Shown: positions 1 to 64,000 of the stretch, piece after piece | Numbering within the stretch: position 1 is the stretch's first letter | Layout of the letters: every line of letters starts with the position of its first letter | From: Escherichia coli | Lineage (GTDB): Bacteria; Pseudomonadota; Gammaproteobacteria; Enterobacterales; Enterobacteriaceae | Strand: one strand, 5' to 3' | Length of the DNA stretch: 64,000 bases | NCBI RefSeq assembly: GCF_050920415.1 | Contig: NZ_CP169309.1 | Position numbers and translations under genes: made by a program | The notes under the pieces: generated by a model | What the model was told of the DNA's origin: nothing | Seen by the model: only the letters and a program-made list of their open reading frames with translations | The model's database searches: none

Positions 1-564
1 CAGACGGCGATGTCTATCCATGTAATGCAGGGTGAGCGTGAGCTGGTGCAGGACTGCCGCTCGCTGGCACGTTTTGCGCTGCGTGGTATTCCGGCGCTAC
101 CGGCTGGCGGCGCGCATATTCGCGTAACGTTTCAGGTCGATGCTGATGGTCTTTTGAGCGTGACGGCGATGGAGAAATCCACCGGCGTTGAGGCGTCTAT
201 TCAGGTTAAACCGTCTTATGGTCTGACCGACAGTGAAATCGCCTCGATGATCAAAGACTCAATGAGCTATGCCGAGCAGGACGTAAAAGCCCGTATGCTG
301 GCTGAACAAAAAGTAGAAGCGGCGCGTGTGCTGGAAAGTTTGCACGGCGCGCTGGCTGCTGATGCCGCGCTGTTAAGCGCCGCAGAACGTCAGGTCATTG
401 ACGATGCTGCCGCTCACCTGAGTGAAGTGGCGCAGGGCGATGATGTTGACGCCATCGAACAAGCGATTAAAAACGTAGACAAACAAACCCAGGATTTCGC
501 CGCTCGCCGCATGGACCAGTCGGTTCGTCGTGCGCTGAAGGGCCATTCCGTGGACGAGGTTTAA
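1..564 (+). CDS. hscA: Fe-S cluster chaperone HscA, C-terminal part (5' end lies before the window)
   Basis: In-frame ORF running from window start to stop at 564; translation matches the HscA C-terminal helical lid region; followed by fdx and iscX as in the isc operon. Confidence 0.85.
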
Positions 565-565
565 T

Positions 566-901
566 ATGCCAAAGATTGTTATTTTGCCTCATCAGGATCT
601 CTGTCCTGATGGCGCTGTTCTGGAAGCGAATAGCGGTGAAACCATTCTCGACGTTGCGCTGCGTAACGGCATCGAGATTGAACACGCCTGTGAAAAATCC
701 TGTGCTTGCACCACCTGCCACTGCATCGTTCGTGAAGGTTTTGATTCGCTGCCGGAAAGCTCAGAGCAGGAAGACGACATGCTGGACAAAGCCTGGGGGC
801 TGGAGCCGGAAAGCCGTTTAAGCTGCCAGGCGCGCGTTACCGACGAAGATTTAGTGGTCGAAATCCCGCGTTACACTATCAACCATGCGCGTGAGCATTA
901 A
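566..901 (+). CDS. fdx: [2Fe-2S] ferredoxin of the isc operon
   Basis: 111 aa, cysteine motifs [12 protein letters not shown], positioned between hscA and iscX. Confidence 0.9.
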
Positions 902-912
902 CAGAGGTTAGT

Positions 913-1113
913 ATGGGACTTAAGTGGACCGATAGCCGCGAAATTGGCGAAGCACTGTACGATGCATATCCCGATCTTGATCCGAAAACGGTTCGATTCA
1001 CCGATATGCATCAGTGGATTTGCGATCTGGAAGATTTCGACGACGACCCGCAGGCGTCCAACGAGAAAATCCTCGAAGCGATTTTATTAGTCTGGCTGGA
1101 CGAAGCCGAGTGA
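913..1113 (+). CDS. iscX: Fe-S assembly protein IscX (YfhJ)
   Basis: 66 aa acidic protein immediately after fdx; conserved isc operon synteny. Confidence 0.85.
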
Positions 1114-1290
1114 TTTCCGCGTCATGCTTCACGCCGCAGATGCGTTGGCTGCGCTCGTTCACCCCAGTCACATAGTTATCTATGCTCCTGGGGCTTCACT
1201 CACTTGCCGCCTTCCTGCAACGCGAATCATTTAGCGGAAAAATCCTGGGGCTGCCAACTGGCGGCCCTTTTACAAATAAGGATAACTAAA

Positions 1291-2574
1291 ATGACAGAAG
1301 CGATGAAGATTACCCTCTCGACCCAACCTGCCGACGCGCGCTGGGGAGAAAAAGCGACTTACAGCATTAATAATGATGGTATTACCCTGCATTTGAACGG
1401 GGCAGACGATCTGGGGCTGATCCAGCGTGCGGCGCGCAAGATTGACGGTCTGGGCATCAAGCATGTTCAGCTAAGCGGTGATGGCTGGGATGCGGATCGT
1501 TGCTGGGCATTCTGGCAAGGTTACAAAGCCCCGAAAGGCACGCGTAAAGTGGAGTGGCCGGATCTGAACGATGCCCAGCGTCAGGAATTGGATAACCGCC
1601 TGATGATCATCGACTGGGTGCGTGACACCATCAACGCACCGGCAGAAGAACTGGGGCCATCGCAACTGGCACAGCGTGCTGTTGATCTGATCAGCAACGT
1701 CGCAGGCGATCGTGTGACTTACCGGATCACCAAAGGTGAAGATCTTCGTGATCAAGGTTATATGGGGCTGCACACTGTCGGGCGTGGTTCAGAACGTTCC
1801 CCGGTATTGCTGGCGCTGGATTATAACCCAACTGGCGATAAAGAAGCGCCGGTGTACGCGTGCCTGGTAGGTAAAGGCATCACCTTTGATTCCGGCGGCT
1901 ACAGCATCAAACAGACCGCGTTTATGGACTCAATGAAGTCTGACATGGGCGGTGCGGCAACGGTTACCGGGGCGCTGGCATTTGCCATTACGCGCGGTCT
2001 GAACAAGCGCGTGAAGCTGTTCCTCTGCTGTGCGGATAACCTGATTAGCGGCAACGCGTTCAAACTGGGGGATATCATTACCTATCGCAACGGTAAAAAA
2101 GTCGAAGTCATGAACACCGATGCGGAAGGGCGTCTGGTTCTGGCAGATGGACTGATTGACGCCAGTGCGCAGAAACCGGAACTGATTATCGATGCCGCGA
2201 CACTCACCGGTGCGGCGAAAACCGCGCTGGGTAATGATTATCACGCGCTGTTCAGTTTTGACGATGCGCTGGCCGGTCGCCTACTGGAGAGTGCCGCCCA
2301 GGAGAACGAACCGTTCTGGCGTCTGCCGCTGGCGGAGTTCCACCGTAGCCAGCTGCCATCTAACTTTGCGGAACTGAACAATACCGGAAGTGCGGCGTAT
2401 CCGGCGGGTGCAAGTACGGCGGCGGGCTTCCTGTCGCACTTTGTTGAGAACTATAAACAAGGTTGGCTGCATATCGACTGTTCGGCGACTTACCGTAAAG
2501 CACCAGTTGAACAGTGGTCTGCGGGTGCGACCGGGCTGGGTGTGCGCACGATTGCTAATCTGTTAACGGCGTAA
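1291..2574 (+). CDS. pepB: Peptidase B (M17 leucyl aminopeptidase family)
   Basis: ORF 1204-2574; likely ATG at 1291 (MTEAMKITL...) gives 427 aa; M17 motifs NTDAEGRL and catalytic domain. Confidence 0.9.
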
Positions 2575-2582
2575 ACTAATAT

Positions 2583-2681
<99 letters not shown>

Positions 2682-2716
2682 CTTGTGCCCCGAACGTTGA
2701 ATGAATTGTGGTTCTT

Positions 2717-3493
2717 ATGTCCGAAACAAAAAACGAACTTGAAGACCTGCTGGAAAAAGCAGCAACTGAACCGGCGCACCGTCCGGCCTTTTTCCGTACT
2801 CTACTGGGATCCACCGTCTGGGTGCCTGGTACGGCGGCGCAGGGCGAGGCTGTGGTTGAAGATAGCGCGCTTGATTTACAGCACTGGGAAAAAGAAGACG
2901 GCACCAGCGTCATTCCTTTTTTCACCTCGTTAGAAGCACTTCAACAGGCGGTTGAAGACGAACAGGCATTTGTCGTAATGCCCGTTCGCACATTGTTTGA
3001 GATGACCCTTGGCGAAACGCTCTTCCTTAATGCCAAACTGCCAACCGGTAAAGAATTTATGCCGCGTGAAATCAGTTTGCTGATTGGTGAAGAAGGGAAT
3101 CCGCTGAGCAGTCAGGAAGTACTGGAAGGCGGTGAATCGCTGATATTATCGGAGGTTGCAGAGCCGCCAGCGCAAATGATTGATTCACTTACCACCTTAT
3201 TTAAAACCATTAAGCCGGTGAAGCGTGCTTTTATTTGTTCAATTAAAGAGAACGAAGAGGCACAGCCTAATTTACTTATTGGCATTGAAGCCGATGGTGA
3301 TATCGAAGAAATTATTCAGGCGGCGGGAAGTGTAGCGACCGATACATTACCTGGCGATGAACCCATCGATATTTGTCAGGTGAAAAAAGGGGAAAAAGGA
3401 ATTAGCCACTTTATTACCGAACATATTGCGCCATTCTATGAACGTCGCTGGGGGGGATTCCTGCGTGATTTTAAACAGAATCGAATAATTTAA
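2717..3493 (+). CDS. sseB: Enhanced serine sensitivity protein SseB
   Basis: ORF 2708-3493; ATG at 2717 gives 258 aa; conserved neighbour of pepB and sseA. Confidence 0.85.
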   Translation: MSETKNELEDLLEKAATEPAHRPAFFRTLLGSTVWVPGTAAQGEAVVEDSALDLQHWEKEDGTSVIPFFTSLEALQQAVEDEQAFVVMPVRTLFEMTLGETLFLNAKLPTGKEFMPREISLLIGEEGNPLSSQEVLEGGESLILSEVAEPPAQMIDSLTTLFKTIKPVKRAFICSIKENEEAQPNLLIGIEADGDIEEIIQAAGSVATDTLPGDEPIDICQVKKGEKGISHFITEHIAPFYERRWGGFLRDFKQNRII

Positions 3494-3494
3494 A

Positions 3495-3948
3495 ATATGC
3501 CGCCCCAAAGGGCGGCATTCGGGCTTACTTGCTGTTCTGAAGGTTGTTAACCATCAGTAAATTGTTGCCGGAGGGACTCCGGTTATTATTTACCTCGGTT
3601 AACAGCGCACCAGAAACAATAAGTACGATACAGAAGTACCGTATCTTCATTGTGCGGTCCATGCGAAGACCGCATCACGACAGCACCACTGGCGATATTG
3701 CCGCGATAGCAAGCGCTGTGGGGTGCCTGCATTTACGGTCATGGAACATCCTTTCCTAAAGCCAGCGCCCGTTTGCGAGACGGCGAAAAGGGCCGTCACG
3801 AATAATACCCTCATATTTGAATAATTACTCTATTTATTATCTTGACTTAGCCAGGCATAAAAGAGAGTATTTCAACACTGTGGGGTGCCTGCGTTGCTCC
3901 GGCAACACAAGTCAACCTGCTGGAAAGGCCGCGAACCAGACCAGCAAT
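3495..3948. ncRNA. ryfA: Intergenic region expected to carry the RyfA small RNA (boundaries and strand not resolved)
   Basis: Recollection that ryfA lies between sseB and sseA in E. coli K-12; region has hairpins (3499-3516, 3651-3675), a 15-nt direct repeat ctgtggggtgcctgc at 3715 and 3878, and is flanked by a bidirectional terminator. Confidence 0.3.
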
Positions 3949-3976
3949 AAAAAACCGCCAAATTCGGCGGTTTTTT
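3949..3976. terminator. Bidirectional rho-independent terminator (aaaaaaccgccaaattcggcggtttttt)
   Basis: GC stem with A-tract upstream and T-tract downstream, just past the sseA stop. Confidence 0.65.
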
Positions 3977-3992
3977 ATTGCCTGTAAAAAGC

Positions 3993-4838
3993 TTATTTCT
4001 CTGGCTCAACCGGTAAATCGGCCCGTGCGCCCCATTCACTCCATGCGCCGTCGTACAGTTTCACGTTTGGCACATCCAGCGTCGCGAGTGCTAACAAAAC
4101 CACGGCTGCCGTTACACCAGAACCGCAACTGACGATAATTGGTTTGTCGTAGCTGACACCGCGACCAAAAAATATCGCATCCAGTTCATCGGTCGTTTTT
4201 AGTTCGCCTTCACGTACCAGTTCTGTCCACGGAACGTTCAACGCGCCGGGAATGTGCCCGCGACGTAAACCTGGGCGAGGTTCATCAACTTCTGCATTAA
4301 AACGTGCAGCCGGGCGGGCATCAATAATTTGCGCCGTATTTTCATGGCTTGCCAATAACACATCGGTTACTTTCACCACAGCCTCAGGATTAAACGCAGC
4401 GTTAAACTCACCTTCTCGCAGCGCTACTGCACCTTCTTCTAATAACAGATCATCACGCTGCCAACCTGCAAGTCCACCACCCAGAATCGACACTTTCTCT
4501 ACACCAAAGGTGCGCAGCATCCACCATGCGCGTGGGGCTGAGAAAAGATTACCTTCGTCATAGACAATCAGGTGCTTATCCTGGTTAACGCCTAACTCAC
4601 GCATTGCAACGGCGAACGTTTCCGGGCGCGGCAGCATGTGCGGAAGCGGGGAATTGTGATCAGAAAGCGCTTCGATATCGAAAAACACTGCGCCGGGAAT
4701 ATGTCCATTCAGATACTCCTGGGCAACGTTACGATCTTCCTGTCCAGGCGGTGCCATGCGGGCATCGATAATCTGAATTTCCGGGTCATCAATATGTTCG
4801 GCGAGCCAGTCGGCTCCTACAAACCATGTCGTGGACAT
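3993..4838 (-). CDS. sseA: 3-mercaptopyruvate sulfurtransferase (tandem rhodanese domains)
   Basis: ORF 3993-4850; start at MSTTWFVGADWL (4838) gives 281 aa; active-site CGSGVTA motif. Confidence 0.9.
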   Translation of the reverse strand: MSTTWFVGADWLAEHIDDPEIQIIDARMAPPGQEDRNVAQEYLNGHIPGAVFFDIEALSDHNSPLPHMLPRPETFAVAMRELGVNQDKHLIVYDEGNLFSAPRAWWMLRTFGVEKVSILGGGLAGWQRDDLLLEEGAVALREGEFNAAFNPEAVVKVTDVLLASHENTAQIIDARPAARFNAEVDEPRPGLRRGHIPGALNVPWTELVREGELKTTDELDAIFFGRGVSYDKPIIVSCGSGVTAAVVLLALATLDVPNVKLYDGAWSEWGARADLPVEPEK

Positions 4839-5043
4839 AGGCATCTCCATTTTTGCCGGGTTAGGCTAAATTGTCGGATGTTTAGTGAAAAGCGACAAGC
4901 AAAAGAGGCTAATTTGGCTGTCTGAGCCACAATTCTCACTAAAATTCGGATTCCATGGGCACGATACTGAATTACATAACGTAAATTCTCACGCATAATA
5001 ATTATTCGACGTTGCTAACGGGCCATTGTGGCAGGGATGAAAA

Positions 5044-8000
5044 ATGAAAAAGTTACGCGTAGCCGCCTGCATGCTAATGCTGGCGCTGGCAGGGTGCGAC
5101 AACAACGATAACGCGCCAACAGCGGTGAAAAAAGATGCACCTTCTGAAGTTACTAAAGCGGCATCTTCAAAAAACGCGAGTTCAGCAAAACTCTCTGCAC
5201 CGGAGAGACAAAAACTGGCACAACAGAGTGCCGGTAAGGCGCTGACATTGCTGGATCTCTCTGAAGTCCAACTCGATGGCGCAGCCACGCTGGTGCTGAC
5301 CTTCTCTATCCCTCTCGACCCGGATCAGGATTTCTCGCGCGTTATTCACGTCGTCGATAAAAAAAGCGGCAAAGTGGATGGGGCCTGGGAGCTGTCAGAT
5401 AATCTTAAAGAGCTGCGTTTATGCCACCTCGAGCCGAAACGTGATTTGATCGTTACTATTGGCAAGGAGGTCAAGGCACTCAACAACGCAACCTTCAGTA
5501 AAGATTACGAAAAAACTATAACTACCCGCGATATCCAGCCCAGCGTCGGTTTTGCCAGCCGTGGTTCGCTGCTGCCTGGAAAAGTCATTGAAGGGCTGCC
5601 GGTAATGGCGCTCAATGTTAACAATGTCGATGTTAACTTCTTCCGTGTTAAGCCAGAATCTCTGCCAGCATTTATTAGCCAATGGGAATACCGAAATTCG
5701 CTGGCGAACTGGCAGTCAGACAAACTGCTGCAAATGGCGGATCTGGTTTATACCGGACGTTTTGATCTCAATCCTGCGCGTAACACCCGTGAAAAATTAT
5801 TGCTGCCGCTGGGTGATATCAAACCGCTTCAGCAGGCGGGTGTGTATCTGGCTGTGATGAATCAGGCTGGACGTTACGATTACAGTAATCCCGCGACGCT
5901 GTTTACATTAAGTGATATCGGCGTATCGGCCCACCGTTATCACAATCGTCTGGATATCTTTACCCAAAGCCTGGAAAACGGCGCGGCCCAGCAAGGAGTT
6001 GAAGTCTCATTATTAAATGAGAAAGGGCAGACTCTGACTCAGGCAACCAGTGATGCCCAGGGGCATGTGCAGCTGGAAAATGATAAAAACGCGGCATTAC
6101 TGTTGGCGCGTAAAGACGGTCAGACAACGCTACTCGATTTAAAACTTCCGGCGCTGGACTTAGCAGAATTTAACATTGCTGGCGCGCCAGGCTATAACAA
6201 ACAGTTTTTCATGTTTGGCCCGCGCGATCTTTATCGCCCGGGTGAAACAGTCATCCTTAATGGTTTATTGCGTGATGCAGACGGTAAAGCGTTGCCCGAT
6301 CAACCCATCAAGCTGGACGTAATTAAACCCGACGGGCAGGTACTCAGGAGCGTCGTTAGTCAGCCGGCGAATGGCCTCTATCACTTTACCTGGCCACTCG
6401 ATAGTAATGCGGCCACCGGCATGTGGCATATCCGAGCCAACACGGGCGATAACCAGTATCGGATGTGGGATTTCCACGTCGAAGATTTTATGCCAGAGCG
6501 CATGGCGCTGAATCTGAACGGTGAGAAAACCCCGCTAACGCCGAAAGATGAAGTGAAATTCTCCGTGGTGGGTTACTACCTGTACGGGGCGCCTGCTAAT
6601 GGTAATACTTTGCAAGGGCAACTTTTCCTGCGCCCACTGCGTGAAGCTGTGTCAGCCTTACCTGGTTTCGAATTCGGCGATATAGCTGCTGAAAACCTTT
6701 CGCGCACGCTGGATGAAGTTCAGTTGACGCTGGATGATAAAGGGCGCGGCGAAGTTTCTACAGAAAGCCAGTGGAAGGAAACGCATTCCCCATTACAGGT
6801 TATTTTCCAGGGCAGTTTGCTGGAGTCTGGCGGTCGCCCGGTGACGCGCCGTGCTGAGCAGGCTATCTGGCCTGCCGATGCATTGCCGGGGATCCGTCCG
6901 CAATTCGCCTCGAAATCGGTTTACGATTATCGCACTGACAGTACGGTAAAACAGCCCATTGTTGATGAAGGCAGTAACGCCGCTTTTGACATCGTATATA
7001 GCGATGCACAGGGCGTCAAAAAAGCTGTGTCTGGCTTACAAGTGCGCCTGATTCGCGAACGCCGCGATTACTACTGGAACTGGTCAGAAGATGAAGGCTG
7101 GCAGTCACAGTTTGATCAAAAAGATCTGATCGAAAATGAACAAACACTGGATCTTCAGGCTGATGAAACCGGTAAAGTCAGTTTCCCGGTAGAGTGGGGC
7201 GCTTATCGTCTGGAAGTCAAAGCGCCGAATGAAGCGGTCAGTAGTGTGCGTTTCTGGGCTGGCTATAGCTGGCAGGACAATAGCGACGGTAGCGGTGCTG
7301 TGCGACCAGACCGTGTCACGCTGAAACTGGATAAAGCCAGTTATCGCCCTGGTGATACCATTAAGTTGCACATTGCCGCGCCAACGGCGGGTAAAGGCTA
7401 TGCGATGGTCGAGTCCAGTGAAGGGCCGCTGTGGTGGCAGGAGATTGATGTTCCGGCACAAGGGCTGGATCTGACGATTCCGGTCGATAAAACCTGGAAT
7501 CGTCATGATCTTTATTTAAGTACACTGGTGGTACGTCCTGGCGATAAATCCCGCTCCGCGACGCCAAAACGCGCAGTTGGCGTGTTGCATTTGCCGCTTG
7601 GCGATGAAAACCGTCGTCTCGATCTGGCGCTGGAAACTCCAGCGAAAATACGCCCCAATCAGCCATTAACCGTGAAAATTAAAGCCAGCAATAAAAATGG
7701 TGAGATGCCAAAACAGGTGAATGTGCTGGTGTCTGCGGTTGATAGCGGTGTGCTGAATATTACTGATTATGTCACGCCAGATCCGTGGCAGGCATTCTTT
7801 GGTCAGAAACGCTATGGCGCAGATATTTACGATATTTACGGTCAGGTCATTGAAGGTCAGGGGCGTCTGGCAGCTCTGCGTTTTGGTGGCGATGGTGATG
7901 AACTGAAACGCGGGGGTAAACCGCCAGTAAATCACGTCAATATTGTTGCGCAACAGGCGCTACCGGTAACACTCAACGAACAGGGCGAAGGCACGGTTAC

Positions 8001-10005
8001 ATTGCCGATTGGTGATTTTAACGGTGAATTGCGCGTCATGGCACAAGCATGGACGGCAGATGATTTCGGTAGCAACGAAAGCAAAGTGGTTGTTGCCGCA
8101 CCGGTGATAGCAGAACTGAACATGCCGCGCTTTATGGCCGGCGGTGACACCTCACGTCTGACACTGGATATCACTAATCTTACCGAAAAACCGCAAAAAC
8201 TGAACGTTGCTCTGACCGCCAGTGGCTTGCTTGAACTGGTTAGCGATTCACCCGCAGCCGTTGAATTAGCGCCGGGCGTGCGAACCACGCTGTTTATCCC
8301 GGTGCGAGCATTGCCGGGTTATGGTGATGGTGAAATTCAGGCCACTATTAGCGGGTTAGCGTTACCGGGCGAAACCGCTGCCGATCAGCATAAGCAGTGG
8401 AAAATGGGTGTCCGTCCGGCATTTCCGGCACAAACCGTCAATTACGGTACGGCGTTGCAGCCTGGTGAGACATGGGCGATTCCAGCTGATGGATTGCAAA
8501 ACTTCTCGCCTGTTACGCTGGAAGGGCAATTGTTGTTGAGCGGCAAACCACCGTTGAATATTGCACGTTATATCAAAGAGTTAAAAGCGTATCCGTACGG
8601 TTGTCTGGAGCAAACCGCCAGCGGCCTGTTCCCGTCACTTTACACCAACGCAGCCCAACTGCAGGCGTTGGGAATCAAAGGCGACAGTGATGAGAAGCGC
8701 CGTGCGGCAGTCGATATCGGCATTTCTCGTTTACTGCAAATGCAACGTGATAACGGTGGCTTTGCGCTGTGGGATAAAAACGGTGATGAAGAGTACTGGC
8801 TGACGGCTTACGTGATGGATTTCCTGGTCCGCGCAGGTGAGCAGGGTTACAGCGTGCCGACAGAAGCCATTAACCGGGGGAATGAGCGTCTACTGCGCTA
8901 TTTACAAGATCCGGGCATGATGTCGATTCCGTATGCGGATAATCTCAAAGCCAGTAAATTCGCCGTACAGTCTTACGCTGCGCTGGTGCTGGCCCGTCAG
9001 CAAAAGGCACCGCTGGGTGCGCTGCGTGAAATCTGGGAGCATCGTGCCGATGCTGCGTCTGGATTACCGCTGCTGCAACTTGGCGTTGCGCTGAAAACCA
9101 TGGGCGATGCAACGCGTGGTGAAGAAGCGATTGTGCTGGCGCTGAAAACGCCGCGCAATAGTGATGAGCGGATATGGCTGGGTGATTACGGTAGTCCACT
9201 GCGCGACAACGCATTGATGCTCTCCTTGCTGGAAGAGAACAAATTGCTACCCGATGAGCAGTACCCTCTGCTGAACACACTTTCGCAGCAGGCGTTCGGT
9301 GAACGCTGGTTATCAACTCAGGAAAGTAACGCGTTGTTCCTGGCTGCCCGTACGATTCAGGATTTACCGGGCAAATGGCAGGCGCAAACGTCTTTCTCTG
9401 CTGAGCTGCTGACAGGTGAGAAAGCGCAAACCAGCAATCTGAATAGCGATCAACTTGCCACCTTACAGGTGACCAACAGTGGCGATCAGCCGTTATGGCT
9501 GCGTGTGGATGCCAGCGGTTATCCGCAATCCGCCCCTTTACCGGCGAGCAATGTGCTGCAAATCGAGCGCCATATTCTTGGCACTGACGGTAAGAGCAAA
9601 TCGCTGGATTCGTTACGTAGCGGCGATCTGGTACTGGTCTGGTTGCAGGTCAAAGCCAGTAACAGCGTGCCGGATGCTTTGGTCGTTGATTTACTGCCTG
9701 CTGGCCTGGAACTGGAAAACCAGAACCTGGCTAACGGCAGCGCCAGCCTGGAGCAAAGTGGTAGCGAAGTGCAAAACCTACTCAGTCAAATGCAACAAGC
9801 GAACATTAAGCATATTGAGTTTCGTGACGATCGCTTTGTGGCGGCGGTTGCCGTTGATGAATATCAACCAGTCACGCTGGTGTATCTGGCGCGGGCGGTA
9901 ACGCCGGGAACATACAATGTTCCGCAACCAATGGTGGAATCGATGTATGTTCCCCACTGGCGGGCGACTGGCGCGGCTGAAGATCTGTTGATTGTCAGAC
10001 CGTAA
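5044..10005 (+). CDS. yfhM: Alpha-2-macroglobulin family lipoprotein YfhM
   Basis: 1653 aa; lipoprotein signal with lipobox LALAGC; thioester-region motif CLEQ; followed directly by pbpC. Confidence 0.9.
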   Translation: MKKLRVAACMLMLALAGCDNNDNAPTAVKKDAPSEVTKAASSKNASSAKLSAPERQKLAQQSAGKALTLLDLSEVQLDGAATLVLTFSIPLDPDQDFSRVIHVVDKKSGKVDGAWELSDNLKELRLCHLEPKRDLIVTIGKEVKALNNATFSKDYEKTITTRDIQPSVGFASRGSLLPGKVIEGLPVMALNVNNVDVNFFRVKPESLPAFISQWEYRNSLANWQSDKLLQMADLVYTGRFDLNPARNTREKLLLPLGDIKPLQQAGVYLAVMNQAGRYDYSNPATLFTLSDIGVSAHRYHNRLDIFTQSLENGAAQQGVEVSLLNEKGQTLTQATSDAQGHVQLENDKNAALLLARKDGQTTLLDLKLPALDLAEFNIAGAPGYNKQFFMFGPRDLYRPGETVILNGLLRDADGKALPDQPIKLDVIKPDGQVLRSVVSQPANGLYHFTWPLDSNAATGMWHIRANTGDNQYRMWDFHVEDFMPERMALNLNGEKTPLTPKDEVKFSVVGYYLYGAPANGNTLQGQLFLRPLREAVSALPGFEFGDIAAENLSRTLDEVQLTLDDKGRGEVSTESQWKETHSPLQVIFQGSLLESGGRPVTRRAEQAIWPADALPGIRPQFASKSVYDYRTDSTVKQPIVDEGSNAAFDIVYSDAQGVKKAVSGLQVRLIRERRDYYWNWSEDEGWQSQFDQKDLIENEQTLDLQADETGKVSFPVEWGAYRLEVKAPNEAVSSVRFWAGYSWQDNSDGSGAVRPDRVTLKLDKASYRPGDTIKLHIAAPTAGKGYAMVESSEGPLWWQEIDVPAQGLDLTIPVDKTWNRHDLYLSTLVVRPGDKSRSATPKRAVGVLHLPLGDENRRLDLALETPAKIRPNQPLTVKIKASNKNGEMPKQVNVLVSAVDSGVLNITDYVTPDPWQAFFGQKRYGADIYDIYGQVIEGQGRLAALRFGGDGDELKRGGKPPVNHVNIVAQQALPVTLNEQGEGTVTLPIGDFNGELRVMAQAWTADDFGSNESKVVVAAPVIAELNMPRFMAGGDTSRLTLDITNLTEKPQKLNVALTASGLLELVSDSPAAVELAPGVRTTLFIPVRALPGYGDGEIQATISGLALPGETAADQHKQWKMGVRPAFPAQTVNYGTALQPGETWAIPADGLQNFSPVTLEGQLLLSGKPPLNIARYIKELKAYPYGCLEQTASGLFPSLYTNAAQLQALGIKGDSDEKRRAAVDIGISRLLQMQRDNGGFALWDKNGDEEYWLTAYVMDFLVRAGEQGYSVPTEAINRGNERLLRYLQDPGMMSIPYADNLKASKFAVQSYAALVLARQQKAPLGALREIWEHRADAASGLPLLQLGVALKTMGDATRGEEAIVLALKTPRNSDERIWLGDYGSPLRDNALMLSLLEENKLLPDEQYPLLNTLSQQAFGERWLSTQESNALFLAARTIQDLPGKWQAQTSFSAELLTGEKAQTSNLNSDQLATLQVTNSGDQPLWLRVDASGYPQSAPLPASNVLQIERHILGTDGKSKSLDSLRSGDLVLVWLQVKASNSVPDALVVDLLPAGLELENQNLANGSASLEQSGSEVQNLLSQMQQANIKHIEFRDDRFVAAVAVDEYQPVTLVYLARAVTPGTYNVPQPMVESMYVPHWRATGAAEDLLIVRP

Positions 10006-12318
10006 ATGCCTCGCCTGTTAACCAAACGCGGCTGCTGGATAGCGCTGGCAGCTGCGCCTTTTCTCCTTTTTTTTGCCGCGTGGGGAGCAGATAAACTCTG
10101 GCCTCTACCATTGCATGAAGTCAATCCCGCACGCGTAGTCGTGGCGCAGGATGGTACGCCACTCTGGCGTTTCGCCGATGCTGAGGGCATCTGGCGCTAT
10201 CCGGTAACCATCGAAGATGTCTCTCCGCGTTACCTTGAAGCACTGATCAATTATGAAGATCGCTGGTTCTGGAAGCATCCGGGGGTAAATCCATTCTCGG
10301 TGGCGCGCGCAGCATGGCAAGATCTCACTTCGGGACGGATTATTTCCGGCGGCAGCACACTCACCATGCAGGTTGCTCGTCTGCTTGATCCTCACCCCAA
10401 AACTTTTGGCGGCAAAATTCGCCAGCTCTGGCGCGCGTTTCAACTGGAATGGCACTTGTCTAAACGTGACATTCTGACCTTGTATCTTAATCGCGCTCCG
10501 TTTGGTGGTACGTTGCAGGGGATCGGTGCGGCAAGCTGGGCATATCTCGGAAAATCGCCTGCGAATTTAAGCTATTCCGAGGCGGCAATGTTAGCGGTGT
10601 TACCGCAAGCGCCCAGCCGACTGCGTCCGGATCGCTGGCCGGAACGTGCCGAGGCCGCACGTAATAAAGTGCTCAATCGGATGGCTGCGCAAGGTGTGTG
10701 GTCCCGTGAGCAGGTAAAAGAATCTAGTGAAGAGCCCATCTGGTTGGCACCCCGACAAATGCCGCAACTGGCACCGCTGTTTTCGCGCATGATGCTCGGT
10801 AAAAGCAAAAGCGACAAAATCGTTACTACGCTGGATGCTGGTTTACAGCGTCGTCTGGAAGAACTGGCGCAAAACTGGAAAGGACGATTGCCACCGCGCA
10901 GTTCGTTGGCAATGATCGTTGTTGATCATACTGATATGAGTGTGCGCGGCTGGGTAGGATCGGTTGATCTTAATGATGATTCCCGCTTTGGGCATGTCGA
11001 TATGGTCAATGCGATCCGATCGCCGGGGTCGGTACTCAAACCGTTTGTTTATGGTCTGGCGCTGGATGAAGGCTTGATCCACCCTGCATCGCTGTTGCAA
11101 GACGTTCCCCGGCGCACTGGTGATTATCGACCAGGCAACTTTGACAGCGGTTTTCATGGCCCGATCAGCATGAGTGAGGCGCTGGTGCGCTCGCTGAATT
11201 TACCTGCTGTGCAGGTGCTGGAAGCCTATGGACCGAAACGGTTTGCGGCAAAGTTACGCAATGTTGGATTGCCGTTATATCTGCCCAATGGCGCTGCGCC
11301 GAATCTTTCGCTCATTCTCGGCGGCGCAGGTGCAAAACTGGAGGATATGGCTGCAGCGTATACCGCATTTGCTCGCCACGGTAAGGCGGGTAAGTTGCGC
11401 TTACAGCCGGGGGACCCATTACTTGAGCGATCGTTAATGTCGCCGGGGGCCGCGTGGATTATCCGCCGTATTATGGCAGATGAAGCGCAGCCGCTTCCGG
11501 ATGGCGCTTTGCCACGCGTCGTACCACTGGCGTGGAAAACAGGAACCAGTTATGGCTATCGCGATGCATGGGCTATTGGCGTTAACGCTCGTTACGTAAT
11601 TGGGATCTGGACTGGCAGACCGGACGGTACGCCCGTTGTCGGTCAGTTTGGCTTTGCCAGCGCCGTACCGCTGTTGAATCAGGTCAATAATATCTTACTG
11701 TCGCGCAGTGCGAATCTGCCGGAAGACCCGCGTCCTGATTCTGTAAGCCGTGGCGTTATCTGCTGGCCGGGTGGGCAATCATTGCCAGAAGGTGACAGTA
11801 ATTGCCGCCGACGTCTTGCCACCTGGTTGCTCGAAGGTAGCCAGCCACCAACATTACTTTTACCGGAGCAGGAAGGAATAAGTGGGATTCGTTTCCCCAT
11901 CTGGCTTGATGAGCAAGGTAAACGTGTTGCTGCTGATTGTCCTCAGGCTCGACAAGAAATGATTAATGTCTGGCCATTACCACTTGAACCCTGGCTACCT
12001 GCTGCTGAACGACGAGTAGCGCGCTTACCTGGGGCATCAACAAATTGCCCGCCGTATGGTCGTGATGCTCAGGTACCTTTACAGTTGATTGGTGTGCGTG
12101 ATGGCGTAATTATCAAACGTCTGCCAGGAGCTACTGATGCGTCATTACCAGTACAATTAAGCGGAGGAACAGGCGAACGCTGGTGGTTTCTTAATGGTGA
12201 ACCGTTAGCTGAACGCGGGCGTAACGTGACTCTGCATTTGACAGAGAAAGGCGATTATCAATTGCTGGTAATGGACGAAATGGGGCAGGTGGCGACAGTG
12301 AGATTTGTCATGCAGTAG
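10006..12318 (+). CDS. pbpC: Penicillin-binding protein 1C (peptidoglycan glycosyltransferase)
   Basis: 770 aa; glycosyltransferase motifs (EDRWFWKH, RKG) and transpeptidase fold; ATG abuts the yfhM stop. Confidence 0.9.
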   Translation: MPRLLTKRGCWIALAAAPFLLFFAAWGADKLWPLPLHEVNPARVVVAQDGTPLWRFADAEGIWRYPVTIEDVSPRYLEALINYEDRWFWKHPGVNPFSVARAAWQDLTSGRIISGGSTLTMQVARLLDPHPKTFGGKIRQLWRAFQLEWHLSKRDILTLYLNRAPFGGTLQGIGAASWAYLGKSPANLSYSEAAMLAVLPQAPSRLRPDRWPERAEAARNKVLNRMAAQGVWSREQVKESSEEPIWLAPRQMPQLAPLFSRMMLGKSKSDKIVTTLDAGLQRRLEELAQNWKGRLPPRSSLAMIVVDHTDMSVRGWVGSVDLNDDSRFGHVDMVNAIRSPGSVLKPFVYGLALDEGLIHPASLLQDVPRRTGDYRPGNFDSGFHGPISMSEALVRSLNLPAVQVLEAYGPKRFAAKLRNVGLPLYLPNGAAPNLSLILGGAGAKLEDMAAAYTAFARHGKAGKLRLQPGDPLLERSLMSPGAAWIIRRIMADEAQPLPDGALPRVVPLAWKTGTSYGYRDAWAIGVNARYVIGIWTGRPDGTPVVGQFGFASAVPLLNQVNNILLSRSANLPEDPRPDSVSRGVICWPGGQSLPEGDSNCRRRLATWLLEGSQPPTLLLPEQEGISGIRFPIWLDEQGKRVAADCPQARQEMINVWPLPLEPWLPAAERRVARLPGASTNCPPYGRDAQVPLQLIGVRDGVIIKRLPGATDASLPVQLSGGTGERWWFLNGEPLAERGRNVTLHLTEKGDYQLLVMDEMGQVATVRFVMQ

Positions 12319-12466
12319 TCTGTTTTGCTCATATTTGTTGCTTAAACTCGTTTTATTTTAAAAAAATGTTACCTTCATCAATAGTCAACGGCCTTGTTGC
12401 TCATTATAATCCGCGCCATCTCGTACGCTGGTACAGACAACAACAGAATAATTTACAGAGGTAAAA

Positions 12467-12898
12467 ATGGCTATTGAACGTACTTTTTCCATCATCAAAC
12501 CGAACGCGGTAGCAAAAAACGTCATTGGCAATATCTTTGCGCGCTTTGAAGCTGCAGGGTTCAAAATTGTCGGCACCAAAATGCTGCACCTGACCGTTGA
12601 ACAGGCTCGTGGCTTTTATGCTGAACACGATGGAAAACCGTTCTTTGATGGTCTGGTTGAATTCATGACCTCTGGCCCGATCGTGGTTTCCGTGCTGGAA
12701 GGTGAAAACGCCGTTCAGCGTCACCGCGATCTGCTGGGCGCGACCAATCCGGCAAACGCACTGGCTGGTACTCTGCGTGCTGATTACGCTGACAGCCTGA
12801 CCGAAAACGGTACTCACGGTTCTGATTCCGTCGAATCTGCCGCTCGCGAAATCGCTTATTTCTTCGGCGAAGGTGAAGTGTGCTCGCGCACGCGTTAA
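12467..12898 (+). CDS. ndk: Nucleoside diphosphate kinase
   Basis: 143 aa; [15 protein letters not shown]... with NGTHGSDS active-site region. Confidence 0.95.
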
Positions 12899-12960
12899 TA
12901 ATTTCGTAAATGCCGCGTGCAAACGTGGCATCCATGCGCCAGAATTTGTACAATGCAGCG

Positions 12961-13000
12961 CCCCCGGACGAGCAGCCGCTCACCGGGGCGTTTCTTTTTT
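12961..13000 (+). terminator. Candidate ndk terminator (cccccgg...ccgggg stem followed by tttctttttt)
   Basis: GC-rich inverted repeat followed by a T-run downstream of ndk. Confidence 0.45.
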
Positions 13001-13047
13001 CAACCCTCCAGGGGCCATAACGTGTAATAACGAGGCCGGAATAGCAT

Positions 13048-14202
13048 ATGTCTGAACAATTAGTCACACCTGAAAATGTCACCACGAAAGATGGAAAAAT
13101 CAACCTGCTGGATCTCAACCGTCAGCAGATGCGGGAGTTTTTTAAAGATTTAGGTGAAAAACCCTTCCGCGCCGATCAGGTGATGAAGTGGATGTATCAC
13201 TATTGCTGCGACAACTTTGATGAGATGACCGACATCAACAAAGTGTTGCGCGGCAAACTAAAAGAGGTGGCGGAAATCCGCGCACCGGAAGTGGTTGAAG
13301 AACAGCGTTCATCTGACGGCACCATTAAATGGGCGATTGCCGTTGGCGATCAGCGCGTCGAAACGGTGTATATCCCGGAAGACGACCGTGCCACGCTTTG
13401 CGTTTCCTCGCAGGTGGGGTGTGCGCTGGAGTGTAAATTCTGTTCCACCGCCCAGCAGGGCTTTAACCGCAATCTGCGGGTGTCGGAAATTATCGGCCAG
13501 GTGTGGCGTGCAGCGAAAATCGTTGGCGCAGCAAAAGTCACCGGTCAGCGCCCAATCACTAACGTAGTGATGATGGGTATGGGCGAGCCGCTGCTCAACC
13601 TGAACAATGTCGTTCCGGCGATGGAAATCATGCTCGATGATTTCGGTTTTGGTCTGTCTAAACGTCGCGTTACGCTCTCTACATCAGGCGTTGTTCCGGC
13701 GCTGGATAAACTGGGCGATATGATCGACGTAGCGCTGGCAATTTCCCTGCACGCGCCGAACGACGAAATTCGTGACGAAATTGTGCCGATCAACAAAAAG
13801 TACAATATCGAAACGTTCCTTGCTGCGGTGCGCCGCTATCTGGAGAAATCTAACGCCAATCAGGGCCGAGTCACTATTGAATACGTGATGCTTGATCACG
13901 TTAACGACGGCACTGAACACGCGCACCAACTGGCGGAGCTGCTGAAAGATACGCCGTGTAAGATCAACCTGATCCCGTGGAACCCGTTCCCTGGCGCGCC
14001 GTATGGACGCAGCTCAAACAGTCGTATCGACCGTTTCTCTAAAGTGCTGATGAGCTACGGTTTTACCACTATTGTGCGTAAAACTCGTGGTGATGATATC
14101 GATGCTGCCTGTGGTCAGTTGGCGGGCGATGTTATCGACCGTACGAAACGTACCCTGCGTAAACGAATGCAGGGTGAGGCCATCGACATTAAAGCGGTCT
14201 GA
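13048..14202 (+). CDS. rlmN: Radical-SAM 23S rRNA/tRNA adenine C2 methyltransferase RlmN
   Basis: 384 aa; [11 protein letters not shown] radical-SAM cysteine motif. Confidence 0.9.
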
Positions 14203-14213
14203 TAGCCATTACG

Positions 14214-14250
14214 CCACGGTTACTTTATGTACCGTGGCGTAATCTTTTAT
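14214..14250 (+). terminator. Candidate rlmN terminator (ttacgccacggt...accgtggcgtaa hairpin then T-rich run)
   Basis: 12-bp perfect inverted repeat immediately after the rlmN stop. Confidence 0.5.
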
Positions 14251-14486
14251 GAATGAAGTATTAAGTTGCAATTGTCTGGTCAATATTAACGGTGCGTTTT
14301 TGCTGACTTTAAGGCAGTATGTAACGATGCAACAGTAAGTTAGCCTTAGTGAATGTGGGCTTTGTCACGAGCACACAGACGGTCTTATACTGTATGATAA
14401 CGGTTAACTTAACGGATGTTTCGCGGTGTGGGTGAGCATGATGGTTCACCGGCATCTCAATTCTCATTTAAACGTACCTGCAGCGA

Positions 14487-15500
14487 ATGAATACTGAAGC
14501 CACGCACGACCAAAATGAAGCACTTACTACCGGCGCTCGCCTGCGTAATGCTCGCGAACAACTAGGACTTAGTCAGCAGGCCGTTGCTGAGCGACTTTGC
14601 CTGAAGGTTTCCACGGTACGCGACATTGAAGAAGATAAGGCACCTGCCGATCTTGCTTCAACATTCCTGCGCGGATATATCCGCTCTTATGCGCGTCTGG
14701 TACATATTCCAGAAGAAGAACTGCTACCGGGGCTGGAAAAACAGGCTCCACTACGAGCTGCAAAAGTTGCGCCGATGCAGAGTTTTTCCCTCGGTAAACG
14801 CCGCAAAAAACGTGACGGCTGGCTGATGACCTTCACCTGGCTGGTGTTGTTTGTGGTTATTGGCCTGAGCGGTGCCTGGTGGTGGCGAGACCACAAAGCT
14901 CAGCAGGAAGAGATCACTACTATGGCCGATCAATCTTCTGCGGAACTGAGCAGTAATAACGAACAGGGGCAGAGTGTTCCGTTAGATACGTCGACAACCA
15001 CAGACCCGACTACCACGTCCACGCCGCCAGCGTCTGTGGATACTACCGCAACTAACACGCAAACACCTGCCATAACTTCGCCAGCACCAGCTGTTGATTC
15101 GCAACAGAATGCAGTTGTTTCACCTTCACAGGCAAATGTTGATACTGCTGCGACCCCGGCACCAACGGCAACAACAACGCCAGATGGTGCTGCGCCGCTG
15201 CCAACCGATCAGGCTGGCGTGACCACGCCGGCGGCTGATCCGAATGCGCTGGTGATGAACTTTACTGCCGATTGCTGGCTGGAAGTCACTGATGCTACCG
15301 GTAAAAAACTGTTTAGCGGTATGCAGCGTAAAGACGGTAATTTGAACTTAATCGGCCAGGCTCCGTACAAACTGAAAATTGGTGCGCCAGCCGCAGTACA
15401 GATCCAGTATCAAGGGAAACCTGTCGATCTGAGTCGTTTTATCAGAACTAACCAGGTTGCGCGTCTGACCCTAAATGCCGAACAATCACCGGCGCAGTAA
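14487..15500 (+). CDS. rodZ: Cytoskeleton protein RodZ
   Basis: 337 aa; N-terminal HTH, one transmembrane segment, Thr/Pro-rich linker. Confidence 0.9.
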
Positions 15501-15526
15501 CAGACGGGTAACGCGGGAGATTTTTC

Positions 15527-16645
15527 ATGCATAACCAGGCTCCAATTCAACGTAGAAAATCAACACGTATTTACGTTGGGAATGTGCCGATTGGCGATGG
15601 TGCCCCCATCGCCGTACAGTCCATGACCAATACGCGCACGACAGACGTCGAAGCAACGGTCAATCAAATTAAGGCGCTGGAACGTGTTGGCGCTGATATC
15701 GTCCGTGTCTCCGTACCGACGATGGACGCGGCAGAAGCGTTCAAACTCATCAAACAGCAGGTTAACGTACCGCTGGTGGCTGATATCCACTTTGACTATC
15801 GCATTGCGCTGAAAGTAGCGGAATACGGGGTCGATTGTTTGCGTATTAACCCTGGCAATATCGGTAATGAAGAGCGTATTCGCATGGTGGTTGACTGCGC
15901 GCGCGATAAAAACATTCCGATCCGTATTGGCGTTAACGCTGGATCGCTGGAAAAAGATCTGCAAGAAAAGTATGGCGAACCGACGCCGCAGGCATTGCTG
16001 GAATCTGCCATGCGCCATGTTGATCATCTTGATCGTCTGAACTTCGATCAGTTCAAAGTCAGCGTCAAAGCGTCTGATGTCTTCCTCGCTGTTGAGTCTT
16101 ATCGTCTGCTGGCAAAACAGATCGATCAACCGCTGCATCTTGGGATCACCGAAGCGGGCGGCGCACGTAGTGGGGCAGTAAAATCTGCCATTGGTTTAGG
16201 CCTGCTGCTGTCTGAAGGCATCGGCGACACGCTGCGCGTATCGCTGGCGGCCGATCCGGTCGAAGAGATCAAAGTCGGTTTCGATATTTTGAAATCGCTG
16301 CGTATCCGTTCGCGCGGGATCAACTTCATCGCCTGCCCGACCTGTTCGCGTCAGGAGTTTGACGTTATCGGTACGGTTAACGCCCTGGAGCAACGCCTGG
16401 AAGATATCATCACCCCGATGGACGTTTCGATTATCGGCTGCGTGGTGAATGGACCAGGTGAGGCGCTGGTTTCTACACTCGGCGTCACCGGCGGCAACAA
16501 GAAAAGCGGCCTCTATGAAGATGGCGTGCGCAAAGACCGTCTGGACAACAACGATATGATCGACCAGCTGGAAGCGCGCATTCGTGCGAAAGCCAGCCAA
16601 CTGGATGAAGCGCGTCGAATTGACGTTCAGCAGGTTGAAAAATAA
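15527..16645 (+). CDS. ispG: 4-hydroxy-3-methylbut-2-enyl diphosphate synthase
   Basis: 372 aa; C-terminal Cys motif CPTCSR...GCVVNGPGE. Confidence 0.9.
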
Positions 16646-16755
16646 TAACGTGATGGGAAGCGCCTCGCTTCCCGTGTATGATTGAACCCGCATGGCTCCC
16701 GAAATATTGAGGGGCGCGTTGAGGGTTCATTTTTATATTCAGAAAGAGAATAAAC

Positions 16756-18030
16756 GTGGCAAAAAACATTCAAGCCATTCGCGGCATGAACGATTACCTG
16801 CCTGGCGAAACGGCCATCTGGCAGCGCATTGAAGGCACACTGAAAAACGTGCTCGGCAGCTACGGTTACAGTGAAATCCGCTTGCCGATTGTAGAGCAGA
16901 CCCCGCTATTCAAACGTGCGATTGGTGAAGTCACCGACGTGGTTGAAAAAGAGATGTACACCTTTGAGGATCGCAATGGCGACAGCCTGACTCTGCGCCC
17001 TGAAGGGACGGCGGGCTGTGTACGCGCCGGCATCGAGCATGGTCTTCTGTACAATCAGGAACAGCGTCTATGGTATATCGGGCCGATGTTCCGTCACGAG
17101 CGTCCGCAGAAAGGGCGTTATCGTCAGTTCCACCAGTTGGGTTGCGAAGTTTTCGGTCTACAAGGTCCTGATATCGACGCTGAACTGATTATGCTCACCG
17201 CCCGCTGGTGGCGTGCGCTGGGTATCTCTGAACACGTAACTCTTGAGCTGAACTCTATCGGTTCGCTGGAAGCTCGCGCCAATTATCGCGATGCGCTGGT
17301 TGCATTCCTTGAGCAGCATAAAGAAAAGCTGGACGAAGACTGCAAACGCCGCATGTACACTAACCCGCTGCGCGTGCTGGATTCCAAAAATCCGGAAGTG
17401 CAGGCCCTTCTCAACGACGCCCCAGCATTAGGTGACTATCTTGACGAGGAATCTCGTGAGCACTTTGCTGGTCTGTGCAAACTGCTGGAGAGCGCGGGTA
17501 TCGCTTACACCGTAAACCAGCGTCTGGTGCGTGGTCTGGACTACTATAACCGTACTGTTTTTGAGTGGGTGACTAACAGCCTCGGTTCCCAGGGCACCGT
17601 GTGCGCAGGCGGTCGTTATGACGGTCTGGTGGAACAACTGGGTGGTCGTGCAACACCGGCAGTCGGTTTCGCGATGGGCCTCGAACGTCTTGTATTGTTA
17701 GTTCAGGCCGTTAATCCGGAATTTAAAGCCGATCCTGTTGTCGATATATATCTGGTGGCTTCAGGTGCTGACACACAATCTGCGGCTATGGCATTAGCAG
17801 AGCGTCTGCGTGATGAATTACCGGGCGTGAAACTGATGACCAACCACGGCGGCGGCAACTTTAAGAAGCAGTTTGCCCGTGCTGATAAATGGGGCGCCCG
17901 CGTTGCTGTGGTGCTGGGTGAGTCTGAAGTGGCTAACGGCACAGCAGTAGTGAAGGATTTGCGCTCTGGTGAGCAAACGGCAGTTGCGCAGGATAGCGTA
18001 GCCGCGCATTTGCGCACGTTACTGGGTTAA
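16756..18030 (+). CDS. hisS: Histidine--tRNA ligase
   Basis: 424 aa with GTG start ([18 protein letters not shown]); class II aaRS motifs. Confidence 0.9.
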
Positions 18031-18047
18031 GGAAGGAGAAGGACAGC

Positions 18048-18668
18048 GTGGAAATTTACGAGAACGAAAACGACCAGGTTGAAGCGGTTAAACGCTTTTT
18101 TGCTGAAAATGGCAAAGCACTGGCTGTTGGGGTGATTTTGGGCGTTGGCGCATTGATTGGCTGGCGCTACTGGAACAGCCATCAGGTTGATTCTACACGC
18201 TCCGCTTCTCTTGCCTATCAAAATGCGGTTACCGCAGTGAGCGAAGGCAAACCGGATAGCATCCCGGCGGCGGAAAAATTTGCTGCTGAAAATAAAAATA
18301 CCTATGGTGCGCTGGCTTCTTTGGAACTTGCGCAGCAATTTGTTGACAAAAATGAACTAGAGAAAGCTGCCACCCAGTTACAACAGGGATTGGCGGACAC
18401 GAGCGATGAAAATCTCAAAGCCGTGATAAATCTGCGTCTTGCCCGCGTTCAGGTACAGCTCAAGCAGGCTGATGCCGCGCTGAAAACCCTCGATACCATC
18501 AAAGGTGAAGGGTGGGCTGCCATTGTTGCCGACCTGCGTGGCGAAGCATTGCTGAGCAAAGGTGATAAGCAAGGTGCGCGTAGTGCATGGGAAGCAGGCG
18601 TGAAAAGCGATGTTACTCCGGCACTGAGCGAAATGATGCAGATGAAAATTAATAATTTGTCCATCTGA
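18048..18668 (+). CDS. yfgM: Membrane-anchored TPR-like protein YfgM
   Basis: 206 aa, GTG start, one N-terminal transmembrane segment; conserved position between hisS and bamB. Confidence 0.85.
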   Translation: MEIYENENDQVEAVKRFFAENGKALAVGVILGVGALIGWRYWNSHQVDSTRSASLAYQNAVTAVSEGKPDSIPAAEKFAAENKNTYGALASLELAQQFVDKNELEKAATQLQQGLADTSDENLKAVINLRLARVQVQLKQADAALKTLDTIKGEGWAAIVADLRGEALLSKGDKQGARSAWEAGVKSDVTPALSEMMQMKINNLSI

Positions 18669-18678
18669 GAGGGACCCG

Positions 18679-19857
18679 ATGCAATTGCGTAAATTACTGC
18701 TGCCAGGACTGCTTTCCGTTACCCTTTTAAGCGGCTGTTCGCTGTTTAACAGCGAAGAAGATGTGGTAAAGATGTCCCCATTGCCGACCGTTGAAAACCA
18801 GTTTACGCCGACCACGGCGTGGAGCACTTCCGTGGGTAGCGGCATTGGCAACTTCTATTCCAATCTTCATCCGGCACTGGCGGACAACGTTGTCTATGCA
18901 GCAGACCGCGCTGGTTTAGTAAAAGCGCTGAATGCGGATGATGGCAAAGAAATCTGGTCTGTCAGTCTGGCCGAGAAAGATGGCTGGTTCTCTAAAGAGC
19001 CTGCATTACTTTCTGGCGGCGTGACCGTGTCTGGAGGACATGTCTACATTGGTAGCGAAAAGGCGCAGGTTTACGCGCTGAATACCAGCGATGGTACTGT
19101 GGCATGGCAAACTAAAGTCGCGGGTGAAGCGCTTTCTCGCCCGGTGGTCAGCGACGGTCTGGTGTTAATCCACACCAGTAACGGTCAGTTGCAAGCCCTG
19201 AACGAAGCTGACGGCGCTGTCAAATGGACAGTTAACCTCGATATGCCTTCACTCTCTTTGCGTGGCGAGTCTGCGCCAGCAACGGCTTTTGGTGCGGCCG
19301 TCGTGGGTGGCGATAATGGTCGCGTCAGCGCAGTGCTAATGGAACAGGGCCAGATGATTTGGCAGCAGCGTATTTCCCAGGCGACCGGTTCTACCGAAAT
19401 TGACCGCCTGAGCGATGTTGACACGACTCCCGTCATTGTTAACGGCGTTGTTTTCGCGCTGGCCTATAATGGTAACCTGACGGCGCTTGATCTGCGCAGC
19501 GGTCAGATTATGTGGAAACGCGAACTGGGTTCGGTGAATGATTTCATCGTCGACGGCAACCGCATCTATCTGGTCGATCAAAATGACCGGGTGATGGCGT
19601 TGACCATTGATGGCGGCGTTACGCTGTGGACACAAAGCGATCTGCTGCATCGTCTGTTGACTTCTCCGGTGCTGTATAATGGCAACCTGGTGGTAGGTGA
19701 CAGTGAAGGTTATCTGCACTGGATCAACGTCGAAGATGGTCGTTTCGTTGCCCAGCAAAAAGTTGATAGCTCCGGTTTCCAGACTGAACCGGTTGCCGCT
19801 GACGGCAAACTGCTGATCCAGGCAAAAGACGGGACTGTGTACTCTATTACACGTTAA
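18679..19857 (+). CDS. bamB: Outer membrane protein assembly factor BamB (PQQ beta-propeller lipoprotein)
   Basis: 392 aa; lipobox LLSGCS. Confidence 0.9.
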   Translation: MQLRKLLLPGLLSVTLLSGCSLFNSEEDVVKMSPLPTVENQFTPTTAWSTSVGSGIGNFYSNLHPALADNVVYAADRAGLVKALNADDGKEIWSVSLAEKDGWFSKEPALLSGGVTVSGGHVYIGSEKAQVYALNTSDGTVAWQTKVAGEALSRPVVSDGLVLIHTSNGQLQALNEADGAVKWTVNLDMPSLSLRGESAPATAFGAAVVGGDNGRVSAVLMEQGQMIWQQRISQATGSTEIDRLSDVDTTPVIVNGVVFALAYNGNLTALDLRSGQIMWKRELGSVNDFIVDGNRIYLVDQNDRVMALTIDGGVTLWTQSDLLHRLLTSPVLYNGNLVVGDSEGYLHWINVEDGRFVAQQKVDSSGFQTEPVAADGKLLIQAKDGTVYSITR

Positions 19858-19974
19858 TCGTCTCTGTCGTTCACTTTGAAAACGGCTCCTGGACAGGGGC
19901 CGTTTTCCTGTTTTTAACAACGACACGAATATAGCGTGCGTTGTCTGATGATTTATAAAAATGAGGCTTTAAAC

Positions 19975-21447
19975 ATGGTACCTGTGGTCGCGCTTGTCGG
20001 GCGCCCTAACGTAGGAAAATCCACGTTATTTAACCGTCTAACTCGCACCCGAGATGCGCTGGTTGCGGATTTCCCGGGTCTGACTCGTGACCGTAAGTAC
20101 GGTCGTGCGGAAATTGAAGGCCGCGAGTTTATTTGTATTGATACCGGCGGGATTGACGGAACAGAAGACGGTGTAGAAACCCGCATGGCGGAACAGTCGC
20201 TGCTGGCGATTGAAGAAGCGGACGTCGTACTGTTTATGGTGGATGCGCGCGCGGGCCTGATGCCTGCGGATGAAGCGATTGCTAAACATCTGCGCTCCCG
20301 CGAAAAACCGACCTTCCTGGTGGCAAACAAAACCGATGGTCTGGATCCGGATCAGGCCGTTGTTGATTTCTATTCGCTCGGTTTAGGTGAAATCTACCCG
20401 ATCGCCGCATCTCACGGGCGTGGCGTATTAAGTCTGCTGGAGCACGTGCTGCTGCCGTGGATGGAAGATCTCGCACCACAAGAAGAAGTGGATGAAGACG
20501 CTGAGTACTGGGCGCAATTTGAAGCGGAAGAGAACGGCGAAGAAGAAGAGGAAGACGACTTTGACCCGCAAAGTCTGCCAATCAAACTGGCGATAGTGGG
20601 TCGTCCTAACGTCGGTAAGTCTACACTCACTAACCGTATCCTTGGCGAAGAACGCGTCGTAGTTTACGACATGCCGGGCACCACGCGTGACAGTATTTAC
20701 ATTCCAATGGAACGCGATGGACGTGAGTATGTACTCATCGATACTGCGGGCGTACGTAAACGCGGCAAAATCACCGATGCGGTAGAGAAATTCTCCGTAA
20801 TCAAAACATTGCAGGCGATTGAAGATGCCAACGTGGTGATGTTGGTGATTGATGCTCGCGAGGGTATTTCCGATCAGGATCTCTCCTTGCTGGGCTTTAT
20901 TCTCAATAGTGGGCGCTCACTTGTGATTGTAGTGAACAAGTGGGACGGCCTGAGCCAGGAAGTGAAAGAGCAAGTAAAAGAGACGCTGGACTTCCGTCTG
21001 GGCTTTATCGACTTCGCCCGTGTGCATTTTATCTCTGCATTACACGGCAGCGGCGTTGGTAACCTGTTTGAGTCAGTACGTGAAGCGTATGACAGTTCCA
21101 CCCGTCGTGTGGGGACATCTATGCTGACGCGTATCATGACCATGGCGGTTGAAGATCACCAGCCGCCGCTGGTTCGCGGGCGTCGTGTGAAGCTGAAATA
21201 TGCCCACGCCGGTGGTTACAATCCGCCGATTGTGGTGATTCACGGCAACCAGGTGAAAGACCTGCCTGATTCCTATAAGCGTTATCTGATGAACTACTTC
21301 CGCAAGTCTCTGGACGTGATGGGTACGCCGATTCGTATTCAGTTCAAAGAAGGGGAAAACCCATATGCGAACAAGCGTAACACCTTGACGCCGACCCAAA
21401 TGCGCAAGCGTAAGCGTTTGATGAAGCATATTAAGAAAAGTAAGTAA
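19975..21447 (+). CDS. der: Ribosome biogenesis GTPase Der (EngA), tandem GTPase domains
   Basis: ORF 19936-21447; ATG at 19975 gives 490 aa; two [10 protein letters not shown]-loops. Confidence 0.9.
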
Positions 21448-21509
21448 TCACTTATCTGGTTTCCCTTTCCAAACGGAGAGGGAAACTGAACAACAGGCGA
21501 GGAGTATTT

Positions 21510-21725
21510 ATGGAACTCAACTGCCCAACCTGCCATAACCCTCTCGAACGCAACGGTGAAACTGCCCACTGTGCAACTTGTGCCAAAGATTTCACCATTC
21601 AGGCGCTTTGTCCTGACTGCCATCAGCCATTACAGGTGTTAAAAGCTTGTGGTGCAGTAGATTATTTCTGCCAGCATGGGCACGGTTTAATATCCAAAAA
21701 GCGCGTTGAATTTATTGTTGCTTAA
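21510..21725 (+). CDS. yfgJ: Zinc-ribbon protein YfgJ
   Basis: 71 aa with CPTC...CATC...CPDC...HGH motifs; downstream of der as in K-12. Confidence 0.8.
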   Translation: MELNCPTCHNPLERNGETAHCATCAKDFTIQALCPDCHQPLQVLKACGAVDYFCQHGHGLISKKRVEFIVA

Positions 21726-21916
21726 TATTATTTAAATATATGGTGTAATCATTTGTATTCATAATATAAATGATTGCATCCTATTTTATTTGTTGAAACG
21801 CAAATGTAAGTGAGCAAAATCACTGTGTTATAAATTTAAGATTATATTTAGTTTTCCTGGCGTGCCTTTCTGAATAATCTGGAATAGAATATTAGAGCTA
21901 ATTTTAAGCATTATTA

Positions 21917-24109
21917 ATGTCACAGGGGATGTGCATGCTGCGATGGAAACGCTGTATTATGCTAACATTTATCTCTGGAGCTGCTTTTGCGGCTCCAGAG
22001 ATAAATGTTGAGCATAAAGAATCGTTACCTGATTTAGGTAGTCAGGCCGCACAACAGGAAGAACAAACCAACAAGGGTAAATCGCTAAAAGAGCGTGGTG
22101 CCGATTACGTCATTAACTCTGCCACGCAAGGGTTTGAAAACCTGACACCCGAGGCGCTGGAGTCCCAGGCCAGAAGCTATCAGCAAAGTCAAATTACCTC
22201 TACGACACAATCTTATATTGAGGATACACTCTCCCCCTACGGTAAGGTCCGAACGAATCTTTCTCTTGGTCAGGGCGGCGATCTGGATGGCAGTTCCATC
22301 GACTATTTTGTTCCCTGGTATGATAATCAAACTACTGTTTATTTCAGCCAATTTTCTGCACAACGAAAAGAAGATCGTACGATCGGGAATATTGGGCTTG
22401 GTGTAAGACATAATTTTGATAGATGGTTATTGGGTGGAAATATATTTTATGATTATGATTTTACCCGTGGGCATCGCCGTTTAGGTTTAGGCGCCGAAGC
22501 GTGGACTGATTATTTAAAATTCTCTGGCAACTATTATCACCCGCTTTCTGACTGGAAAGACTCCGAAGATTTCGATTTTTATGAGGAGCGTCCTGCGCGC
22601 GGTTGGGATATTCGCGCCGAAACCTGGCTACCCGCTTACCCGCAGATTGGCGGCAAAATCGTTTTCGAACAATATTACGGTGATGAAGTCGCGCTTTTTG
22701 GCACCGATAATCTGGAGAAAGATCCCTTCGCCGTCACGCTGGGTGTGAAATACCAGCCCGTACCACTCATTGCCGTAGGAACGGATTTCAAAGCCGGCAC
22801 TGGCGATAATACCGATCTTTCTGTTAACGCAACGCTGAACTACCAGTTTGGTGTCCCGCTCAAAGACCAGCTTGATCCTGACAAAGTGAACGCGGCTCAC
22901 TCGCTCATGGGCAGCCGCCACGACTTTGTTGAACGTAACAACTTTATTGTTCTGGAATACAAAGAGAAAGATCCGCTCGATGTCACTTTGTGGCTGAAAG
23001 CCGATGCGACGAATGAACATCCCGAGTGCGTGATTAAAGATACGCCAGAAGCAGCCATCGGGCTGGAAAAATGTAAGTGGACCATTAACGCGCTCATTAA
23101 TCATCACTACAAAATCGTTGCTGCCTCCTGGCAGGCGAAAAACAATGCTGCACGTACGCTGGTGATGCCGGTTATCAAAGAAAATACGCTTACTGAAGGT
23201 AACAACAATCACTGGAATCTGGTGCTGCCTGCCTGGCAGTACAGCTCTGATAAAGCCGACCAGGAAAAACTCAATACCTGGCGGGTACGGCTGGCGCTGG
23301 AAGATGAAAAAGGCAATCGGCAGAACTCCGGCGTGGTGGAAATCACCGTTCAGCAGGATCGTAAAATTGAGCTCATCGTTAACAACATCGCCAATGTACC
23401 GGATGAGAACAATCACAGCCACGAAGCCAGCGCGCAAGCGGATGGTGTAGATGGTGTCGTCATGGATCTCGACATTACCGATAGCTTTGGCGACAACACT
23501 GACCGTAACGGTAATGTCTTGCCGCAGGATAATCTCAGCCCGCAGCTGTTTGATGCCAACGATAAAAAAGTGACGCTGACGAATAAACCCTGCACCACTG
23601 AAGTGCCGTGCGTTTTTATCGCCAAACAAGATAAAGAAAAGGGGACCGTTACGCTCTCCAGTACGTTGCCCGGTACTTTCCGCTGGAAGGCGAAAGCCGC
23701 CCCTTATGATGACAGTAACTATGTTGACGTAACGTTCCTGGGTTCTGACATCGGCGGGCTGAATGCTTTTATCTACCGCGTTGGTGCAGCTAAGCTCGTC
23801 AATCTTATCGGCAACAAAGAACCGTTGCCTCTCAATAGCCGCTATCGCTTTGTGCTGTGGCGCGACGCTAACAAAGACGGCGTGTTCCAGCTTTCTGAGA
23901 AGCTCACTGACGACGAGATGAAACAGTATGACTATCAGTGGGAATTCACGGGGAATAGCGTAAATGGCAATACCGGTGCGCAAACCAATACCACGAACGT
24001 CGATATAGAGATTCCGGCAACCAACAAGGACGCGGCAGCAAAGTTTAGTGCCCAGGTAACCGATGGCGTGCAGGGATACGGTTTGCAGGTCAATTACAGC
24101 AAGAAATAG
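21917..24109 (+). CDS. sinH: Intimin/invasin-family inverse autotransporter (SinH-like outer-membrane adhesin)
   Basis: 730 aa; signal peptide; beta-barrel region typical of intimin/invasin (YFVPWYDNQTTVYFSQFSAQRKEDRTIGNIGLGVRHNF); preceded by AT-rich leader 21726-21916; start among ATGs at 21917/21929/21935 uncertain. Confidence 0.75.
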   Translation: MSQGMCMLRWKRCIMLTFISGAAFAAPEINVEHKESLPDLGSQAAQQEEQTNKGKSLKERGADYVINSATQGFENLTPEALESQARSYQQSQITSTTQSYIEDTLSPYGKVRTNLSLGQGGDLDGSSIDYFVPWYDNQTTVYFSQFSAQRKEDRTIGNIGLGVRHNFDRWLLGGNIFYDYDFTRGHRRLGLGAEAWTDYLKFSGNYYHPLSDWKDSEDFDFYEERPARGWDIRAETWLPAYPQIGGKIVFEQYYGDEVALFGTDNLEKDPFAVTLGVKYQPVPLIAVGTDFKAGTGDNTDLSVNATLNYQFGVPLKDQLDPDKVNAAHSLMGSRHDFVERNNFIVLEYKEKDPLDVTLWLKADATNEHPECVIKDTPEAAIGLEKCKWTINALINHHYKIVAASWQAKNNAARTLVMPVIKENTLTEGNNNHWNLVLPAWQYSSDKADQEKLNTWRVRLALEDEKGNRQNSGVVEITVQQDRKIELIVNNIANVPDENNHSHEASAQADGVDGVVMDLDITDSFGDNTDRNGNVLPQDNLSPQLFDANDKKVTLTNKPCTTEVPCVFIAKQDKEKGTVTLSSTLPGTFRWKAKAAPYDDSNYVDVTFLGSDIGGLNAFIYRVGAAKLVNLIGNKEPLPLNSRYRFVLWRDANKDGVFQLSEKLTDDEMKQYDYQWEFTGNSVNGNTGAQTNTTNVDIEIPATNKDAAAKFSAQVTDGVQGYGLQVNYSKK

Positions 24110-24164
24110 GGTCGGCGCCATGGCTGATCGGGCCACCGCTGAATATTAATCAAGGAGAGTGTTT

Positions 24165-25157
24165 ATGAAACCTGATATGAAACGTGGCCTGACAAAAGTC
24201 GCGCTCGCGTTGATGCTGGCTGGATACTGTGCCGTACCAGCCGCTATGGCGGAAGATGCCGCCTGGGTCGCCAGTGGAACGACCGCTGAATTCGAGGGGA
24301 CTATACCCTGGCTCTATCGCGAAGGGGGGAATGCCACGATTAACTCGGAAGATGCGGATCACATTAAAGTGACGTCTGATGGTAAAGGGACCCGTCCTGA
24401 AGGTAGCGAGACGGATAAACGCCTTTACTCAGGGGATACCATCACGCTGGGTTGGGATATCGGCGATACCGAAGGGGATATTGATGATGGTCCCGCAGGC
24501 ATTGATGCGAAAACGACAGCCACTATCAAATGGTACAGTTACAGCGATAATGCGGGTGGCGGTAAAACGGAGCTGACCGCAGCGGCAGGCAAGACGAGTT
24601 ATAAACTCACTGATGACGAACGTGGGCGTTATATCGGTGTTGAAATCCAGCCCATCACCCAGACCGGTAATCCTTTCCAGGGAACGTCGCTGACTCTGCT
24701 GGATATTTCAACGGCCAGCGGTGGCGGCAGCGATACGGACAATGTCGATCCCGGCCCGGTTGTGAACCAGAATCTGAAAGTTGCCATCTTCGAGAAAGGC
24801 ACCACTACCAACCTTATCGGTGGTAATACGGCCATTGCGCTTAACAAAACGTATGTGGCCAAACTGTACTCGGATGAAAACCAGAACGGTAAATACGACG
24901 CAGGTACGGATATGGACGTTACCGCTAACTATGACTTTGCATGGGTCTTTAACGGTAACAGTAAACAACTCGGTGCGGCGGGCGGTATTGCTAATGCCAG
25001 CTTCGATAACAATGACATTGTTATCCCGCAAACTAACGAAGAAGCAAGAACCAGCCTTAACGGTAGTGACCGTAATGGTAAGAGTGGTCTTGCGATCCCG
25101 GCAAACGGCGACGGCGTTCAGGGCTATACGCTGTCAATTATTTACAAACACCACTAA
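24165..25157 (+). CDS. Secreted protein, SinI-like; paralogous to the SinH C-terminal passenger region
   Basis: ORF 24159-25157; ATG at 24165 with RBS aaggagag; signal peptide; C-terminus ...GDGVQGYTLSIIYKHH parallels SinH ...DGVQGYGLQVNYSKK. Confidence 0.5.
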   Translation: MKPDMKRGLTKVALALMLAGYCAVPAAMAEDAAWVASGTTAEFEGTIPWLYREGGNATINSEDADHIKVTSDGKGTRPEGSETDKRLYSGDTITLGWDIGDTEGDIDDGPAGIDAKTTATIKWYSYSDNAGGGKTELTAAAGKTSYKLTDDERGRYIGVEIQPITQTGNPFQGTSLTLLDISTASGGGSDTDNVDPGPVVNQNLKVAIFEKGTTTNLIGGNTAIALNKTYVAKLYSDENQNGKYDAGTDMDVTANYDFAWVFNGNSKQLGAAGGIANASFDNNDIVIPQTNEEARTSLNGSDRNGKSGLAIPANGDGVQGYTLSIIYKHH

Positions 25158-25197
25158 TGCGCACAACAGCATTCCCATACGGGGATGCTGTTTTCCG

Positions 25198-25249
25198 CCT
25201 GTTTTGCTTAGCGACGCGTTAAGCAAAACAGGTTGATGTTTTGTTTATC
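25198..25249 (+). terminator. Strong hairpin (13-bp perfect arms cctgttttgctta / taagcaaaacagg) followed by T-rich tract, between sinI-like and ratA-like genes
   Basis: Inverted repeat read directly; could be a terminator or attenuator in front of ratA. Confidence 0.4.
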
Positions 25250-26209
25250 ATGCTGGAGTTTTCTACATGTCGGTATGTCTGAAACCTGGGAAAATCATTA
25301 TGCTTCTGGGCATGTTGGCAGCTTTTATGCTGTCTGACTTTGCACGGGCAGGGGCGGAATGGCAGACATATCCTGATTCTACAGGCGAGTTTAACGGAAC
25401 CGTTCCTTTTGCCGACAGCGCCAGCGTACCCGTCTATCAGGGCAGTGTTCAGCTTAATCCTGCTGAATCTCATGATGTCGGGTTTACTGCTAAACCGAAT
25501 GAATTTAGCGTTGACGATGACGCTGCTAACCTGATTGTTGCTAATCCTCAGGACAATGAAGGCGACCAGTTTTCCACACCACCTGCGCTGCGCTGGGAAA
25601 ATCAAACACCCCCTACCGTCAGCCTGATGTGGGCCGATGCCGCCACGCCCGATGTGCCCCTTAACCCACAACCCATTGCTAACCGTAGCTTTTGCGCTCA
25701 GGGGCTGGCCGGACGCTCGCTGGTGGCCTGGCCGCAGATTGATGCGCAGCAAACCCTCCCACTGCTCTACCTGCTTACCTCGACCGGGTATCCCTATGCG
25801 GGGACGGTGGCGCTGGTGGACCAGAAAGTGACCCTGAACATCGCGCCCGCGCAGGGCGATTTAATCTCGGTGAGCGCCAGTGGTTATAACGAAACGATCG
25901 CGGCGGCAAAAACCACCGTTGGCGACACCATCACGCTCACCGTCACCACTAAAGATTGTCAGGGCAACGTCGCGGGTAATATTCCGTTTATTATCAAACG
26001 TAAAGATGCTGAAAATCGCCAGGGGGCGGTGAATAATAGTGCGCCGGTGATACTGGATAGCACCGAGTTAACGACGACGGATACCGAATACCATGGCACT
26101 TCTGATGCCAACGGCACGGCCACCATCACGGTGAGCCAACCGAATGGCCCTGGCGTCAAAACGCCATTGGTGGTCAGCATCTCCGGTTTTGCGCAAACCA
26201 GCGAAACCG

Positions 26210-29200
26210 CGGTGATTTTTACGGTACTCACCAGCCCGGACGTGGCGCAGGCTACGATGTGGGGCCATATGGCGGAGACGGTAGAAGCCCACGGTTACAC
26301 CTTCAGTCGACCAAAGCTGGCGGCAGAAGTCAGCAATGAAAGCGCCACGGTCGTCGATCATAACGAAACCTGGTCCACCTTCACCTGGAGCGGCGCAGAT
26401 AGCCACTGCACCGTGCTGCCCGGCATGCGCCACTTCGGCGCGCTGGCGACCGTTATCCCCACGTCGGTGCAGACAGTCCTTGGCTGGCCGATGCAGGGGG
26501 ATTATTACTGGTCATCGCTGGCGGGCACCACCGGGCACCACCGGGCAGCACCATGCGGCGGATGTTTCAAACCGTGGTGAAATGCAAAAGCCGGATAGCA
26601 CCCCGTTTCTTGTGAGCTGCGTGGATAAACCCGCGCCTGACGTCGAACCGAAAATCGTCCTTACGCCCGAAAACTATGATGATACGGCACAGGCGATGAA
26701 AGCGAAGGTGGGTGAAGACGCCTCGATGCGTCTGACAATCACCGACAATAAAAATAACGATCAACCGCTGGCGTATTACTACTTCTCGCTGCATCTGGAT
26801 GACGGTGTTAACCGCAAAAATCAAACCGATCCTGCCTGGGAAGCCCATCCGGTGCAGATTACTGGTGGTTCGAATTTGCAACAGGTTGATGCTCACACCT
26901 ATGAAGGCATGACCGATGTCAACGGTCAGGCTTCGCTAACCCTGAGCCAGCCCGACGGCGCAGGCGTGAAAACCCATATCACGGCGAAAATGCGCAGCAA
27001 TTTTACGGCCACGGATGCCAAAGACGTGATTTTTACTGTGATCACCAGTCCGGACAGCGACAAGGCGCGGATGTGGGGCCATATGCGCGGCATTGTTGTA
27101 TCTGGCAGTCTGTTCAAACGCCCATTACTTGCGGATGAAACTGAGCATGAACTGGGATCGGTGCGGGAAAATAACGAAGACTGGGCGCTGTTCGATCAAG
27201 ACACCAGTATGCAGGCAGAATGCGGTGTGGGCCATATACCCCGGCAGAGTTCGCTGGAAGGCTTATTTACTGCCCATCCAGGCAACGCCATCGGCACGGA
27301 ATATGGCTGGCCCACCGCACAACAGAGCTACTTAAGCGCGGCGGAGCAAGCCACGCATTCATCGGTGAATTTGGCGAACGGGAGCGTCGACAGCTACTCC
27401 GGCTTTAAGCGAAATTATCTCTCCTGTTCGGGCAATGAGATGGTAGCGAACGTTGAAGTCAGCACCGATCACGATATTACTCTCGGCAGCAAAGCACAGG
27501 CCAAAGTGGGAGACACCATCGTGATGACCGTGCGTACGATTAACGCGCTCAATAATACCCCCGTTCCCTTTACAGCCTTCACCATCACTAAAGGCATGGG
27601 GTATAACCGAGCGGGGCAGGTGAGCGGGTTTGATGACCCGAGCAGCGGCGCAATCACGATGAATGGCACGCAATACGGCACATCGCAGCCCTCTATGGTC
27701 TACACGGGTACGACAGATGCACAAGGTGTAGCAACGGTCGAAATAGAGCAACCCCAAGGGGTGGGGTTAAGAACCGTGCTGAGCATTACGCCGGTCAATT
27801 CCCATCTACCAAATGCCATTAATTACAATGTTATTTTTACCACCCCAACCAGCCCGGATGTTAGTGGGGCGCAGATGTGGGGCCATATGGATGAAACGAT
27901 TACCGTTGATTCATTAACCTTTACCCGGCCTAAGCTGGCAGCAGAAATCACCAGTCCGGATGGCACATTAACGGAAAAAAACGAAGTCTGGGCGCGTGTT
28001 AGCCAGGCAAGTACGGCCATTACCAGTAAAGGCGGTTGCGGAGCCAATATGCTGCCGCGCCGCTCACAGCTCAATGCGCTCTATGACGCTAATAACGGCA
28101 ATGCGGTGCAAACCACACACGGCTGGCCGACGCAGCGTCAGCCCTACTGGAGCAGTTCCCCCGCGGATGTAACGCCGCACTATTACACCATTGCCCTGGA
28201 TAACGGCGCACAGGCTATCGGCGGCGATACGCCGGTTTACGTCAGTTGCCTGACGACGGCGAACAAACCTGCCAGCAGCATTACGTTGGATGTGGTTGAT
28301 AACGCACAGTGGGCTGCCGGAAATAACGCGGCGAAGCTGAAAAAAGGCGAAACGCTACGGGTTAAGGTAACGGTAAAAGATGCGCAGGGTAATCCGCTCA
28401 CGGATATGCCATTTAAACTCAGTCGCGGAGACGGTTATACCCGCACGGGCGAAAAACATATTGCCGGTAGTGGCGATGCGCTGGTGGCACCGGTGGTGAT
28501 TAACAGTGGGCTGGCGGATGAAACGACGTTGAACGACACCGCGGGATTTTATACTGCCATGACCAGTAGCGACGGCAGCAAAATCCTCAATATTACACGC
28601 CCGGATACTCACGGCACCAAAACGGCGCTGACGGCGACGCTTTACTCTGATGCGACGAAAAAAGACAGCCTGGATACGATCTTTACTGTGGTCACCAGCC
28701 CGGATAGTAGCAAAGCGAAAATGTGGGGCCATATGCCGGAAACCTTAACGGCGGCAGATGGTACCGTTTTTAAACGCCCATTGCTGTTAAAGGAACTGTC
28801 AAGTCAGACCGGGCGAACATCAATATTCGAAGACAATGAAAACTGGGCGCTGTTTACCCAAACCCAGGCGAACTCAACCAGTAGCGGCTGCGGCGCTAGC
28901 TATGTTCCCACTCAGGCTGGGTTGTTGTCGTTGTTTGATAATCACGCCGGCAATACCATAAAAACCGTCCAGGGCTGGCCGGTTGTAACGCGTTATTTAT
29001 CCAGCACGCCCGACAACACTGGCATGGAACAGCGTAACTACAAAGCGGTGGATCTCGGTAATGGCACCAGTGCCATGGTGTCAACGTCGACACTGGATCT
29101 ACTGACCTGTCAAACCACGCCGGTCACCACGGTGACCCAGATTCTACTGGAAGCGGCAGATCCTGCGGCTCTGGTTTATGTTGACGATACACTGAGTGTA

Positions 29201-32200
29201 GTTAAAGCCAAAAAAGGCGAAGAGTCGGTAGTGCGCGTCACCACGAAAGATGCGCAAGGTAACCCGGTTGGCAATGCGGCGTTTATTCTGAAACGTGCCA
29301 CCAGCATAAACCGGAGGTATACATCAGCGACAGCGAGTGCAGGTGCGCTGACCGTAGCCGATGCCTGGGGAAATACGCGGAGTAATTTTCAGGCAACAAC
29401 TGAAATGATCTATGGCGTGACGGGGGCTGACGGGTCGACAACCTTTACGCTGAAACAGGATAACAGTACCGGGTTAAGAACCGATCTCACGGCATCACTG
29501 GATGGCGTCAGCGGCGTTCAGGCGACCCTCCCGGTGGTCTTTACCGTGGTAACCAGCCCAGATTCTCCTAAAGCGAATTTTTGGGGGCACATGCCTGAAA
29601 CGGTAACGGCCTCTGATGGCATGACGTATAAGCGACCATTACTGTTTAAAGAACTTACCAATAACTATGCACGCTATAGCACTTTTGAGAATGGTGAAGA
29701 TTGGGCAAGATTCAGTGTGGTTCAGTCAAATAACACCGATATGGATGGATGCGGTGCAGAGTATATGCCGACACTGGATGGCCTGCAGTCTTTGTACAGT
29801 GCCAATAGTGGTAATGCGATGGGTACAGTGCAGGGATGGCCGGTAGCAACCAGTTATCTCACCAATACACCGAGTGATACGCAATTAAGTAACCGTTATT
29901 ACAATGTGGTGCAGCTGAATTCTGGCGCGGTTTCTCAAATCGTGACCACCGTGCTGGTATTACAAACCTGTCGCACAACACCTGCGGCTGTTGCCAGCCA
30001 CGTGTCTCTGGAGCCTGCGGACGCCACGCAATTCGTTAAGGTTGACGATAATCTGAGCGCCATTAAAGTGAAAAAAGGCGATGAGGTTGTTATTCGCGTC
30101 ACGACCAAAGATGCGCAAGGAAACCCGGTGGGTAATACGCCGTTTACACTGAAGCGCAGCAGTTCTTTCAATCGCCAGAATGTATTAGTGACGATGCAGA
30201 CGGTTTCGGTGACACCCGCAGCGGCCAGTACAGTTGATACCAATGCATCGGCCACCGTGTATGGCGTGACCGGGCCAGACGGAACCACCACGATAACACT
30301 CCGACAGGATGCGTCCACCGGACTTAAAACCGACTTTTATGCCCTGTTGAATGATACCGGGGTGTCGTCGAACACCTTGCCAGTGATCTTCACCGTCGTC
30401 ACCAGCCCGGATACACCGCTGGCGGCCAACTGGGGGCATATGGCGGAAACCTTTACCAGCAGCGAAGGCGTCACCTTCAAACGGCCTTTCCTCAAAGCTG
30501 AACTTTCTGGTGGTACGGCGGTTACGACTAATAATGAAGTCTGGTCGCGTCTGACAGCAACGGAGAAAATGGATGCCAGCAAGGCTGGATGTGATGAGAG
30601 TTATCAACCGCTGATGACTGACATGCAGGGGTTGTATGCGGATTACCCTAACAACCAGTTGGGCACGGTGCTCGGCTTGCCGACTTCCGCAGGGTATATG
30701 TGGGCCTACGACATGATGACGGTTTCTGGCAGCAGCTGGAGCAACCAGGCATATTCGCTCGTTAATGGTCAGATAGTTCAGGCATCGTCCAGTTATACGG
30801 CGGTAGTGATGTGCCTGGTGGAACCGCATACCGTTCCGGCGACGATAGCGATCACTTCAACAGCGCAGGATGTGGCAAAAACGGCCAGCAATGGTGGTCG
30901 ACCGAGCGCCGTGGCGAAGAAAGGTGAGACGATTCCGCTGACGGTGACCGTACGTGATAGCGCCGGGAACCCGGTGCCCTACGCCGACTTTACCCTCACG
31001 CGTGAAACGACGCTGGATCGCTCGAAAGCAACCGTTAACTCAAATGCGGACGATCTTACCGTGAAGTCATTGATACCCGTGAACAGCGACGCTGGGCTGA
31101 CGGCAAATGGGTCAAAAGTGCTCAGAACAACGGGCAGTGATGGCACAGCCACCTTTGAAGTGAGTCAGAATGCCACGACCGGTCTGGCGACACCGATAAC
31201 CGTCACGCTGGCGCGCGATACAACCAAAACCGCCACGCTGGATGTTATCTACACGGTGATAACCAGCCCGGACTCACCGAGCGCGAAATTCTGGGGGCAC
31301 ATGCCGGACACCTTTACCAGTTCGGCAGGCGTCACCTTCAGACGACCGCTGCTGAAAGCCGAAGCGACTTCAGGGTCATCGATTAGCACTAACGGCAATG
31401 GTGAAGTGTGGTCGTATATGAGCAACTTTCAAAATTTAACATCGACAGATTGTCCGCTGGAGAATCAACCGCGCAGTAATGAATTGTTGGATTTGTATAA
31501 TGATCATCCCAACGGTGCGATAAAGACTGACCTGGGGCTGCCGATATATGCAGGCAAGTGGTGGGCTTATGATATGGTCATGCCGGATTTATATACGTGG
31601 CAGTATCAAACTGTCAGCCTGAGCGCAGGAGATATCGCGAAGAGCTCGTCAACCAACGCGCTGATGCTTTGCCTGACGAAGCCGCATCCGGCAGGCGTCA
31701 GCGTAATGTTGACGTCATCCGCAATGGATAACGCCAGAACCCTCAGTAATGGCGGGCGACCCAGCGCGTCAGTGAAAAAAGGTAACCCACTGCCAATTGT
31801 GGTGACGGTCAAAGATCGTGATGGTAACCCGCTGGCGGGAGAGGCCGTGACGCTCAGGCGTGGTTCAGCGATGAGTCGTTCAGGAGCAGGAGTGAACACG
31901 ACGGCAAATGCAATTACGTTGACAGAATTGACACCTGTGTCGGCGGAGTTTTCTCTGGCCGCACACGATACGCAATGGCAAGGTTTCACCGGCAGTGATG
32001 GTACGGCCACTTTCAATGTTGAACAGCCTGAGACCATCGGCCTGGCCATTCCATTCACCGCTATACTGGCGCGAGATGTCGCAACTACCAGCGTTCTTGA
32101 TGCGATCTTTACCGTCGTCACCAGCCCGGATTCCGCAATGGCGACCTACTGGGGCCATATGCCAGATACGGTAACGGCGGAAAACGGCGTGGTCTTTGAA

Positions 32201-33000
32201 CGGCCTAAATTGTTGAAAGAGCTGCCGTCGAGCGCTGGAGTCAGTCAGGTGACGGATAACAATGAAGTGTGGCCGTTGTTTAACGCAACGCAAAGGGTAG
32301 ACGGCAACCTCAGCCCATGTGAATCGGCGCGTCGCCCATTGAGCGATGATTTATCATCGCTCTATGCGCGTTATCCGGGGAACACGCTGACGACTCAAAT
32401 CGGCTGGTCTACGAAGTATGCATGGTGGGCACTGGATAACAGGCAGGGGAATGCCCTGGTTGTCAGTCTGAGTAATGGTTTGGAGTCGTCGACGGCGAGT
32501 ACGGCGTATCAGGGATGTCTGGTCAATCCTCGCGCGACCGTCTCCAGCGTCACGCTGACATCGACCGCGATGGATGCCATTACTCAGGCGGCGAAGGTAA
32601 AAAAAGGTGAAGCCATGCCCATTGTCGTTACCGTAAAAGACAGCACCGGGAAGCCGGCACCGAATGTCGCGTTCACCTTAAAACGTGGTGATGCCGTGCC
32701 GCGTAACAGCGGGGCGACGTTGTATGGTAATGTTGCGGCGATGGATGATATGACGGTACAACCTGCCAGCGGGACGGTGGTAACGCTGGCTGACAGTGGG
32801 AATACGATTGATGGTGTGACAGGGGCGGACGGTACGGCAAGTTTTACTGTTCGTCAGGATAATACGCCAGGATATAAAACACCGTTGACGGTGACGCTGA
32901 CGGATAACGCCACAATAACGGCGACGCTGGACACAATTTTCACCGTGCCGACCAGCCCGAATGTCGCCACGGCGTATTTCTGGGGGCATATGGCGGATAC
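26210..33000 (+). repeat. Array of about nine diverged ~850-bp coding tandem modules within ratA
   Basis: Conserved DNA/protein core ttYaccgtggtcaccagcccggat...tggggccatatg recurs near 26210, 27040, 27830, 28680, 29540, 30390, 31250, 32100, 32940. Confidence 0.7.
26523..26552 (+). repeat. Three tandem copies of a 10-bp unit (gggcaccacc, gggcaccacc, gggcagcacc) at the ratA frameshift
   Basis: Read directly; removing one copy restores a continuous frame reading ...[19 protein letters not shown]... Confidence 0.8.
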
Positions 33001-33419
33001 CGCCACAGTAAGTGGCAAGACGTTACATCGCCCGCTATTGAAATCAGAGTTGCCGTCAGGGGCTACAGCGGCAGTGGCGCCAACGGTGAATAATGAAATC
33101 TGGGCGCTGGCACATGTGATCGATGCTCAAAAATGGGATGTTGCAAAGCAGTGCGGTGACTTTAGTAAAGCACCGAGCTATACCGATTTACAGTCATTAC
33201 ATAGCAGCTTTAGCGCGCTGGGATGGCCATCATCGATAAGCTTCCCCTATTTCTCTACCGATCGGGCCGGTTCGTTCTATTGTGGCATGGATGAAGGGGC
33301 GGGGACACAAAACTGCGGTATTCAGGCATCCAGTACTGCGGGGTTTGCAACCTGCTTCCAGTAGTCTTAACGGGTCTGTAAATGGGGGCCAAGATGTAAA
33401 TAAGATTCGCAATGCGTCA

Positions 33420-34817
<1,398 letters not shown>

Positions 34818-34948
34818 TTATTCAGTCGATAGTAACCCGCCCTCCGGGGATAGCAAGCATTTTTTGCAAAAAGGGGTAGATGCAATCGGTTACGCTCTGT
34901 ATAATGCCGCGGCAATATTTATTAACCACTCTGGTCGAGATATTGCCC

Positions 34949-36415
34949 ATGCTACGTATCGCTAAAGAAGCTCTGACGTTTGACGACGTTCTCCTCGTTC
35001 CTGCACATTCTACCGTTCTGCCGAATACCGCTGACCTCAGCACCCAGCTGACGAAAACTATTCGTCTGAATATCCCTATGCTCTCCGCAGCAATGGATAC
35101 CGTAACGGAAGCGCGCCTGGCTATCGCCCTGGCTCAGGAAGGCGGTATAGGCTTTATCCACAAAAACATGTCTATCGAGCGCCAGGCTGAAGAAGTTCGC
35201 CGTGTGAAAAAACACGAATCTGGCGTGGTAACCGATCCGCAGACCGTACTGCCAACCACGACGCTGCGCGAAGTGAAAGAGCTGACCGAGCGTAACGGTT
35301 TTGCAGGCTATCCGGTTGTGACCGAAGAAAACGAACTGGTCGGCATCATCACCGGTCGTGACGTGCGTTTTGTTACCGACCTGAACCAGCCGGTCAGCGT
35401 TTACATGACGCCGAAAGAGCGTCTGGTAACCGTGCGTGAAGGCGAAGCCCGTGAAGTTGTGCTGGCAAAAATGCACGAAAAACGCGTTGAAAAAGCGCTG
35501 GTGGTTGATGATGAATTCCACCTGATCGGCATGATCACTGTGAAGGACTTCCAGAAAGCGGAGCGTAAACCGAACGCCTGTAAAGACGAACAAGGCCGTC
35601 TGCGTGTAGGTGCAGCGGTTGGTGCAGGTGCGGGTAACGAAGAGCGTGTTGATGCGCTGGTTGCCGCAGGCGTTGACGTTCTGCTGATCGACTCCTCTCA
35701 CGGTCACTCTGAAGGTGTTCTGCAGCGTATCCGTGAAACTCGCGCTAAATATCCTGACCTGCAAATCATCGGCGGCAACGTGGCAACAGCAGCAGGTGCC
35801 CGCGCGCTGGCAGAAGCCGGTTGCAGTGCCGTTAAAGTGGGTATCGGCCCAGGTTCTATTTGTACTACCCGCATTGTTACTGGCGTCGGTGTACCGCAGA
35901 TCACTGCCGTTGCTGACGCAGTAGAAGCCCTGGAAGGCACCGGGATTCCGGTTATCGCTGACGGTGGTATTCGTTTCTCTGGCGATATCGCGAAAGCTAT
36001 CGCTGCTGGTGCAAGCGCGGTGATGGTAGGCTCCATGCTGGCAGGTACGGAAGAATCCCCAGGTGAAATCGAACTCTACCAGGGCCGTTCTTACAAGTCT
36101 TACCGTGGGATGGGCTCTCTGGGCGCGATGTCCAAAGGTTCTTCTGACCGTTACTTCCAGAGCGACAACGCTGCCGACAAACTGGTGCCGGAAGGTATCG
36201 AAGGTCGCGTAGCCTATAAAGGTCGCCTGAAAGAGATCATTCACCAGCAGATGGGCGGCCTGCGCTCCTGTATGGGCCTGACCGGCTGTGGTACTATCGA
36301 CGAACTGCGTACTAAAGCGGAGTTTGTACGTATCAGCGGTGCGGGCATTCAGGAAAGCCACGTTCACGACGTGACCATTACTAAAGAGTCCCCGAACTAC
36401 CGTCTGGGCTCCTGA
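34949..36415 (+). CDS. guaB: IMP dehydrogenase
   Basis: ORF 34880-36415; ATG at 34949 ([21 protein letters not shown]) gives 488 aa; CBS domains and catalytic [11 protein letters not shown] loop. Confidence 0.95.
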
Positions 36416-36483
36416 TTCTCTTCGCCCGACTTCATGTCGGGCGATTTATATTATCTGTTTCACTTGCCTCGGAATAAGCGTCA

Positions 36484-38061
36484 ATGACGGAAAACATTCA
36501 TAAGCATCGCATCCTCATTCTGGACTTCGGTTCTCAGTACACCCAACTGGTTGCGCGCCGCGTGCGTGAACTGGGTGTTTACTGCGAACTGTGGGCGTGG
36601 GATGTGACAGAAGCACAAATTCGTGACTTCAATCCAAGCGGCATTATTCTTTCCGGCGGCCCGGAAAGCACCACCGAAGAAAACAGCCCGCGTGCGCCAC
36701 AGTATGTCTTTGAAGCAGGCGTACCGGTATTCGGCGTTTGCTATGGTATGCAGACCATGGCAATGCAGTTGGGCGGTCATGTTGAAGCCTCTAACGAACG
36801 TGAATTTGGCTATGCGCAGGTTGAAGTCGTAAACGACAGCGCACTGGTTCGCGGTATCGAAGATGCGCTGACCGCAGACGGTAAACCACTTCTCGATGTC
36901 TGGATGAGCCACGGCGATAAAGTTACCGCTATCCCGTCCGACTTCATCACCGTAGCCAGCACCGAAAGCTGCCCGTTCGCCATCATGGCTAACGAAGAAA
37001 AACGCTTCTACGGCGTACAGTTCCACCCGGAAGTAACTCACACTCGCCAGGGTATGCGCATGCTGGAGCGTTTTGTGCGTGATATCTGCCAGTGTGAAGC
37101 CCTGTGGACGCCAGCGAAAATTATCGACGATGCCGTAGCCCGTATCCGCGAGCAGGTAGGCGACGATAAAGTGATCCTCGGCCTCTCTGGTGGCGTGGAT
37201 TCCTCCGTAACCGCAATGCTGCTGCACCGCGCAATCGGCAAAAACCTGACTTGCGTATTCGTCGACAACGGCCTGCTGCGTCTTAACGAAGCAGAGCAGG
37301 TTCTGGATATGTTTGGCGATCACTTCGGTCTGAACATTGTTCACGTTCCGGCAGAAGATCGCTTCTTGTCAGCGCTGGCTGGCGAAAACGATCCTGAAGC
37401 AAAACGTAAAATCATCGGTCGCGTTTTCGTCGAAGTATTCGATGAAGAAGCGCTGAAACTGGAAGATGTGAAGTGGCTGGCGCAGGGTACTATCTACCCT
37501 GATGTTATCGAATCTGCCGCGTCTGCAACCGGTAAAGCACACGTCATCAAATCTCACCACAACGTGGGCGGCCTGCCGAAAGAGATGAAGATGGGCCTGG
37601 TTGAACCGCTGAAAGAGCTGTTCAAAGACGAAGTGCGTAAGATTGGTCTGGAGCTGGGCCTGCCGTACGACATGCTCTACCGTCACCCGTTCCCGGGACC
37701 AGGCCTCGGCGTTCGTGTTCTGGGTGAAGTGAAGAAAGAGTACTGTGATCTGCTGCGCCGTGCTGACGCCATCTTTATTGAAGAACTGCGTAAAGCGGAC
37801 CTGTACGACAAAGTCAGCCAGGCGTTCACCGTCTTCCTGCCAGTACGTTCCGTTGGTGTAATGGGCGATGGCCGTAAGTATGACTGGGTTGTCTCTCTGC
37901 GTGCTGTCGAAACTATCGACTTTATGACCGCACACTGGGCGCATCTGCCGTACGATTTCCTCGGTCGCGTTTCCAACCGCATTATCAATGAAGTGAACGG
38001 TATTTCCCGCGTGGTGTATGACATCAGCGGCAAGCCGCCGGCGACTATTGAGTGGGAATGA
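36484..38061 (+). CDS. guaA: GMP synthase (glutamine-hydrolysing)
   Basis: 525 aa; GATase domain (GVCYGMQ) and PP-loop SGGVDSS. Confidence 0.95.
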
Positions 38062-38109
38062 TTAACAGCTAACTCATAGCAAATCATTCCTATTCAGATG
38101 TCAACTCAA

Positions 38110-38140
38110 CCCTCTGTTTTTGCAGAGGGTTTTTGTTTTT
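38110..38140 (+). terminator. guaA rho-independent terminator (ccctctg-tttttg-cagaggg then T-run)
   Basis: Perfect 7-bp stem followed by tttttgttttt, about 50 bp after the guaA stop. Confidence 0.7.
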
Positions 38141-38196
38141 ATGTATTCATTTCTATTCACTCTACACCATATTTTTCGGCGGTACAGGTGACGGTA

Positions 38197-38211
38197 TTAC
38201 CTTAAAGGTAT
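38197..38211. promoter_or_regulatory. Palindromic operator-like site TTACCTTAAAGGTAT upstream of integrase
   Basis: Member of the TTACCT-N3-AGGTAA family, 1 mismatch. Confidence 0.45.
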
Positions 38212-38253
38212 ACTCTCATACCGTCATGAAAATGGTTTCTATACGGGTGAATT

Positions 38254-39504
38254 GTGCTTACCGATACAAAATTAAAAAACCTCAAGCCGCAGGACAAACT
38301 GTACAAGGTCTCCGATCGTGACGGGCTGTATGTAGCTGTGCTTACGTCAGGCACGGTCTCGTTTCGCTATGACTACCGTATCAACGGTCGCCGCGAAACA
38401 CTGGTAATCGGGCAGTATGGGCGTGACGGTATCAGCCTGGCAGAAGCGCGAGAAGAACTGATTGCTGCAAAGAAGCTGCTTAAAGCAGGCCAGTCGCCGG
38501 CTGCGGCTAAACGTGACGGTATCAAAAAGATTCGTGGTGCCGAGACGTTTGCGGTACATACCGACAGTTATATGAAACACGTCATCCTGGCTGACAGTAC
38601 CCGCGCAATGAAGCAGGCGGTGATCGACCGTGACATACTTCCGGTTCTTGGCAACAAAATGATGGCTGAAATTACCACATCGATGGTTCGTGATTTGTGT
38701 GACCGGATTGTCGAACGCGGTGGTCGGGCAACAGCAGTACAGGCCAGGGAGATCATCAGCAGCGTATACCGTCACGCCAATGACCGTGGTCATGGTTTGT
38801 TTAATCCTGCGGCTGACATTAAACCTTCGTCTATCGCCATATTTAAACCACGAGAGCGAACACTGACACCAGAAGAAATTGGCCTGTTCTTCCGCACGCT
38901 GGATGCCATTGGTGCTATGGGCACTATGAAAATGGCTTTAAAGCTGGTGCTTATCACTATGGTTCGTAAAGGCGAATTCACCAATGCAACGTGGGATGAA
39001 ATAGATTTTAAAAAATGGACATGGACAATTCCTTCAGACCGCATGAAGGGAAGCCGGGCGCACGTTATTTACCTGCCTAAACAGGCACAGGATATATTGG
39101 TTGGGTTGCAGATGTGCGCTGGTGGAAGTGAATATCTGGTTCCTGGTCGTTACAATTTCCGGAAGCCATTATCTAATGCCGCGCTGAACTCTCTGATCGA
39201 CAGAACGGTGAAAATAATAAATGAAGATGGTGAGCATATTCAGGGCTTCACCGTACACGATATGCGCCGTACAGCCAGTACGTTGTTGCATGAGGCTGGT
39301 TATCCTTCAGACTGGATTGAAAAGGCTCTGGCACATGAGCAGAAAGGTGTGCGCGCCGTATATAACAAAGCGGAATACGCCAGACAGCGCGCCTACATGT
39401 TGCAGCAGTGGGCCGATATGATTGATTCCTGGATTAACGGGGAGCATACGGATCTGATTCCGTTCTCCCCGTCGAAGTTTGAGAAGTGGATGGCGGGGGA
39501 ATAA
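38254..39504 (+). CDS. int: Tyrosine integrase (P4-type, N-terminal arm-binding domain)
   Basis: 416 aa, GTG start; N-terminal DUF4102-like region and C-terminal catalytic region (HDMRRTASTLL...ALAHE...Y). Confidence 0.85.
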   Translation: MLTDTKLKNLKPQDKLYKVSDRDGLYVAVLTSGTVSFRYDYRINGRRETLVIGQYGRDGISLAEAREELIAAKKLLKAGQSPAAAKRDGIKKIRGAETFAVHTDSYMKHVILADSTRAMKQAVIDRDILPVLGNKMMAEITTSMVRDLCDRIVERGGRATAVQAREIISSVYRHANDRGHGLFNPAADIKPSSIAIFKPRERTLTPEEIGLFFRTLDAIGAMGTMKMALKLVLITMVRKGEFTNATWDEIDFKKWTWTIPSDRMKGSRAHVIYLPKQAQDILVGLQMCAGGSEYLVPGRYNFRKPLSNAALNSLIDRTVKIINEDGEHIQGFTVHDMRRTASTLLHEAGYPSDWIEKALAHEQKGVRAVYNKAEYARQRAYMLQQWADMIDSWINGEHTDLIPFSPSKFEKWMAGE

Positions 39505-39507
39505 CGT

Positions 39508-39702
39508 TTAATAGTTCTGCTGATTTTCTTCCATCTCTGCTTCTGCTGCCAGTGATTCAATTTTGTTTTCGAATATTGCTGACAGTGTTGCAAATTCAGC
39601 ATCAGTGACGGCGGGAATTGGAACAAACCTGATCCCGCTGTGTGCAAGCATGTTTGCAGTTTCAAGGCATTTTCTTAAATCTGCTGGTGATGCCCTGTTC
39701 AT
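39508..39702 (-). CDS. Small hypothetical protein (64 aa), start overlaps the methyltransferase stop (ATGA)
   Basis: Sub-frame of ORF 39508-39822 beginning MNRASPADLRK; ATGA overlap with upstream gene suggests translational coupling. Confidence 0.3.
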   Translation of the reverse strand: MNRASPADLRKCLETANMLAHSGIRFVPIPAVTDAEFATLSAIFENKIESLAAEAEMEENQQNY

Positions 39703-40349
39703 GCAGCACGCTCCCGCCCCTGGTTGTCTGTTGGTGACAGCGGAGAATTGCTGAATGCATTTGTTAATCCGCCAATATCCAACGCGTATCCAGGGTGTAG
39801 TTGCACTGCCGGGTCTTCGCACTGATTACCCCAAACATCGAAGCCATGAGACGACTGGCGGGCGAATAGTTCAATGCGAGAAACATCGCCTAACAATTGC
39901 ACAAGTTTTTCACGAACGACATCTGGTTTTCTTGAGTGCTCAAGCCGCGGTGCGGTAAATGACTGAACGATCCCTGCATTAATGCGCGGAGGTAGTTTTC
40001 CCTTTACCGCAAACAGGCAATCTTCACTATTGGCGCGAGTCATGTGTCCCATACCCATAACAAGTTTATCTGGTTGTCGACTACCACATTTTATCCACGT
40101 GAAGCCCTTCATCGTCATCAGACGGAATCCCCAGGCTTCAACAACTTTTAGTGCTTCGAGTGGTTGTGTTGGCACCCACCACATGGCCAACAGACAGTTT
40201 TCATCGGCCAAATCCCACACAGGAAGGCGGCAGATATCCAGCACACTCATAACCGGATATTTAAAACCGGCACCGCGATTACCATCTGCGGCTTTGTCCC
40301 GGTATACCCAGGGTGGATCTGCATAGATTAGTGTGTATTTCTTAGTCAT
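39699..40349 (-). CDS. MT-A70 family DNA N6-adenine methyltransferase (orphan, no cognate nuclease seen)
   Basis: ORF 39699-40361; ATG at 40349 (MTKKYTLIYADPPW); DPPW catalytic motif. Confidence 0.7.
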   Translation of the reverse strand: MTKKYTLIYADPPWVYRDKAADGNRGAGFKYPVMSVLDICRLPVWDLADENCLLAMWWVPTQPLEALKVVEAWGFRLMTMKGFTWIKCGSRQPDKLVMGMGHMTRANSEDCLFAVKGKLPPRINAGIVQSFTAPRLEHSRKPDVVREKLVQLLGDVSRIELFARQSSHGFDVWGNQCEDPAVQLHPGYALDIGGLTNAFSNSPLSPTDNQGRERAA

Positions 40350-40641
40350 AAACCACCCCACAACATCCTATGCCGCTATAGTCGCCACGGCGAAGGCCGT
40401 TACCTTTTGTGATACATTGGTCCCTGCGAACCGCGATCCTTGCACGTTCAACATCACCAGAAGCAACATCCATACACTGAAGCCAAAGGTGGGCGGCAAT
40501 GCGGAACTGCCCTTTTTTCTCTCTTTCAATCGCGCGTTTTTCGATCTCTATCGCCGCAGGAGTAACGGCGACAATCTTTGACGGACTGCGCATTGAAACC
40601 TTGTTCATGTGATATTTTTCAAGTCGGCTTAACTTTCTCAC
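40342..40641 (-). CDS. PerC-family transcriptional regulator-like protein
   Basis: 99 aa; pattern ...IEREKKGQFRIAAHLWLQCMD...ERARIAVRRDQC resembles the PerC/Pch signature as I recall it. Confidence 0.45.
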   Translation of the reverse strand: MRKLSRLEKYHMNKVSMRSPSKIVAVTPAAIEIEKRAIEREKKGQFRIAAHLWLQCMDVASGDVERARIAVRRDQCITKGNGLRRGDYSGIGCCGVVYD

Positions 40642-40750
40642 TTAATCCAACCCTCTCTGAAAATTAATGCCAGCAGATAAAGCCATGCTGAAACAGAGGC
40701 CAGGAATAAGTACCATCCTGACCATTTGCTCCAGTGCCTTAGCAGCGCAC

Positions 40751-40999
40751 TCATGCAGCGTTGCTCACGGGACGATATACACGTTGCTGAACAGGAGGTT
40801 TTTTACCCTGGAACTCTGCCGGGCTTGCTGCCTGACGTTCATCAAGCCAACGCTCAACTTCGTCACGGTTCCATGCGCAGCGTTTGTCAGTGATATACCA
40901 GCGTTTAGGAAATTCCCCTGCGCGCTCCATACGGTCGATAGTGCTCCATGACAGTGGCACCACCGCCAGGAGTTCCTTCTTACCTAATGCACCTTTCAT
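40751..40999 (-). CDS. AlpA-family phage transcriptional regulator / excisionase-like HTH protein
   Basis: 82 aa; HTH with ...LSWSTIDRMERAGEFPKR...WNRDEVERWL typical of AlpA/Xis. Confidence 0.7.
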   Translation of the reverse strand: MKGALGKKELLAVVPLSWSTIDRMERAGEFPKRWYITDKRCAWNRDEVERWLDERQAASPAEFQGKKPPVQQRVYRPVSNAA

Positions 41000-41048
41000 A
41001 AATACCTCTCTTGGTTGCAGTGCGGCGCGTGTGGCGCCGCGGTGGTGG

Positions 41049-41930
41049 TTACATAGATGTTTCGTTTAATTCTTCCCGACGAACGCTGTAAACGTCGGTG
41101 GCTTTTGCCAGCAGTTCGTCATCATCTGAAAGTTTTTGTGCAATGTATTTGTAAGCCTTATCCAGTTCGGAGACAGTGCTGTAATTCATCGCTGCGCTGG
41201 TAAAGGCCATCAGCATTTCTTCTGGATCACGGCTATCCGCTTTACGAGTTTGCTCATCAGGCTTTTTCACTGGTTTAGCGTTGATCAGACTGTTCATTCC
41301 CGCAGCAGTAGTTGTTTGCGGAGTAATGTCTCGCTCAACGCGCGGTGCCGTTTCCTGTAATTCGTCAGGGGTGTAAACACCGAGAAGCACATCAGGAGCG
41401 TGCAGGCGAGCCCATCGTTTCGTGCAAAGATAGGCAAGCTGCTGGCGCGGATCCTGTTCCCACAATGGAGAGTTACGCACTCCGGCTTGCGCCATACTGA
41501 TGGTAAGCTCACGGGGTTCTGCTTCTCCTTTAAGAACTGCTGACACAGTTACCGTCAGATTCGGTGATTTATCTGTTTTGCCGTTAACATTCGACCAGTC
41601 ACCGCTCCAGCGATAATTCAGGCGTGTCGCTAGCAGGCTGGAAGAGGATACGACCGCGTTTACCAACTGTGCTTCGTAGCCTAACGTTCCGTTTACCACA
41701 TGCGTTTTCTGCGCCACGGCGAAAGGGTTCATTCCCCACTGTGCCGCCTGCATGGTCACCGCCAGACAATCGGCAGTTTTGCCTTCAAGATGTTTCGGTA
41801 CAGTCGCTTTGCTTTGTGACATCAACTCCGCGAAACGCACCAGTTGATTCATGCCCTCCGGGCTGAAGATTGCCGCAGCAGTACCTACAGTTGCGCCTGG
41901 TTGTGATGTGATTGCGATATCATTGCTCAT
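41049..41930 (-). CDS. RecT-family single-strand annealing recombinase
   Basis: 293 aa; RecT-like core; directly downstream of and overlapping a PD-(D/E)XK exonuclease gene. Confidence 0.75.
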   Translation of the reverse strand: MSNDIAITSQPGATVGTAAAIFSPEGMNQLVRFAELMSQSKATVPKHLEGKTADCLAVTMQAAQWGMNPFAVAQKTHVVNGTLGYEAQLVNAVVSSSSLLATRLNYRWSGDWSNVNGKTDKSPNLTVTVSAVLKGEAEPRELTISMAQAGVRNSPLWEQDPRQQLAYLCTKRWARLHAPDVLLGVYTPDELQETAPRVERDITPQTTTAAGMNSLINAKPVKKPDEQTRKADSRDPEEMLMAFTSAAMNYSTVSELDKAYKYIAQKLSDDDELLAKATDVYSVRREELNETSM

Positions 41931-42748
41931 ACGTACATATCCTGTTTACGTGCCCAGTCAGGGCGTTTAATAATTTCCACGCCGCCCCATTCATCATTGA
42001 TGCGGCATTCGTGATAGGTATTCAGATCCCGGCGGAACAGAGCGTGCCCGGCATCGACATCCGGCGCATCCAGCTCGAACACGCGTACCGGATACCGACC
42101 ACAATCAATGCTTTCGCTCACGGCAAGAAAGAAAAAACCATGCGACTGACCAGTAACCCTCATTGCGCCTTCGCGGTACATTGCGTCCTGCACGTGGTAG
42201 CGGAATTCCTCGATGTGGCGTGCAAAACGATCCATATCTGCAACCTTTTTCACGTCGACGATCACGTTGTGCTCGTTCAGCCATTTGTCTGGACGAATGC
42301 GGCACAACTCACCAGTCTCTTCATCATTCCAGTACATTGATGCTTCGCAGTAACCAGGTGCTTCCAGCATCCAGCGTGCCGCCGGGTGAGCCATTGCGCT
42401 ATCACGCATCAGCTCCAGTTTCCGCCACTGCTCGGCATCAAGTACCGTAATCCCCATATCCGCTACATCACGAAGAAATGCTTCTTCGTCAGCTTTACCT
42501 TGTTTCGTCCGACGATCGAACTTCGGTGAAACAATGAAGCGTTTGTCGAATTCTCCAGGCTCCAGAAGCAGAGAGTGCAATGCGGTTCCCATATCCAGTG
42601 CAGACTTTTTCTCTTCGTCTTCTGGTGCTGCCTGAACCCATTTAAGAAGCGCCGGATTCTTGGCAACCATGTCCAGTTGCGACTTACTCACGCCGTCACC
42701 GGCGTGGTAGTCTTCGTTGCTGATGTCGAAATAAATTCCCGGTTTCAT
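41927..42748 (-). CDS. PD-(D/E)XK-type exonuclease (RecE/YqaJ-like partner of RecT)
   Basis: 273 aa; motifs D..EYH, IVDVKK consistent with PD-(D/E)XK nuclease fold; 4-bp overlap with recT. Confidence 0.65.
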   Translation of the reverse strand: MKPGIYFDISNEDYHAGDGVSKSQLDMVAKNPALLKWVQAAPEDEEKKSALDMGTALHSLLLEPGEFDKRFIVSPKFDRRTKQGKADEEAFLRDVADMGITVLDAEQWRKLELMRDSAMAHPAARWMLEAPGYCEASMYWNDEETGELCRIRPDKWLNEHNVIVDVKKVADMDRFARHIEEFRYHVQDAMYREGAMRVTGQSHGFFFLAVSESIDCGRYPVRVFELDAPDVDAGHALFRRDLNTYHECRINDEWGGVEIIKRPDWARKQDMYV

Positions 42749-43050
42749 GCCGCTTCCCTCTGCCCATCAATCCGATCCGCCAGATCCCAGCGGGCGATAA
42801 TTGCCATTGCCTCGCGACGGTAGGCATCCATAAGTTCTTCGAACTCAGGGCTGTCTTTAGCTGCCTCCAGCACTTCCTGGCGAACGCCTTTGCCTGTTAC
42901 ACCGTCAAAAGTTGAGGCCAGTTGATGAAGCCGGATGCTATCAATCAGTTCAACTTGTCGGTCATATAGCTGTTCTGACAGGCGGTAGTCCTTGTCGAAT
43001 GCCAGCATGATTTTTTGAAGATTTTTCTGCTGATTAACGTTCATACCCAC
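42745..43050 (-). CDS. Hypothetical phage protein (101 aa)
   Basis: ORF with overlapping stop/start junctions inside the leftward early operon. Confidence 0.5.
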   Translation of the reverse strand: MGMNVNQQKNLQKIMLAFDKDYRLSEQLYDRQVELIDSIRLHQLASTFDGVTGKGVRQEVLEAAKDSPEFEELMDAYRREAMAIIARWDLADRIDGQREAA

Positions 43051-43051
43051 C

Positions 43052-44086
43052 TCAATATTTGATATACGCGTCCTGCACTTTGCCGCCAGCGATAGCCAAC
43101 ATTGCTTTCTGCGCGAATTCTTCGGGAATGCCTTGGGCTATCAGATCTGCGATTACTCTGCTGTTAACGGTACGGCGATGCTCTTTATCTGCAGCTCGGC
43201 GCGATTCTTCGTCGGCGATACGCTTCTGTTCGTCAAGGCGGGCTTTTTCTGCCGCCTCTTGGCGTCGGCGTTCCTCGGCAACGGCTTCTTCTTTTTCGCG
43301 TCGTGCACGCTGCTCTGCTTCAATTCGCTGACGTTCTGCTACTTCAGCACGTGCTTTTTCTTCCGCCGCCAGGCGTTCCGCAGCCTCAATTTCAGCTTTC
43401 GCTTTTTGTTCAGCTTCGAGCCTGGCCTGTTCAGCAGCTTCCCGGCGGATATTCTCTTCTCGCTCAATGCGCGCTTTTTCCTCCGCTTCTTTGCGAAGTC
43501 GCTCCAGCTCAGCGGCTTCATGCTCGCGTTTTTGAGCTACTGCGAGTGATTCTTCCAGTTTCTGGATGGTTGAATCCTTGGCTACTCCAGCTTCTGCTGC
43601 GTACTCCTGCCAACTTTCATCAAGTGCTACTGATTTAGCCTCTTGAATTCGTTCCTGAATATCAGATGATGGCAAGTAGTTTCCGGAGAGATCGATCACG
43701 TCAGCTAGTGCTCGCAAATTTGTCAGGCGTTGTTGCAGTGCTTCAGTGCGTAATTTCTCCGCATTTTCCCACTCGGTGAGTGGGCGGCGTACTTCATCAC
43801 GAAGCCGATCGCATTCGGTTACGAAGCGTCGTAACTCTGCTTCAACTACTTTCGGCTGTTCTTTCAGGCGTTTCAGATAATCACGTCCTGGTTTTTCTAC
43901 CGCTGTTTTACTTCTTGAAACCTTCGCAGCCAGAGATGCAATGCGCTTTCTGCCTTTGTCTGTGCTAATGTCAGGCACTTCATTAACACCTTCACGGATC
44001 TGCTCGAGAAACTTTTCCAGCCCTTTTTCAACGTAAATTCTTGGTGCCATGTCTGGTGTGATTTCGATGATTGATAATTCACTCAT
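43052..44086 (-). CDS. Hypothetical coiled-coil protein with E/R/A-rich low-complexity repeat region
   Basis: 344 aa; residues ~190-300 are almost pure E/A/R/K heptad-like repeats. Confidence 0.55.
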   Translation of the reverse strand: MSELSIIEITPDMAPRIYVEKGLEKFLEQIREGVNEVPDISTDKGRKRIASLAAKVSRSKTAVEKPGRDYLKRLKEQPKVVEAELRRFVTECDRLRDEVRRPLTEWENAEKLRTEALQQRLTNLRALADVIDLSGNYLPSSDIQERIQEAKSVALDESWQEYAAEAGVAKDSTIQKLEESLAVAQKREHEAAELERLRKEAEEKARIEREENIRREAAEQARLEAEQKAKAEIEAAERLAAEEKARAEVAERQRIEAEQRARREKEEAVAEERRRQEAAEKARLDEQKRIADEESRRAADKEHRRTVNSRVIADLIAQGIPEEFAQKAMLAIAGGKVQDAYIKY

Positions 44087-44244
44087 TTGCTAACCTCCTC
44101 CCATATCTCGTTATCGTTGGCCACATCGCGAGCTTCTTTGCTGACGAAAGCCCACTTAATGCCTTCCTGTAAGGTGCGGAACTTCCAGCTCATGAATCCG
44201 CATGCAGTAACGCAGTACCAACCGTTGATGATTTTCCACTGCAT
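44083..44244 (-). CDS. Small hypothetical protein (53 aa), first gene of leftward early operon
   Basis: Not in ORF track (below 60 aa); MQWKIINGWYCVTACGFMSWKFRTLQEGIKWAFVSKEARDVANDNEIWEEVSK; stop overlaps next start. Confidence 0.3.
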   Translation of the reverse strand: MQWKIINGWYCVTACGFMSWKFRTLQEGIKWAFVSKEARDVANDNEIWEEVSK

Positions 44245-44325
44245 AACTTGTTACCTCGGTCTGTTACCGTTGAGGTAATAATTATGCGTATCTGGTTTGA
44301 TGTCAATAGATATGAGTTAAAAAAA

Positions 44326-44340
44326 TTACCCGTTAGGTAA
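44326..44340. promoter_or_regulatory. Palindromic operator-like site TTACCCGTTAGGTAA at the leftward early promoter
   Basis: TTACCT-N3-AGGTAA family, 1 mismatch; lies between the repressor terminator and the first leftward early gene. Confidence 0.45.
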
Positions 44341-44350
44341 TCGAATAGGC

Positions 44351-44377
44351 AATAAAAAAGCCGCCATAAGGCGGCTT
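44351..44377 (-). terminator. Rho-independent terminator of the repressor gene (hairpin aagccgcc-ataa-ggcggctt, T-run on minus strand)
   Basis: Read directly; U-tract present only in the minus-strand orientation. Confidence 0.6.
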
Positions 44378-44397
44378 ACTTACTGAAAAATATGATT

Positions 44398-44982
44398 TTA
44401 TTGTTTGTTTTTTTCGTTCTGGTTGATGACAAATTCAATGTAACTTTCGATCTTTGCCTTCTCTGTTTCAGGTAACAATGCGTAGCGCGAGCGGTCATAG
44501 TTGATAGTTGCAGGGTCATGCGGATGAATCAGTAGTTCATATCCGTGACGCCCGAATGCAGATGCAACATTCTCCAGGGTGGAAATGGAAACGCTGACCT
44601 CATTGTTTAACAGGCGGCTGATTGTCACCTGGGCGACGCCGGATGCGCGGTGAAGTTTTCCCTGTGTTGAAAGGTCGCGGCTTTCGCTCATCCAGCGTTC
44701 CAGGTTGTGAGCCGCCAGCTGACCAATGTCGCTTGGGCCGACAGGCTGAAAACCTTCCTGAGAAAGCGAGCGATCGATATCAAGCCAGTTACGGGGTTTA
44801 TTGGCGGCAGCTTCAATTTTTCGCGCAACCTGGTCGCCGATAACCTTCTTGCCAAGAGCCCAGCGGTTTACCAGATTTGCCTGAGTTCCAAGTTTTTCTG
44901 CCATCCGCGTCTGAACACCATTGAATTCACGGTCGATCAAGTCGTTGAGATTTTGCCTGCGGACGTCCTGGATACTTTTCAT
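44398..44982 (-). CDS. Phage CI-like repressor (HTH, Phage_CI_repr-type)
   Basis: 194 aa; N-terminal HTH (QTRMAEKLGTQANLVNRWALGKK) and second HTH-like segment; divergent from a Cro-like gene across an operator-rich spacer. Confidence 0.55.
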   Translation of the reverse strand: MKSIQDVRRQNLNDLIDREFNGVQTRMAEKLGTQANLVNRWALGKKVIGDQVARKIEAAANKPRNWLDIDRSLSQEGFQPVGPSDIGQLAAHNLERWMSESRDLSTQGKLHRASGVAQVTISRLLNNEVSVSISTLENVASAFGRHGYELLIHPHDPATINYDRSRYALLPETEKAKIESYIEFVINQNEKNKQ

Positions 44983-45037
44983 TTTCTGGAAAATCGCCTC
45001 ATATATGAATCAGTAGATGATTCAATTTAAAGCAATA

Positions 45038-45100
45038 TTACCCAACAGGTAAATGCACCTCATAGGTAACTATCCTTGATTTTTGTTACCTTATGGGTGA
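45038..45100. promoter_or_regulatory. Divergent switch region with three operator-like palindromes (45038-45052, 45055-45069, 45086-45100)
   Basis: TTACCCAACAGGTAA, GCACCTCATAGGTAA, TTACCTTATGGGTGA; arrangement reminiscent of OR1-OR3 between cI and cro. Confidence 0.5.
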
Positions 45101-45136
45101 ATATTTATTATCTGAAATAAATATCAGGCAATAGCT

Positions 45137-45367
45137 ATGAGCGATAACGGACATTTCGATTTCAAAAAGCACTGGCTTGCACTTACTCCGGATGAGCGTG
45201 AAGCCTTCGCACAGGAAGCCGGAACGACGAGTCACTATATCCAGACTCACTTAACAGGTAAGCGAAAAATGCCAGGTAAAGTATTGATGAATGGGCTTTT
45301 TAAAGCCTGTAAAACAAGACAATGGCTGCGCTCAAAAGCAGAACTGGCATACTTCTTCTACTCATGA
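45137..45367 (+). CDS. Cro-like / YdaS-type HTH regulator
   Basis: 76 aa; HTH segment FAQEAGTTSHYIQTHLTGKRKMPGKVL; divergent from the CI-like gene. Confidence 0.5.
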   Translation: MSDNGHFDFKKHWLALTPDEREAFAQEAGTTSHYIQTHLTGKRKMPGKVLMNGLFKACKTRQWLRSKAELAYFFYS

Positions 45368-45388
45368 TATCCAGCTACAACCCTCTGT

Positions 45389-45412
45389 AGACCGCCATCC
45401 GGCGGTCTTTTC
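45389..45412 (+). terminator. Hairpin agaccgcc-atcc-ggcggtct followed by tttt
   Basis: Read directly after the cro-like gene stop. Confidence 0.5.
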
Positions 45413-45422
45413 ATATCTATTC

Positions 45423-45437
45423 GTACCTTAAAGGTAA
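45423..45437. promoter_or_regulatory. Palindromic operator-like site GTACCTTAAAGGTAA
   Basis: TTACCT-N3-AGGTAA family, 1 mismatch; upstream of the 45518 gene. Confidence 0.4.
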
Positions 45438-45517
45438 TAAAAAACCAAATCTGGTTGATCTTTTTTTTGTGTCAGCACAAAATAACCGTAATCCCAATAC
45501 TAATAACAGGGCTTACC

Positions 45518-45718
45518 ATGGAAATCATTACACGTATTGATGCCGCAAAGCGCGGACTTAAACGCTACTACACCGGAAAACCATGTAAGCACGGACATGA
45601 CAGTGAACGCTGGGTTTACAACGGACACTGTGTTGAGTGCACCATGGAATCAAACCGTCGCATTAGGGCAGAGATTAAGCAGATCATGATTAATTCCTCC
45701 CCACAACATTCAAGCTGA
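45518..45718 (+). CDS. Small putative zinc-binding phage protein (66 aa)
   Basis: ATG at 45518 within ORF 45455-45718; CKHGH...CVEC motif. Confidence 0.4.
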   Translation: MEIITRIDAAKRGLKRYYTGKPCKHGHDSERWVYNGHCVECTMESNRRIRAEIKQIMINSSPQHSS

Positions 45719-45733
45719 TAGCGGAGATTAATC

Positions 45734-46549
45734 ATGAGCAGACATGCAACAGATTGGGCCTGGGAGACAGATCCAGGCAGCTCATCATTAAAGCTCATAC
45801 TGCTCTCGATGGCTGACAGAGCCGATGAATATAACCTCTGCTACCCCAGCATAGAACGCCTCGTTAAAGACACTTGCCTGAATAAAAAAACCGTGCAGGC
45901 CGGGCTTATATCGCTCATGAAAATGGGGCTTATTTCAGATACCGGAGAGAGAAAGGGAGCGACGAAAAGAGTGCGGGTTTTCTCTCTTAATATAACCAAA
46001 AACGGGAACATTAAAGGCAACCGGGAAGGGAGTAATGAACCCGAAAACGGAAATGTTACCGAAAACGGGAATATACCCAAAAACGGGATGTTGAATGATC
46101 CCAAAAACGGGATGTTGAATGATCCCAAAAACGGGATCCAGAACCAGTCATATAACCAGTCATTTAACCAAGAGAGGGGGAGCAGGACAAAAACCGGGGA
46201 TTCTGTGCCTCATGACCCCGGCGCAAACAACGCCGTGATGAATAACTTTGTTCCTCCTGGTGGGCCAGGGCAATTAGGCAAATTTGTCATGCATGAACAA
46301 TGGCAACCATCAGATGACTTTCTTCGGAAAAGCTCATTGCAGGGAATCTACCTGGACAGTCTGCCAACGGCACAGGAACTTGCAGAGTTCAGAATTTACT
46401 GGATGGCTGAGGGTAAGGCATACCATCAGGCACAGTGGGAGCAGAAGCTGGCAAGGCGGCTGCAGATTAGCAGACAGAAGCAATCAACATTACCTGATAA
46501 CAACGTTCCGCACTGGAACAGCCCTGAAGCGTGGGAGGATTTCTTGTGA
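45734..46549 (+). CDS. Replication initiator, lambda O-like (N-terminal winged-helix domain, internal repeat linker, DnaT-like C-terminus)
   Basis: 271 aa; immediately upstream of and overlapping a clear lambda P homolog; coding sequence contains iteron-like repeats. Confidence 0.65.
   Translation: MSRHATDWAWETDPGSSSLKLILLSMADRADEYNLCYPSIERLVKDTCLNKKTVQAGLISLMKMGLISDTGERKGATKRVRVFSLNITKNGNIKGNREGSNEPENGNVTENGNIPKNGMLNDPKNGMLNDPKNGIQNQSYNQSFNQERGSRTKTGDSVPHDPGANNAVMNNFVPPGGPGQLGKFVMHEQWQPSDDFLRKSSLQGIYLDSLPTAQELAEFRIYWMAEGKAYHQAQWEQKLARRLQISRQKQSTLPDNNVPHWNSPEAWEDFL
45998..46136. repeat. Iteron-like array: six copies of (c/g)aaaacggga including a perfect 24-bp tandem duplication (46078-46101 = 46102-46125); candidate origin inside the O-like gene
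   Basis: Copies at 45998, 46043, 46061, 46078, 46102, 46126, followed by aaccagtcat x2 at 46142-46165. Confidence 0.55.
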
Positions 46550-47331
46550 ACAACGTTTTTACCGCGATACAAAACCGTGACGGAGAAGCCCTTTCTCGCA
46601 TGTCAGGTTATGAGCATCAATACGTCAACAATGACAATGTGGTGAACATGTCAGCAGAGAGGCTTGTTGATGCCCTTTTCAAACAGCTGAAACAACTGTT
46701 TCCGGCGGCAGTAGTAACCAACCTGAAGACGCCAGAGCAGGAAGTTGCTGCAAAACAGCAGTGGATTGCTGCGTTTGCCGAAGGTGGGATCCGAACCCGT
46801 GAACAGGTTTCTGCTGGTATGCGCCACGCTCGCGCCAGTGAGTCTCCGTTCTGGCCGTCGCCAGGGCAATTCATCAAGTGGTGTAAAGACAGCAAGATGG
46901 TTCTTGGCGTCACCATTGACGATGTGATGGCGGAGTTTCACCGGTACAGCAAGGAAAAAAGTTTATATCCTGGTGGTCCCGAAAGATTCCCGTGGCGACA
47001 TCCGGTTATGTACTGGGTCGTATGTGATACCCGCCGTGCAATGTATCAGCGCCAGCTTAGCGAGATTGAGGTTGAGAAACACGCGCGCAGGCTGCTCGAT
47101 GATTGGGCGAAAAAGGTGGCTTCCGGACAGCAGATACCCGATCCGGTGATCAGCATACAGGCAAAGCCAGAGCCCATGAGTACGCCTCCGGACACAGGGA
47201 GAGACGTTTACCATCCACCAGGGCGAAGTTTCGGGTGTATGCCTAACGCCGCCACCCTGGGGGGAATAACACCGGCGCAGTGGCTAATGGAGGAATACAG
47301 GCGGGGAAAGGCGGCAGGATTTATCAAGTAA
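46546..47331 (+). CDS. Replication protein P (lambda P-like helicase loader)
   Basis: Matches lambda P core (QWIAAFAEGGIRTREQVSAGMRHARASESPFWPSPGQFIKWCK vs lambda QWVLAFRENGITTMEQVNAGMRVARRQNRPFLPSPGQFVAWCR); GTG at 46546 with RBS gggagga, overlapping the O-like stop. Confidence 0.8.
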   Translation: MNNVFTAIQNRDGEALSRMSGYEHQYVNNDNVVNMSAERLVDALFKQLKQLFPAAVVTNLKTPEQEVAAKQQWIAAFAEGGIRTREQVSAGMRHARASESPFWPSPGQFIKWCKDSKMVLGVTIDDVMAEFHRYSKEKSLYPGGPERFPWRHPVMYWVVCDTRRAMYQRQLSEIEVEKHARRLLDDWAKKVASGQQIPDPVISIQAKPEPMSTPPDTGRDVYHPPGRSFGCMPNAATLGGITPAQWLMEEYRRGKAAGFIK

Positions 47332-47368
47332 TACCAGCGCGATAGCGCATTTTTTTACGTCTCAATAA

Positions 47369-47445
47369 TTACCTATAAGGTAACAAAATATTCTAAACTC
47401 TATTGATTTAGTGTCTTATGTGGTTTTTAATTACCTCAGAGGTAA
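47369..47445. promoter_or_regulatory. Two perfect operator-like palindromes TTACCTATAAGGTAA (47369-47383) and TTACCTCAGAGGTAA (47431-47445) flanking a putative promoter
   Basis: Perfect matches to TTACCT-N3-AGGTAA; the second ends 3 bp before the ATG at 47449. Confidence 0.5.
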
Positions 47446-47448
47446 ATC

Positions 47449-47796
47449 ATGAGAAAACAGATACAGGCTCTTGGTCGACTCAAAACAGGCCAGATGAACA
47501 AAACAGAATCTGCGTATTGCCAGCACCTTGAGCAGCGTAAACGTGCAGGGGAAATCGCCTGGTATCGATTCGAGGGTATCAAGCTGCGGTTAGCTGACAA
47601 CACGTTCTATACGCCCGATTTCGCTGTGATGCTCGCCACCGGCGAGATGGAGCTGCACGAAGTGAAAGGGGGATTCTGGACCGATGACGCCAGAGTGAAA
47701 ACCAAAGTCGCCGCAGATCAGTATCCGTTCCGAATCATCGGGGTAACGGTTAAGCCAAAGAAAGCAGGTGGTGGCTGGAACATCGAAGAGTTCTGA
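47449..47796 (+). CDS. DUF1064-like phage protein (putative nucleic-acid-binding/nuclease-like)
   Basis: 115 aa; motifs GEIAWYRFEG...YTPDF...HEVKGG recalled for DUF1064. Confidence 0.5.
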   Translation: MRKQIQALGRLKTGQMNKTESAYCQHLEQRKRAGEIAWYRFEGIKLRLADNTFYTPDFAVMLATGEMELHEVKGGFWTDDARVKTKVAADQYPFRIIGVTVKPKKAGGGWNIEEF

Positions 47797-47857
47797 ATCG
47801 ACGATCTTTTTAGTTATCAATGTAATCAATAAGTTATGTGGATAAGCGAGGGTAAAG

Positions 47858-48697
47858 ATGGAAAGTAATATCAAAGGGTTAGTTTCCGCCGGGCATGAGA
47901 TGGCTTCGGAACTGAAAGCAGAATGTGGTGCCGTTGATATGCGCAGTGTGGCAAAGCTGATCAGCGATTTGGCAACGCAACTGGAAGTGCAACTGGTGCG
48001 TGCTAATGCGCAGGACGAAGACAACCAGAGAGCCATTGAGTCAATTAAACAGGCTGATTCGGCTGTTAAGTTGGCACACGAGAAGTTTTCGGCGCTGGCG
48101 GCGAAACGTGCAATTCCAGCAATGGAACGCCTGTTAATGTTGCCAGCTGATGATGATTTGTTAAGTGAACAGGAACTTAAAGATTACGGTGTGGATATTG
48201 ATGCGCTCAACGCCTTCAAATTTCTGGCCGGACCAGAAACCGTGCTGGCACTACTGGATGAACGGGAAAGAAACCAGCAATACATCAAACGCCGTGACCA
48301 GGAGAACGAGGATATTGCGCTAACGGTAGGGAAGCTGAGAGTTGAGCTTGAGGAAGCAAAATCAAAACTCAACGAGCAGCGTGAGTATTACGAAGGTGTT
48401 ATCTCGGATGGAAGTAAGCGCATAGCAGAACTGGAAGCGCGGGAAATAAAACCAGCCAAAGGTGAAGTTCTGGTCGTTGTATCTGGTTTTACTGGTTGCG
48501 GAAAAAGCGCCATTGCCGGGGAAATAGAAATCGCGATGAAGGCTATTGGTGTACCGGTTAAGTGGACTAATGGCGATGCAGAAAAGCGCATGACTGGCGC
48601 TGACTGGCTGACTGCGATTGAGATGTACAAACCAACTGTGCGCATCGTGGAAGTTAATGTGCCCCGCGCCGCTGGCATTCGCATCAAAGGAAAGTGA
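47858..48697 (+). CDS. Hypothetical phage protein (279 aa), coiled-coil N-terminus plus globular C-terminus; possibly Ea22-like
   Basis: ORF with good coding character; family assignment not secure. Confidence 0.5.
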   Translation: MESNIKGLVSAGHEMASELKAECGAVDMRSVAKLISDLATQLEVQLVRANAQDEDNQRAIESIKQADSAVKLAHEKFSALAAKRAIPAMERLLMLPADDDLLSEQELKDYGVDIDALNAFKFLAGPETVLALLDERERNQQYIKRRDQENEDIALTVGKLRVELEEAKSKLNEQREYYEGVISDGSKRIAELEAREIKPAKGEVLVVVSGFTGCGKSAIAGEIEIAMKAIGVPVKWTNGDAEKRMTGADWLTAIEMYKPTVRIVEVNVPRAAGIRIKGK

Positions 48698-48698
48698 T

Positions 48699-48920
48699 AT
48701 GGCTAACTCATTACTTGAAACCTGCAACAACTGGCAGATTCAGAGGGCGGAGATTTTATCTCGCAATCCAGATATGGCAATGACAATCGATAATCTGGAT
48801 ACGCTAATTGAACGTACCGTGCGTTCTGCAATTGATATAGCACGTCGAGTTGACTGGGATTTCAGAGAAGCGGAGCGGCTTGCTAAAGAGCAGGAGAAAG
48901 CAGCGGGTAAAGGAGACTGA
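48699..48920 (+). CDS. Hypothetical phage protein (73 aa)
   Basis: ATG at 48699 directly after the previous stop, within ORF 48618-48920. Confidence 0.4.
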   Translation: MANSLLETCNNWQIQRAEILSRNPDMAMTIDNLDTLIERTVRSAIDIARRVDWDFREAERLAKEQEKAAGKGD

Positions 48921-48921
48921 T

Positions 48922-49119
48922 ATGGATAAAAACACCACTGCTTACTGGAATCTGTCACTTGATACCGAATGCCCAAAATGCGGTCACAATTTCGATCTGC
49001 TTTGTGATGCTGATTTCTGGGAGTTTTCTGGAGCTAAACAGGCATGTGAAGAAATAAAAGGTTACGAAACATGCTGTCCAGAATGTAACCATGAATTTAA
49101 AACAGATTTCGTGTATTGA
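48922..49119 (+). CDS. Small zinc-ribbon protein (65 aa)
   Basis: CPKCGH...CCPECNH motif; ATG at 48922 abutting the previous stop. Confidence 0.4.
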   Translation: MDKNTTAYWNLSLDTECPKCGHNFDLLCDADFWEFSGAKQACEEIKGYETCCPECNHEFKTDFVY

Positions 49120-49129
49120 GGCATAACAA

Positions 49130-49915
49130 ATGACCACTATTACCAGAGAACAGGCACAGAAAATTATTGAAGCAGCCGATGAGGTTATTAGTGCGCTGGC
49201 CGGAACTAACGAGGATGTTCACCCTGGTAGCGATAACATGCTACGCCTGTGGGATGACCTGAATGACCGTTACGCGCCGCCGGAAGTTGTGCGTGAGCTG
49301 GCGCGTATCGTGCTGGCATCGCTGGAAGCAGAACCAGTTGCTTATATTTTCAAACATCCGGCCGGGAAATTATTCTGGGCTTTAACGGATGAAAGCAATA
49401 AAGAGCAAGCGGACGTTATTCCTGTTTATGCTGCCGCGCCTGCGTCGGTTGTGCCGGATGATGCATCAGGGTCGCTTGCTTATGCTTACAAAGAGCTTAC
49501 GCCTGAGATTATGCGCGGTCATATCGCTGTATTCGAGCGATATGGAATAGCCCCAAACGATAGCATTACCACAATTCAGGCACTGCGAATCGCGCTGGAT
49601 GGCATAGAGCGGAGCGACGCCATGCTTCATGGTGCCGAACCCGTAAGCCAAACTTACAAGTTGAACGAGCTATCTGGCAACTATCCGGCAACTCCGGATA
49701 GTTGGATAAGCTGTAGTGAGCGAATGCCGGAAAAGAACAAGAACGTGCTTATTTCGGTGAATTTCGACAGCTCTCTGGTTGAACCGCTAATATGCTCCGC
49801 ACGCTATACCGGAAGCACATTCCGGCGAGGAGAAGCAACGATTAAGCCGGGTAATGGTATTGAGCAGGCAACTCACTGGATGCCGCTACCGGAACCGCCG
49901 CAGGAGGTGAAGTAA
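49130..49915 (+). CDS. Phage protein with C-terminal DUF551-like domain
   Basis: 261 aa; C-terminal WISCSERMPE...ATHWMPLPEPP typical of DUF551. Confidence 0.5.
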   Translation: MTTITREQAQKIIEAADEVISALAGTNEDVHPGSDNMLRLWDDLNDRYAPPEVVRELARIVLASLEAEPVAYIFKHPAGKLFWALTDESNKEQADVIPVYAAAPASVVPDDASGSLAYAYKELTPEIMRGHIAVFERYGIAPNDSITTIQALRIALDGIERSDAMLHGAEPVSQTYKLNELSGNYPATPDSWISCSERMPEKNKNVLISVNFDSSLVEPLICSARYTGSTFRRGEATIKPGNGIEQATHWMPLPEPPQEVK

Positions 49916-50037
49916 TGAACAAGTGCAACGCTCTGCTTTATGCCATGGTGATTGGTTTCGGCCTGGCTGCTGGTATCCGGGTTTATATTGCCTGGGAGTC
50001 ATTAATCAATCTGGCGTGGAGTGCGATTCGTGGCTAA
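49915..50037 (+). CDS. Small hydrophobic protein (40 aa)
   Basis: MNKCNALLYAMVIGFGLAAGIRVYIAWESLINLAWSAIRG; ATG overlaps upstream stop (taATG); not in ORF track. Confidence 0.3.
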   Translation: MNKCNALLYAMVIGFGLAAGIRVYIAWESLINLAWSAIRG

Positions 50038-50368
50038 ATCCCCCGCAGAACGCAAAGCCGCGCAGCGCGCTCGGCAGTCCGCCGCCGGTGAGCGCAAAAT
50101 TGAACTGGTGCTGGATAAGCAGGAGCAGGAAATGCTGGAGCGTAACTGTGCCGCCCGTCGCCCTGGTCGTGCGCCGTATGAAATGAGCGAATACATCGCG
50201 TTACTGATCCGCCAGGATGATGCACGCGTGCGCGGGCGTATAAAATCGATCAGCAGAAAACGTTGCGGTAAGTGCGGCGAGAGAGTTCCAGTTAATTCAT
50301 GCCCGTGTAATGGTGACTCGCAATGCTGGGTGACTAAAGGCTGGCATGAAACGAAATTAATAGTGTGA
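50021..50368 (+). CDS. Hypothetical Cys-rich protein preceding terminase (start uncertain)
   Basis: 115-aa ORF with GTG start; CGKCGERVPVNSCPC motif; alternative ATG starts at 50132 or 50180. Confidence 0.35.
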   Translation: MRFVAKSPAERKAAQRARQSAAGERKIELVLDKQEQEMLERNCAARRPGRAPYEMSEYIALLIRQDDARVRGRIKSISRKRCGKCGERVPVNSCPCNGDSQCWVTKGWHETKLIV

Positions 50369-50486
50369 CATGTCACGAGTAGATTATGCATGATGAATTT
50401 GATGGATTTTGAATACTGCCGCCAACTATGGCGGCTTTATTTTGCATGGTACTATTACCACAACGGTAACTATTACCACGGTGGTT

Positions 50487-51083
50487 ATGATGCCTGCTGA
50501 ACCTAAAACCTATAAACGCAAATCAACGCAATTTAAGCCGCTCACAGCAATGCAGGAGGCTTATTGCCAGTCATACATCAAAACGCCTGAAAACCAGACT
50601 CAGGCAGCGATTAACGCAGGATTCTCCCCAAACACAGCGGCAGTTAAAGCCAGTGTCATGATGCGCGATGAACGCATTCAGAAACGGATTGCCGAGTTGA
50701 TGGAGGAGCGCAACAAACGAATGCGCGTCAGTGCTGATTACGTTCTCATGCGCCTGGTGGAGATCGACCAGATGGACGTGATCGACATCCTCAACGACGA
50801 TGGGAGCCTTAAACCAATCCGTGAGTGGCCGAAAATCTGGCGCACTACGCTTAGTGGCTTTGATCTGTCGTCGACCATCATGAACATGAACGAGGATTCG
50901 ATAGAGACAATCCTCAAAAAAATTAAATGGCCTGACAAGGTGAAGAACCTTGAGCTGATTGGTAAGCATGTTGATGTCAACGCGTTCAAAGAACGTCTGG
51001 ATGTTAATGTGAATGTGACAATTGCTGATCGCATAGCAGCAGCCAGGAAGCGACTCAAAGAACGTCAGGATGGTAATCAGTGA
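50487..51083 (+). CDS. Terminase small subunit
   Basis: ORF 50409-51083; start at MMPAEPK; position directly upstream of and overlapping terminase large subunit. Confidence 0.6.
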   Translation: MMPAEPKTYKRKSTQFKPLTAMQEAYCQSYIKTPENQTQAAINAGFSPNTAAVKASVMMRDERIQKRIAELMEERNKRMRVSADYVLMRLVEIDQMDVIDILNDDGSLKPIREWPKIWRTTLSGFDLSSTIMNMNEDSIETILKKIKWPDKVKNLELIGKHVDVNAFKERLDVNVNVTIADRIAAARKRLKERQDGNQ

Positions 51084-52555
51084 CAGATACAGCGTTATCT
51101 CCTGAAGAGCAGTTGATCGAGGATATTGCAGGGTTCACTCACGATCCGCTTGGCTATGCCCTCTATGCGTTCCCGTGGGGGGAAGAAGGGACTGAACTGG
51201 CACATGCTACCGGCCCACGTCAGTGGCAGGCTGATGCGTTCCGAGAGATACGTGATCACCTGCAGAATCCAGCGACGCGCTATCAGCCGCTTATGCTGGC
51301 ACGCGCTTCTGGTCACGGTATTGGTAAATCCGCATTCATCTCAATGCTGATCAACTGGGGCATGTCCACTTGCGAGGATTGTAAGGTCGTGGTGACCGCC
51401 AACACCGACAACCAGCTACGAACGAAGACCTGGCCGGAAATTATCAAGTGGTCGAACCTTGCTATCACGAAAGACTGGTTTACCTGTACCGCTACCGCGA
51501 TGTACAGCAATGATCCTGGGCACGACAAGCGGTGGCGAGCTGACGCAATCCCCTGGTCTGAGCACAACACTGAGGCATTCGCCGGACTACACAACGAGCG
51601 CAAACGCATCATCGTGGTATTCGATGAAGCGTCGAACATTGCGGATCTGGTGTGGGAAGTTGCTGAGGGTGCGCTTACGGACGAAGACACTGAGATTATC
51701 TGGGTGGCGTTCGGAAACCCTACACGTAACACCGGGCGTTTCCGCGAATGTTTCCGCAAATATAAACACCGCTGGAAAACTGCGCAGATTGACAGCCGGA
51801 CGGTGGAAGGCACTAACAAACAGCAGTTGCAGAAATGGGTTGATGACTACGGGGAAGACAGCGACTTCGTTAAAATCCGTGTGCGCGGCATATTCCCGGA
51901 TGCATCTGAATTGCAGTTTATCCCTACCGGACTTACTGACGAGGCAATGAAACGGGTGGTAACCGCTGCGCAGGTTGCACATGCTCCGGTGATAATCGGC
52001 GTTGACCCGGCATACTCCGGCGTTGATGACGCTGTGATATACCTGCGGCAGGGGCTGCATAGTAAGGTGCTGTGGACCGGCAACAAGACCACTGATGATC
52101 TGATTATGGCGAAGCGTATCGCTGACTTTGAAGACCAGTATCAGGCTGACGCGGTGTTCATCGACTTCGGTTACGGTACCGGGCTGAAGTCAATCGGTGA
52201 CGGTTGGGGGCGCACATGGCAACTTGTTCCGTTCGGTGGCGCGTCTACTGACCCGCAGATGCTCAACAAGCGTGGGGAGATGTTCAACTCATGCAAGACA
52301 TGGCTGAGGCTGGGCGGCATGCTGGATGACCAGGAAACAGCGGACGACCTGTCGGCGGCAGAGTACAAAGTTCGAGTGGACGGTAAAATCGTTATCGAAC
52401 CGAAGGAAGATATCAAGGAGCGGCTTGGGCGTTCGCCGGGTAAAGGCGATGCGCTACTGCTGACGTTTGCGTTCCCTGTGTCTAAGCGTCTGCGAATTCC
52501 CGGGCAGCAGAACCAGCAAGGCAAGGCCATTACAGATTACGATCCCTATGCTTAA
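51080..52555 (+). CDS. Terminase large subunit
   Basis: 491 aa; ATPase domain (Walker A-like ASGHGIGKS, Walker B VVFDEAS) and nuclease domain. Confidence 0.85.
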   Translation: MTDTALSPEEQLIEDIAGFTHDPLGYALYAFPWGEEGTELAHATGPRQWQADAFREIRDHLQNPATRYQPLMLARASGHGIGKSAFISMLINWGMSTCEDCKVVVTANTDNQLRTKTWPEIIKWSNLAITKDWFTCTATAMYSNDPGHDKRWRADAIPWSEHNTEAFAGLHNERKRIIVVFDEASNIADLVWEVAEGALTDEDTEIIWVAFGNPTRNTGRFRECFRKYKHRWKTAQIDSRTVEGTNKQQLQKWVDDYGEDSDFVKIRVRGIFPDASELQFIPTGLTDEAMKRVVTAAQVAHAPVIIGVDPAYSGVDDAVIYLRQGLHSKVLWTGNKTTDDLIMAKRIADFEDQYQADAVFIDFGYGTGLKSIGDGWGRTWQLVPFGGASTDPQMLNKRGEMFNSCKTWLRLGGMLDDQETADDLSAAEYKVRVDGKIVIEPKEDIKERLGRSPGKGDALLLTFAFPVSKRLRIPGQQNQQGKAITDYDPYA

Positions 52556-52645
52556 TCCGTTAGCGGGGATAATGACGGAGATATCCTCTGGTGAGGATAA
52601 AACAAAGCCAGCTCATCGGCTGGCTGTTTGTGACATGTCACGGTG

Positions 52646-53017
52646 TTATTGCTCGCTTAACTTCTGCTTCAGCAAGTAACCTTCAAGCATCCAGATTTTG
52701 TTTACAGCATTCTGCCGGGCAATCTTCCGACCAATTTCCGCATCAAAGTTTTCCGGGCTTGCACAGGCGCTCTCTCCGGTGACGGTGAAGCCATTGCGCA
52801 GCACCAGAACGCAGAACGTCAGCAGAGAAAGTGATTCGTGCGGCTGGTAGTTTACCTCTCCGCCAGTATGTTTCGCTTTTATGGCTACGCCAAAGATACC
52901 ATCTTCTGCTGTGAAATATGCCTCCTGAGCAATAATACTCTCGATATGGTCTGGCGTAACGCGCGGCGCGGCTAAACCTTTAGCCTGAATTTCAGATTCA
53001 ATGTCTTTGTCACTCAT
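52646..53017 (-). CDS. Hypothetical protein on opposite strand within late region (possibly Gp49/Sf6-gp66-like)
   Basis: 123 aa; antisense to surrounding late operon and adjacent to tRNA; moron-like placement. Confidence 0.5.
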   Translation of the reverse strand: MSDKDIESEIQAKGLAAPRVTPDHIESIIAQEAYFTAEDGIFGVAIKAKHTGGEVNYQPHESLSLLTFCVLVLRNGFTVTGESACASPENFDAEIGRKIARQNAVNKIWMLEGYLLKQKLSEQ

Positions 53018-53221
53018 AGTCTAATCTCACCTTAAAAAAATGCCCGGCGAACCGGGCGAACTGGAAGCAATGAGTTATGCCTTCCGTGGCTGTACTGGTT
53101 TACAGCATGAAGCCATCGCAATGGCGTCCTGCTGTAAAAAGGGCGGTGATAGTCCTTCAAGGGAAACCATCACCGCCAAGCCCCTGGAACTTCTGGCATC
53201 ACGGTCCTTAGGCGTGATTCT

Positions 53222-53298
53222 GGCGTGGCATGCAGGATTCGAACCTGCGACCGACCGCTTAGAAGGCGGTTGCTCTGTCCAACTGAGCTAATGCCACA
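53222..53298 (-). tRNA. tRNA-Arg (anticodon UCU), argU-like, prophage-encoded
   Basis: Folded by hand: acceptor GTGGCAT/ATGCCAC, D-arm GCTC..GAGC, anticodon stem ACCGC/GCGGT with loop CTTCTAA, T-arm GCAGG-TTCGAAT-CCTGC, discriminator G, CCA. Confidence 0.8.
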
Positions 53299-53619
53299 AC
53301 GCTGAGAGCACTTAGCCTGTTAAGGCGCCACACTTTGTCGCGGCTCCATAAATGCTCTCATCGTTGCACCCTCGTCTCTTCCGAGGCGTCACACCGAATC
53401 GCCGGGATGGTGAATCCCCGTGCGCGGAATAAAACCGCTCGACTTGCACATTCCGGCTACCTGGTTCGTTTGCCCGAGCAAGGGAGGGTGCCCATTAAAC
53501 GTATCCAGACCGCTATCGGCGCATGTGCCATACGCCGTACTGCTCAAAATAAAATCTCACTCCACCTGTTCAATTTAACGACAAGCCAGTCAGGTTAATA
53601 ACAGGAATGCACTCTCTGC

Positions 53620-53634
53620 TTACCTGAAAGGTAA
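53620..53634. promoter_or_regulatory. Perfect operator-like palindrome TTACCTGAAAGGTAA upstream of late structural genes
   Basis: Perfect match to TTACCT-N3-AGGTAA, about 90 bp upstream of the 53725 ORF. Confidence 0.45.
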
Positions 53635-53724
53635 TAATTCGTGCGTTAAATGTCAACTGTCTACGATAAATAAATCATATGTGGTTAAATTGGTAATAAT
53701 TTAATTGCGTACGGAGTCATTGAT

Positions 53725-53931
53725 ATGTGCATGGGTAGCTCACCATCAGTGCCTGCAACACCAGAAGTTCAGGCAGCACCACAGGAGCAGGATGCCGCCG
53801 TTGTTGATGCCCGCGACGAAGAAACACGTCGCCGTCGCGCTGCTGCTGGTCGTAGTTCTACGCTGCTTACCGGTTCTCAGGGTGACACATCAACCGCTAA
53901 TACCAGCGGTAAAACGCTGCTTGGTCAGTAA
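53725..53931 (+). CDS. Small hypothetical protein (68 aa) upstream of portal
   Basis: ATG with RBS acggag 8 nt upstream; overlapping alternative frame 53705-53944 makes call uncertain. Confidence 0.35.
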   Translation: MCMGSSPSVPATPEVQAAPQEQDAAVVDARDEETRRRRAAAGRSSTLLTGSQGDTSTANTSGKTLLGQ

Positions 53932-53945
53932 CCGGAGTCATTGAA

Positions 53946-55625
53946 ATGGCGGAAACAACTAAAGAGCGATTGAACAAACAGTTCGCACAACTTGAAAGCG
54001 AGCGTCAGTCGTTCGAGCCGCACTGGCGCGAGTTGAGTGATTACATCAACCCGCGTGGTTCCCGCTTTCTGACTTCTGAGGTCAACCGTAACGATCGACG
54101 CAATACACGCATTATTGATTCGACCGGGACTATGGCGGCGCGCACTCTCGCCAGCGGCATGATGTCAGGCATCACAAGCCCCGCGCGTCCGTGGTTTCGC
54201 CTGGCTACGCCAGATCCTGAAATGATGGATTATGGCCCTGTTAAGTTGTGGCTTGAGGCGGTGCAGAACCGCATGAACGATATGTTCAATAAGTCGAATC
54301 TCTATCAGTCGCTGCCGCAGTTATACGGAAGCCTCGGCACATACAGCACTGGTGCAATGGCGGTACTGGAGGATGACGATGACATCATTCGCACAATGCC
54401 ATTCCCGATAGGCAGTTACTACCTGGCTAACTCACCTCGTGGCAGTGTGGACACCTGTTTTCGCAAGTTCTCTATGACTGTTCGTCAGCTTGTTCAGGAG
54501 TTCGGGCTAAATAACGTCAGCGAATCCGTAAAAAGCATGTGGGAAAGCGGCACCTACGAGAAGTGGATTGAAGTGATGCATTCGGTTTACCCGAACATTG
54601 ACCGCGATACATCGAAGCTGGATAGCAAGAACAAGCCATTCAAATCGGTTTATTACGAGGTTGGCGGTGATAACGACAAGTTGTTGCGTGAGTCAGGATT
54701 CGATGAGTTTCCAATTATGGCTCCGCGCTGGGAAGTTAACGGCGAAGATGTTTATGGATCATCATGCCCGGGTATGCTGGCGCTTGGACCTGTTAAGGCA
54801 TTGCAGCTTCTCCAGAAGCGCAAGTCGCAGTTGATTGATAAAGCCACCAATCCGCCGATGATTGCTCCGACTTCCCTCAAGAATCAGCGCGCCTCCCTTC
54901 TTCCTGGCGACATCACGTATATCGATCAGATTACTGGTCAGGATGGTTTCAGGCCTGCTTATCTGGTTAACCCCAGTACAGCAGATCTGGTGGCAGACAT
55001 TCAGGACACTCGTCAAATCATTAACAGTGCCTACTTTGTCGATCTGTTCATGATGTTGCAGAACATCAATACCCGTTCGATGCCTGTTGAAGCGGTGATC
55101 GAAATGAAAGAAGAAAAACTTCTGATGTTGGGGCCGGTTCTGGAGCGTCTGAACGACGAATGTCTTAATCCTCTCATTGACCGCGCTTTCTCGATGATGG
55201 TGCGTAAAAACATGCTGCCGCCCCCGCCTGACGCGATGGAAGGTATGCCCCTGAAGGTCGAATACATTTCCGTCATGGCTCAGGCGCAGAAGTCTATCGG
55301 CCTGTCCAGTCTGGCGTCTACGGTCAACTTCATTGGTCAACTTGCGCAAGCGAAACCAGAAGCTCTCGACAAACTCAACGTTGATCAGGCAATCGATGCA
55401 TTCGCTGATATGTCCGGAGTGTCTCCAACCGTCATTGTTCCGCAGGAACAGGTTGAGCAGGCTCGCCAGCAACGGGCACAGCAACAACAGCAGCAACAAA
55501 TGATGGAGATGGGGATGGCGGCGGCACAGGGTGCCAAGACGCTAAGCGAAGCTAAAACTTCGGATCCGAGTGTTTTGTCAGCTATGGCGAATGCAGTTAG
55601 TGGTCAGGGTGGGCAATCACAATGA
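53946..55625 (+). CDS. Portal (head-to-tail connector) protein
   Basis: 559 aa; size and position after terminase; C-terminal Q-rich tail. Confidence 0.7.
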   Translation: MAETTKERLNKQFAQLESERQSFEPHWRELSDYINPRGSRFLTSEVNRNDRRNTRIIDSTGTMAARTLASGMMSGITSPARPWFRLATPDPEMMDYGPVKLWLEAVQNRMNDMFNKSNLYQSLPQLYGSLGTYSTGAMAVLEDDDDIIRTMPFPIGSYYLANSPRGSVDTCFRKFSMTVRQLVQEFGLNNVSESVKSMWESGTYEKWIEVMHSVYPNIDRDTSKLDSKNKPFKSVYYEVGGDNDKLLRESGFDEFPIMAPRWEVNGEDVYGSSCPGMLALGPVKALQLLQKRKSQLIDKATNPPMIAPTSLKNQRASLLPGDITYIDQITGQDGFRPAYLVNPSTADLVADIQDTRQIINSAYFVDLFMMLQNINTRSMPVEAVIEMKEEKLLMLGPVLERLNDECLNPLIDRAFSMMVRKNMLPPPPDAMEGMPLKVEYISVMAQAQKSIGLSSLASTVNFIGQLAQAKPEALDKLNVDQAIDAFADMSGVSPTVIVPQEQVEQARQQRAQQQQQQQMMEMGMAAAQGAKTLSEAKTSDPSVLSAMANAVSGQGGQSQ

Positions 55626-55918
55626 CAGATTACGAAGACGATCAACTGAAAGAAGAAAACGCCCGTAAGCAACGTGACATGGCACAACGTGAAATTGATG
55701 ACATTCGCTTTGTCATGAGCAGTGAACAGGGGCGTCGCGTTGTCTGGTCTGTGCTGGAGAAAGGCCGGGTGTTTTCCGCTATCTCTCCGATGGATGCTAT
55801 GGCAATGGCATTTAATGAGGGGCAACGCAATCTGGCGCTGGAACTGTTTCAGCGCGTTATGGCGCATTGCCCTGAACAGTATTTGAAGATGGCCAAAGAG
55901 GCCAGTGAACAGGAGTGA
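55622..55918 (+). CDS. Hypothetical head-assembly protein (98 aa)
   Basis: Start overlaps portal stop (ATGA). Confidence 0.45.
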   Translation: MTDYEDDQLKEENARKQRDMAQREIDDIRFVMSSEQGRRVVWSVLEKGRVFSAISPMDAMAMAFNEGQRNLALELFQRVMAHCPEQYLKMAKEASEQE

Positions 55919-55920
55919 TC

Positions 55921-56616
55921 ATGAATTTATTTGAGCGTTTGCTGTATCGCCGTCTTTGCAATGAGCAACCAGTCGATGGTGGAGCAGCTCCGGCTGCGTC
56001 AGAACCGTCAGCGCCTGCAGGTGATAACCCTGCTCCAGTTGGTGATCCATCACAATCGGAAGGTGATAAGCCACAACCTGTTGCTGATGGCGATAAACCT
56101 GCTGATGACAAAAAGCCTGAAAACGATAAGCAGGATGAAAAAAAGGACGGCGATAAACCAGAGGGTGCGCCTGAGAAGTACGAGTTTCAGGCTGCCGAAG
56201 GCGTAGAGCTGGATACAGAAGCGTTGAAGGAATTCGAGCCGGTGGCGCGAGAACTTAACCTGACCAACGAGCAAGCGCAAAAGCTGGTTGATGCTTATCC
56301 GAAGATTCTGGCAGGTGTGCAGCAGCGCCAGGCAGAAGCCTGGCAGAAAACAACCGAGCAGTGGGCTGCTGATGTAAAAGCTGACAAAGAAATCGGTGGC
56401 GACAAGTTGATTTCTAACCTTAGCGCCGCACAGCGTGCGCTTGACCAGTTCGGGACACCTGAACTCAAAGAATATCTGAACACCACCGGGCTGGGTAATC
56501 ACCCTGATCTGGTCAAAACGTTCGTGAAAATCGGAAAGGCGATGTCTGAAGATGGCATGGTCACCGGTGGTAATGAAGGCCAGCGTAGTGCGGCCGAAGT
56601 GCTCTATGGCAAATAA
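55921..56616 (+). CDS. Putative scaffolding protein (acidic, Pro/Asp/Lys-rich N-terminus)
   Basis: ATG at 55921 after RBS caggag; low-complexity acidic N-terminus and helical C-terminus; immediately precedes capsid gene. Confidence 0.5.
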   Translation: MNLFERLLYRRLCNEQPVDGGAAPAASEPSAPAGDNPAPVGDPSQSEGDKPQPVADGDKPADDKKPENDKQDEKKDGDKPEGAPEKYEFQAAEGVELDTEALKEFEPVARELNLTNEQAQKLVDAYPKILAGVQQRQAEAWQKTTEQWAADVKADKEIGGDKLISNLSAAQRALDQFGTPELKEYLNTTGLGNHPDLVKTFVKIGKAMSEDGMVTGGNEGQRSAAEVLYGK

Positions 56617-56624
56617 GAGAGGAA

Positions 56625-57617
56625 ATGACAATGGCTGTTAAAGGCTTAACTGCGCTAACGCTGGCTGACTGGGGTAAGCGCGTCGATCCAAACGGGAAAG
56701 TCGATAAGATTATCGAGCTTCTCGGTCAAACTAACCCGATCCTTCAGGATATGCCTTTTGTCGAAGGGAACCTTCCTACCGGACACCGAACCACCATTCG
56801 TTCTGGTTTACCTTCAGCTACCTGGCGTTTGCTGAACTATGGCGTACAGCCAAGCAAATCAACCACAGTGCAGGTAACCGATTCCGTTGGCATGCTGGAA
56901 ACCTATGCTGAAGTCGATAAGTCACTGGCTGATCTGAACGGCAATACCGCCGAATTCCGCCTGTCTGAAGACCGCGCATTTATTGAAGCGATGAATCAGC
57001 AGATGGCGCAGACGCTGTTTTATGGTGATTCCAGCGTTAACCCTCAGCAGTTTATGGGACTGTCCTCCCGCTATTCCAGCCTGTCTGCGGGTAATGCTCA
57101 GAACATCATTGATGCTGGTGGCACGGGTACAGATAACACCTCAATCTGGTTAGTGGTGTGGGGCGAAAACACCGTGCATGGCATCTTCCCGAAAGGGCAG
57201 AAGGCTGGCATCCAGATGGAAGATAAAGGCCAGGTGACACTGGAAGATGCTAATGGCGGCAAGTACGAAGGCTATCGCACCCATTATAAATGGGATAACG
57301 GACTTGCTCTGCGTGACTGGCGTTATGTTGTTCGCATTGCAAACATCGATGTCAGCAATCTTTCAGAACCTTCCTCTGCCGCAAATATTGCGAAGTTGAT
57401 GGTTAAAGCACTGCATCGCATTCCAAACCGTGGCATGGGCCGCCCGGTGTTCTACATGAACCGCACTGTAGGCCAGGCTCTTGATCTGCAATCTCTGGAG
57501 AAAACATCTCTGGCGATCAGCGTAAAAGAGACAGAAGGCGAGTGGTGGACTTCATTCCGTGGTGTACCAATCCGTGAAACTGATGCGCTTCTGGAAACAG
57601 AAGCCCGCGTGGTGTAA
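56625..57617 (+). CDS. Putative major capsid protein
   Basis: 330 aa; RBS agaggaa; position after scaffold. Confidence 0.6.
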   Translation: MTMAVKGLTALTLADWGKRVDPNGKVDKIIELLGQTNPILQDMPFVEGNLPTGHRTTIRSGLPSATWRLLNYGVQPSKSTTVQVTDSVGMLETYAEVDKSLADLNGNTAEFRLSEDRAFIEAMNQQMAQTLFYGDSSVNPQQFMGLSSRYSSLSAGNAQNIIDAGGTGTDNTSIWLVVWGENTVHGIFPKGQKAGIQMEDKGQVTLEDANGGKYEGYRTHYKWDNGLALRDWRYVVRIANIDVSNLSEPSSAANIAKLMVKALHRIPNRGMGRPVFYMNRTVGQALDLQSLEKTSLAISVKETEGEWWTSFRGVPIRETDALLETEARVV

Positions 57618-57668
57618 CGCCTGTTATTAACCTGTGGGTCGTAACAGACCCACTAATGGAGAAAGAAG

Positions 57669-58106
57669 ATGATCACCGACAAACTGTTGATGTTCTCCGA
57701 AGCTCAGGCGGTTACGAATACCGCGGCTTCTACTGACGTAATCGATCTCGGTCCAATTGACGGAAAACGTCGTGATATCGGCGTGGGTTACCCGCTTGAG
57801 TTTTGGGCGCTGGTTAACACAGCCGCCGCGGCAAGCGGTGATGCAACTGTAAACATCCAGTTGCAGACGAGTGAGAATAACAGCTCATGGACCACTATTT
57901 ATGATAGTGGCGCACTGGCAAAGACCGCCCTGACAGCAGGTAAACGAGTTGTTTCTGCAAAGGTGCCTGCCGGTGTTCAGCGATATCTGCGTGTTAACTA
58001 CTCCGTCGCAACTGGCCCACTAACGGCTGGCGAATTCACTGCTGGTATCAGTCTTGATGTTGATGCCAATACGCCGTATCCGATCCGCTCAAAAGTAACT
58101 GGTTAA
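57669..58106 (+). CDS. Hypothetical virion protein (145 aa)
   Basis: ORF with RBS; in structural module. Confidence 0.45.
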   Translation: MITDKLLMFSEAQAVTNTAASTDVIDLGPIDGKRRDIGVGYPLEFWALVNTAAAASGDATVNIQLQTSENNSSWTTIYDSGALAKTALTAGKRVVSAKVPAGVQRYLRVNYSVATGPLTAGEFTAGISLDVDANTPYPIRSKVTG

Positions 58107-58107
58107 G

Positions 58108-58452
58108 GTGATATCGATGTCAGGTGAGAAACCAAGATACCGCGTTATGCGCCTCTCTCATATCCATAACACTCTGTGGCCGGAGGGGGCAGAAATCGAA
58201 TACGAAGGTGAGCCTGGTAGCGCACTGGAACCTGTTAACGATGCAGCCAGACAGGCAAAAGCAAAGGTAGCAGGAAAGGTGACTATGGCAGCAACCAGCA
58301 CCAAAATCATCAACGATGTGTCAGATGATGGTGAACTGGATAAGCTCCGTGAAGAGTACGAATTGCTCTTTAACGAGGAGCCACACCATAACGCCAAAGC
58401 CGAAACGCTCCGCGAGAAGATCGCAGATAAGCGTAAAGAACTGGGCGTGTAA
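58108..58452 (+). CDS. Hypothetical virion protein (114 aa)
   Basis: ORF abutting previous stop; followed by terminator. Confidence 0.45.
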   Translation: MISMSGEKPRYRVMRLSHIHNTLWPEGAEIEYEGEPGSALEPVNDAARQAKAKVAGKVTMAATSTKIINDVSDDGELDKLREEYELLFNEEPHHNAKAETLREKIADKRKELGV

Positions 58453-58470
58453 GCCTCGCGAATCAGACAA

Positions 58471-58490
58471 GGGGCTTCGGCCCCTTTATT
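58471..58490 (+). terminator. Hairpin ggggc-ttcg-gcccc followed by tttatt
   Basis: Read directly after 58452 stop; likely attenuates transcription after the capsid genes. Confidence 0.55.
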
Positions 58491-58502
58491 GCAGGAGTGT
58501 AT

Positions 58503-58826
58503 ATGGAACTCGTAAACCTCAAAACCGGCACTGACAGCTACCAGGATGAGAGCGGAGAAACCAGAACTCGCGATGAATACCCGTGGGGGCTGTGCATCAC
58601 TCTTAATAACGACACATTGAATAAGCTGAAGGCACAACCTCAGGGCGTCGGAACAGAAGTGATGATAACTGCAAAGGCTGTTATTCGAGGCCTGTCTGCC
58701 AGAGAAACTGACGATGGTGTTAATCGCAGCGCCGATCTGCAGATCACTGATATGGCGATCGCTCCTGTTTCCAGGGATGTAGAAAAATCAGCGGCTGAAA
58801 CCCTGTACGGCAATGGGGGTGAGTAA
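58503..58826 (+). CDS. Hypothetical virion protein (107 aa)
   Basis: ATG at 58503 after RBS caggag. Confidence 0.45.
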   Translation: MELVNLKTGTDSYQDESGETRTRDEYPWGLCITLNNDTLNKLKAQPQGVGTEVMITAKAVIRGLSARETDDGVNRSADLQITDMAIAPVSRDVEKSAAETLYGNGGE

Positions 58827-59431
58827 TGGCCTCTGTAGTAGAGATCTGCAATCGTGCGCTGTCCAATATTGGCAATAGCCGCAGCATTAACAGCCTGACG
58901 GAAGCCAGTAAGGAAGCGGGGGAATGTTCGCTGCACTTTGAGGCCTGCCGTGATGCTGTGCTTTCTGATTTTGACTGGAACTTTGCTACCAAACGCGTGG
59001 CGCTTGCAGATACGAGCAATCCACCGCCTGACTGGGAATATGCGTATCAGTACCCGTCAGATTGTCTGCGCATTACTGAAATTATGCTTCCTGGTGTACG
59101 CAATCCAACAGCAGCAATGCGCGTTCAGTACGAAGTTGGTGCAGACACCGACGGAACAGGAAAGTTGATCTACACAGACCAGCCGCAGGCATGGCTCAAG
59201 TATGTCTCTCGCGTTTCAGATGTGAACATGTTTGATGCCATTTTTATGGAGGCGTTGGCCTGGCGTCTTGCGGCAGCCATTAACATGGCGCTGACTGGGA
59301 ATGCGGATCTCGGTACATTTGCTCTCAATATGTACAATCGCGTGATTCTTAGTGCTGGCTCGCATAGCCAGAATGAATCACAGGAACCACAGCCACCGGT
59401 TGACGAGTTTACCATTGCGAGGTTGTCCTGA
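58826..59431 (+). CDS. Putative tail/adaptor protein (201 aa)
   Basis: Start overlaps previous stop; position before a large tail-like protein. Confidence 0.4.
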   Translation: MASVVEICNRALSNIGNSRSINSLTEASKEAGECSLHFEACRDAVLSDFDWNFATKRVALADTSNPPPDWEYAYQYPSDCLRITEIMLPGVRNPTAAMRVQYEVGADTDGTGKLIYTDQPQAWLKYVSRVSDVNMFDAIFMEALAWRLAAAINMALTGNADLGTFALNMYNRVILSAGSHSQNESQEPQPPVDEFTIARLS

Positions 59432-61902
59432 TGGCTATCAGTTGGATCCAGCCCAGCTTTGCCGGTGGTGAGATTGGACCGTCGTTGTACGGTCGTATCG
59501 ACATGGCGAAGTACCAGGTGGCATTGCGCAAGTGCGATAACTTTATCGTGCGGCAGTATGGCGGCGTTGAGAATCGACCTGGTACGCGTTTTGTCGGTGC
59601 CGCCAAATACCCAAATCGGAAATGCCGCCTGATCCCGTTCCAGTTCTCGACGGTTCAGACCTACGCTCTGGAGTTCGGACACCAGTACATGCGCGTTATC
59701 AAAGATGGTGCGTTGGTGCTGAACAGCAGCAATGTTATTTATGAAATTGCCACGCCATATACTGAAGCCGATCTGTTCCGAATTAAATTCACGCAAAGCG
59801 CCGACGTGCTTACGCTGGTTCACCCGGCATACCCGCCGAAAGAGTTGCGCCGCTATGCGCATGATAACTGGCAACTGGTTGATGTGGTAACGAAGAACGG
59901 GCCATTTGAAGATATCAATATTGACGAGTCAGTGACGGTTTATGCCAGCGCCAGCACCGGGACAATTACGTTAACGGCAAGCGCCTCTATTTTTGGCGCG
60001 GAGCAGGTAGGCAAATTGTTCTATCTGGAACAGCCTGCAGTGGATTCTGTGCCGGTATGGGAAACCAGTAAGAGTACGTCGATTGGCGATATTCGCCGTG
60101 CAGACAGTAACTACTATCGCGCCGTTACAGCAGGCAAAACAGGCACTTTGCGCCCTTCGCATACAGAAGGCACATCATGGGATGGCTGGGGCGGATCCGG
60201 TGATGATGATACCGGCATTGAGTGGGAGTATCTGCACAGTGGTTTTGGCATTGCCCGTATCTCTGCTGCAAATGGAACTACTGCAACTGCCGAGGTGATT
60301 TCCTATATCCCTTCGCAGGTCGTTGGCGAGGATAATGCCAGCTATAAATGGGCTAAATATGCCTGGAACAGTGTTAATGGTTATCCTGGCACTGTTGTTT
60401 ATTATCAACAACGTCTTTACTTCGCCGCATCGACTGCGTTCCCTCAGACTATCTGGGCCAGCCGTACTGGGGATTATAAGGATTTTGGCAAAAGCAATCC
60501 TACGCAGGATGATGACAGAATTATCTACACCTATGCCGGGCGTCAGGTTAATGAGATCCGTCACCTGATTGATGTAGGTTCGCTGGTGGCGCTGACTTCC
60601 GGAGGTGAGTACGTCATCACCGGCGACCAGAACAAAGTGTTAACCCCATCATCATTTGCATTTAGCTCTCAGGGATCAAATGGCTCAAGCAACGTCCCAC
60701 CAATTGCTGTGGCGAATATTGCTCTGTTCGTCCAGGAGAAAGGCAGTGTTGTCCGTGATCTGGCCTACTCATTCGATGTTGACGGCTATCAGGGGAACGA
60801 CCTTACTATCCTTGCCAATCATCTTTTTCAGAAGCACAGCATTGTTGACTGGTGCTTCTCTATTGTCCCTTACTCCAGCGCCTTCTGCATTCGTGATGAC
60901 GGTAAATTACTGGTGATGACCTATTTGCGTGATCAACAGGTTTTTGCATGGGCACCACAGTCCAGTACCGGAAAATATGAAAGCACATGCAGTATCAGCG
61001 AAGGAAATGAAGATGCGGTGTATTTCGTCGTTAACCGAACCGTTAACGGGCAAACAGTGAGATACATCGAGCGGCTGTCCAGCCGTTTATTTACCAGCGA
61101 TGAAGATGCTTTCTTTGTTGATTCTGGCCTTAGCTATGATGGAAGAAATACGTCTGACAGAACGATGACCATCACTGGTGGTTCTGGTGAATGGGATTAC
61201 CGCGTGGAATATACAATCAGTATTTCTGGTGGTGCGTACTTCACCAGTAGTGATGTCGGTGCGCAACTACAATTCCCTTATACCGGAACTGATCCTGATA
61301 CTGGCGATGAAGTGTCAAAAGAATTACGTTGCGACATTATTTCTGTAACCAGCAATACCGCTGTAGTGGTTCGTGCTAACAGGAACGTCCCGCCATCCCT
61401 CAGGAATGTGGCCACCACGAACTGGCAGATGGCGCGCCGGACATTTGGAGGCCTGTCTCATCTTGAAGGCCAGACCGTAAACATTCTCTCTGATGCGAAC
61501 GTGGAACCACAGAAAGTGGTTTCCGGAGGTGCCGTCACGCTGGAATCTCCGGGGGCTGTAGTGCACATCGGCCTGCCAATAACTGCTGAATTCGAAACAC
61601 TGGATATCAACATTAACGGACAGGAAACGCTGCTGGACAAAAAACAGGTGATCCCATCCGTTACTCTGGTTGTGAATGCCAGCCGCGGCATCTGGGCGAC
61701 TACGCCCGGCGGTAAATGGTACGAATATCCACAGCGTGAATTCGAGTTCTACGATGATCCTGTTGATGATGCTACCGGAAAAGTAGAAGTGAAACTGGAC
61801 AGTAACTGGGGCAAAAACGGACGTGTAAAAATCCGTCAGCTTGATCCGTTGCCGCTGTCTGTTCTTGCCGTTATTCCTCGCCTTACTGTTGGGGGATTCT
61901 GA
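59431..61902 (+). CDS. Large structural protein, putative tail tube/nozzle protein (823 aa)
   Basis: Size and position in structural module; ATGA overlap with previous gene. Confidence 0.5.
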   Translation: MAISWIQPSFAGGEIGPSLYGRIDMAKYQVALRKCDNFIVRQYGGVENRPGTRFVGAAKYPNRKCRLIPFQFSTVQTYALEFGHQYMRVIKDGALVLNSSNVIYEIATPYTEADLFRIKFTQSADVLTLVHPAYPPKELRRYAHDNWQLVDVVTKNGPFEDINIDESVTVYASASTGTITLTASASIFGAEQVGKLFYLEQPAVDSVPVWETSKSTSIGDIRRADSNYYRAVTAGKTGTLRPSHTEGTSWDGWGGSGDDDTGIEWEYLHSGFGIARISAANGTTATAEVISYIPSQVVGEDNASYKWAKYAWNSVNGYPGTVVYYQQRLYFAASTAFPQTIWASRTGDYKDFGKSNPTQDDDRIIYTYAGRQVNEIRHLIDVGSLVALTSGGEYVITGDQNKVLTPSSFAFSSQGSNGSSNVPPIAVANIALFVQEKGSVVRDLAYSFDVDGYQGNDLTILANHLFQKHSIVDWCFSIVPYSSAFCIRDDGKLLVMTYLRDQQVFAWAPQSSTGKYESTCSISEGNEDAVYFVVNRTVNGQTVRYIERLSSRLFTSDEDAFFVDSGLSYDGRNTSDRTMTITGGSGEWDYRVEYTISISGGAYFTSSDVGAQLQFPYTGTDPDTGDEVSKELRCDIISVTSNTAVVVRANRNVPPSLRNVATTNWQMARRTFGGLSHLEGQTVNILSDANVEPQKVVSGGAVTLESPGAVVHIGLPITAEFETLDININGQETLLDKKQVIPSVTLVVNASRGIWATTPGGKWYEYPQREFEFYDDPVDDATGKVEVKLDSNWGKNGRVKIRQLDPLPLSVLAVIPRLTVGGF

Positions 61903-62366
61903 TGATTGGTGTTCAAATTATTCCCGCAACCGAAGAGCATCTTCAGATGATTTTGCCGGATGTTCGTCAGGCTGATATTGACGAACTGTATGCGGTATCG
62001 CTGATGACTACCGAAGATGCGCTGCGTGTTGGTCTGCGCACTGCGACTATGGCCTGGTCAGGGTTCGCGAACGGAGAACTGGTAACCATGTTTGGTGTAT
62101 CTCCGGCGTCAATGATCGGTGGCAATGGTACGCCCTGGCTGGTCGGGACCAGCCGTATTGAAAAATATCAGAAGACATTTCTTCGCCACTGCCACCCTGT
62201 ATTGCGGCAGATGCTGGCAGTTTATCCGCGCCTGGAAAACTACGTCGACGAGCGAAACCATGTTGCCAAAGCATGGCTCCACTGGCTTGGATTCAGGCTT
62301 GAAGAAGCCGCGCCTTATGGTGCTCTTGGTCTTAATTTCCACAGATTTCACATGGAGAGAAAATAA
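61902..62366 (+). CDS. Hypothetical virion protein (154 aa)
   Basis: ORF overlapping previous stop. Confidence 0.45.
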   Translation: MIGVQIIPATEEHLQMILPDVRQADIDELYAVSLMTTEDALRVGLRTATMAWSGFANGELVTMFGVSPASMIGGNGTPWLVGTSRIEKYQKTFLRHCHPVLRQMLAVYPRLENYVDERNHVAKAWLHWLGFRLEEAAPYGALGLNFHRFHMERK

Positions 62367-62911
62367 TGTGCGATCCGGTTATTGCTGGTGGCGCAATGCT
62401 CGCCATGAGTGGCATTCAGGCATACACCCAGTACCAACAGGGAAAGTATGCCTCGAAGGTTGCAGAAGCGAACGCAGATATAGCCACAGCTCAGGCAAAT
62501 GATGCAATAAATAGGGGTAACGCTGAAGCTGAGCAACGGCGCAGAGAGACCCGACAGCGGCTTGGTACACAGGCGGCGACAATGGGGGCGACCGGCGCCG
62601 ATTTATCTACAGGTAACGCGCTGGATATATTTGGTGACACTGCTCAGTTTGGCGCCCTTGATTCGCTGACGACGGTGAATAACGCGCAACGCGAGGCTTA
62701 CGGTTATCAGGTTCAGGCTGCTAACTATAAAGCAGAAGCCAGTTCAGCCCGTAAACAGGGGAATGTGGGAGCAGCAACAACATTGCTCACTGCGCCTCTG
62801 AAGGCATACGGTGCGTACCAGATGTTTGGTGGGACGTGGAGTCCGTTTACTCAAAGCACTCCTGCGCCAATCGGGGCAGCAGCAGGAACCAGATTACCTG
62901 GAGGATTATAA
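62366..62911 (+). CDS. Hypothetical virion protein (181 aa), Ala/Gly/Gln-rich
   Basis: ORF overlapping previous stop. Confidence 0.45.
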   Translation: MCDPVIAGGAMLAMSGIQAYTQYQQGKYASKVAEANADIATAQANDAINRGNAEAEQRRRETRQRLGTQAATMGATGADLSTGNALDIFGDTAQFGALDSLTTVNNAQREAYGYQVQAANYKAEASSARKQGNVGAATTLLTAPLKAYGAYQMFGGTWSPFTQSTPAPIGAAAGTRLPGGL

Positions 62912-64000
62912 TGCCAGTCGTACCAACAGTATCCGGACGTCAGGTTGAGAGCCGTGGAGTTCAGTCAGCAGGCTTGCAGACGTTTTCTCAGCCAGGTATT
63001 GGTGATGCTTTTGTTCGGGCAGGGGCAGAGACAATTGATGTTTTTGGTCAGGCAAAACAGCGTGCCAATATCGCTCTGGCTCAGGAGGCATCCCTTAAAC
63101 TCAGTCAGACAGGCAGCGATCTGCTGAATAACCCTGAAACAGGTTTGCTTAACCTGAAAGGGAAAAATGCTATTGGAAAAGGTCAGGAGTATACGCAGCA
63201 GTTTGATGCTCAGATCGAACAACTGGCTATGTCGCTGCCGGATGAACAGGCTCGTAATGCTTTCATGCAGCAGGCGCAGCAGCAGCGTATTCAGTTCACT
63301 ACGCAGGCCGGGCGGCACGAGATAGGGCAAATAAATGCCTACGAAGAAGGTCAGTTTCAGGCGACGCTGCTGAACAATGGTAAAAATGCCGCAGCATTGT
63401 ATGGCGACAATGCCGCATACGTATTGGCTAATAAGCAAACTTTCCAGCAAATTGAGGAGTACGGTGCTGCACATGGCTGGAGCGACGAGCAAATACAGGC
63501 CAAGAAAATCGAGTTTAAAGAGAAGGTTGCTGATGCAGCATTGTCCCAGTGGTCGGCAAACAATGCGATCTCATTTATCCAAAGTAATGGCGAGTTAAGC
63601 GATACTGCTGCTGGAGCTCGCCGTGCTGTAGCAGATAGTGACTCTTCCGAGCGTGCCCGTGGCATACGCAACAATAACCCAGGAAATCTCGAATACAGCA
63701 AAACTAATCCGTGGGTAGGCCAGACCGGTGATGATGGTCGATTTGCTAAATTCGAAACACCTGAACACGGGATTCGTGCATTAGGGCGGAACCTGATGTC
63801 GTATCAGAGGCAGGGTATTGATACCGTCAGCGAGATAATTAATCGCTGGGCACCGCCTACTGATAAAAATGACACTATGTCGTATATCAAAGCAGTGTGC
63901 GAACAACTTGGCGTTTCTGCTGATGAGCCTCTCGATGCATCTAATCCTGATACCCTGAAGGCGCTTTGTGCAGCCATTATCCATCATGAGAACGGTAGCC
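62911..64000 (+). CDS. Large virion-associated protein, N-terminal 363 aa only (continues beyond window); contains GIRNNNPGNLEY motif
   Basis: Frame-1 reading frame open from ATG 62911 (taATG overlap) to window end with no stop; not in ORF track because it is unterminated. Confidence 0.5.
   Translation, partial: MPVVPTVSGRQVESRGVQSAGLQTFSQPGIGDAFVRAGAETIDVFGQAKQRANIALAQEASLKLSQTGSDLLNNPETGLLNLKGKNAIGKGQEYTQQFDAQIEQLAMSLPDEQARNAFMQQAQQQRIQFTTQAGRHEIGQINAYEEGQFQATLLNNGKNAAALYGDNAAYVLANKQTFQQIEEYGAAHGWSDEQIQAKKIEFKEKVADAALSQWSANNAISFIQSNGELSDTAAGARRAVADSDSSERARGIRNNNPGNLEYSKTNPWVGQTGDDGRFAKFETPEHGIRALGRNLMSYQRQGIDTVSEIINRWAPPTDKNDTMSYIKAVCEQLGVSADEPLDASNPDTLKALCAAIIHHENGS

Follow-up and report, generated by a model that had tools for sequence, protein, structure and literature searches.

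A RecET-type recombination module with a phi80 Agt/Mog homologue in the early-left operon of an Escherichia coli Uetakevirus prophage

Between positions 41049 and 44244 of the DNA analysed here, five genes run on the minus strand, and they raise the question of what a 344-aa protein with a long, highly charged segment does upstream of a RecT/exonuclease pair. The window (64,000 nucleotides of contig NZ_CP169309.1, assembly GCF_050920415.1) is E. coli chromosome (guaB-guaA) with a Uetakevirus prophage (phiV10/epsilon15-like). The prophage is 98.5% identical to phage phiv142-3, which also carries the 344-aa gene, and several RefSeq genomes are 100% identical to the locus; these are E. coli chromosomes with guaA, the integrase and the same gene order. 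We consider it likely that this prophage, integrated beside guaA, has here the recombination part of its early-left (PL) operon, that this part encodes a RecET-type pair, and that the 344-aa protein, a homologue of Agt/Mog, acts as a modulator. The features are as follows, with positions in the window:

41049..41930, minus strand: RecT-family single-strand annealing protein, 293 aa (PF03837, phrog_561)
41927..42748, minus strand: short RecE/ExoVIII-type protein, 273 aa, catalytic core only, predicted 5'-3' dsDNA exonuclease (PF12684, 3H4R)
42745..43044, minus strand: 99-aa acidic protein of phrog_856, predicted to be all-helical (PHROG match, AlphaFold)
43045..44096, minus strand: gene-sized cassette of 1052 bp with the Agt-like gene (BLAST junction mapping)
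43052..44086, minus strand: 344-aa homologue of Agt/Mog ('anti-toxin for Gam'; PHI80_40, phrog_1376)
43214..43543, minus strand: E/A/R/K-rich segment, codons 182-291 of the 344-aa gene (110 residues; composition and AlphaFold)
44083..44244, minus strand: 53-aa first gene of the operon (phrog_898, E 3e-38; homologue of phiV10 p39)
44264-44279 and 44326-44341, no strand: two 16-nt near-palindromes TTACC(N6)GGTAAT, candidate operators (direct-repeat family D1)
44278..44306, minus strand: predicted sigma-70-like early-left (PL-type) promoter, TTGACA-17 nt-AATTAT (10/12 consensus matches)
44358..44377, minus strand: intrinsic terminator after the repressor gene (44398-44982), with an 8-bp GC-rich stem and a T run

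A first-pass annotation of this DNA had listed five open reading frames on the minus strand and proposed a Red-like module of RecT and a PD-(D/E)XK exonuclease in a phage early operon. All five frames were found at the positions it gave, and the proposal was right: PF03837, PF12684 and PDB 3H4R all give matches, and identical RefSeq loci already annotate RecT and a PD-(D/E)XK nuclease. The genes are translationally coupled and encode, in order, the 53-aa, 344-aa and 99-aa proteins, the 273-aa exonuclease and the 293-aa RecT. The 53-aa gene does overlap the start of the 344-aa gene, as had been noted, through ATGA at 44083-44086; 4-nt overlaps occur at the 99-aa/exonuclease and exonuclease/RecT junctions, the exonuclease stop and RecT start again sharing ATGA. 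One frame needed trimming. The 101-aa ORF (42745-43050) is present, but it more likely begins with the ATG at 43044; the product then has 99 aa, the length annotated in RefSeq and the relatives, and alignment to phiV10 and TL-2011b supports this start. Upstream, the predicted promoter, as read from the sequence, follows the repressor terminator and precedes the first gene, and is flanked or overlapped by the two near-palindromes, which are 81% identical and spaced 62 nt apart. The terminator marks the upstream boundary of the operon; phiV10 annotates one at the same place. No Pfam or NCBIfam model matched the 53-aa protein, and PADLOC defence models matched none of the five proteins, the 53-aa protein included.

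The 293-aa protein matches PF03837 over residues 35-197 (E 4.8e-31; 108 bits, with the cut-off at 24), beyond which some 95 residues form a tail, and it matches phrog_561 (RecT-like) at E 4.5e-144. It shares 74% identity with the RecT portion of phiV10 p37, and the identical RefSeq locus labels it 'RecT family recombinase'; a sequence search of solved structures gave no match. Homology places it in the RecT family, from which we predict that it anneals 3' single strands. The cognate 5'-3' exonuclease gene adjoins recT, and its 273-aa product matches PF12684 (DUF3799, PDDEXK-like; E 1.6e-22) and, over residues 12-268, the catalytic C-terminal domain of RecE (3H4R; E 2.4e-76). Against the NCBIfam model of exodeoxyribonuclease VIII it covers model positions 606-873 only and scores 310 bits, where a full-length match needs 1269; judged by sequence, it ranks as a short RecE-core protein and not as an equivalog of ExoVIII. 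The motifs GTALH, RPDK and VDVK align with identical RecE positions and give a putative active site of H58, D154, D165 and K167, the RecE counterparts presumably being the catalytic residues (H, D...DxK), going by work on the RecE structure. Membership of this homologous family predicts that the protein resects dsDNA ends in the 5'-3' direction.

This is an ordinary, previously annotated recombination module that adds nothing new in itself: RecET-type pairs of phiV10-like prophages have been annotated before, and identical copies are in RefSeq. It shares with phiV10, epsilon15, TL-2011b and phiv142-3 a gene order of repressor, 50-53-aa gene, 99-aa gene, exonuclease, RecT, AlpA, PerC, MT-A70, DUF1382 and integrase, although in phiV10 the exonuclease and RecT are fused in one ORF. 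As in the RecE/RecT system of the Rac prophage, a nuclease that aligns full length with the RecE catalytic domain is coupled to a RecT-family neighbour. The N-terminal part of Rac RecE, some 600 residues, is missing here, leaving a core of about 270 residues, and the RecT differs from that of Rac in belonging to another subfamily (phrog_561). Lambda Red (gam-bet-exo) likewise occupies the PL operon, with a candidate inhibitor slot followed by an annealing protein and a 5'-3' exonuclease. Bet and this RecT are both labelled RecT-like. The exonuclease here, a RecE-type core, is of another family than lambda Exo, and an Agt-like gene is missing from lambda.

The 344-aa protein has its closest named relative in phi80 (Lula). 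It is 56% identical to PHI80_40 over the full length (E 7e-96), with both N- and C-terminal domains aligned, and matches phrog_1376 at E 1e-121. The phi80 GenBank record describes PHI80_40 as 'agt, anti-toxin for Gam / Mog' and the next gene as 'gamL ... toxic without Mog', after which come RecT and Exo. We take the function of Agt/Mog as a Gam anti-toxin solely from this annotation, which is the only functional label in the family; a literature search found no experimental work on the 344-aa protein or its close relatives. The earlier suggestion that the protein might be Gam-like came close, in that it is the homologue of a phi80 Gam modifier or anti-toxin, but it is not a homologue of an inhibitor. 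In both phages Agt is followed first by a small acidic protein, about 95 residues long, and then by the recombination genes (agt-gamL-rec-exo in phi80). They differ in that the 99-aa protein is no homologue of GamL, and in that phi80 has a lambda-Exo/YqaJ-type nuclease after RecT, where the present module has a RecE-type nuclease before it.

Other searches return little beyond the family itself. The 344-aa protein has no Pfam match even at E <=10, nor do any of 40 family members; profile and structure searches detected no DNA-binding or known interaction domain, and Foldseek of its model against the PDB gave nothing at E <=0.001. A structure search of BFVD returned unnamed family members only, and its PDB sequence and profile matches are to charged low-complexity helices only (Zuotin, a Dot/Icm substrate). 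The family, for which Pfam holds no model, comprises 4717 clusters at 50% identity and includes members in the early-left operons of many Proteobacteria phages, among them phi80, Sf6, Pseudomonas phi_D3 and JBD44. Database labels on its members read 'hypothetical', 'coiled-coil' or 'TolA'.

In Firmicutes phages, Mu-Gam-like, DUF2483, DUF1351 or gp157 genes lie upstream of the single-strand annealing protein (SSAP) gene and are thought to be analogous (PMC8093625). Such DUF1351, Sipho_Gp157, DUF2483 and Mu-Gam-like genes stand directly upstream of Erf, Sak4 or RecT, and DUF1351 is of similar size (about 300 aa), but none has detectable homology to the 344-aa protein. For DUF1351 (PF07083), hhalign comparisons using a protein from Oenococcus phage phi9805 and a DUF1351 alignment gave 0.25% and 0.5%, with no Pfam hit, and we rejected the relationship. 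Staphylococcus phage 80alpha has no DUF1351 gene.

In its AlphaFold model (pLDDT 87), the 344-aa protein begins with a helical domain (residues 1-126), followed by a small insert and then by a long charged helix, and it ends in a C-terminal domain of some 45 residues. The charged part had been described in the first-pass annotation as about 110 residues of near-pure E/A/R/K, as a coiled coil and as unusual for an early gene. The segment is real, with every 20-residue window across residues 182-291 at least 75% E/A/R/K, although 'near-pure' is slightly generous for 78-79% over the ranges measured around it. Nor is it unusual in its setting, given a family of this size in the early-left operons of many phages. 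The coiled coil fares no better, as the segment is missing a hydrophobic heptad: 10% of its residues are hydrophobic, and at most 15% of a/d positions are so in any register. Over 120 residues there are 18 i+4 charge pairs from E/D to K/R and 22 from K/R to E/D. The model places the segment within one continuous helix of about 160 residues (157-317), whose block-mean pLDDT is roughly 90 or more as far as residue 260 and 76-84 across residues 261-310. Because there is no hydrophobic heptad and the modelled helix is continuous, a single alpha-helix spacer of the ER/K type describes the segment better than a coiled coil does. Across the family the length of the spacer ranges from 57 to 249 residues, while the two conserved end domains are kept. 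An origin of the segment as a tandem DNA repeat was also considered and discarded, as it is not a tandem repeat at the DNA level.

The Agt-like gene is an optional cassette. Where the 1052-bp cassette sits here, phiV10 and TL-2011b have 7 nt, a clean insertion or deletion, and GAGG is found at both cassette junctions. Only 26/564 E. coli genomes matching this region cover at least 80% of it. Since phiV10 and TL-2011b keep the 99-aa gene without an Agt-like gene, the former does not require the latter in the phage genome.

The gene of the 99-aa protein fills the slot held by gamL in phi80. The protein matches phrog_856 at E 1.9e-54 and has a pI of 4.8; its AlphaFold model (pLDDT 73) consists of helices at residues 3-51, 56-64 and 66-98. 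The family comprises 67 clusters, all labelled 'hypothetical' and from Enterobacteriaceae only. A Gam-like function had been proposed for it as the 101-aa ORF, and the homology sought to GamL or lambda Gam was not found: hhalign gave about 0.2% (0.17%) against the GamL family and a non-significant 10% (E 0.003) against lambda Gam. As a positive control, the GamL family against lambda Gam gave 56% (E 1e-4), a weak homology. Nothing supports the Kil-like function that had also been suggested. GamL is listed as an anti-RecBCD protein (PMC12315714). Position, charge and size, the features to which the proposal appeals, make the 99-aa protein the most likely partner of the 344-aa protein and a candidate host-nuclease inhibitor; being small, acidic and upstream of recombination genes is a feature not specific to one family.

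We also asked how Agt-like genes are placed in other phages. In 73/80 IMG/VR loci, an SSAP gene follows the Agt-like gene within five genes on the same strand, the median distance being 366 bp. The SSAP modules concerned comprise RecT with a RecE-like exonuclease, RecT with a YqaJ exonuclease, Rad52-like with SSB, and Sak4-like with SSB; in Sf6 the partner is Erf, with cIII and kil in between. The gap between Agt-like gene and SSAP usually holds small acidic proteins (pI 4.1-5.1), either of the 99-aa type, of the GamL type, or a pair of 65 aa and 52 aa. This acidic 65-aa and 52-aa pair was found upstream of Rad52-like modules. Many family members are not beside a GamL gene, and in six loci the Agt-like gene abuts RecT directly. 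Identity in the N-terminal domain tracks module type, a pattern inseparable from shared ancestry, and variants of the C-terminal domain are shuffled independently of the downstream small protein.

Taken at face value, the locus would work as follows. Prophage induction would open the repressor-controlled promoter at about 44300 and so yield the five translationally coupled proteins. The 273-aa minimal RecE would resect dsDNA ends from 5' to 3', leaving 3' single strands for the 293-aa RecT to coat and anneal; the two would be a RecET-type pair analogous to lambda Exo/Bet. In phi80, Agt/Mog would, per GenBank, make the RecBCD/SbcCD inhibitor GamL tolerable. The 344-aa protein may modulate a small nuclease-inhibitor-type partner, most plausibly the acidic 99-aa protein in the GamL slot, or help recombination in some other way. 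An architecture in which a long ER/K single helix separates two conserved end domains would be well suited to this.

The same architecture could instead belong to a general accessory or scaffold of phage single-strand-annealing recombination, one that is not specifically a Gam anti-toxin. Such a protein may anchor recombination proteins to DNA or a host target at a fixed distance set by the ER/K helix, the phi80 anti-toxin phenotype being one manifestation. The ties of the family to various SSAP types with or without GamL would fit this, as would the loci in which the Agt-like gene abuts RecT, the end domains and variable spacer kept family-wide, and the thought-to-be analogous genes that fill the same upstream slot in Firmicutes phages. 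However, the family's one functional label relates to Gam, the searches detected neither a DNA-binding nor a known interaction domain, and phiV10 and TL-2011b do without the gene while retaining the same exonuclease and RecT genes. We regard this alternative as possible, though rather unlikely.

A moron-like cassette unrelated to recombination, serving superinfection exclusion, defence or anti-defence, would account for the clean gene-sized difference from phiV10 and TL-2011b and for the rarity of the 344-aa gene, found in just a few percent of the E. coli genomes that have the module. Yet the gene lacks a separate promoter and its translation is coupled to that of the 53-aa gene, no PADLOC model matches its product, its position upstream of recombination genes is kept across very divergent phages, and the phi80 annotation is Gam-related, all of which makes this role improbable. 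A TolA-like or cell-envelope protein, as suggested by labels in JBD44, mEp234 and other phages, where homologues are called 'TolA protein' or 'cell envelope biogenesis protein', and by a weak NCBIfam TolA match (E 0.004), is effectively refuted as a low-complexity artefact, since that match scores 16 bits against a cut-off of 213, lies mainly in the charged helix (residues 151-301), just as the PDB profile matches are to charged helices only (Zuotin), and comes without a hydrophobic N-terminal anchor in the AlphaFold model or TolA counterparts to the conserved N- and C-terminal domains.

The modest new leads are the Agt link and the family-wide synteny. A very large unnamed family is now tied to its sole named member, phi80 Agt/Mog, and to a steady place upstream of recombination modules with several unrelated annealing-protein families. 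A bolder proposal, which we offer tentatively and would not bet on, is that Agt/Mog-like proteins (phrog_1376) are a general, unrecognised part of Proteobacteria phage recombination modules, in which a protein with an ER/K spacer controls small acidic host-nuclease inhibitors, and that the 99-aa protein and the 65-aa and 52-aa pair are new sequence types of anti-RecBCD/SbcCD inhibitor. Abortive-infection systems sense RecBCD inhibition, which would give phages a reason to temper their own inhibitors, and Gam toxicity is a practical problem in recombineering toolkits. Should the role of Gam modifier hold more widely, it would lead to new host-nuclease inhibitors and could improve these toolkits.

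Five minus-strand genes make up this part of the operon, and all five ORFs reported by the first-pass annotation were recovered in place. They are listed here with the upstream signals, of which the promoter, terminator and palindrome calls are consensus matches only:

44398-44982, minus strand: repressor gene, 194-aa double-HTH product
44377-44358: intrinsic terminator closing the repressor gene
44306-44278: strong sigma-70-like promoter (TTGACA, 17 nt, AATTAT)
44264-44279 and 44326-44341: two 16-nt near-palindromes, TTACC(N6)GGTAAT, 62 nt apart, flanking or overlapping the promoter
44083-44244, minus strand: 53-aa protein
43052-44086, minus strand: 344-aa protein
42745-43044, minus strand: 99-aa protein
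41927-42748, minus strand: exonuclease (273 aa)
41049-41930, minus strand: RecT (293 aa)

The ORF first given as 101 aa exists, with its size revised; the ATG at 43044 is the most likely start, yielding 99 aa, because RefSeq and phiV10 annotate it and conservation with relatives sets in there. The reported overlap of the 53-aa stop with the 344-aa start is real (ATGA at 44083-44086), and there are further 4-nt overlaps between the 99-aa gene and the exonuclease gene and between the exonuclease gene and RecT, which suggests translational coupling of neighbouring genes. The signals are laid out as in a repressor-controlled PL promoter, with the near-palindromes probably serving as operators for the double-HTH repressor. 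After RecT, the operon runs on (39508-40999, minus strand) through an AlpA/excisionase-like gene, a PerC-family regulator, an MT-A70 DNA methyltransferase and a DUF1382 gene; lambda likewise has a DUF1382 gene (orf63) just past exo.

The ORF listing places these genes beside guaA:

ending at 38061: guaA
38254-39504, plus strand: tyrosine integrase
44982 down to 39508, minus strand: gene string

Several E. coli chromosomes match the region 41000-44300 at 100% identity, with the annotated order guaB, guaA, integrase, DUF1382, MT-A70 methylase, PerC, HTH regulator, RecT, nuclease, three hypothetical proteins and an HTH repressor. At 98.5% identity, the region also matches phiv142-3, a sequenced temperate phage of the genus Uetakevirus. 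These matches place the five genes in the early-left operon of a phiV10/epsilon15-like prophage inserted beside guaA. Some 15 kb downstream from the integrase there is a tRNA-Arg(tct) gene (53221-53297, minus strand), which seems to lie within the prophage.

The identical records label the recombination pair 'RecT family recombinase' and 'PD-(D/E)XK nuclease-like domain-containing protein'. The first-pass reading of a RecT and PD-(D/E)XK exonuclease module is borne out by profile and structure-sequence comparison, which found both proteins: RecT matches Pfam RecT (E 4.8e-31) and phrog_561 (E 4.5e-144), while the exonuclease matches DUF3799 (PDDEXK-like) and, over residues 12-268, the C-terminal nuclease domain of RecE in crystal structure 3H4R (E 2.4e-76). 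It keeps the GTA.H, RPDK and DVK motifs (H58, D154, D165 and K167) and aligns with the NCBIfam model for exodeoxyribonuclease VIII at model positions 606-873. Its score lies far under the equivalog cut-off of that model (310 bits against 1269), because the exonuclease lacks the long N-terminal region found in Rac RecE; it is a minimal RecE core. In RecET and lambda Red, a 5'-3' exonuclease and an annealing protein work as a pair, and by analogy the same would follow for the predicted activities of the two proteins here. In phiV10 (L004 3050-4810), the RecE core and RecT are annotated as one in-frame fusion ORF of 587 codons, whereas in the window they are separate genes with an ATGA overlap at 41927-41930. 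The exonuclease is 97% identical to that of phiV10 and RecT only 74%, and there is therefore a mosaic joint inside the module. The locus is unremarkable: a RecET-type module that already carries annotation, within a known phage lineage.

The 344-aa protein is less familiar. Pfam, NCBIfam, PADLOC and PDB sequence searches gave low-complexity matches at most, and it falls in phrog_1376, labelled 'function unknown' in PHROGs. A tblastn search of phage genomes found relatives in 180 records, with phi80 ranking second-best. There the relative is PHI80_40, recorded as 'agt: anti-toxin for Gam; Mog (modifier of Gam)', and next come gamL ('host RecBCD/SbcCD enzymes inhibitor; toxic without Mog'), then RecT and a nuclease resembling lambda Exo; the function of Agt is taken here from this GenBank annotation. 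The two proteins align end to end at 56% identity (E 7e-96), their C-terminal domains are nearly identical, and the 3' 260 bp of the genes share 81% DNA identity. On this evidence, the protein first described as a coiled coil is an Agt/Mog homologue. In the primary phi80 paper, Rotman et al. (2012) reportedly describe a gene toxic to E. coli that they came across while sequencing the phage. The searched passages of a 2025 survey of lambdoid Rec modules place GamL among four anti-RecBCD types, and no mention of Agt was found in them (PMC12315714). Three E. coli genomes with 'Laboratory developed' or 'laboratory' in their labels (NZ_CP188163, NZ_CP188132 and NZ_CP110017) carry an agt gene that shares about 70-73% identity with the one in the window, as would be expected if laboratory strains had been contaminated by phi80/Lula.

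Searched exhaustively with HMMER, the first 130 residues retrieved 4717 cluster representatives at E <= 0.001 (2228 at E <= 1e-10), and 40 diverse family members had no Pfam matches. Alignments divide the family into a conserved N-terminal domain (motifs VPD.ST.KGR..I.S.A..V..SK and PLTEWE), a variable middle containing a charged helix whose length differs between members, and a conserved C-terminal domain, some 45 residues long, whose last residue is Y. AlphaFold (pLDDT 87) predicts an all-helical protein with residues 157-317 as a single unbroken helix. The charged segment noted at first reading is real, since every 20-residue window of residues 182-291 is at least 75% E/A/R/K; 'near-pure' slightly overstates the composition of these 110 residues, the share being 78-79% in the ranges measured around them. 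A DNA tandem repeat was looked for as its source and not found. Because only 10% of residues are hydrophobic and a heptad register is absent, we read the segment as a putative ER/K single alpha-helix spacer in place of a coiled coil; the spacer is 57-249 residues long across 52 diverse members (median 189). The label 'TolA' on some relatives was rejected, as it reflects the charged helix alone. Homology to DUF1351, an analogous neighbour upstream of genes for single-strand annealing proteins (SSAPs) in Firmicutes phages (PMC8093625), was also rejected, as comparison with a genuine DUF1351 alignment gave no match.

Where phiV10 and TL-2011b have 7 nt, the window carries the Agt-like gene as a clean insert of 1052 bp (43045-44096) with GAGG at both junctions; both phages retain the 53-aa-type, 99-aa, exonuclease and RecT genes without it. 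Among complete E. coli genomes, 564 match the region, only 26 of them over 80% or more of its length. Searched for sensitively on its own, the Agt-like gene turned up in 140 of 5426 genomes (35 at >=95% identity).

To describe its neighbourhood, ORFs were called and clustered in the best-scoring 80 viral-contig loci (relatives at 42-99% identity), and cluster representatives were named by Pfam. An SSAP gene lay within the next five same-strand downstream genes in 73/80 loci (median distance 366 bp); this and the other fractions from these loci are indicative only, because the loci are best-scoring and non-independent. The downstream modules were RecE-like exonuclease with RecT (26 loci), RecT with YqaJ exonuclease (16), Rad52-like protein with SSB (13) and Sak4-like protein (AAA_24) with or without SSB (4). 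Gene 33 is the relative in Shigella phage Sf6, and downstream of it are cIII, kil, Erf, SSB and an Abc2-like gene; two of three very distant metagenomic members adjoin RecT. One distant metagenomic relative (L007 1-5968) lies in a larger DNA-transaction cluster with YqaJ exonuclease, RecT, SSB, RdgC-FtsK-gamma, a RecA-dependent nuclease and an RNase T-like exonuclease. At the position expected for an annealing protein, between the Agt-like gene and a YqaJ exonuclease, locus L041 has a 170-aa protein without Pfam matches (4361-4873; also present in L042), perhaps an SSAP or SSB of a kind not yet recognised.

Between the Agt-like gene and the recombination genes there are usually small acidic proteins, with pI 4.1-5.1: the 99-aa type in at least 21 loci, the GamL type in about 15 and a 65-aa and 52-aa pair in 12-13, with no gap in six. 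The latter two proteins (pI ~4.6 and ~4.2; L032 5915-6267 and 11-12 similar loci) are always paired, and lie between the Agt-like gene and the Rad52-like and SSB genes. The window's 99-aa protein (pI 4.8) sits exactly in the phi80 GamL slot. Its family, phrog_856, is narrow, with 67 clusters from Enterobacteriaceae, every one 'hypothetical', and the protein is predicted to form a long helix and then two shorter helices (pLDDT 73). Homology to Gam-type proteins was not found by profile comparison with GamL (probability 0.17-0.19%) or lambda Gam (10%, E 0.003); as a positive control, the GamL family scored 56% (E 1e-4) against lambda Gam. Its candidacy as a nuclease inhibitor consequently comes from position, size and charge. 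The 53-aa protein matched phrog_898 only, and nothing in Pfam, NCBIfam or PADLOC; PADLOC defence-system models matched 0/5 operon proteins.

The observation and main interpretation of the first-pass annotation both hold; new here, beside an already annotated RecET-type module, are the Agt/Mog identification, the single-helix re-reading and the family-wide companion role. This large, unannotated family emerges as a regular, though dispensable, presence upstream of phage recombination modules of diverse kinds, and small acidic proteins usually accompany it there. Together, the Agt-like family and these acidic proteins offer a testable lead toward new host-nuclease inhibitors.

Follow-up and report, generated by a model that had tools for sequence, protein, structure and literature searches.

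The early region of a phage genome integrated in Escherichia coli carries a group of short direct repeats in the middle of its replication initiator gene, which raises the question of whether these repeats mark the place where the phage starts to replicate. We analysed a 64-kb stretch of E. coli DNA (NZ_CP169309.1), referred to here as the window, and unless a relative is named all coordinates are positions in it. We consider it probable that a temperate phage of the phiV10-like (Uetakevirus) type has its replication origin at positions 45992-46177, in the linker-coding part of its own initiator gene.

The early region is of the phiV10/Uetakevirus type and has the same gene order as phiV10 (Table 1). 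Its initiator gene was found in 423 of 5426 complete E. coli genomes, is 96-99% identical to the genes of phiV10 and other Uetakevirus phages, and has a 100% identical counterpart in E. coli SCU-116. In the public annotation of relatives the neighbouring loader gene starts at a GTG at 46546, overlapping the stop codon of the initiator. Rightward transcription from the predicted control region (44398-45408) would cross the candidate origin. The strong terminator-like hairpin at the end of this control region sits between the cro/cII-like gene and a small ORF preceding the initiator, at the same place where a terminator is annotated in phiV10, and looks like a tR1-style checkpoint 5' of the replication genes.

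Table 1. Coordinates of the control region, the replication genes and the repeats of the candidate origin in the window.
Feature	Position	Strand	Description
CI-like repressor gene	44398-44982	-	upstream control region
Promoter-like site	45083-45111	+	consensus match only
cro/cII-like gene	45137-45367	+	upstream control region
Terminator-like hairpin	45389-45408	+	consensus match only; 8-bp stem, 6 G-C pairs, T-run
Replication initiator gene, 271 aa	45734-46549	+	ORF with winged-helix N-domain, repeat-bearing linker and DnaT-like C-domain
Iteron 1	45992-46009	+	ATAACC-AAAAAC-GGGAAC; 45 bp upstream of the remaining iterons
Iteron 2, degenerate	46037-46054	+	GAACCC-GAAAAC-GGAAAT; GGTA at this place in most relatives
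Iteron 3	46055-46072	+	GTTACC-GAAAAC-GGGAAT
Iteron 4	46073-46090	+	ATACCC-AAAAAC-GGGATG; 24-bp register begins
Iteron 5	46097-46114	+	GATCCC-AAAAAC-GGGATG; GATC present
Iteron 6	46121-46138	+	GATCCC-AAAAAC-GGGATC; perfect 6-bp inverted arms; two GATC sites
Three 12-bp AACC units	46141-46177	+	(G)AACCAGTCATAT / AACCAGTCATTT / AACCAAGAGAGG; candidate unwinding or single-strand-binding element
Lambda-P-family helicase loader gene	46531-47331	+	Pfam Phage_lambda_P E 2.1e-56; phrog_109 'P-like helicase loader'

The initiator matched Pfam HTH_36 at residues 18-67 (E 3.9e-10) and the DnaT DNA-binding domain at residues 184-252 (E 2e-15), with a further weak match to DnaD_N, and fell into phrog_1032 of PHROGs ('replication initiation protein', E 3.6e-108). 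With both domains present it belongs to the HTH_36 + DnaT-C phage initiators, which RefSeq names 'DnaT-like ssDNA-binding domain-containing protein'. An AlphaFold model of residues 1-99, built from a 39-sequence alignment, had a pLDDT of 90 and a winged-helix topology. The linker between the domains, of which the iterons occupy residues about 87-148, was predicted to be disordered from residue 91 onwards (pLDDT <50). A fold search of the PDB with the N-domain model returned generic winged-helix DNA binders and no match at E <0.001 (a staphylococcal Rep-DNA complex, 5kbj, was among the matches at E 0.04), and a sequence search of the PDB with the N-domain profile gave nothing under E 0.2. Because the fold matches were all generic winged-helix proteins, we do not name a specific structural family for this domain. 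Sequence homology of the initiator to lambda O was considered and is not claimed: there was no Phage_rep_O match in Pfam, and hhalign of the N-domain profile against lambda O gave a probability of 2.5%, the aligned stretch being the winged helix just before the lambda iterons. An earlier note on this DNA, made from the sequence, had proposed a lambda-like origin inside an O-like gene; the comparison with relatives and the lambda-style module around the iterons (repressor, cro-like gene, initiator and lambda-P-family loader) speak for the origin, but the gene is O-like in its organisation only.

Direct reading of the sequence at 45990-46180 confirmed an iteron array in the initiator linker. The core AAAACGGGA occurs in five exact copies within the 64-kb window, all on the plus strand (starts 45999, 46062, 46080, 46104 and 46128), with a chance expectation of 0.65; none of 100 shuffles reached five. 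The earlier note had counted six repeats, and there are indeed six copies, but the exact core is present in five of them only and the sixth, at 46044, is the variant AAAACGGAA. These six same-strand iterons span 45992-46138, and their starts are spaced, from iteron 1 to iteron 6, by 45, 18, 18, 24 and 24 bp, every one of which is divisible by 3, so that each iteron is read in frame and encodes an xNG peptide. Tandem Repeats Finder reported an 18-bp unit (x2.8, 46039-46088), a 24-bp unit (x2.6, 100% identity, 46076-46137) and a 12-bp unit AACCAGTCATAT (x2.4, 46142-46170). The perfect 24-bp duplication described in the earlier note was likewise found: the 24-mer caaaaacgggatgttgaatgatcc lies at 46078-46101 with its second copy at 46102-46125, and encodes KNGMLNDP twice inside ...IPKNGMLNDPKNGMLNDPKNGIQNQSYNQSFNQ... 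There was no second cluster of the iteron motif elsewhere in the 64-kb window and no DnaA box with up to one mismatch at 45400-46900.

The iterons are direct repeats with an internal dyad (CCC/GGG arms, up to GATCCC/GGGATC); with at least three such repeats required, six were found between the N- and C-domains. The dyad symmetry is partial in iterons 1-4. Mirrored arm positions amount to 5 of 7 in iterons 5 and 3 and are fewer in the others except for the palindromic iteron 6. The initiator gene has four GATC (Dam) sites, of which three (46097, 46121 and 46135) fall in the arms of iterons 5 and 6 and may link the array to control by Dam and SeqA; many PPompW-type relatives have AAAGATCTAAACCCC just 3' of the array in place of these GATC-bearing arms. 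On the minus strand, at 46084-46103 and 46108-46127, the right arm of an iteron pairs with the left arm of its neighbour to give a terminator-like hairpin, after which comes a T-run complementary to the A-tract; these hairpins are probably a by-product of the dyad arms. Just 5' of iteron 1 we further observed a perfect 9-bp inverted repeat (AGAGAGAAA at 45946-45954 and TTTCTCTCT at 45979-45987, with 24 nt between the arms), which falls in the codons of the conserved GERKG..VRVF wing and is at about chance level in this purine-rich stretch.

Among close relatives the number of repeats is polymorphic. Among phages and prophages that share 93-99% identity with the window, BP9 and IHE3034 (one 24-bp unit fewer) and Ec-RL2-1X (one 18-bp unit fewer) had five iterons. 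The window itself, phiV10, EC.W1-9 and PAS61 had six, EC361 and 2009C_3996 had seven, and PS_131_S11 had eight, including one AAAATGGGA copy. phiV10 further has three AACCAGTCAT units as compared with two. Because the iteron number ranges from five to eight among close relatives, the array evidently expands and contracts, and the unit numbers change in multiples of 3. From the 426 E. coli records a sample was drawn at even intervals, and 44 of its 55 full-length matches had the 816-bp form of the gene, which is that of the window; six of the remaining genes were 792 bp long and the others 798, 810, 834 or 864 bp. The window's layout was also common to 74 of the 80 closest IMG/VR loci. The earlier note had held the 24-bp duplication to be recent and had asked how iteron number compares in related prophages. 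The number does vary, but the doubling is not private to the window: it is the commonest allele in both of these samples and is present in phiV10, EC.W1-9 and PAS61, which speaks against a recent event. More distant relatives have perfectly identical 24-bp runs of their own, three units in Edwardsiella phage GF-2 (locus L012, 1801-1872) and five in Vibrio phage Her (locus L013, 1859-1978), and the units differ between phages. This points to recurrent slippage or homogenisation and not to a single recent step. One of the close relatives, the BP9 record (PP488543.1, 132.4-138.2 kb), is a 138-kb sequence classed as Vequintavirus with a phiV10-like early region at its right end (exonuclease VIII gene, HTH protein, initiator, P-type replication protein and ea22), and could have arisen by chimeric assembly with a prophage.

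Among 61 distinct 816-bp alleles 98 of the 816 sites were variable. Gene positions 345-440, which hold iterons 4-6 and the 12-mers, contained two variable sites, both singletons, and the most variable stretch among close alleles was the 45-bp gap between iterons 1 and 2.

Since all spacings in the window are multiples of 3, the window alone cannot separate a constraint on the DNA from one on the peptide, and distant relatives are informative here. By the N-domain alone, relatives at 37-53% identity were found in enterobacterial PPompW phages, Edwardsiella GF-2, Vibrio phage Her, Acinetobacter AP22 and Burkholderia Bcep176. Each of these five has direct repeats of the same core inside the ORF just past the winged helix, namely ACACCCAAAAACGG (PPompW), AATGATCCCAAAATTGGGA (GF-2), CCCGAAAACGGTAC (Her), AATGAACCCAAA (AP22) and AACAGTCCCAA (Bcep176), the last recurring at 22-bp steps. 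We assembled 130 distinct sequences from the window, these five phages and 159 loci from two IMG/VR scans after deduplication, and nearly all of these N-domain relatives had repeats of the CC(N)AAAA(N)GG type at the same place. The earlier note had pointed to relatives with such repeats elsewhere as evidence against its reading; in every N-domain clade sampled the repeats keep their position. An unbiased k-mer search found three to seven repeats in nearly every locus, beginning about 280-300 nt into the gene and spaced by 17, 18, 22, 24, 26 or 30 bp. With a strict core pattern, at least three copies were found in the linker of 90 of the 130 relatives, at a density of 12.3/kb in the linker as compared with 1.67/kb in the remainder of the gene; clades with variant cores (e.g. 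GTCCCAACAATGG) are missed by this pattern, and in them repeats were present by the k-mer method. Spacings of 17, 22, 23 and 26 bp were common among the strict cores, and in 88 of the 90 loci with at least three strict cores two or three reading frames were used. That the core is read in two or three frames across relatives argues for a constraint on the DNA and not on the peptide. Judged from these sequences the repeated unit is constrained as DNA, and the window with its spacings in multiples of 3 is the unusual case.

Consensus cores of the clades showed a dyad around an A/T-rich centre, with an arm sequence that differed by clade. Palindromic consensuses were ACAGTCCC-AAAAAC-GGGACTGT, ATACCCCC-AAAAAT-GGGGGTAT and GGTACC-AAAATT-GGTACC, and a further clade had GACACCC-AAAAAC-GGGTGCC. 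Mirror covariation of left and right arms exceeded a between-locus control at three positions (0.61 vs 0.40, 0.70 vs 0.63 and 0.44 vs 0.34) and lay under it at the outermost position (0.20, control 0.26). Because arm covariation was only modestly above the control, we cite the clade consensus palindromes alone for the dyad. A possible covariation between the recognition-helix residue (after the K-T-V/I motif) and the iteron arms was dropped, as the regular expression did not give a dependable arm register and the clades cannot be treated as independent. With the same limits of register and independence, it is suggestive that clades with L, M or F at this residue often have GT before CC and that clades with Q, G, K, H or N never do.

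A second element lies next to the array. In most clades the motif GAAYC is present in two to four copies with a 12-13 nt period directly past the last iteron, and the 12-mers of the window are the local form of it. Examples are GAACCAGTCATTA, GAACCAGTCATA and GAACCAAG in Her, the GGAACAGTAG repeats in Bcep176, and GAACCAGTCATAT, AACCAGTCATTT and AACCAAGAGAGG in the window; GAAYC stretches in relatives lie at 1867-1914 in GF-2, at about 1965-2010 in Her and at 1942-1977 in locus L015. At least two copies 10-14 nt apart were present in 99 of 126 loci, and GAAYC density was 29.7/kb in the 80 nt past the array vs 2.4/kb elsewhere in the gene, a difference of about 12 times. The 40-bp duplex covering the window's 12-mers (46135-46174) has 60% A+T and a dG of -48.7, which places it between the 95th (-49.9) and 99th (-46.2) percentiles of 40-bp duplex stability in the window. 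Two other 40-bp duplexes in the gene are less stable than this one, and the lowest stability of all falls at 45977-46016 on the other side, around iteron 1, where the arm at 45979-45987 of the inverted repeat described above also lies. Across the family, mean A+T content after the array was 58% vs about 50% in the flanks, and it was above both flanks in 87 of 104 loci. The GAAYC repeats might be a sequence-specific unwinding element whose single strands are recognised either by the loader or by the initiator (or its DnaT-like C-domain), an idea we put forward tentatively and would not call probable.

The repeats are associated with one part of the initiator. In GF-2 (L012, 1501-2343) an N-domain, iterons and 12-mers of the window's type are joined to a lambda-O-like C-domain that includes the lambda-like GAGAATTCTGACGAATCCTCAGA. 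In Salmonella phage SPN1S, of the epsilon15 type (locus L016, 1030-1845), the C-domain is DnaT-like, the N-domain is unrelated and no P gene adjoins the initiator; iteron-type repeats were absent from this relative by C-domain only. Comparison of GF-2, the window and SPN1S places the junction of the N/C-domain swap just past the repeat region. On these sequences the repeats travel with the N-domain and not with the C-domain, and the N-domain, the iterons and the 12-mers move as one module while the C-domain is exchanged.

Other functions of the repeats have to be weighed against that of an origin. They could serve the protein as a flexible N/G/P-rich linker of KNGMLNDP repeats that grows by slippage, with no function of the DNA. 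The in-frame xNG peptides of the window, the changes of unit number in multiples of 3 in close relatives and the predicted disorder of the linker would all be expected from this, but the use of two or three frames in nearly all relatives with at least three cores, with spacings of 17, 22, 23 and 26 bp, would not be; neither is the dyad symmetry of the core required by a peptide, and the GAAYC period is often 13 nt. The frame analysis, a comparison of sequences, largely rules this explanation out, and we regard it as extremely improbable. Slightly less improbable, and still very unlikely in our view, is that the repeats are sites of another host or phage DNA-binding protein, for example a recombination hotspot for the exchange of initiator modules. 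The swap junction just past the repeats would suit such a role, and the GATC sites in iterons 5 and 6 mean that Dam or SeqA could act there. Against it, the arm sequence changes by clade together with the initiator N-domain, which fits a cognate phage binder better than a conserved host factor, and no DNA-binding gene is consistently linked to the repeats, the neighbours differing across loci L011-L016.

The repeats could also be binding sites through which the initiator or another phage protein controls expression or copy number (autoregulation, handcuffing), the origin itself lying elsewhere. Plasmid iterons act in both initiation and control, and the region adjoining the array is only weakly A+T-rich. 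The two extra iterons of Stx phages are poorly bound by O (PMC7466680), so not every repeat need initiate. The layout in the window nevertheless matches the proven origin of lambda in its place, in the order of iterons and then a second element, and in the P-type loader; the motif forms this one cluster in the whole window; and a second element conserved in most of the loci compared would not be needed by a simple operator. We regard control alone as unlikely. Control alone and binding by another protein are both unlikely, and less economical than the origin reading.

If 45992-46177 is the origin, the N-terminal winged-helix domain would bind the six iterons, probably as dimers, each iteron being a CCC-N6-GGG dyad around an A-tract. 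The bound array, A-tracts included, would bend or wrap into a nucleoprotein complex, and the bent complex would destabilise and open the adjoining 12-bp AACC/GAAYC repeats. The DnaT-like C-domain and the neighbouring lambda-P-like protein might then bring in the host DnaB helicase, and rightward transcription from the cro-side promoter would cross the origin as in lambda. Binding of the iterons by the window's initiator, unwinding at the 12-mers and origin activity are thus proposed by analogy with lambda.

We found no published description, in the searchable literature, of iterons for phiV10/epsilon15 or for HTH_36/DnaT initiators, or of the iteron sequence itself. The phiV10 RefSeq record has annotated terminators and no origin or iteron feature, whereas the lambda record has its iterons. 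Our analysis provides a concrete candidate origin for phiV10/Uetakevirus-type prophages, and also for the broad family of HTH_36-type initiators in Edwardsiella, Vibrio, Acinetobacter, Burkholderia and enterobacterial phages. The kind of element is classical and its arrangement expected, so that it involves no new mechanism and should not surprise a specialist in phage replication; the conserved GAAYC repeats offer a small new clue to the way in which such origins might be opened.

The closest known arrangement is that of lambda, whose RefSeq record has four iterons at 39034-39118 inside O (ATCCCTCAAAACGAGGGA and variants, all of the TCCCTCAAAACGAGGGA type), followed by an A-rich tract. According to published work (PMC7466680), lambdoid origins combine iterons with an AT-rich tract midway along O, the iteron number being four in lambda and six in Stx phages; the same work describes an intrinsic bend in the iterons and the binding of O to A/T-rich single strands. 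In the window as in lambda, the repeats lie inside the initiator gene straight after the DNA-binding domain, a second element (in the window only modestly A+T-rich) adjoins them, the P-family loader gene comes next, and a control region of the repressor/cro type lies upstream. The dyad arms around an A-tract are also alike (TCCCTC-AAAAC-GAGGGA in lambda, GATCCC-AAAAAC-GGGATC in the window). The window differs from lambda in that its N-domain is HTH_36 and not Phage_rep_O and its C-domain is DnaT-like and not lambda-O-like. Its iterons number six, their inner spacer is 6 bp instead of about 5 and their TCCC-to-GGGA distance is 3 bp shorter, and its 12-bp AACC/GAAYC repeats with about 60% A+T replace the long A-rich tract of lambda. 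The lambda arrangement of an origin in the initiator linker would thus extend to an initiator without detectable sequence similarity to O. The Stx phages P27 and 933W resemble the window in having six iterons and an iteron number that varies between related phages (PMC7466680), as it does between five and eight in relatives of the window. They differ in having true lambda O proteins, lambda-type iterons, and binding and replication that have been tested, whereas the window's family is known from sequence.

Comparison can also be made with plasmid and chromosomal origins. The window's initiator is unlike plasmid initiators of the Rep_3 or RepA-pi type in that it is without a Rep_3 domain in Pfam. 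Plasmid Rep proteins of the Rep_3 type have winged helices in tandem, and the iterons that belong to them are usually found outside the rep gene. RK2 oriV contains 13-mers whose single strands are bound by TrfA, and oriC has its own 13-mers and the DnaA-trios. The window resembles RK2 and oriC in that the iterons adjoin short direct repeats, about 12-13 nt long, at the place where opening would be expected, the role of GAAYC being putative. If the GAAYC repeats do act in this way, they would correspond, in a phage, to the RK2 13-mers or to the DnaA-trios of bacteria, as an element so far undescribed for lambdoid origins.

Follow-up and report, generated by a model that had tools for sequence, protein, structure and literature searches.

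A conserved, predicted DNA-binding protein closes a variable accessory gene block in a phiV10/epsilon15-like prophage

On its sequence, the six-gene block at 47858-50368 of an Escherichia prophage is a mosaic of exchangeable cargo, made up of common, uncharacterised prophage genes and ordinary apart from its last gene, ORF6. The block is routine, and its odd position is explained by the type of phage that carries it. In the reading that we favour, and hold to be probable, the block is the end of an early operon, in which a slot for cargo genes is followed by ORF6, a regulator that would act at palindromic sites.

Results

The block lies in a phiV10/epsilon15-like prophage

The window, that is the whole stretch of DNA analysed (64,000 nucleotides), is Escherichia chromosome with a phiV10/epsilon15-like (Uetakevirus) podovirus prophage whose insertion adjoins guaA; a published relative is likewise integrated at the guaA 3' end (PMC9782041). 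The preliminary description had set the block in a lambdoid frame, which is wrong for this podovirus prophage, and had expected Nin-region, antitermination and lysis genes at this position. The genes for holin, endolysin and Rz follow the tail-fibre gene in phiV10 and epsilon15 and come directly before the integrase; the equivalent position in the window prophage falls past base 64000, outside the window. Holin, endolysin and Q genes are missing at the block because the lysis genes follow the tail-fibre gene and the late operons have repressor operator-like sites of their own; their absence is the genome architecture of this phage type and no anomaly. None of the six ORFs matched a Nin family (NinB, NinG, NinH and others) in PHROG or NCBIfam, and the families present are of the exo-xis type. 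NinX or ASCH genes occupy the block position in some relatives, with none in the window.

The counterpart of the block is the accessory early region of uetakeviruses (p46-p55 in phiV10, gp43-gp49 in epsilon15). Like the block, this region lies between the DUF1064/resolvase gene and terS, and it has in common with the block the last gene (p55 or gp49), the terminator, the repressor-type sites and the family types Eae/Ead/Ea22 and DUF551. The gene set is unlike that of the block, with ten genes there in phiV10 and seven in epsilon15.

Repressor operator-like sites flank the operon of the block

The sequence ATTACC-N5-GGTAAT occurs 8 times in the window, where 0.07 matches would be expected, and corresponds to the 'repressor' protein_bind sites of the epsilon15 record, one of which is at the syntenic position 35906-35922. 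Two of these prophage-repressor operator-like sites, ATTACCTATAAGGTAAC at 47368-47384 and ATTACCTCAGAGGTAAA at 47430-47446, lie on the plus strand between the lambda-P-like and DUF1064 genes, and 47368-47446 is likely the repressor-controlled region of a putative promoter for the operon holding the block. Two more, ATTACCACAACGGTAAC and ATTACCACGGTGGTTAT (50454-50488, plus strand), lie directly 5' of and overlapping the terS start (ATG 50479); the annotated epsilon15 repressor site 12-27 is their counterpart. Sites of this type are also found directly upstream of the portal operon, and with both terS and the portal operon so equipped, a Q-type antiterminator is unexpected at the block position. 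'Direct repeats' ACTATTACCAC 5' of terS, considered as a pac or activator element, were rejected as such, being the arms of the ATTACC-N5-GGTAAT operator-like sites.

Layout of the six genes and of the operon end

All six proposed ORFs are present on the plus strand, and the tight or overlapping junctions ascribed to them are borne out on reading the sequence. One base each separates ORF1 from ORF2 and ORF2 from ORF3 (TGAtATG), 10 bases separate ORF3 from ORF4, ORF4 and ORF5 overlap by one base (TAATG), and ORF5 overlaps ORF6 by 17 nt if the latter starts at GTG 50021 or by 8 nt if it starts at GTG 50030. Each of the six has a PHROG family match (E 9e-28 to 9e-97), which marks them as genuine genes and not chance ORFs. 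The start of ORF6 is most likely 50030 rather than 50021, since catalogued homologues of 112 aa begin with MAKSPAERK and a GGAG stands 8 nt 5' of 50030.

A Rho-independent terminator-like hairpin, GCCGCCAACTATGGCGGC plus TTTATTTT (50418-50443, plus strand), closes the operon of the block; it is kept in all related loci and is an annotated terminator in phiV10 and epsilon15. An Rfam search of the block found no RNA family. The start of terS is most likely ATG 50479 rather than TTG 50409, and the interval between these two candidates holds the terminator (50418-50435) and the operator-like sites at 50454 and 50472. When compared with the spacer of relatives, 50386-50412 (plus strand) is a deletion scar in which eight in-frame codons (MHDEFDGF*) are left of a 69-aa gene; relatives with a 303-bp spacer (L026, L041 and L072) have that gene at the scar position (MPKIRYDLEDM...YDEFDGL).

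A hypervariable interior between conserved flanks

In 87 related loci, the interval from the DUF1064 gene to ORF6 measures 1.2-4.4 kb and differs in gene content. DUF1064, ORF6, terS and terL are conserved across these relatives while the interior is hypervariable, as in a phage accessory region. The conserved left flank is the DUF1064 or Holliday-junction-resolvase-like gene (47449-47796, plus strand; phrog_190, E 1e-43). Nearly all of the related loci that extend this far have it at 74-100% identity, and its counterparts in phiV10 and E. coli bear the DUF1064 annotation. One IMG/VR contig (L009) is identical to the block save for one residue of ORF6, and it is the only related locus with ORF2. 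ORF3 is found in 5 of the 87, and ORF1 and ORF4 are only partly shared. In no phage record or complete E. coli genome was 80% or more of 47400-50500 found together. This variable interior between conserved flanks supports the earlier view of the block as accessory cargo mostly without known function. We agree as well that it cannot be called a defined system, and the six proteins do not all fall into well-characterised housekeeping families.

ORF1 to ORF4 belong to or accompany exo-xis families

As judged by homology, ORF1 to ORF4 belong to or accompany the Ea22/DUF551 families of lambdoid exo-xis regions. ORF1 (47858-48697; 279 aa) is Ead/Ea22-like (PF13935, E 4.1e-29; phrog_250, E 9e-97). 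It consists of a variable N-terminal part, a central Ead_Ea22 coiled-coil signature at aa 81-193 (PF13935/IPR025153) and a C-terminal domain, from about aa 196 to 279, that contains the Walker-A-like sequence GFTGCGKS, and separate PHROG matches cover aa 1-104, 82-195 and 186-278. This is the three-part build of Ea22, in which a variable N-terminus and a coiled coil are joined to an exchangeable C-terminal domain (PMC10834534). Related loci share just 17-71% of the ORF1 length. Many E. coli Ea22-like proteins of 126-163 aa have a C-terminal domain with at least 95% identity to that of ORF1; all homologues being this close, no useful alignment could be made. At about 80 residues the domain is too short for a standard P-loop NTPase, and a match of ORF1 to SRP54 in a PDB sequence search reflects the P-loop-like motif only. 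[quoted passage not shown]

ORF2 (48699-48920) encodes a 73-aa orphan (phrog_10585, E 3e-42) with no Pfam match even at E 10. ORF3 (48922-49119; 65 aa; phrog_4173, E 9e-28) had been called a zinc-ribbon protein, and at the level of the motif the call stands, with two CxxC pairs in a Cys4 pattern (CPKC...CPEC); its zinc-ribbon matches in Pfam are weak, none of its Pfam matches is significant, and an NCBIfam match to the YnfU family is below cut-off. The DUF551 call is correct for ORF4 (49130-49915; 261 aa; phrog_6847 and phrog_60), an EaA-like protein in which residues 191-258 match the full length of the PF04448 model (E 2.2e-21). Among the matches listed, proteins identical to ORF4 are already catalogued as 'DUF551 domain-containing protein'.

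The closest resemblance in named regions is to the exo-xis or 'ea' region (P22 Ead, Eae, EaA), with which ORF1 shares the coiled-coil signature and the three-part architecture and ORF4 the DUF551 domain. Stx phage PA28 has Ea22-like and DUF551 genes within its exo-xis region, and ORF4 and the C-terminal half of ORF1 match this region of Stx phages at about 95% DNA identity. The lambdoid genes lie in a leftward operon between exo and xis, whereas the block follows the replication genes in an operon that runs rightward. Exo-xis genes of the Ea22 and DUF551 types are believed to adjust the choice between lysis and lysogeny or the takeover of the host; we know of no biochemical activity for any of them.

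ORF5 and ORF6 form the conserved right end

ORF5 (49915-50037) encodes a 40-aa peptide with one hydrophobic helix (phrog_5525, E 7e-30), and its end overlaps the start of ORF6. About 35 of the 87 related loci have it, with 95-100% identity and in each case directly 5' of an ORF6 homologue. The operon ends with a conserved gene, ORF6 (50030-50368; 112 aa, or 115 aa from GTG 50021). ORF6 belongs to phrog_536 and corresponds to PhiV10p55 and epsilon15 gp49; N15 gp46 is more distant, and ZF40 gp22 is also a member. ORF6 is predicted to form a ribbon-helix-helix (RHH) dimer, with a beta-alpha-alpha fold in which the N-terminal strands of two subunits are paired; the predicted beta-strand spans aa 22-28. 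A basic helix at the N-terminus and a Cys4 zinc module at the C-terminus are predicted as well. A fused-dimer model reached moderate confidence (pLDDT 71). When compared with curated RHH families, ORF6 has no Pfam match even at E 10 and no NCBIfam match. Databases label the family 'hypothetical' or, without evidence, 'transcriptional regulator', and in literature other than the epsilon15 genome and SPC32H antirepressor papers our search found no paper on the family or on the motif described below.

A palindrome is linked to the ORF6 gene

An exact 12-bp palindrome, GTGACATGTCAC, overlaps the ORF6 stop codon at 50365-50376 and is the predicted ORF6 operator. A second exact copy (52630-52641) lies within 52606-52641 on the minus strand, between the stop of a PhiV10p03-like gene (52646-53017) and its terminator hairpin (52625-52606), an arrangement repeated in phiV10 (2262) and epsilon15 (2142). 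For the 12-mer found at 50365 and 52630, 0.004 copies are expected in 64 kb. The general form GTGACNNGTCAC occurs twice in the window prophage, twice in phiV10, three times each in epsilon15, ZF40, N15 and Vibrio K308, and once in YenM_56.17, against a Markov expectation of 0.015-0.04 in those phage genomes; lambda and a 38-kb host flank have none. Among intergenic variants, the palindrome is invariant in all 26 that hold it, even where the flanking DNA has diverged, and in L048 the region is deleted.

The linkage extends to distant members of the family. GTGAC-N2-GTCAC overlaps or abuts the stop codon of the homologue in ZF40, N15, Yersinia phage YenM_56.17, L092 and L100, and of 8 loci whose homologues share only about 30-46% identity with ORF6, 7 have the motif. 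It is missing from one homologue locus (L102), and in L088 the sole copy is about 5 kb from the homologue gene. When viral loci were found through the 14-mer TGTGACATGTCACA alone, 21 of 80 encoded an ORF6-family protein, and in 12 of these 21 the motif was at most 15 nt from the 3' end of that gene. The motif is thus strongly over-represented and gene-linked, a candidate operator of ORF6 by sequence. From this linkage and the predicted fold, we infer that ORF6 would bind GTGAC-N2-GTCAC.

Outside the uetakeviruses, the placement of the sites varies; those of ZF40 are intragenic, and those of Vibrio K308 precede gene starts by about 30 nt. A terminator-like hairpin was found within 60 nt of 23% of the sites in the wider set against 6% of random positions, an enrichment that may partly be due to the intergenic location of the sites. 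A palindrome beside a terminator was rejected as a general rule, being true in uetakeviruses and at only that fraction of the wider set. Given this varied placement, a role at boundaries or in read-through is argued from the uetakevirus arrangement alone. The palindrome was also rejected as an RNA element, since folding gave a 5-bp hairpin and the terminator only, with no antiterminator alternative.

Discussion

A candidate regulator at operon boundaries

In the reading that we consider probable, the operon of the block would start at a promoter guarded by the sites at 47368-47446, with the DUF1064 gene first, and end at the terminator at 50418-50443. Two conserved ends enclose a cargo slot, filled here with the Ea22-like, 73-aa orphan, small Cys4 and DUF551 genes; the conserved right end consists of ORF5, the membrane peptide, and then ORF6, a putative sequence-specific DNA-binding regulator with GTGAC-N2-GTCAC as its predicted site. 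Of the candidate sites, the first sits over the ORF6 stop codon, 41 nt 5' of the operon terminator. The second separates the stop and the terminator of the gene that follows terL on the minus strand, and complete relatives have a third at the end of the virion structural operon. Our best guess is that ORF6, made after induction, might alter the amount of transcription that crosses operon boundaries, both the effect and the target being speculative. The boundary into terS is among these, and ORF6 could, again speculatively, sway the timing of late genes. Late-gene control had been suggested for the block at large; it is a reasonable idea for ORF6, a predicted DNA-binding protein. We found no account of late-gene timing in epsilon15-like phages. 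Were ORF6 to act at these sites, it would explain that timing and would represent a new regulator family that recurs in unrelated types of temperate phage.

Alternative explanations

That ORF6 is a Q-like late antiterminator, loaded at a late promoter 3' of its gene and acting through the terminator at 50418 into terS, is highly improbable. Lambda Q is a zinc protein, and like the Q proteins of lambda, phage 82 and phage 21, ORF6 is small, has a predicted zinc-binding cysteine cluster and is encoded 5' of late genes with a terminator between; its gene is the last early one, directly 5' of the late operon, and promoter-like hexamers at 50365-50394 are followed by the terminator. However, ORF6 has neither sequence nor fold similarity to Q proteins, its predicted fold being RHH. 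The promoter-like match is no more than chance would give (10 in the region against 11.2 in shuffles) and its second hexamer lies inside the scar of the deleted 69-aa gene and is absent in divergent relatives; no conserved late promoter was found between ORF6 and the terminator, where the spacer of relatives differs or carries extra genes. ZF40, N15 and L088 encode a separate Q-like protein besides the ORF6 homologue, and terS has its own repressor operator-like sites. The chance-level hexamers, the deletion scar and the phages with both proteins led us to reject a Q-like ORF6. We think it unlikely, too, that the palindrome is something other than the ORF6 site and accompanies ORF6 only because both lie at module junctions. 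It might then serve in recombination, mark the boundary of a module, be recognised by a different phage or host protein, or form a small hairpin in RNA. Three of three copies in uetakeviruses sit where optional genes insert, the RNA can form a 5-bp hairpin, and linkage to a gene 3' end is no proof of binding. That hairpin, though, is short and weak and has no antiterminator alternative, and the half-site GTGAC is kept in podo-, myo-, P2-like and siphovirus genomes of otherwise different type and of different gene order around the homologue. Tandem copies or extra half-sites near homologues in L091, L092 and L103 are typical of operators, and the fold predicted for ORF6 is that of proteins reading short palindromes or repeats.

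The preliminary description also named superinfection exclusion and anti-defence among the functions to look for here. An island of this kind, in which at least one of ORF1 to ORF5 blocks immunity or excludes phages and ORF6 is merely a local regulator, is conceivable, and we regard it as doubtful. Conserved flanks around a hypervariable interior are the layout of phage accessory regions, which a screen found to be rich in counter-defence genes (bioRxiv 10.1101/2023.04.06.535777). A 2026 preprint describes an anti-OLD protein, a relative of P22 EaE, that some phages carry as a fusion with EaD/Ea22 proteins; in two distant loci, ORF6 homologues stand beside genes with Acb2/Tad1-like and Tad2-like Pfam matches; and a 40-aa membrane peptide such as ORF5 is a format common in exclusion proteins. 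With E values up to 0.1 admitted, however, neither the six ORFs nor the two flanking genes matched a defence model in PADLOC-DB v2, so that the suggested search for defence families among the six came back empty, and NCBIfam gave only the sub-threshold YnfU-family match of ORF3. The experimental data on the families of the block are confined to a pro-lysogenic effect of Ea22 (PMC10834534; PMC7093339) and an oxidative-stress phenotype of the DUF551 protein YfdS (PMC10834534), and the present data link none of the six proteins to a defence system.

Comparison with ribbon-helix-helix regulators

ORF6 as a regulator acting at palindromes has its nearest known parallels in the RHH regulators (Arc, Mnt, CopG, MetJ, TraY, AmrZ and the ParD/TacA antitoxins), with which it shares the predicted fold and the intersubunit beta-ribbon; its candidate operator is likewise a short palindrome. 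It differs from them in the added basic N-terminal helix and Cys4 module and in having no Pfam RHH match, and its candidate sites, many of them at the 3' ends of genes, are spread over the phage genome rather than clustered at one promoter. A bolder proposal, which we put forward only tentatively and think may well be wrong, is that the ORF6 family is an undescribed class of regulator, in which an RHH dimer with a zinc module would read scattered GTGAC-N2-GTCAC sites, gate operon boundaries and time the late genes in phages that have no Q, such as epsilon15. The sites would as a rule mark where transcription units end, one of them forming part of the stop codon of the regulator gene itself. 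If so, an ORF6-type regulator would be common to enterobacterial and Vibrio phages of the podo-, myo- and siphovirus types. The analysis yields a cheap and concrete hypothesis on a conserved protein for which a fold and a 12-bp target are predicted and sites are mapped in the well-studied phages epsilon15, phiV10, SPC32H and N15.

A uetakevirus prophage with an early accessory operon ahead of terS

The six open reading frames at 47858-50368 (ORF1-ORF6) belong, with near certainty, to an early accessory operon of a uetakevirus (phiV10/epsilon15-like) prophage, of which they make up the variable interior and the conserved end. At 36000-40500 the sequence has guaB, guaA and then a prophage integrase, an arrangement matched in hundreds of E. 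coli genomes at about 98.4% identity, and a Uetakevirus member that integrates at the 3′ end of guaA has been described (PMC9782041). Around the block, the best matches are the Uetakevirus phages phiv142-3, phiV10, O157 typing phages 9 and 10, TL-2011b and ZX5, in pieces of 93-97% identity. PHROG matches and the phiV10 map give a layout of integrase (38254-39504), leftward early genes including methyltransferase and RecE/RecT-like genes (39.7-44.1 kb, minus strand), repressor (44398-44982, minus), a cro-like gene (45137-45367), DnaT-like and lambda-P-like replication genes (45734-47331), a DUF1064 gene (47449-47796), the block (plus), terS and terL (50479-52555), a tRNA-Arg gene with anticodon tct (53221-53297, minus), and portal and virion genes from 53946 to the window end. 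The tRNA-Arg gene and a 123-aa gene (52646-53017, minus; phrog_322, PhiV10p03-like), both between terL and the portal operon, look like optional insertions, flanked by terminators and by the palindrome analyzed below. In the host flank, Rfam identifies the sRNA genes ryfA (3492-3796, minus) and sroE (16645-16736, plus); three very large ORFs (5044-12318 and 26336-33364) encode 1653, 770 and 2342 aa, the first two fitting yfhM and pbpC in size and the third possibly a large adhesin-like protein.

All six ORFs are present on the plus strand where the preliminary description placed them, and the tight or overlapping junctions it reported were borne out by reading the sequence (gaps of at most 10 bases and two overlaps). 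ORF1 (47858-48697), ORF2 (48699-48920) and ORF3 (48922-49119) are separated by single bases, ORF4 (49130-49915) follows after 10 bases and overlaps ORF5 (49915-50037) by one base, and ORF5 overlaps ORF6 by 8 or 17 nt, depending on whether ORF6 (ending at 50368) starts at 50030 or 50021. Each has a PHROG family match (E 9e-28 to 9e-97), and we therefore regard all six as genes. The ORF6 homologues in databases have 112 aa and start with MAKSPAERK; because GGAG precedes the GTG at 50030, this is the likelier start. The longest terS ORF begins at a TTG at 50409, as annotated in the phiV10 RefSeq record. Since 50409-50479 contains a terminator and two operator-like sites, the ATG at 50479 is probably the true start; the phiv142-3 record uses this shorter form.

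The preliminary description pointed out that the block has no recognisable holin, endolysin or Q-like gene. This absence reflects the architecture of these phages. The holin, endolysin and Rz/Rz1 genes of phiV10 and epsilon15 follow the tail-fibre gene and come just before attP and the integrase, a position that falls past base 64000 for this prophage. In the epsilon15 record, sites of the form ATTACC-N5-GGTAAT are annotated as bound by the prophage repressor; they lie in the immunity region and a short way upstream of terS, the portal operon, the tail-fibre gene and the resolvase gene. The window has eight matches to this form (0.07 expected): 44263, 44325 and 45037 in the immunity region, 47368 and 47430 directly upstream of the DUF1064 gene, 50454 and 50472 directly upstream of or overlapping the terS start, and 53619 upstream of the portal operon. 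The late operons thus appear to be directly repressed by the prophage repressor, so that a lambda-style Q is not expected in the block. The DUF1064 gene and the block appear to form one transcription unit, which has the two operator-like sites 47368 and 47430 at its start, with a sigma-70-like TTGATT-N17-TTTAAT between them by our own reading, and ends at a conserved rho-independent terminator (50418-50443).

Variable cargo between conserved flanks

Neither the phage records nor the 5,426 complete E. coli genomes searched contained 80% or more of 47400-50500 at a single site. Across 87 related loci, the flanking genes (DUF1064 to the left; ORF6, terS and terL to the right) are conserved around a DUF1064-to-ORF6 interval of 1.2-4.4 kb. 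Within it, ORF2 was found in only one locus, an otherwise identical IMG/VR contig (L009), ORF3 in 5 and ORF5 in about 35, and ORF1 and ORF4 gave partial matches only. Conserved flanks with a variable interior are the signature by which a published screen recognizes phage accessory regions (bioRxiv 10.1101/2023.04.06.535777), and the block bears this signature. It is ordinary in content, made of new combinations of known, uncharacterized families.

ORF1 (279 aa) carries the Ead_Ea22 coiled-coil signature (PF13935, E 4e-29, aa 81-193). Its N- and C-terminal parts match different PHROGs and it thereby fits the three-part Ea22 architecture with exchangeable C-terminal domains (PMC10834534). The C-terminal domain (residues about 196-279; 48450-48697) is at least 95% identical to that of many 126-163 aa E. 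coli Ea22-like proteins and contains a Walker-A-like GFTGCGKS and an hhhhE stretch; with only about 80 residues, it falls short of the size of a standard P-loop NTPase. One source labels one such Ea22-like protein an 'ATP-binding protein'. The only family match of ORF2 (73 aa) in PHROG and Pfam searches was phrog_10585. As for the proposed zinc-ribbon protein, ORF3 (65 aa) does have two CxxC pairs, but its zinc-ribbon Pfam matches are weak; it also gave the sole, sub-threshold NCBIfam match of the block. The DUF551-like protein is ORF4 (261 aa), which ends in DUF551 and is identical to proteins catalogued under that name (at least 8000 candidates in the homologue search). ORF5 (40 aa; phrog_5525) has one hydrophobic helix. 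The preliminary description named superinfection exclusion and anti-defence among the functions to look for in the block; no PADLOC model matched its proteins. Ea22-like and DUF551 genes also occur in the exo-xis region of Stx phage PA28, and published work credits Ea22 of lambdoid phages with a pro-lysogenic effect (PMC7093339).

ORF6 and a linked palindrome

ORF6 is 79-96% identical across Escherichia, Salmonella, Klebsiella, Citrobacter and Raoultella, far above the conservation of the cargo genes. An exhaustive search gave 155 representative clusters for the family; Pfam, NCBIfam and PDB sequence searches with ORF6 gave no match. Aligning 58 diverse members brings out a basic N-terminus, in which R8 and R13 are almost invariant, and a four-cysteine cluster of invariant C79 and C82, nearly invariant C99 and one cysteine of variable position. 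The protein is predicted to be a ribbon-helix-helix dimer with a C-terminal zinc module.

At the ORF6 stop codon, and overlapping it, lies a 12-bp palindrome, GTGACATGTCAC (50365-50376). A second exact copy is at 52630-52641, against an expectation of about 0.004 exact copies in 64 kb. In epsilon15 the palindrome lies after the ORF6 homologue gp49 (39612), beside the terminator downstream of terL (2142) and at the end of the virion operon (19517), and in phiV10 at 2262 and 19493, with a one-mismatch copy after the homologue p55. Pectobacterium myovirus ZF40 has three exact copies (5125, 7622 and 14944), one of them 3 nt past its homologue gp22. N15 has the variant GTGACTGGTCAC or its complement at 39269, overlapping the stop of its homologue gene 46, 33237 and 28550; Yersinia P2-like phage YenM_56.17 has GTGACGCGTCAC at 8468, overlapping the gp14 stop; and Vibrio phage K308 has copies at 33227, 35942 (30 nt upstream of terS) and 21342, plus one with N3 spacing. 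Under a first-order Markov model, 0.015-0.04 GTGACNNGTCAC sites are expected per genome and 1 to 3 were observed (Poisson P 1e-6 to 4e-4, except YenM_56.17 with one site, P 0.015); no site occurs in lambda or in the 38-kb host flank. Among eight loci whose ORF6 homologues are about 30-46% identical, seven contain the motif, which in two overlaps the homologue's own stop codon. In the reverse direction, IMG/VR was scanned for the 14-mer TGTGACATGTCACA and 80 loci were read: 21 encode an ORF6-family protein, with the motif within 15 nt of the gene's 3′ end in 12. Were the gene present in most phages that have the motif, about three sites per genome and ~9 kb fragments would give roughly this fraction. 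None of the 26 intergenic variants with the palindrome alters it, and the DNA just 3′ diverges completely.

These data favour ORF6 being a sequence-specific DNA-binding protein with GTGAC-N2-GTCAC as its candidate site. That it modulates transcription across operon boundaries, including the one into terS, is a much more speculative proposal, to which we give a low probability. ORF6 is not a Q homologue: its predicted fold differs, and no conserved promoter lies between ORF6 and the terminator; moreover, ZF40, N15 and an N15-like element each carry an ORF6 homologue together with a separate Q-like gene. We found no support for an RNA-level role of the palindrome. ORF6 and the palindrome together yield one specific hypothesis on regulation, and testing it would be cheap. 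No description of the ORF6-family fold or of the palindrome was found in the searchable literature; an earlier one is possible.

The palindrome at gene ends and optional-gene insertion spots

All uetakevirus copies follow the 3′ end of a gene and come before a rho-independent terminator, as transcription runs: ORF6, palindrome, 41 nt and terminator at the block end; the PhiV10p03-like gene, palindrome, 4 nt and terminator on the minus strand; and epsilon15 gp18 or phiV10 p21, palindrome and terminator. Outside this group the boundary rule is weaker, some sites lying inside genes and some about 30 nt upstream of gene starts. A terminator-like hairpin lies within 60 nt of 23% of sites versus 6% of random positions, a difference that may partly reflect intergenic location.

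The uetakevirus spots are also where optional genes insert. Relatives carry a 69-aa, UmuD-like or 85-aa gene between palindrome and terminator, and an 8-codon in-frame remnant (MHDEFDGF*) of the 69-aa gene (MPKIRYDLEDM...YDEFDGL) persists at 50386-50412. About a third of the related loci (for example L026, L041 and L072) have the full 69-aa gene in the ORF6-terS spacer. Klebsiella phages ST512-KPC3phi13.3 (L006) and ST11-OXA245phi3.2 (L007) have an 85-aa or UmuD-like gene at the corresponding spot, about 3560-3580 in either locus, with an apparent LexA box (CTGT-N8-ACAG; TACTGTTTAAATATACAGT) upstream of each gene; this would be an SOS-controlled optional gene between early and late operons.

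A one-mismatch copy, GTGACATGGCAC, which may be a weak site or due to chance, lies within coding sequence just after the portal gene (55674-55685); phiV10 conserves it (5306). A P2-like locus (L091) has a near-identical one-mismatch copy 35 bp upstream of an exact copy. In two distant loci (L099, 2506-2760 and 4904-5158; L100, 5119-5721), Acb2/Tad1-hairpin and Tad2-like Pfam matches occur in gene arrays with distant ORF6 homologues; these are known anti-defence families, and the ORF6 family may often lie beside anti-defence cargo. The N15-like element carrying an ORF6 homologue (L088) has five copies of a different inverted repeat, GGGACC..GGTCCC (65, 336, 2804, 7151 and 8481), which we take to resemble the dispersed SopB centromere sites of N15.

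Follow-up and report, generated by a model that had tools for sequence, protein, structure and literature searches.

A structured leader RNA and a tRNA-Arg(UCU) precede an Acb4-family gene in a putatively repressor-controlled unit of an epsilon15-like Escherichia coli prophage

The published members of the Acb4 family, which is defined as Pfam family PF13876, are tetrameric sponges for the cyclic dinucleotides of CBASS; all eight homologues assayed bind 3'3'-cGAMP, and homologues from Gram-negative hosts are reported to bind 3'3'-cAA as well (Chang et al., PMC11722364). Acb4 of Bacillus phage SPO1 (PDB entry 9E4W) has 96 amino acids, and its protomer is made up of three antiparallel strands flanked by helices. 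Another sponge, Tad2 (DUF2829), acts against Thoeris. Among regulatory RNAs, three described systems stand closest to the locus analyzed here: the put RNAs of phages HK022 and HK639, which are ~70 nt long and form two stem-loops; the nut sites of phage lambda, together with boxA of the rrn operons; and the P4 CI and P1/P7 C4 immunity RNAs, which are structured, leader-encoded and RNase P-processed.

We analyzed a window of 64,000 nucleotides from E. coli (contig NZ_CP169309.1), which carries a phiV10/epsilon15-like prophage inserted downstream of guaA. According to the list of open reading frames, the gene for the large terminase subunit ends at 52555 and the portal gene starts at 53946. An earlier note on this DNA had placed a tRNA-Arg(UCU) (53221–53297) and a 123-aa open reading frame (52646–53017), both on the minus strand, in the gap between them. 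Both are present there, and a near-identical RefSeq genome already names them as "tRNA-Arg" and "Gp49 family protein." The view that this is reverse-oriented accessory cargo between packaging and head genes was likewise borne out, with relatives holding other cargo at the same site. Read leftward, the unit comprises an operator-overlapped promoter, a leader RNA of ~250 nt, the tRNA-Arg(UCU), two terminators (T1 and T2), a Shine-Dalgarno socket, the acb4 homologue, and a terminal hairpin.

The 123-aa gene, anonymous in the earlier note, can be placed in a described family. The acb4 homologue occupies 52646–53033 on the minus strand, with its Shine-Dalgarno sequence AAGGUGAG at 53033–53026 and its ATG at 53017. 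The product matches PF13876 ("Phage_gp49_66") over model positions 1–82 of 82 with E = 3.3e-35, and 9E4W was found by sequence too (E = 0.007). When an AlphaFold2 model of the monomer (pLDDT 88.9) was searched with Foldseek, the top 13 PDB matches were all chains of 9E4W (probability 1.00, target TM-score 0.59–0.70), and the predicted structure matches the Acb4 protomer fold. More than 8000 relatives were collected, every one with PF13876. The phiV10 orthologue, Q287B5, which has all but 2 residues in common with the window protein, appears in Table S3 of the Acb4 study (PMC11722364). By profile and predicted fold, the 123-aa protein is therefore a member of the Acb4 family. PADLOC and NCBIfam returned no match for it, despite the RefSeq name, and its PHROG, 322, is labelled "unknown function."

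Compared with the SPO1 protein, the window protein is extended at its N terminus by a helical segment and carries an insert (residues 40–62), and it keeps the shared ENF-x-x-EIGR motif as ENFDAEIGR. Three of the 10 ligand-contact residues of SPO1 Acb4 (K36, F48, E49, V56, Y57, F62, N63, I66, T70, and K81) are identical here, namely the equivalents of F48, F62, and I66 (F77, F91, and I95), and the exchanges include K36 to L, E49 to T, Y57 to A, and K81 to M. Because K36 and E49, which make the guanine-specific contacts, correspond to L65 and T78 in the window protein, its base preference may differ from that of SPO1 Acb4.

ARAGORN accepts the fold of a single tRNA in the whole window, a tRNA-Arg with anticodon tct and an encoded CCA (53221–53297, minus strand), and so does the Rfam tRNA model RF00005 (72.2 bits versus a gathering score of 29), in agreement with the earlier assignment of a tRNA that reads AGA. 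It had also been argued that this gene is not a piece of host argU, and the alignment supports that: it is an intact diverged copy, identical to K-12 argU at 64 of 77 positions. The 13 substitutions affect the acceptor and anticodon stems as well as the variable loop, and all of them preserve pairing, with compensatory changes in the stems. The anticodon, the anticodon loop (CUUCUAA), and the D and T arms are the same as in argU, and the arginine identity elements A20 (within GGAC), C35, and U36 are present. Unlike argU, the window tRNA follows a structured leader, and the final helix of that leader extends over the first 3 nt of the tRNA.

Genes for tRNA-Arg are borne by many phages. The codon count that the earlier note had suggested shows the codons concerned to be commoner in the prophage than in the host part of the window: on crude open reading frame calls, AGA and AGG account for 5.0 and 4.0 per 1000 codons, respectively, versus 2.2 and 1.0. 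There are none in acb4 and almost none in the terminase, portal, and capsid genes.

The stretch from 53299 to 53700 had been described as non-coding-looking and unexplained. The first part of this description stands, in that the stretch has no conserved open reading frame; the second does not, for the stretch holds a conserved structured RNA, a predicted promoter, and a presumed operator. A protein-coding reading of 53299–53600 was rejected, as the core lengths show no preference for any residue modulo 3 and no anchored frame stays open in every sequence.

The operator-like palindrome TTACCTGAAAGGTAA (53620–53634) is presumed to be a site for the prophage repressor. A homologous palindrome in epsilon15 is annotated as repressor binding, and the motif TTACC-N5-GGTAA has 13 matches with at most one mismatch versus 1.05 expected, 11 of them in the prophage, where they lie at operon heads. 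A leftward σ70-type promoter can be read on the minus strand at 53628–53656, with TTGACA (53656–53651), a 17-nt spacer, and TACCTT (53633–53628), an arrangement kept in SPN1S, epsilon15, and L129; a promoter scan calls an overlapping alternative, TAGACA-18-AATTAT, at 53663–53634. Another promoter, TTGAAC-16-TATTTT at 53574–53546, was favoured first and then dropped, being window-specific and not conserved in relatives.

The −10 hexamer TACCTT falls inside the palindrome. Because of this overlap the unit would be silent in the lysogen, and the arrangement points to repression in lysogeny and activity in lytic growth. The earlier note had called the unit a moron, which implies expression in the lysogen. 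Several attributes of a moron are indeed seen (its own promoter and terminator, a site between conserved genes, and variable presence), but the only conserved promoter of the unit is the one that overlaps the operator. Our best reading of the sequence is that the unit is not a classical lysogen-expressed moron.

The leader RNA (53294–53546, minus strand) is a real structured RNA of the tRNA strand. Core helices P1–P5 span 53546–53366, and a long helix, P6, encloses a hypervariable cassette (53365–53294); the last 3–4 nt (GUGG) are common to the 5′ end of the tRNA. The window copy scores 141.9 bits with covariance model R1. Among 68 distinct sequences fitted to the model, 96.5% of cells are paired versus at most 47% in slid controls, and 10 pairs show double changes, values that were reached in 0 of 500 shuffles in a covariation test that is not phylogeny-aware. 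Six helices, P6 included, are supported by covariation. A long-range P2 pairing proposed by RNAalifold was replaced by the local helix P2′, which shows U-A to C-G covariation. The G-U pairs, invariant or frequent at no fewer than five positions, fit the tRNA strand only.

No Rfam 15 family matched the leader, either in the whole window at gathering thresholds or in 52500–54000 at E values up to 10, where nothing fell over 53299–53546. A full-text literature search for its invariant strings gave unrelated primer sequences only. Identity with the lambda PreS/LPR1 sRNA was discarded, since location and size differ.

The leader RNA is found in 1839 of 5426 complete E. coli genomes and is annotated in none of them. 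It is conserved in Uetakeviruses and in lambdoid phages, in many of which it heads the pL operon, after the cI stop and oL-like operators; at the lambdoid loci, two operator-like palindromes and a promoter-like site lie just upstream. In phage P1 it belongs to the C1-controlled ban operon, where it lies a short way upstream of ban itself. The P1 copy was outside the training set, yet it reaches 116.9 bits, and three of its P5 pairs are compensatory. At the Uetakevirus, lambdoid, and P1 loci alike, the RNA always lies in a repressor-controlled early unit, it keeps one orientation with respect to the transcription unit around it, and its single-stranded blocks are invariant. A tRNA adjoins it in three settings: in the window and in some lambdoid pL leaders a tRNA-Arg follows it, and in P1 a tRNA-Ile precedes it by 6 nt.

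The P6 cassette measures 35–100 nt, is framed by a covarying stem, and is exchanged independently of the core; some cassettes contain T-arm-like sequences. A hypervariable cassette has no role in a pure antitermination model and to that extent speaks against it. Several loci, and P1, are without P6 and the cassette, P5 running into a Shine-Dalgarno sequence and an open reading frame. In epsilon15 and VB_ST_E15, most of the leader (P3–P6) is lost, with T1/T2 and acb4 kept; in these phages acb4 expression either does not strictly depend on the RNA or is poor.

Downstream of the tRNA, a scan for terminators located T1 (53133–53177, minus strand), a hairpin with a 14-bp stem followed by CUUUUU that lies ~44 nt after the tRNA and is conserved, with compensatory stem changes, in eight Uetakeviruses. 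A further conserved hairpin, H2 (CAGCAGGACGCCAUUGCGAUGGCUUCAUGCUG, 53099–53138, minus strand), was seen as a self-complementary match and is nearly invariant in alignment A4. The same scan located T2 (53034–53057, minus strand), an intrinsic terminator that reads GCCCGG-UUCG-CCGGGC followed by A and U7 and abuts the acb4 Shine-Dalgarno sequence. Across relatives its U7 tract is invariant and its stem covaries (GCCCGG/CCGGGC versus GCCCAC/GUGGGC). A last hairpin, at 52606–52625, was picked up in the minus-strand terminator scan and is common to the acb4 unit (minus strand) and the converging terminase operon (plus strand); in phiV10 it is annotated on the plus strand as a rho-independent terminator.

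T2 and the Shine-Dalgarno sequence are conserved, whereas the gene behind them is exchanged among relatives: some have acb4, one encodes a Tad2-like protein, and others carry unknowns. The Tad2-like product is that of Klebsiella phage ST512-KPC3phi13.3, residues 74–173 of which match Tad2 structures with E of about 5e-16. Its gene lies behind the same socket in that phage, not in the window, and its presence marks the slot as one that takes counter-defence sponges. The products in other relatives belong to PHROGs 3163, 4846, 18493, and 11227.

A simple scan of 90 loci detected sense-strand terminators downstream of the RNA consistently in the Uetakevirus context only, an observation that weighs against a read-through model. 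The P1 RNA is about 2.3 kb from the ban promoter, and no obvious terminator was seen before ban; both points count against antitermination. In favour of read-through, mEp460 has a terminator-like hairpin with a long loop, made visible by folding alone, between the RNA and the first early-left gene.

Of the described RNAs, put is nearest in position. In lambdoid carriers the new RNA stands where putL would be, past the cI stop, the oL-like operators, and pL; there, as in the window, it is part of the nascent early-operon RNA that a repressor-controlled promoter would give, and like put it has terminators downstream. It differs in size and architecture, with about 170–250 nt and six helices. The putL stem I (ACGGCGCG...CAUGCGUCGG...AGCGCGG) resembles the P1 stem of the new RNA (ACGGCG...CAUGCGYCG...AGCGG), a likeness judged by eye only. 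Homology with put was rejected: HK022 putL, HK022 putR, and HK639 putL are all missed, both by an nhmmer profile run at maximum sensitivity and by covariance model R1 run without filters. A lone 14-nt match in HK022 falls within the coding sequence of nun and is put down to chance.

Sequence reading alone also gives echoes of lambda and rrn. Helix P5, with its 5-bp stem and purine-rich loop GAAGAGA, recalls lambda nutR boxB (GCCCU-GAAGA-AGGGC), although the P5 loop has 7 nt and not 5. The 3′ strand of P6 often reads UGCUCUUU, the core of rrn boxA; this string is base-paired in the new RNA, however, and is missing in some variants (e.g. L070). A further difference from the lambda nut system is that no N-like protein is annotated in the carrier mEp460, where a Q-like protein is. 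With the P4 CI and P1/P7 C4 RNAs the leader shares a structured RNA encoded in a leader, a repressor-controlled operon, a tRNA-type processing substrate that it abuts, and a variable segment, but it is much larger and has no sequence or Rfam similarity to them.

Taken together, we favour, with a probability of roughly 55%, the reading that the locus is a repressor-controlled, lytic-phase counter-defence operon, with a leader RNA that is proposed to let polymerase through the terminators. The unit would be silent in the lysogen and fire early after induction or infection. RNase P would release the tRNA from the transcript, and the tRNA would provide for the decoding of AGA in early and tail genes, which are rich in AGA/AGG. 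Since the interval from T2 to the start codon leaves no room for a promoter, acb4 could be expressed only if polymerase reads through T1 and T2, and Acb4 would then sequester the CBASS signal of the host. The leader itself might act in cis on the transcribing polymerase and so bring about the read-through, in the manner of HK022 put although unrelated to it in sequence. Taken alone, this antitermination step, drawn by analogy, is a reasonable guess with the odds somewhat against it. It is more tentative still to see in the leader the founder of a new class of phage regulatory RNAs, spanning P1, lambdoid, and epsilon15-like phages, that would act on RNA polymerase or another conserved host factor and switch on early accessory operons, sponge cassettes included; such a class would also account for the passage of early terminators in lambdoid phages with no recognisable N protein.

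The leader could instead be a trans-acting or processed stable RNA, with RNase P cleavage at the tRNA freeing a defined 3′ end. Its invariant loops would then be docking sites for a conserved host factor (for example a chaperone, a nuclease, or RNA polymerase), and the P6 cassette could be a module for specificity or target recognition, as in the P4 CI and P1 C4 RNAs. This is unlikely, though a serious contender: the RNA abuts a tRNA in all three settings (the window, some lambdoid pL leaders, and P1), the cassette is swapped within a covarying frame and sometimes carries T-arm-like sequences, and the unpaired blocks are the same from P1 to the Uetakeviruses, whereas no complementary target has come to notice, P1 and several other loci do without P6 and the cassette, and neither the Rfam C4 family nor other phage RNA families give a match. 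A riboswitch-like gate that senses a metabolite or nucleotide signal and controls read-through of T1 and T2 would suit a core of ~170 nt with a multi-helix junction and invariant unpaired nucleotides, placed in a 5′ leader ahead of terminators. We regard it as highly improbable, since known riboswitch families in Rfam do not match, the downstream genes (ban, early-left genes, and sponges) are mutually unrelated, and there is no obvious alternative-pairing expression platform because the variable domain and the whole tRNA separate the terminators from the core. That the stretch works as DNA, as a protein-binding or recombination site, can hardly be right. It adjoins operators and promoters and has mosaic junctions at its edges, but its G-U pairs would be A-C mismatches on the other strand, its helices keep pairing through double changes while the sequence shifts, and its orientation to the flanking unit is constant in all three phage groups.

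Two further accounts concern the cargo rather than the leader. In the classical moron account, expression is from the prophage, the tRNA offsets the rare codons AGA and AGG, the 123-aa protein is a lysogenic-conversion factor, and the flanking DNA is a spacer. Reverse orientation, a promoter and terminators of its own, variability among relatives, and the codon enrichment of the prophage all suit it; the operator over the conserved −10 hexamer, a gene from a counter-defence family useful to the phage during infection, strong structural constraint on the supposed spacer, and the scarcity of AGA/AGG in acb4 and in the terminase, portal, and capsid genes make it improbable. The tRNA might, on the other hand, serve mainly in counter-defence, replacing or outlasting host tRNA-Arg cut by anticodon nucleases. 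Phage tRNAs can escape tRNA-targeting defences in other phages, and here the tRNA shares one operon with counter-defence genes of the Acb4 or Tad2 type and departs from argU in its anticodon and acceptor stems. Escape mutations usually fall in the anticodon loop, however, which is the same as in argU, and the AGA/AGG enrichment is a sufficient conventional reason for the gene; we therefore hold a mainly defensive tRNA to be distinctly unlikely.

The tRNA and acb4 are each ordinary, both being annotated and the Acb4 family having been described in 2024. What sets the locus apart is a conserved plug-in socket behind two terminators that takes up sponges, Acb4 here and a Tad2-like protein in the Klebsiella relative, so that PHROGs 3163, 4846, 18493, and 11227 become candidate new anti-defence proteins. 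At the head of the socket stands an RNA under strong constraint, which is annotated nowhere and present in a third of complete E. coli genomes. If this RNA is a cis antiterminator, it would explain, in a way open to test, how early-left operons are run in lambdoid phages that have no N protein, and would show how anti-immune genes are timed in phages; should it prove to be something different, it nevertheless ranks among the commonest unexplained structured RNAs in E. coli. Shiga-toxin phages are also among its carriers.

The window is E. coli chromosome, in which Rfam models place ryfA (3492-3796) and sroE (16645-16736). A phiV10/epsilon15-like (Uetakevirus) prophage lies downstream of guaA and extends past the right end. 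Between the terminase large subunit gene, which ends at 52555, and the portal gene, which starts at 53946, is a 1.39-kb stretch that is 98.8% identical to phage phiV10; several RefSeq E. coli chromosomes match it at 99.9%. The earlier note had placed a minus-strand 123-aa gene and an argU-like tRNA-Arg(UCU) here, and both were recovered, the former as an ORF at 52646-53017 and the latter at 53221-53297 (minus strand; ARAGORN anticodon tct; 72.2 bits with the Rfam tRNA model). The finding is real yet not new as annotation, because the 99.9% matching chromosomes already carry "tRNA-Arg" and "Gp49 family protein."

The main value of the locus lies in the region that had been set aside, 53299-53700, described as non-coding-looking and unexplained. 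Non-coding it is, but it contains a putative promoter with an operator-like palindrome and a leader RNA (53546-53294, minus strand) that is widespread, under strong constraint, and previously undescribed. Comparison of relatives revealed a mosaic, in which acb4, as we call the 123-aa gene, is kept or replaced by another gene and the tRNA is found in only some. Segment 53027-53171 is conserved in all Uetakeviruses examined, and segment 53294-53546 recurs at 70-83% identity in Uetakeviruses and in the lambdoid mEp460, cdtI, Stx2a, Stx2c, and Stx2k phages. Scanning IMG/VR with two invariant blocks returned at least 120 loci; in a one-genome-per-species set of bacteria, the exact motif occurred only in Enterobacterales. 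Two short contigs binned into Bacillota or Lachnospiraceae MAGs (loci L145 and L150) hold near-perfect copies of the enterobacterial motif and are most likely mis-binned Enterobacterales phage DNA. A protein-coding reading of 53294-53546 was rejected, as core lengths fall evenly into the three residues modulo 3 and every frame is closed in at least one copy.

In 34 sequences, all less than 97% identical, the five core helices (P1-P5) were 95.4% paired, compared with at most 46% when partners were slid. Both partners had changed in eight pairs, and none of 500 column shuffles attained the observed values. With 68 distinct sequences aligned to the model, a procedure that inherently favours the structure, pairing was 96.5%, 10 pairs were doubly changed, and 124 cells were compensated. 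G-U pairs that are invariant or common (e.g. 15-25, 37-119, 38-118, and 12-28 in alignment A5) are possible only on the minus strand of the window, which is also that of the tRNA and acb4. These data show that the structure and its strand are real. A sixth, long helix, P6, joins YRCAAC-GAUGAGAGCA... with ...UGCUCUCAGC-GUUGUG and closes a 35-100-nt cassette; the helix covaries richly, and the cassette shows no relation between copies and is exchanged independently of the core. The 3' strand of P6 ends within the tRNA, overlapping its first three nucleotides. Some cassettes among loci L036, L057, L092, L082, and L015 hold tRNA T-arm-like hairpins (CUGGUUCAAUUCCAG, AGGGUUCGAAUCCCU) in a long acceptor-like stem, with no tRNA call by ARAGORN. 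A search of Rfam 15 with the leader stretch, up to E 10, gave no match, and a full-text literature search for its invariant strings found nothing relevant.

BLAST located the leader RNA in 1839 of 5426 complete E. coli genomes, with 554 matching places plasmid-borne and no annotated feature under any of the matches. In lambdoid phages, it is always on the cI strand, starts ~130-240 nt past the cI stop, and heads the early-left genes. Two 15-bp palindromes (TTGCG-N5-TGCAA) lie 5' of the mEp460 copy, with the same kind between cI and cro; the site is that of oL/pL. The 330 nt from the mEp460 RNA to the first early-left gene (locus L011, 2172-2500, minus strand) fold unusually well (z = -4.7) and comprise a 13-bp hairpin trailed by CUUUUU and then a 25-bp perfect hairpin. 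Some lambdoid copies also have a tRNA-Arg(UCU) downstream, so the pairing of the leader RNA with this tRNA is not limited to a single phage type; in four pL leaders from IMG/VR (L065, L102, L103, and L122), the tRNA-Arg(tct) lies 370-460 nt 3' of the core. P1-like phage-plasmids and phage P1 itself score 113-117 bits with the covariance model. The phage P1 copy, absent from the training set, reaches 116.9 bits (NC_005856 71015-71201, plus strand; locus L158, 9016-9202), and its P5 helix, GCCGG/CCGGC, contains three compensatory pairs. It occupies an unannotated 286-nt gap from trnI (tRNA-Ile) to ban, within the C1-controlled ban operon. A 15-codon ORF (MPIISDIQHAWVEC), equipped with a Shine-Dalgarno sequence of its own, extends over the ban start codon.

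The palindrome TTACC-N5-GGTAA has 13 matches in the window with at most one mismatch (1.05 expected), 11 of them in the prophage: at 44264, 44326, 45038, 45086, and 45423, flanking the repressor gene; at 38197, ahead of int; at 47369 and 47431; at 50455 and 50473, ahead of the small terminase gene; and at 53620-53634, at the putative leftward promoter of the locus. Most operons of the prophage have this 15-bp element at their head, among them those ahead of int, the small terminase, and the head genes. Homologous sites in epsilon15 are repressor-binding according to the annotation of its authors, and the distribution suggests that one repressor directly controls many prophage promoters. The consensus -35 hexamer TTGACA lies on the minus strand (53656-53651), and TACCTT (53633-53628), spaced 17 nt from it, falls within the palindrome. 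Because the -10 hexamer lies inside the palindrome and the arrangement is kept in SPN1S, epsilon15, and others, we infer a leftward promoter under repressor control, with transcription starting ~85 nt before helix P1. The earlier reading of the locus as a moron holds for phage-derived accessory cargo and AGA decoding but probably not for expression in the lysogen, given the operator-like palindrome over the -10 hexamer.

Four conserved elements follow 3' of the tRNA on the minus strand: T1, a terminator with a 14-bp stem and CUUUUU; H2, a nearly invariant hairpin (53099-53138); T2, a terminator of GCCCGG-UUCG-CCGGGC and U7; and a Shine-Dalgarno sequence, AAGGUGAG, which directly abuts T2 8 nt before the ATG of acb4. 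The T2 stem covaries (GCCCAC/GUGGGC in epsilon15, SPN1S, and PAT1), the U tract is invariant, and the gap from T2 to the start codon is too short for a promoter. Both H2 and GCCAYGGAAGGCA (53058-53098, between T1 and T2) are near-invariant in eight Uetakeviruses, exceeding neighbouring coding DNA in conservation.

The tRNA is the only one found by ARAGORN in all 64 kb. It matches K-12 argU at 64 of 77 positions and, as had been argued, is a diverged but intact gene: the acceptor stem (GUGGCAU/AUGCCAC vs GCGCCCU/AGGGCGC in argU), anticodon stem, one D-loop base, and variable loop differ, with all stem changes compensated, and the anticodon loop, T arm, and encoded CCA are the same. By crude ORF calls, AGA and AGG are more frequent in the prophage (5.0 and 4.0 per 1000 codons) than in host DNA of the window (2.2 and 1.0). 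They cluster in replication/early and tail/injection genes, are almost missing from the terminase, portal, and capsid genes, and number 0 in the 123-aa gene. The need to decode these codons suffices as a conventional explanation for the tRNA; a role in escape from tRNA-cleaving defences is possible.

The 123-aa protein, previously treated as anonymous, matches Pfam PF13876 (N4 Gp49 / Sf6 gene 66) over the full model (E = 3.3e-35), the family of Acb4, a tetrameric sponge that binds 3'3'-cGAMP and related CBASS signals (Chang et al., PMC11722364). The same study reports cGAMP binding in 8 of 8 purified homologues and lists the phiV10 protein Q287B5 (Table S3), with two residue differences relative to the window protein. 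The only solved relative found by sequence was 9E4W, "anti-CBASS 4 (Acb4)" of Bacillus phage SPO1. An AlphaFold2 model built with 27 homologues (pLDDT 88.9) had 9E4W chains as all of its best 13 PDB matches (probability 1.00, target TM-score 0.59-0.70). Three of 10 SPO1 ligand contacts are identical (F77, F91, and I95) and the ENFDAEIGR motif is retained, with guanine-reading Lys-36 and Glu-49 substituted. Family membership is secure, but ligand preference is not. NCBIfam release 20 yielded no family at E up to 0.1, despite the RefSeq name, and the Acb4 assignment is likewise absent from PHROG 322 and PADLOC 2.0.

The T2-Shine-Dalgarno-ATG junction (53015-53057), or socket, is conserved in eight Uetakeviruses (homologous junctions compared included L006, L007, L008, L014, L015, and L016), and the ORF behind it differs. 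Acb4 occupies it in the window, phiV10, epsilon15, and VB_ST_E15, and is the second gene in BUCT554. In Klebsiella phage ST512-KPC3phi13.3, the C-terminal 100 residues of the socket protein match Tad2 (DUF2829) anti-Thoeris sponges (E ~5e-16). Two different immune-signal sponges in one slot argue for a counter-defence locus. The socket proteins of TL-2011b, Tyrion, PAT1, and SPN1S have no assigned function. The function-less socket genes fall into PHROGs 3163, 4846, 18493, and 11227 and form a pool of counter-defence candidates.

The leader RNA heads this exchangeable counter-defence socket and would gate it. The unit would be silent in the lysogen and switched on early in lytic growth, RNase P would cut the leader from the tRNA, and acb4 would be transcribed only by read-through of T1 and T2. 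We favour a leader that modifies the elongating polymerase in cis, in the manner of the put antiterminator RNAs, because three unrelated phage groups carry it at the head of early units under repressor control, strong terminators follow it in the window, it takes the putL position in lambdoid carriers, and the mEp460 annotation includes a Q-like protein but no N-like protein. Helix P1 resembles stem I of putL by eye only, and membership of the put family was ruled out, since HK022 putL, HK022 putR, and HK639 putL were missed by both the nhmmer profile and the covariance model.

The main rival is a processed, stable RNA acting in trans. Several observations count against the cis mechanism: its hypervariable cassette is not accounted for, the phage P1 copy lies far from its promoter with no obvious terminator seen before ban, and the terminator scan backs the architecture in Uetakeviruses only, though mEp460 has a terminator-like long-loop hairpin. 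Epsilon15 also counts against it: there, two TTCCCTTGATGCT copies recombined and removed P3-P6, yet T1/T2 and acb4 were retained. In epsilon15 (L003, 2654-2730) and VB_ST_E15 (L010, 1978-2054), the leader is reduced to the promoter, helix P1, and half of its first variable hairpin, V1, joined to T1. The junction falls within the 13-nt TTCCCTTGATGCT, which SPN1S-type phages have in both the V1 and T1 loops; UUCCCUUG is common to these loops in many phages.

The phiV10 record NC_007804 (L001, 2672-2923) leaves the tRNA unannotated and draws a plus-strand "hypothetical protein," PhiV10p04, over it; the spurious 83-aa counterpart in the window is 53040-53291 (plus strand). In the near-identical SCU-116 prophage (NZ_CP051719; L004, 26876-29347), the annotation treats the large virion gene as a pseudogene carrying an internal stop; its window counterpart, ORF 59431-61902, is open.
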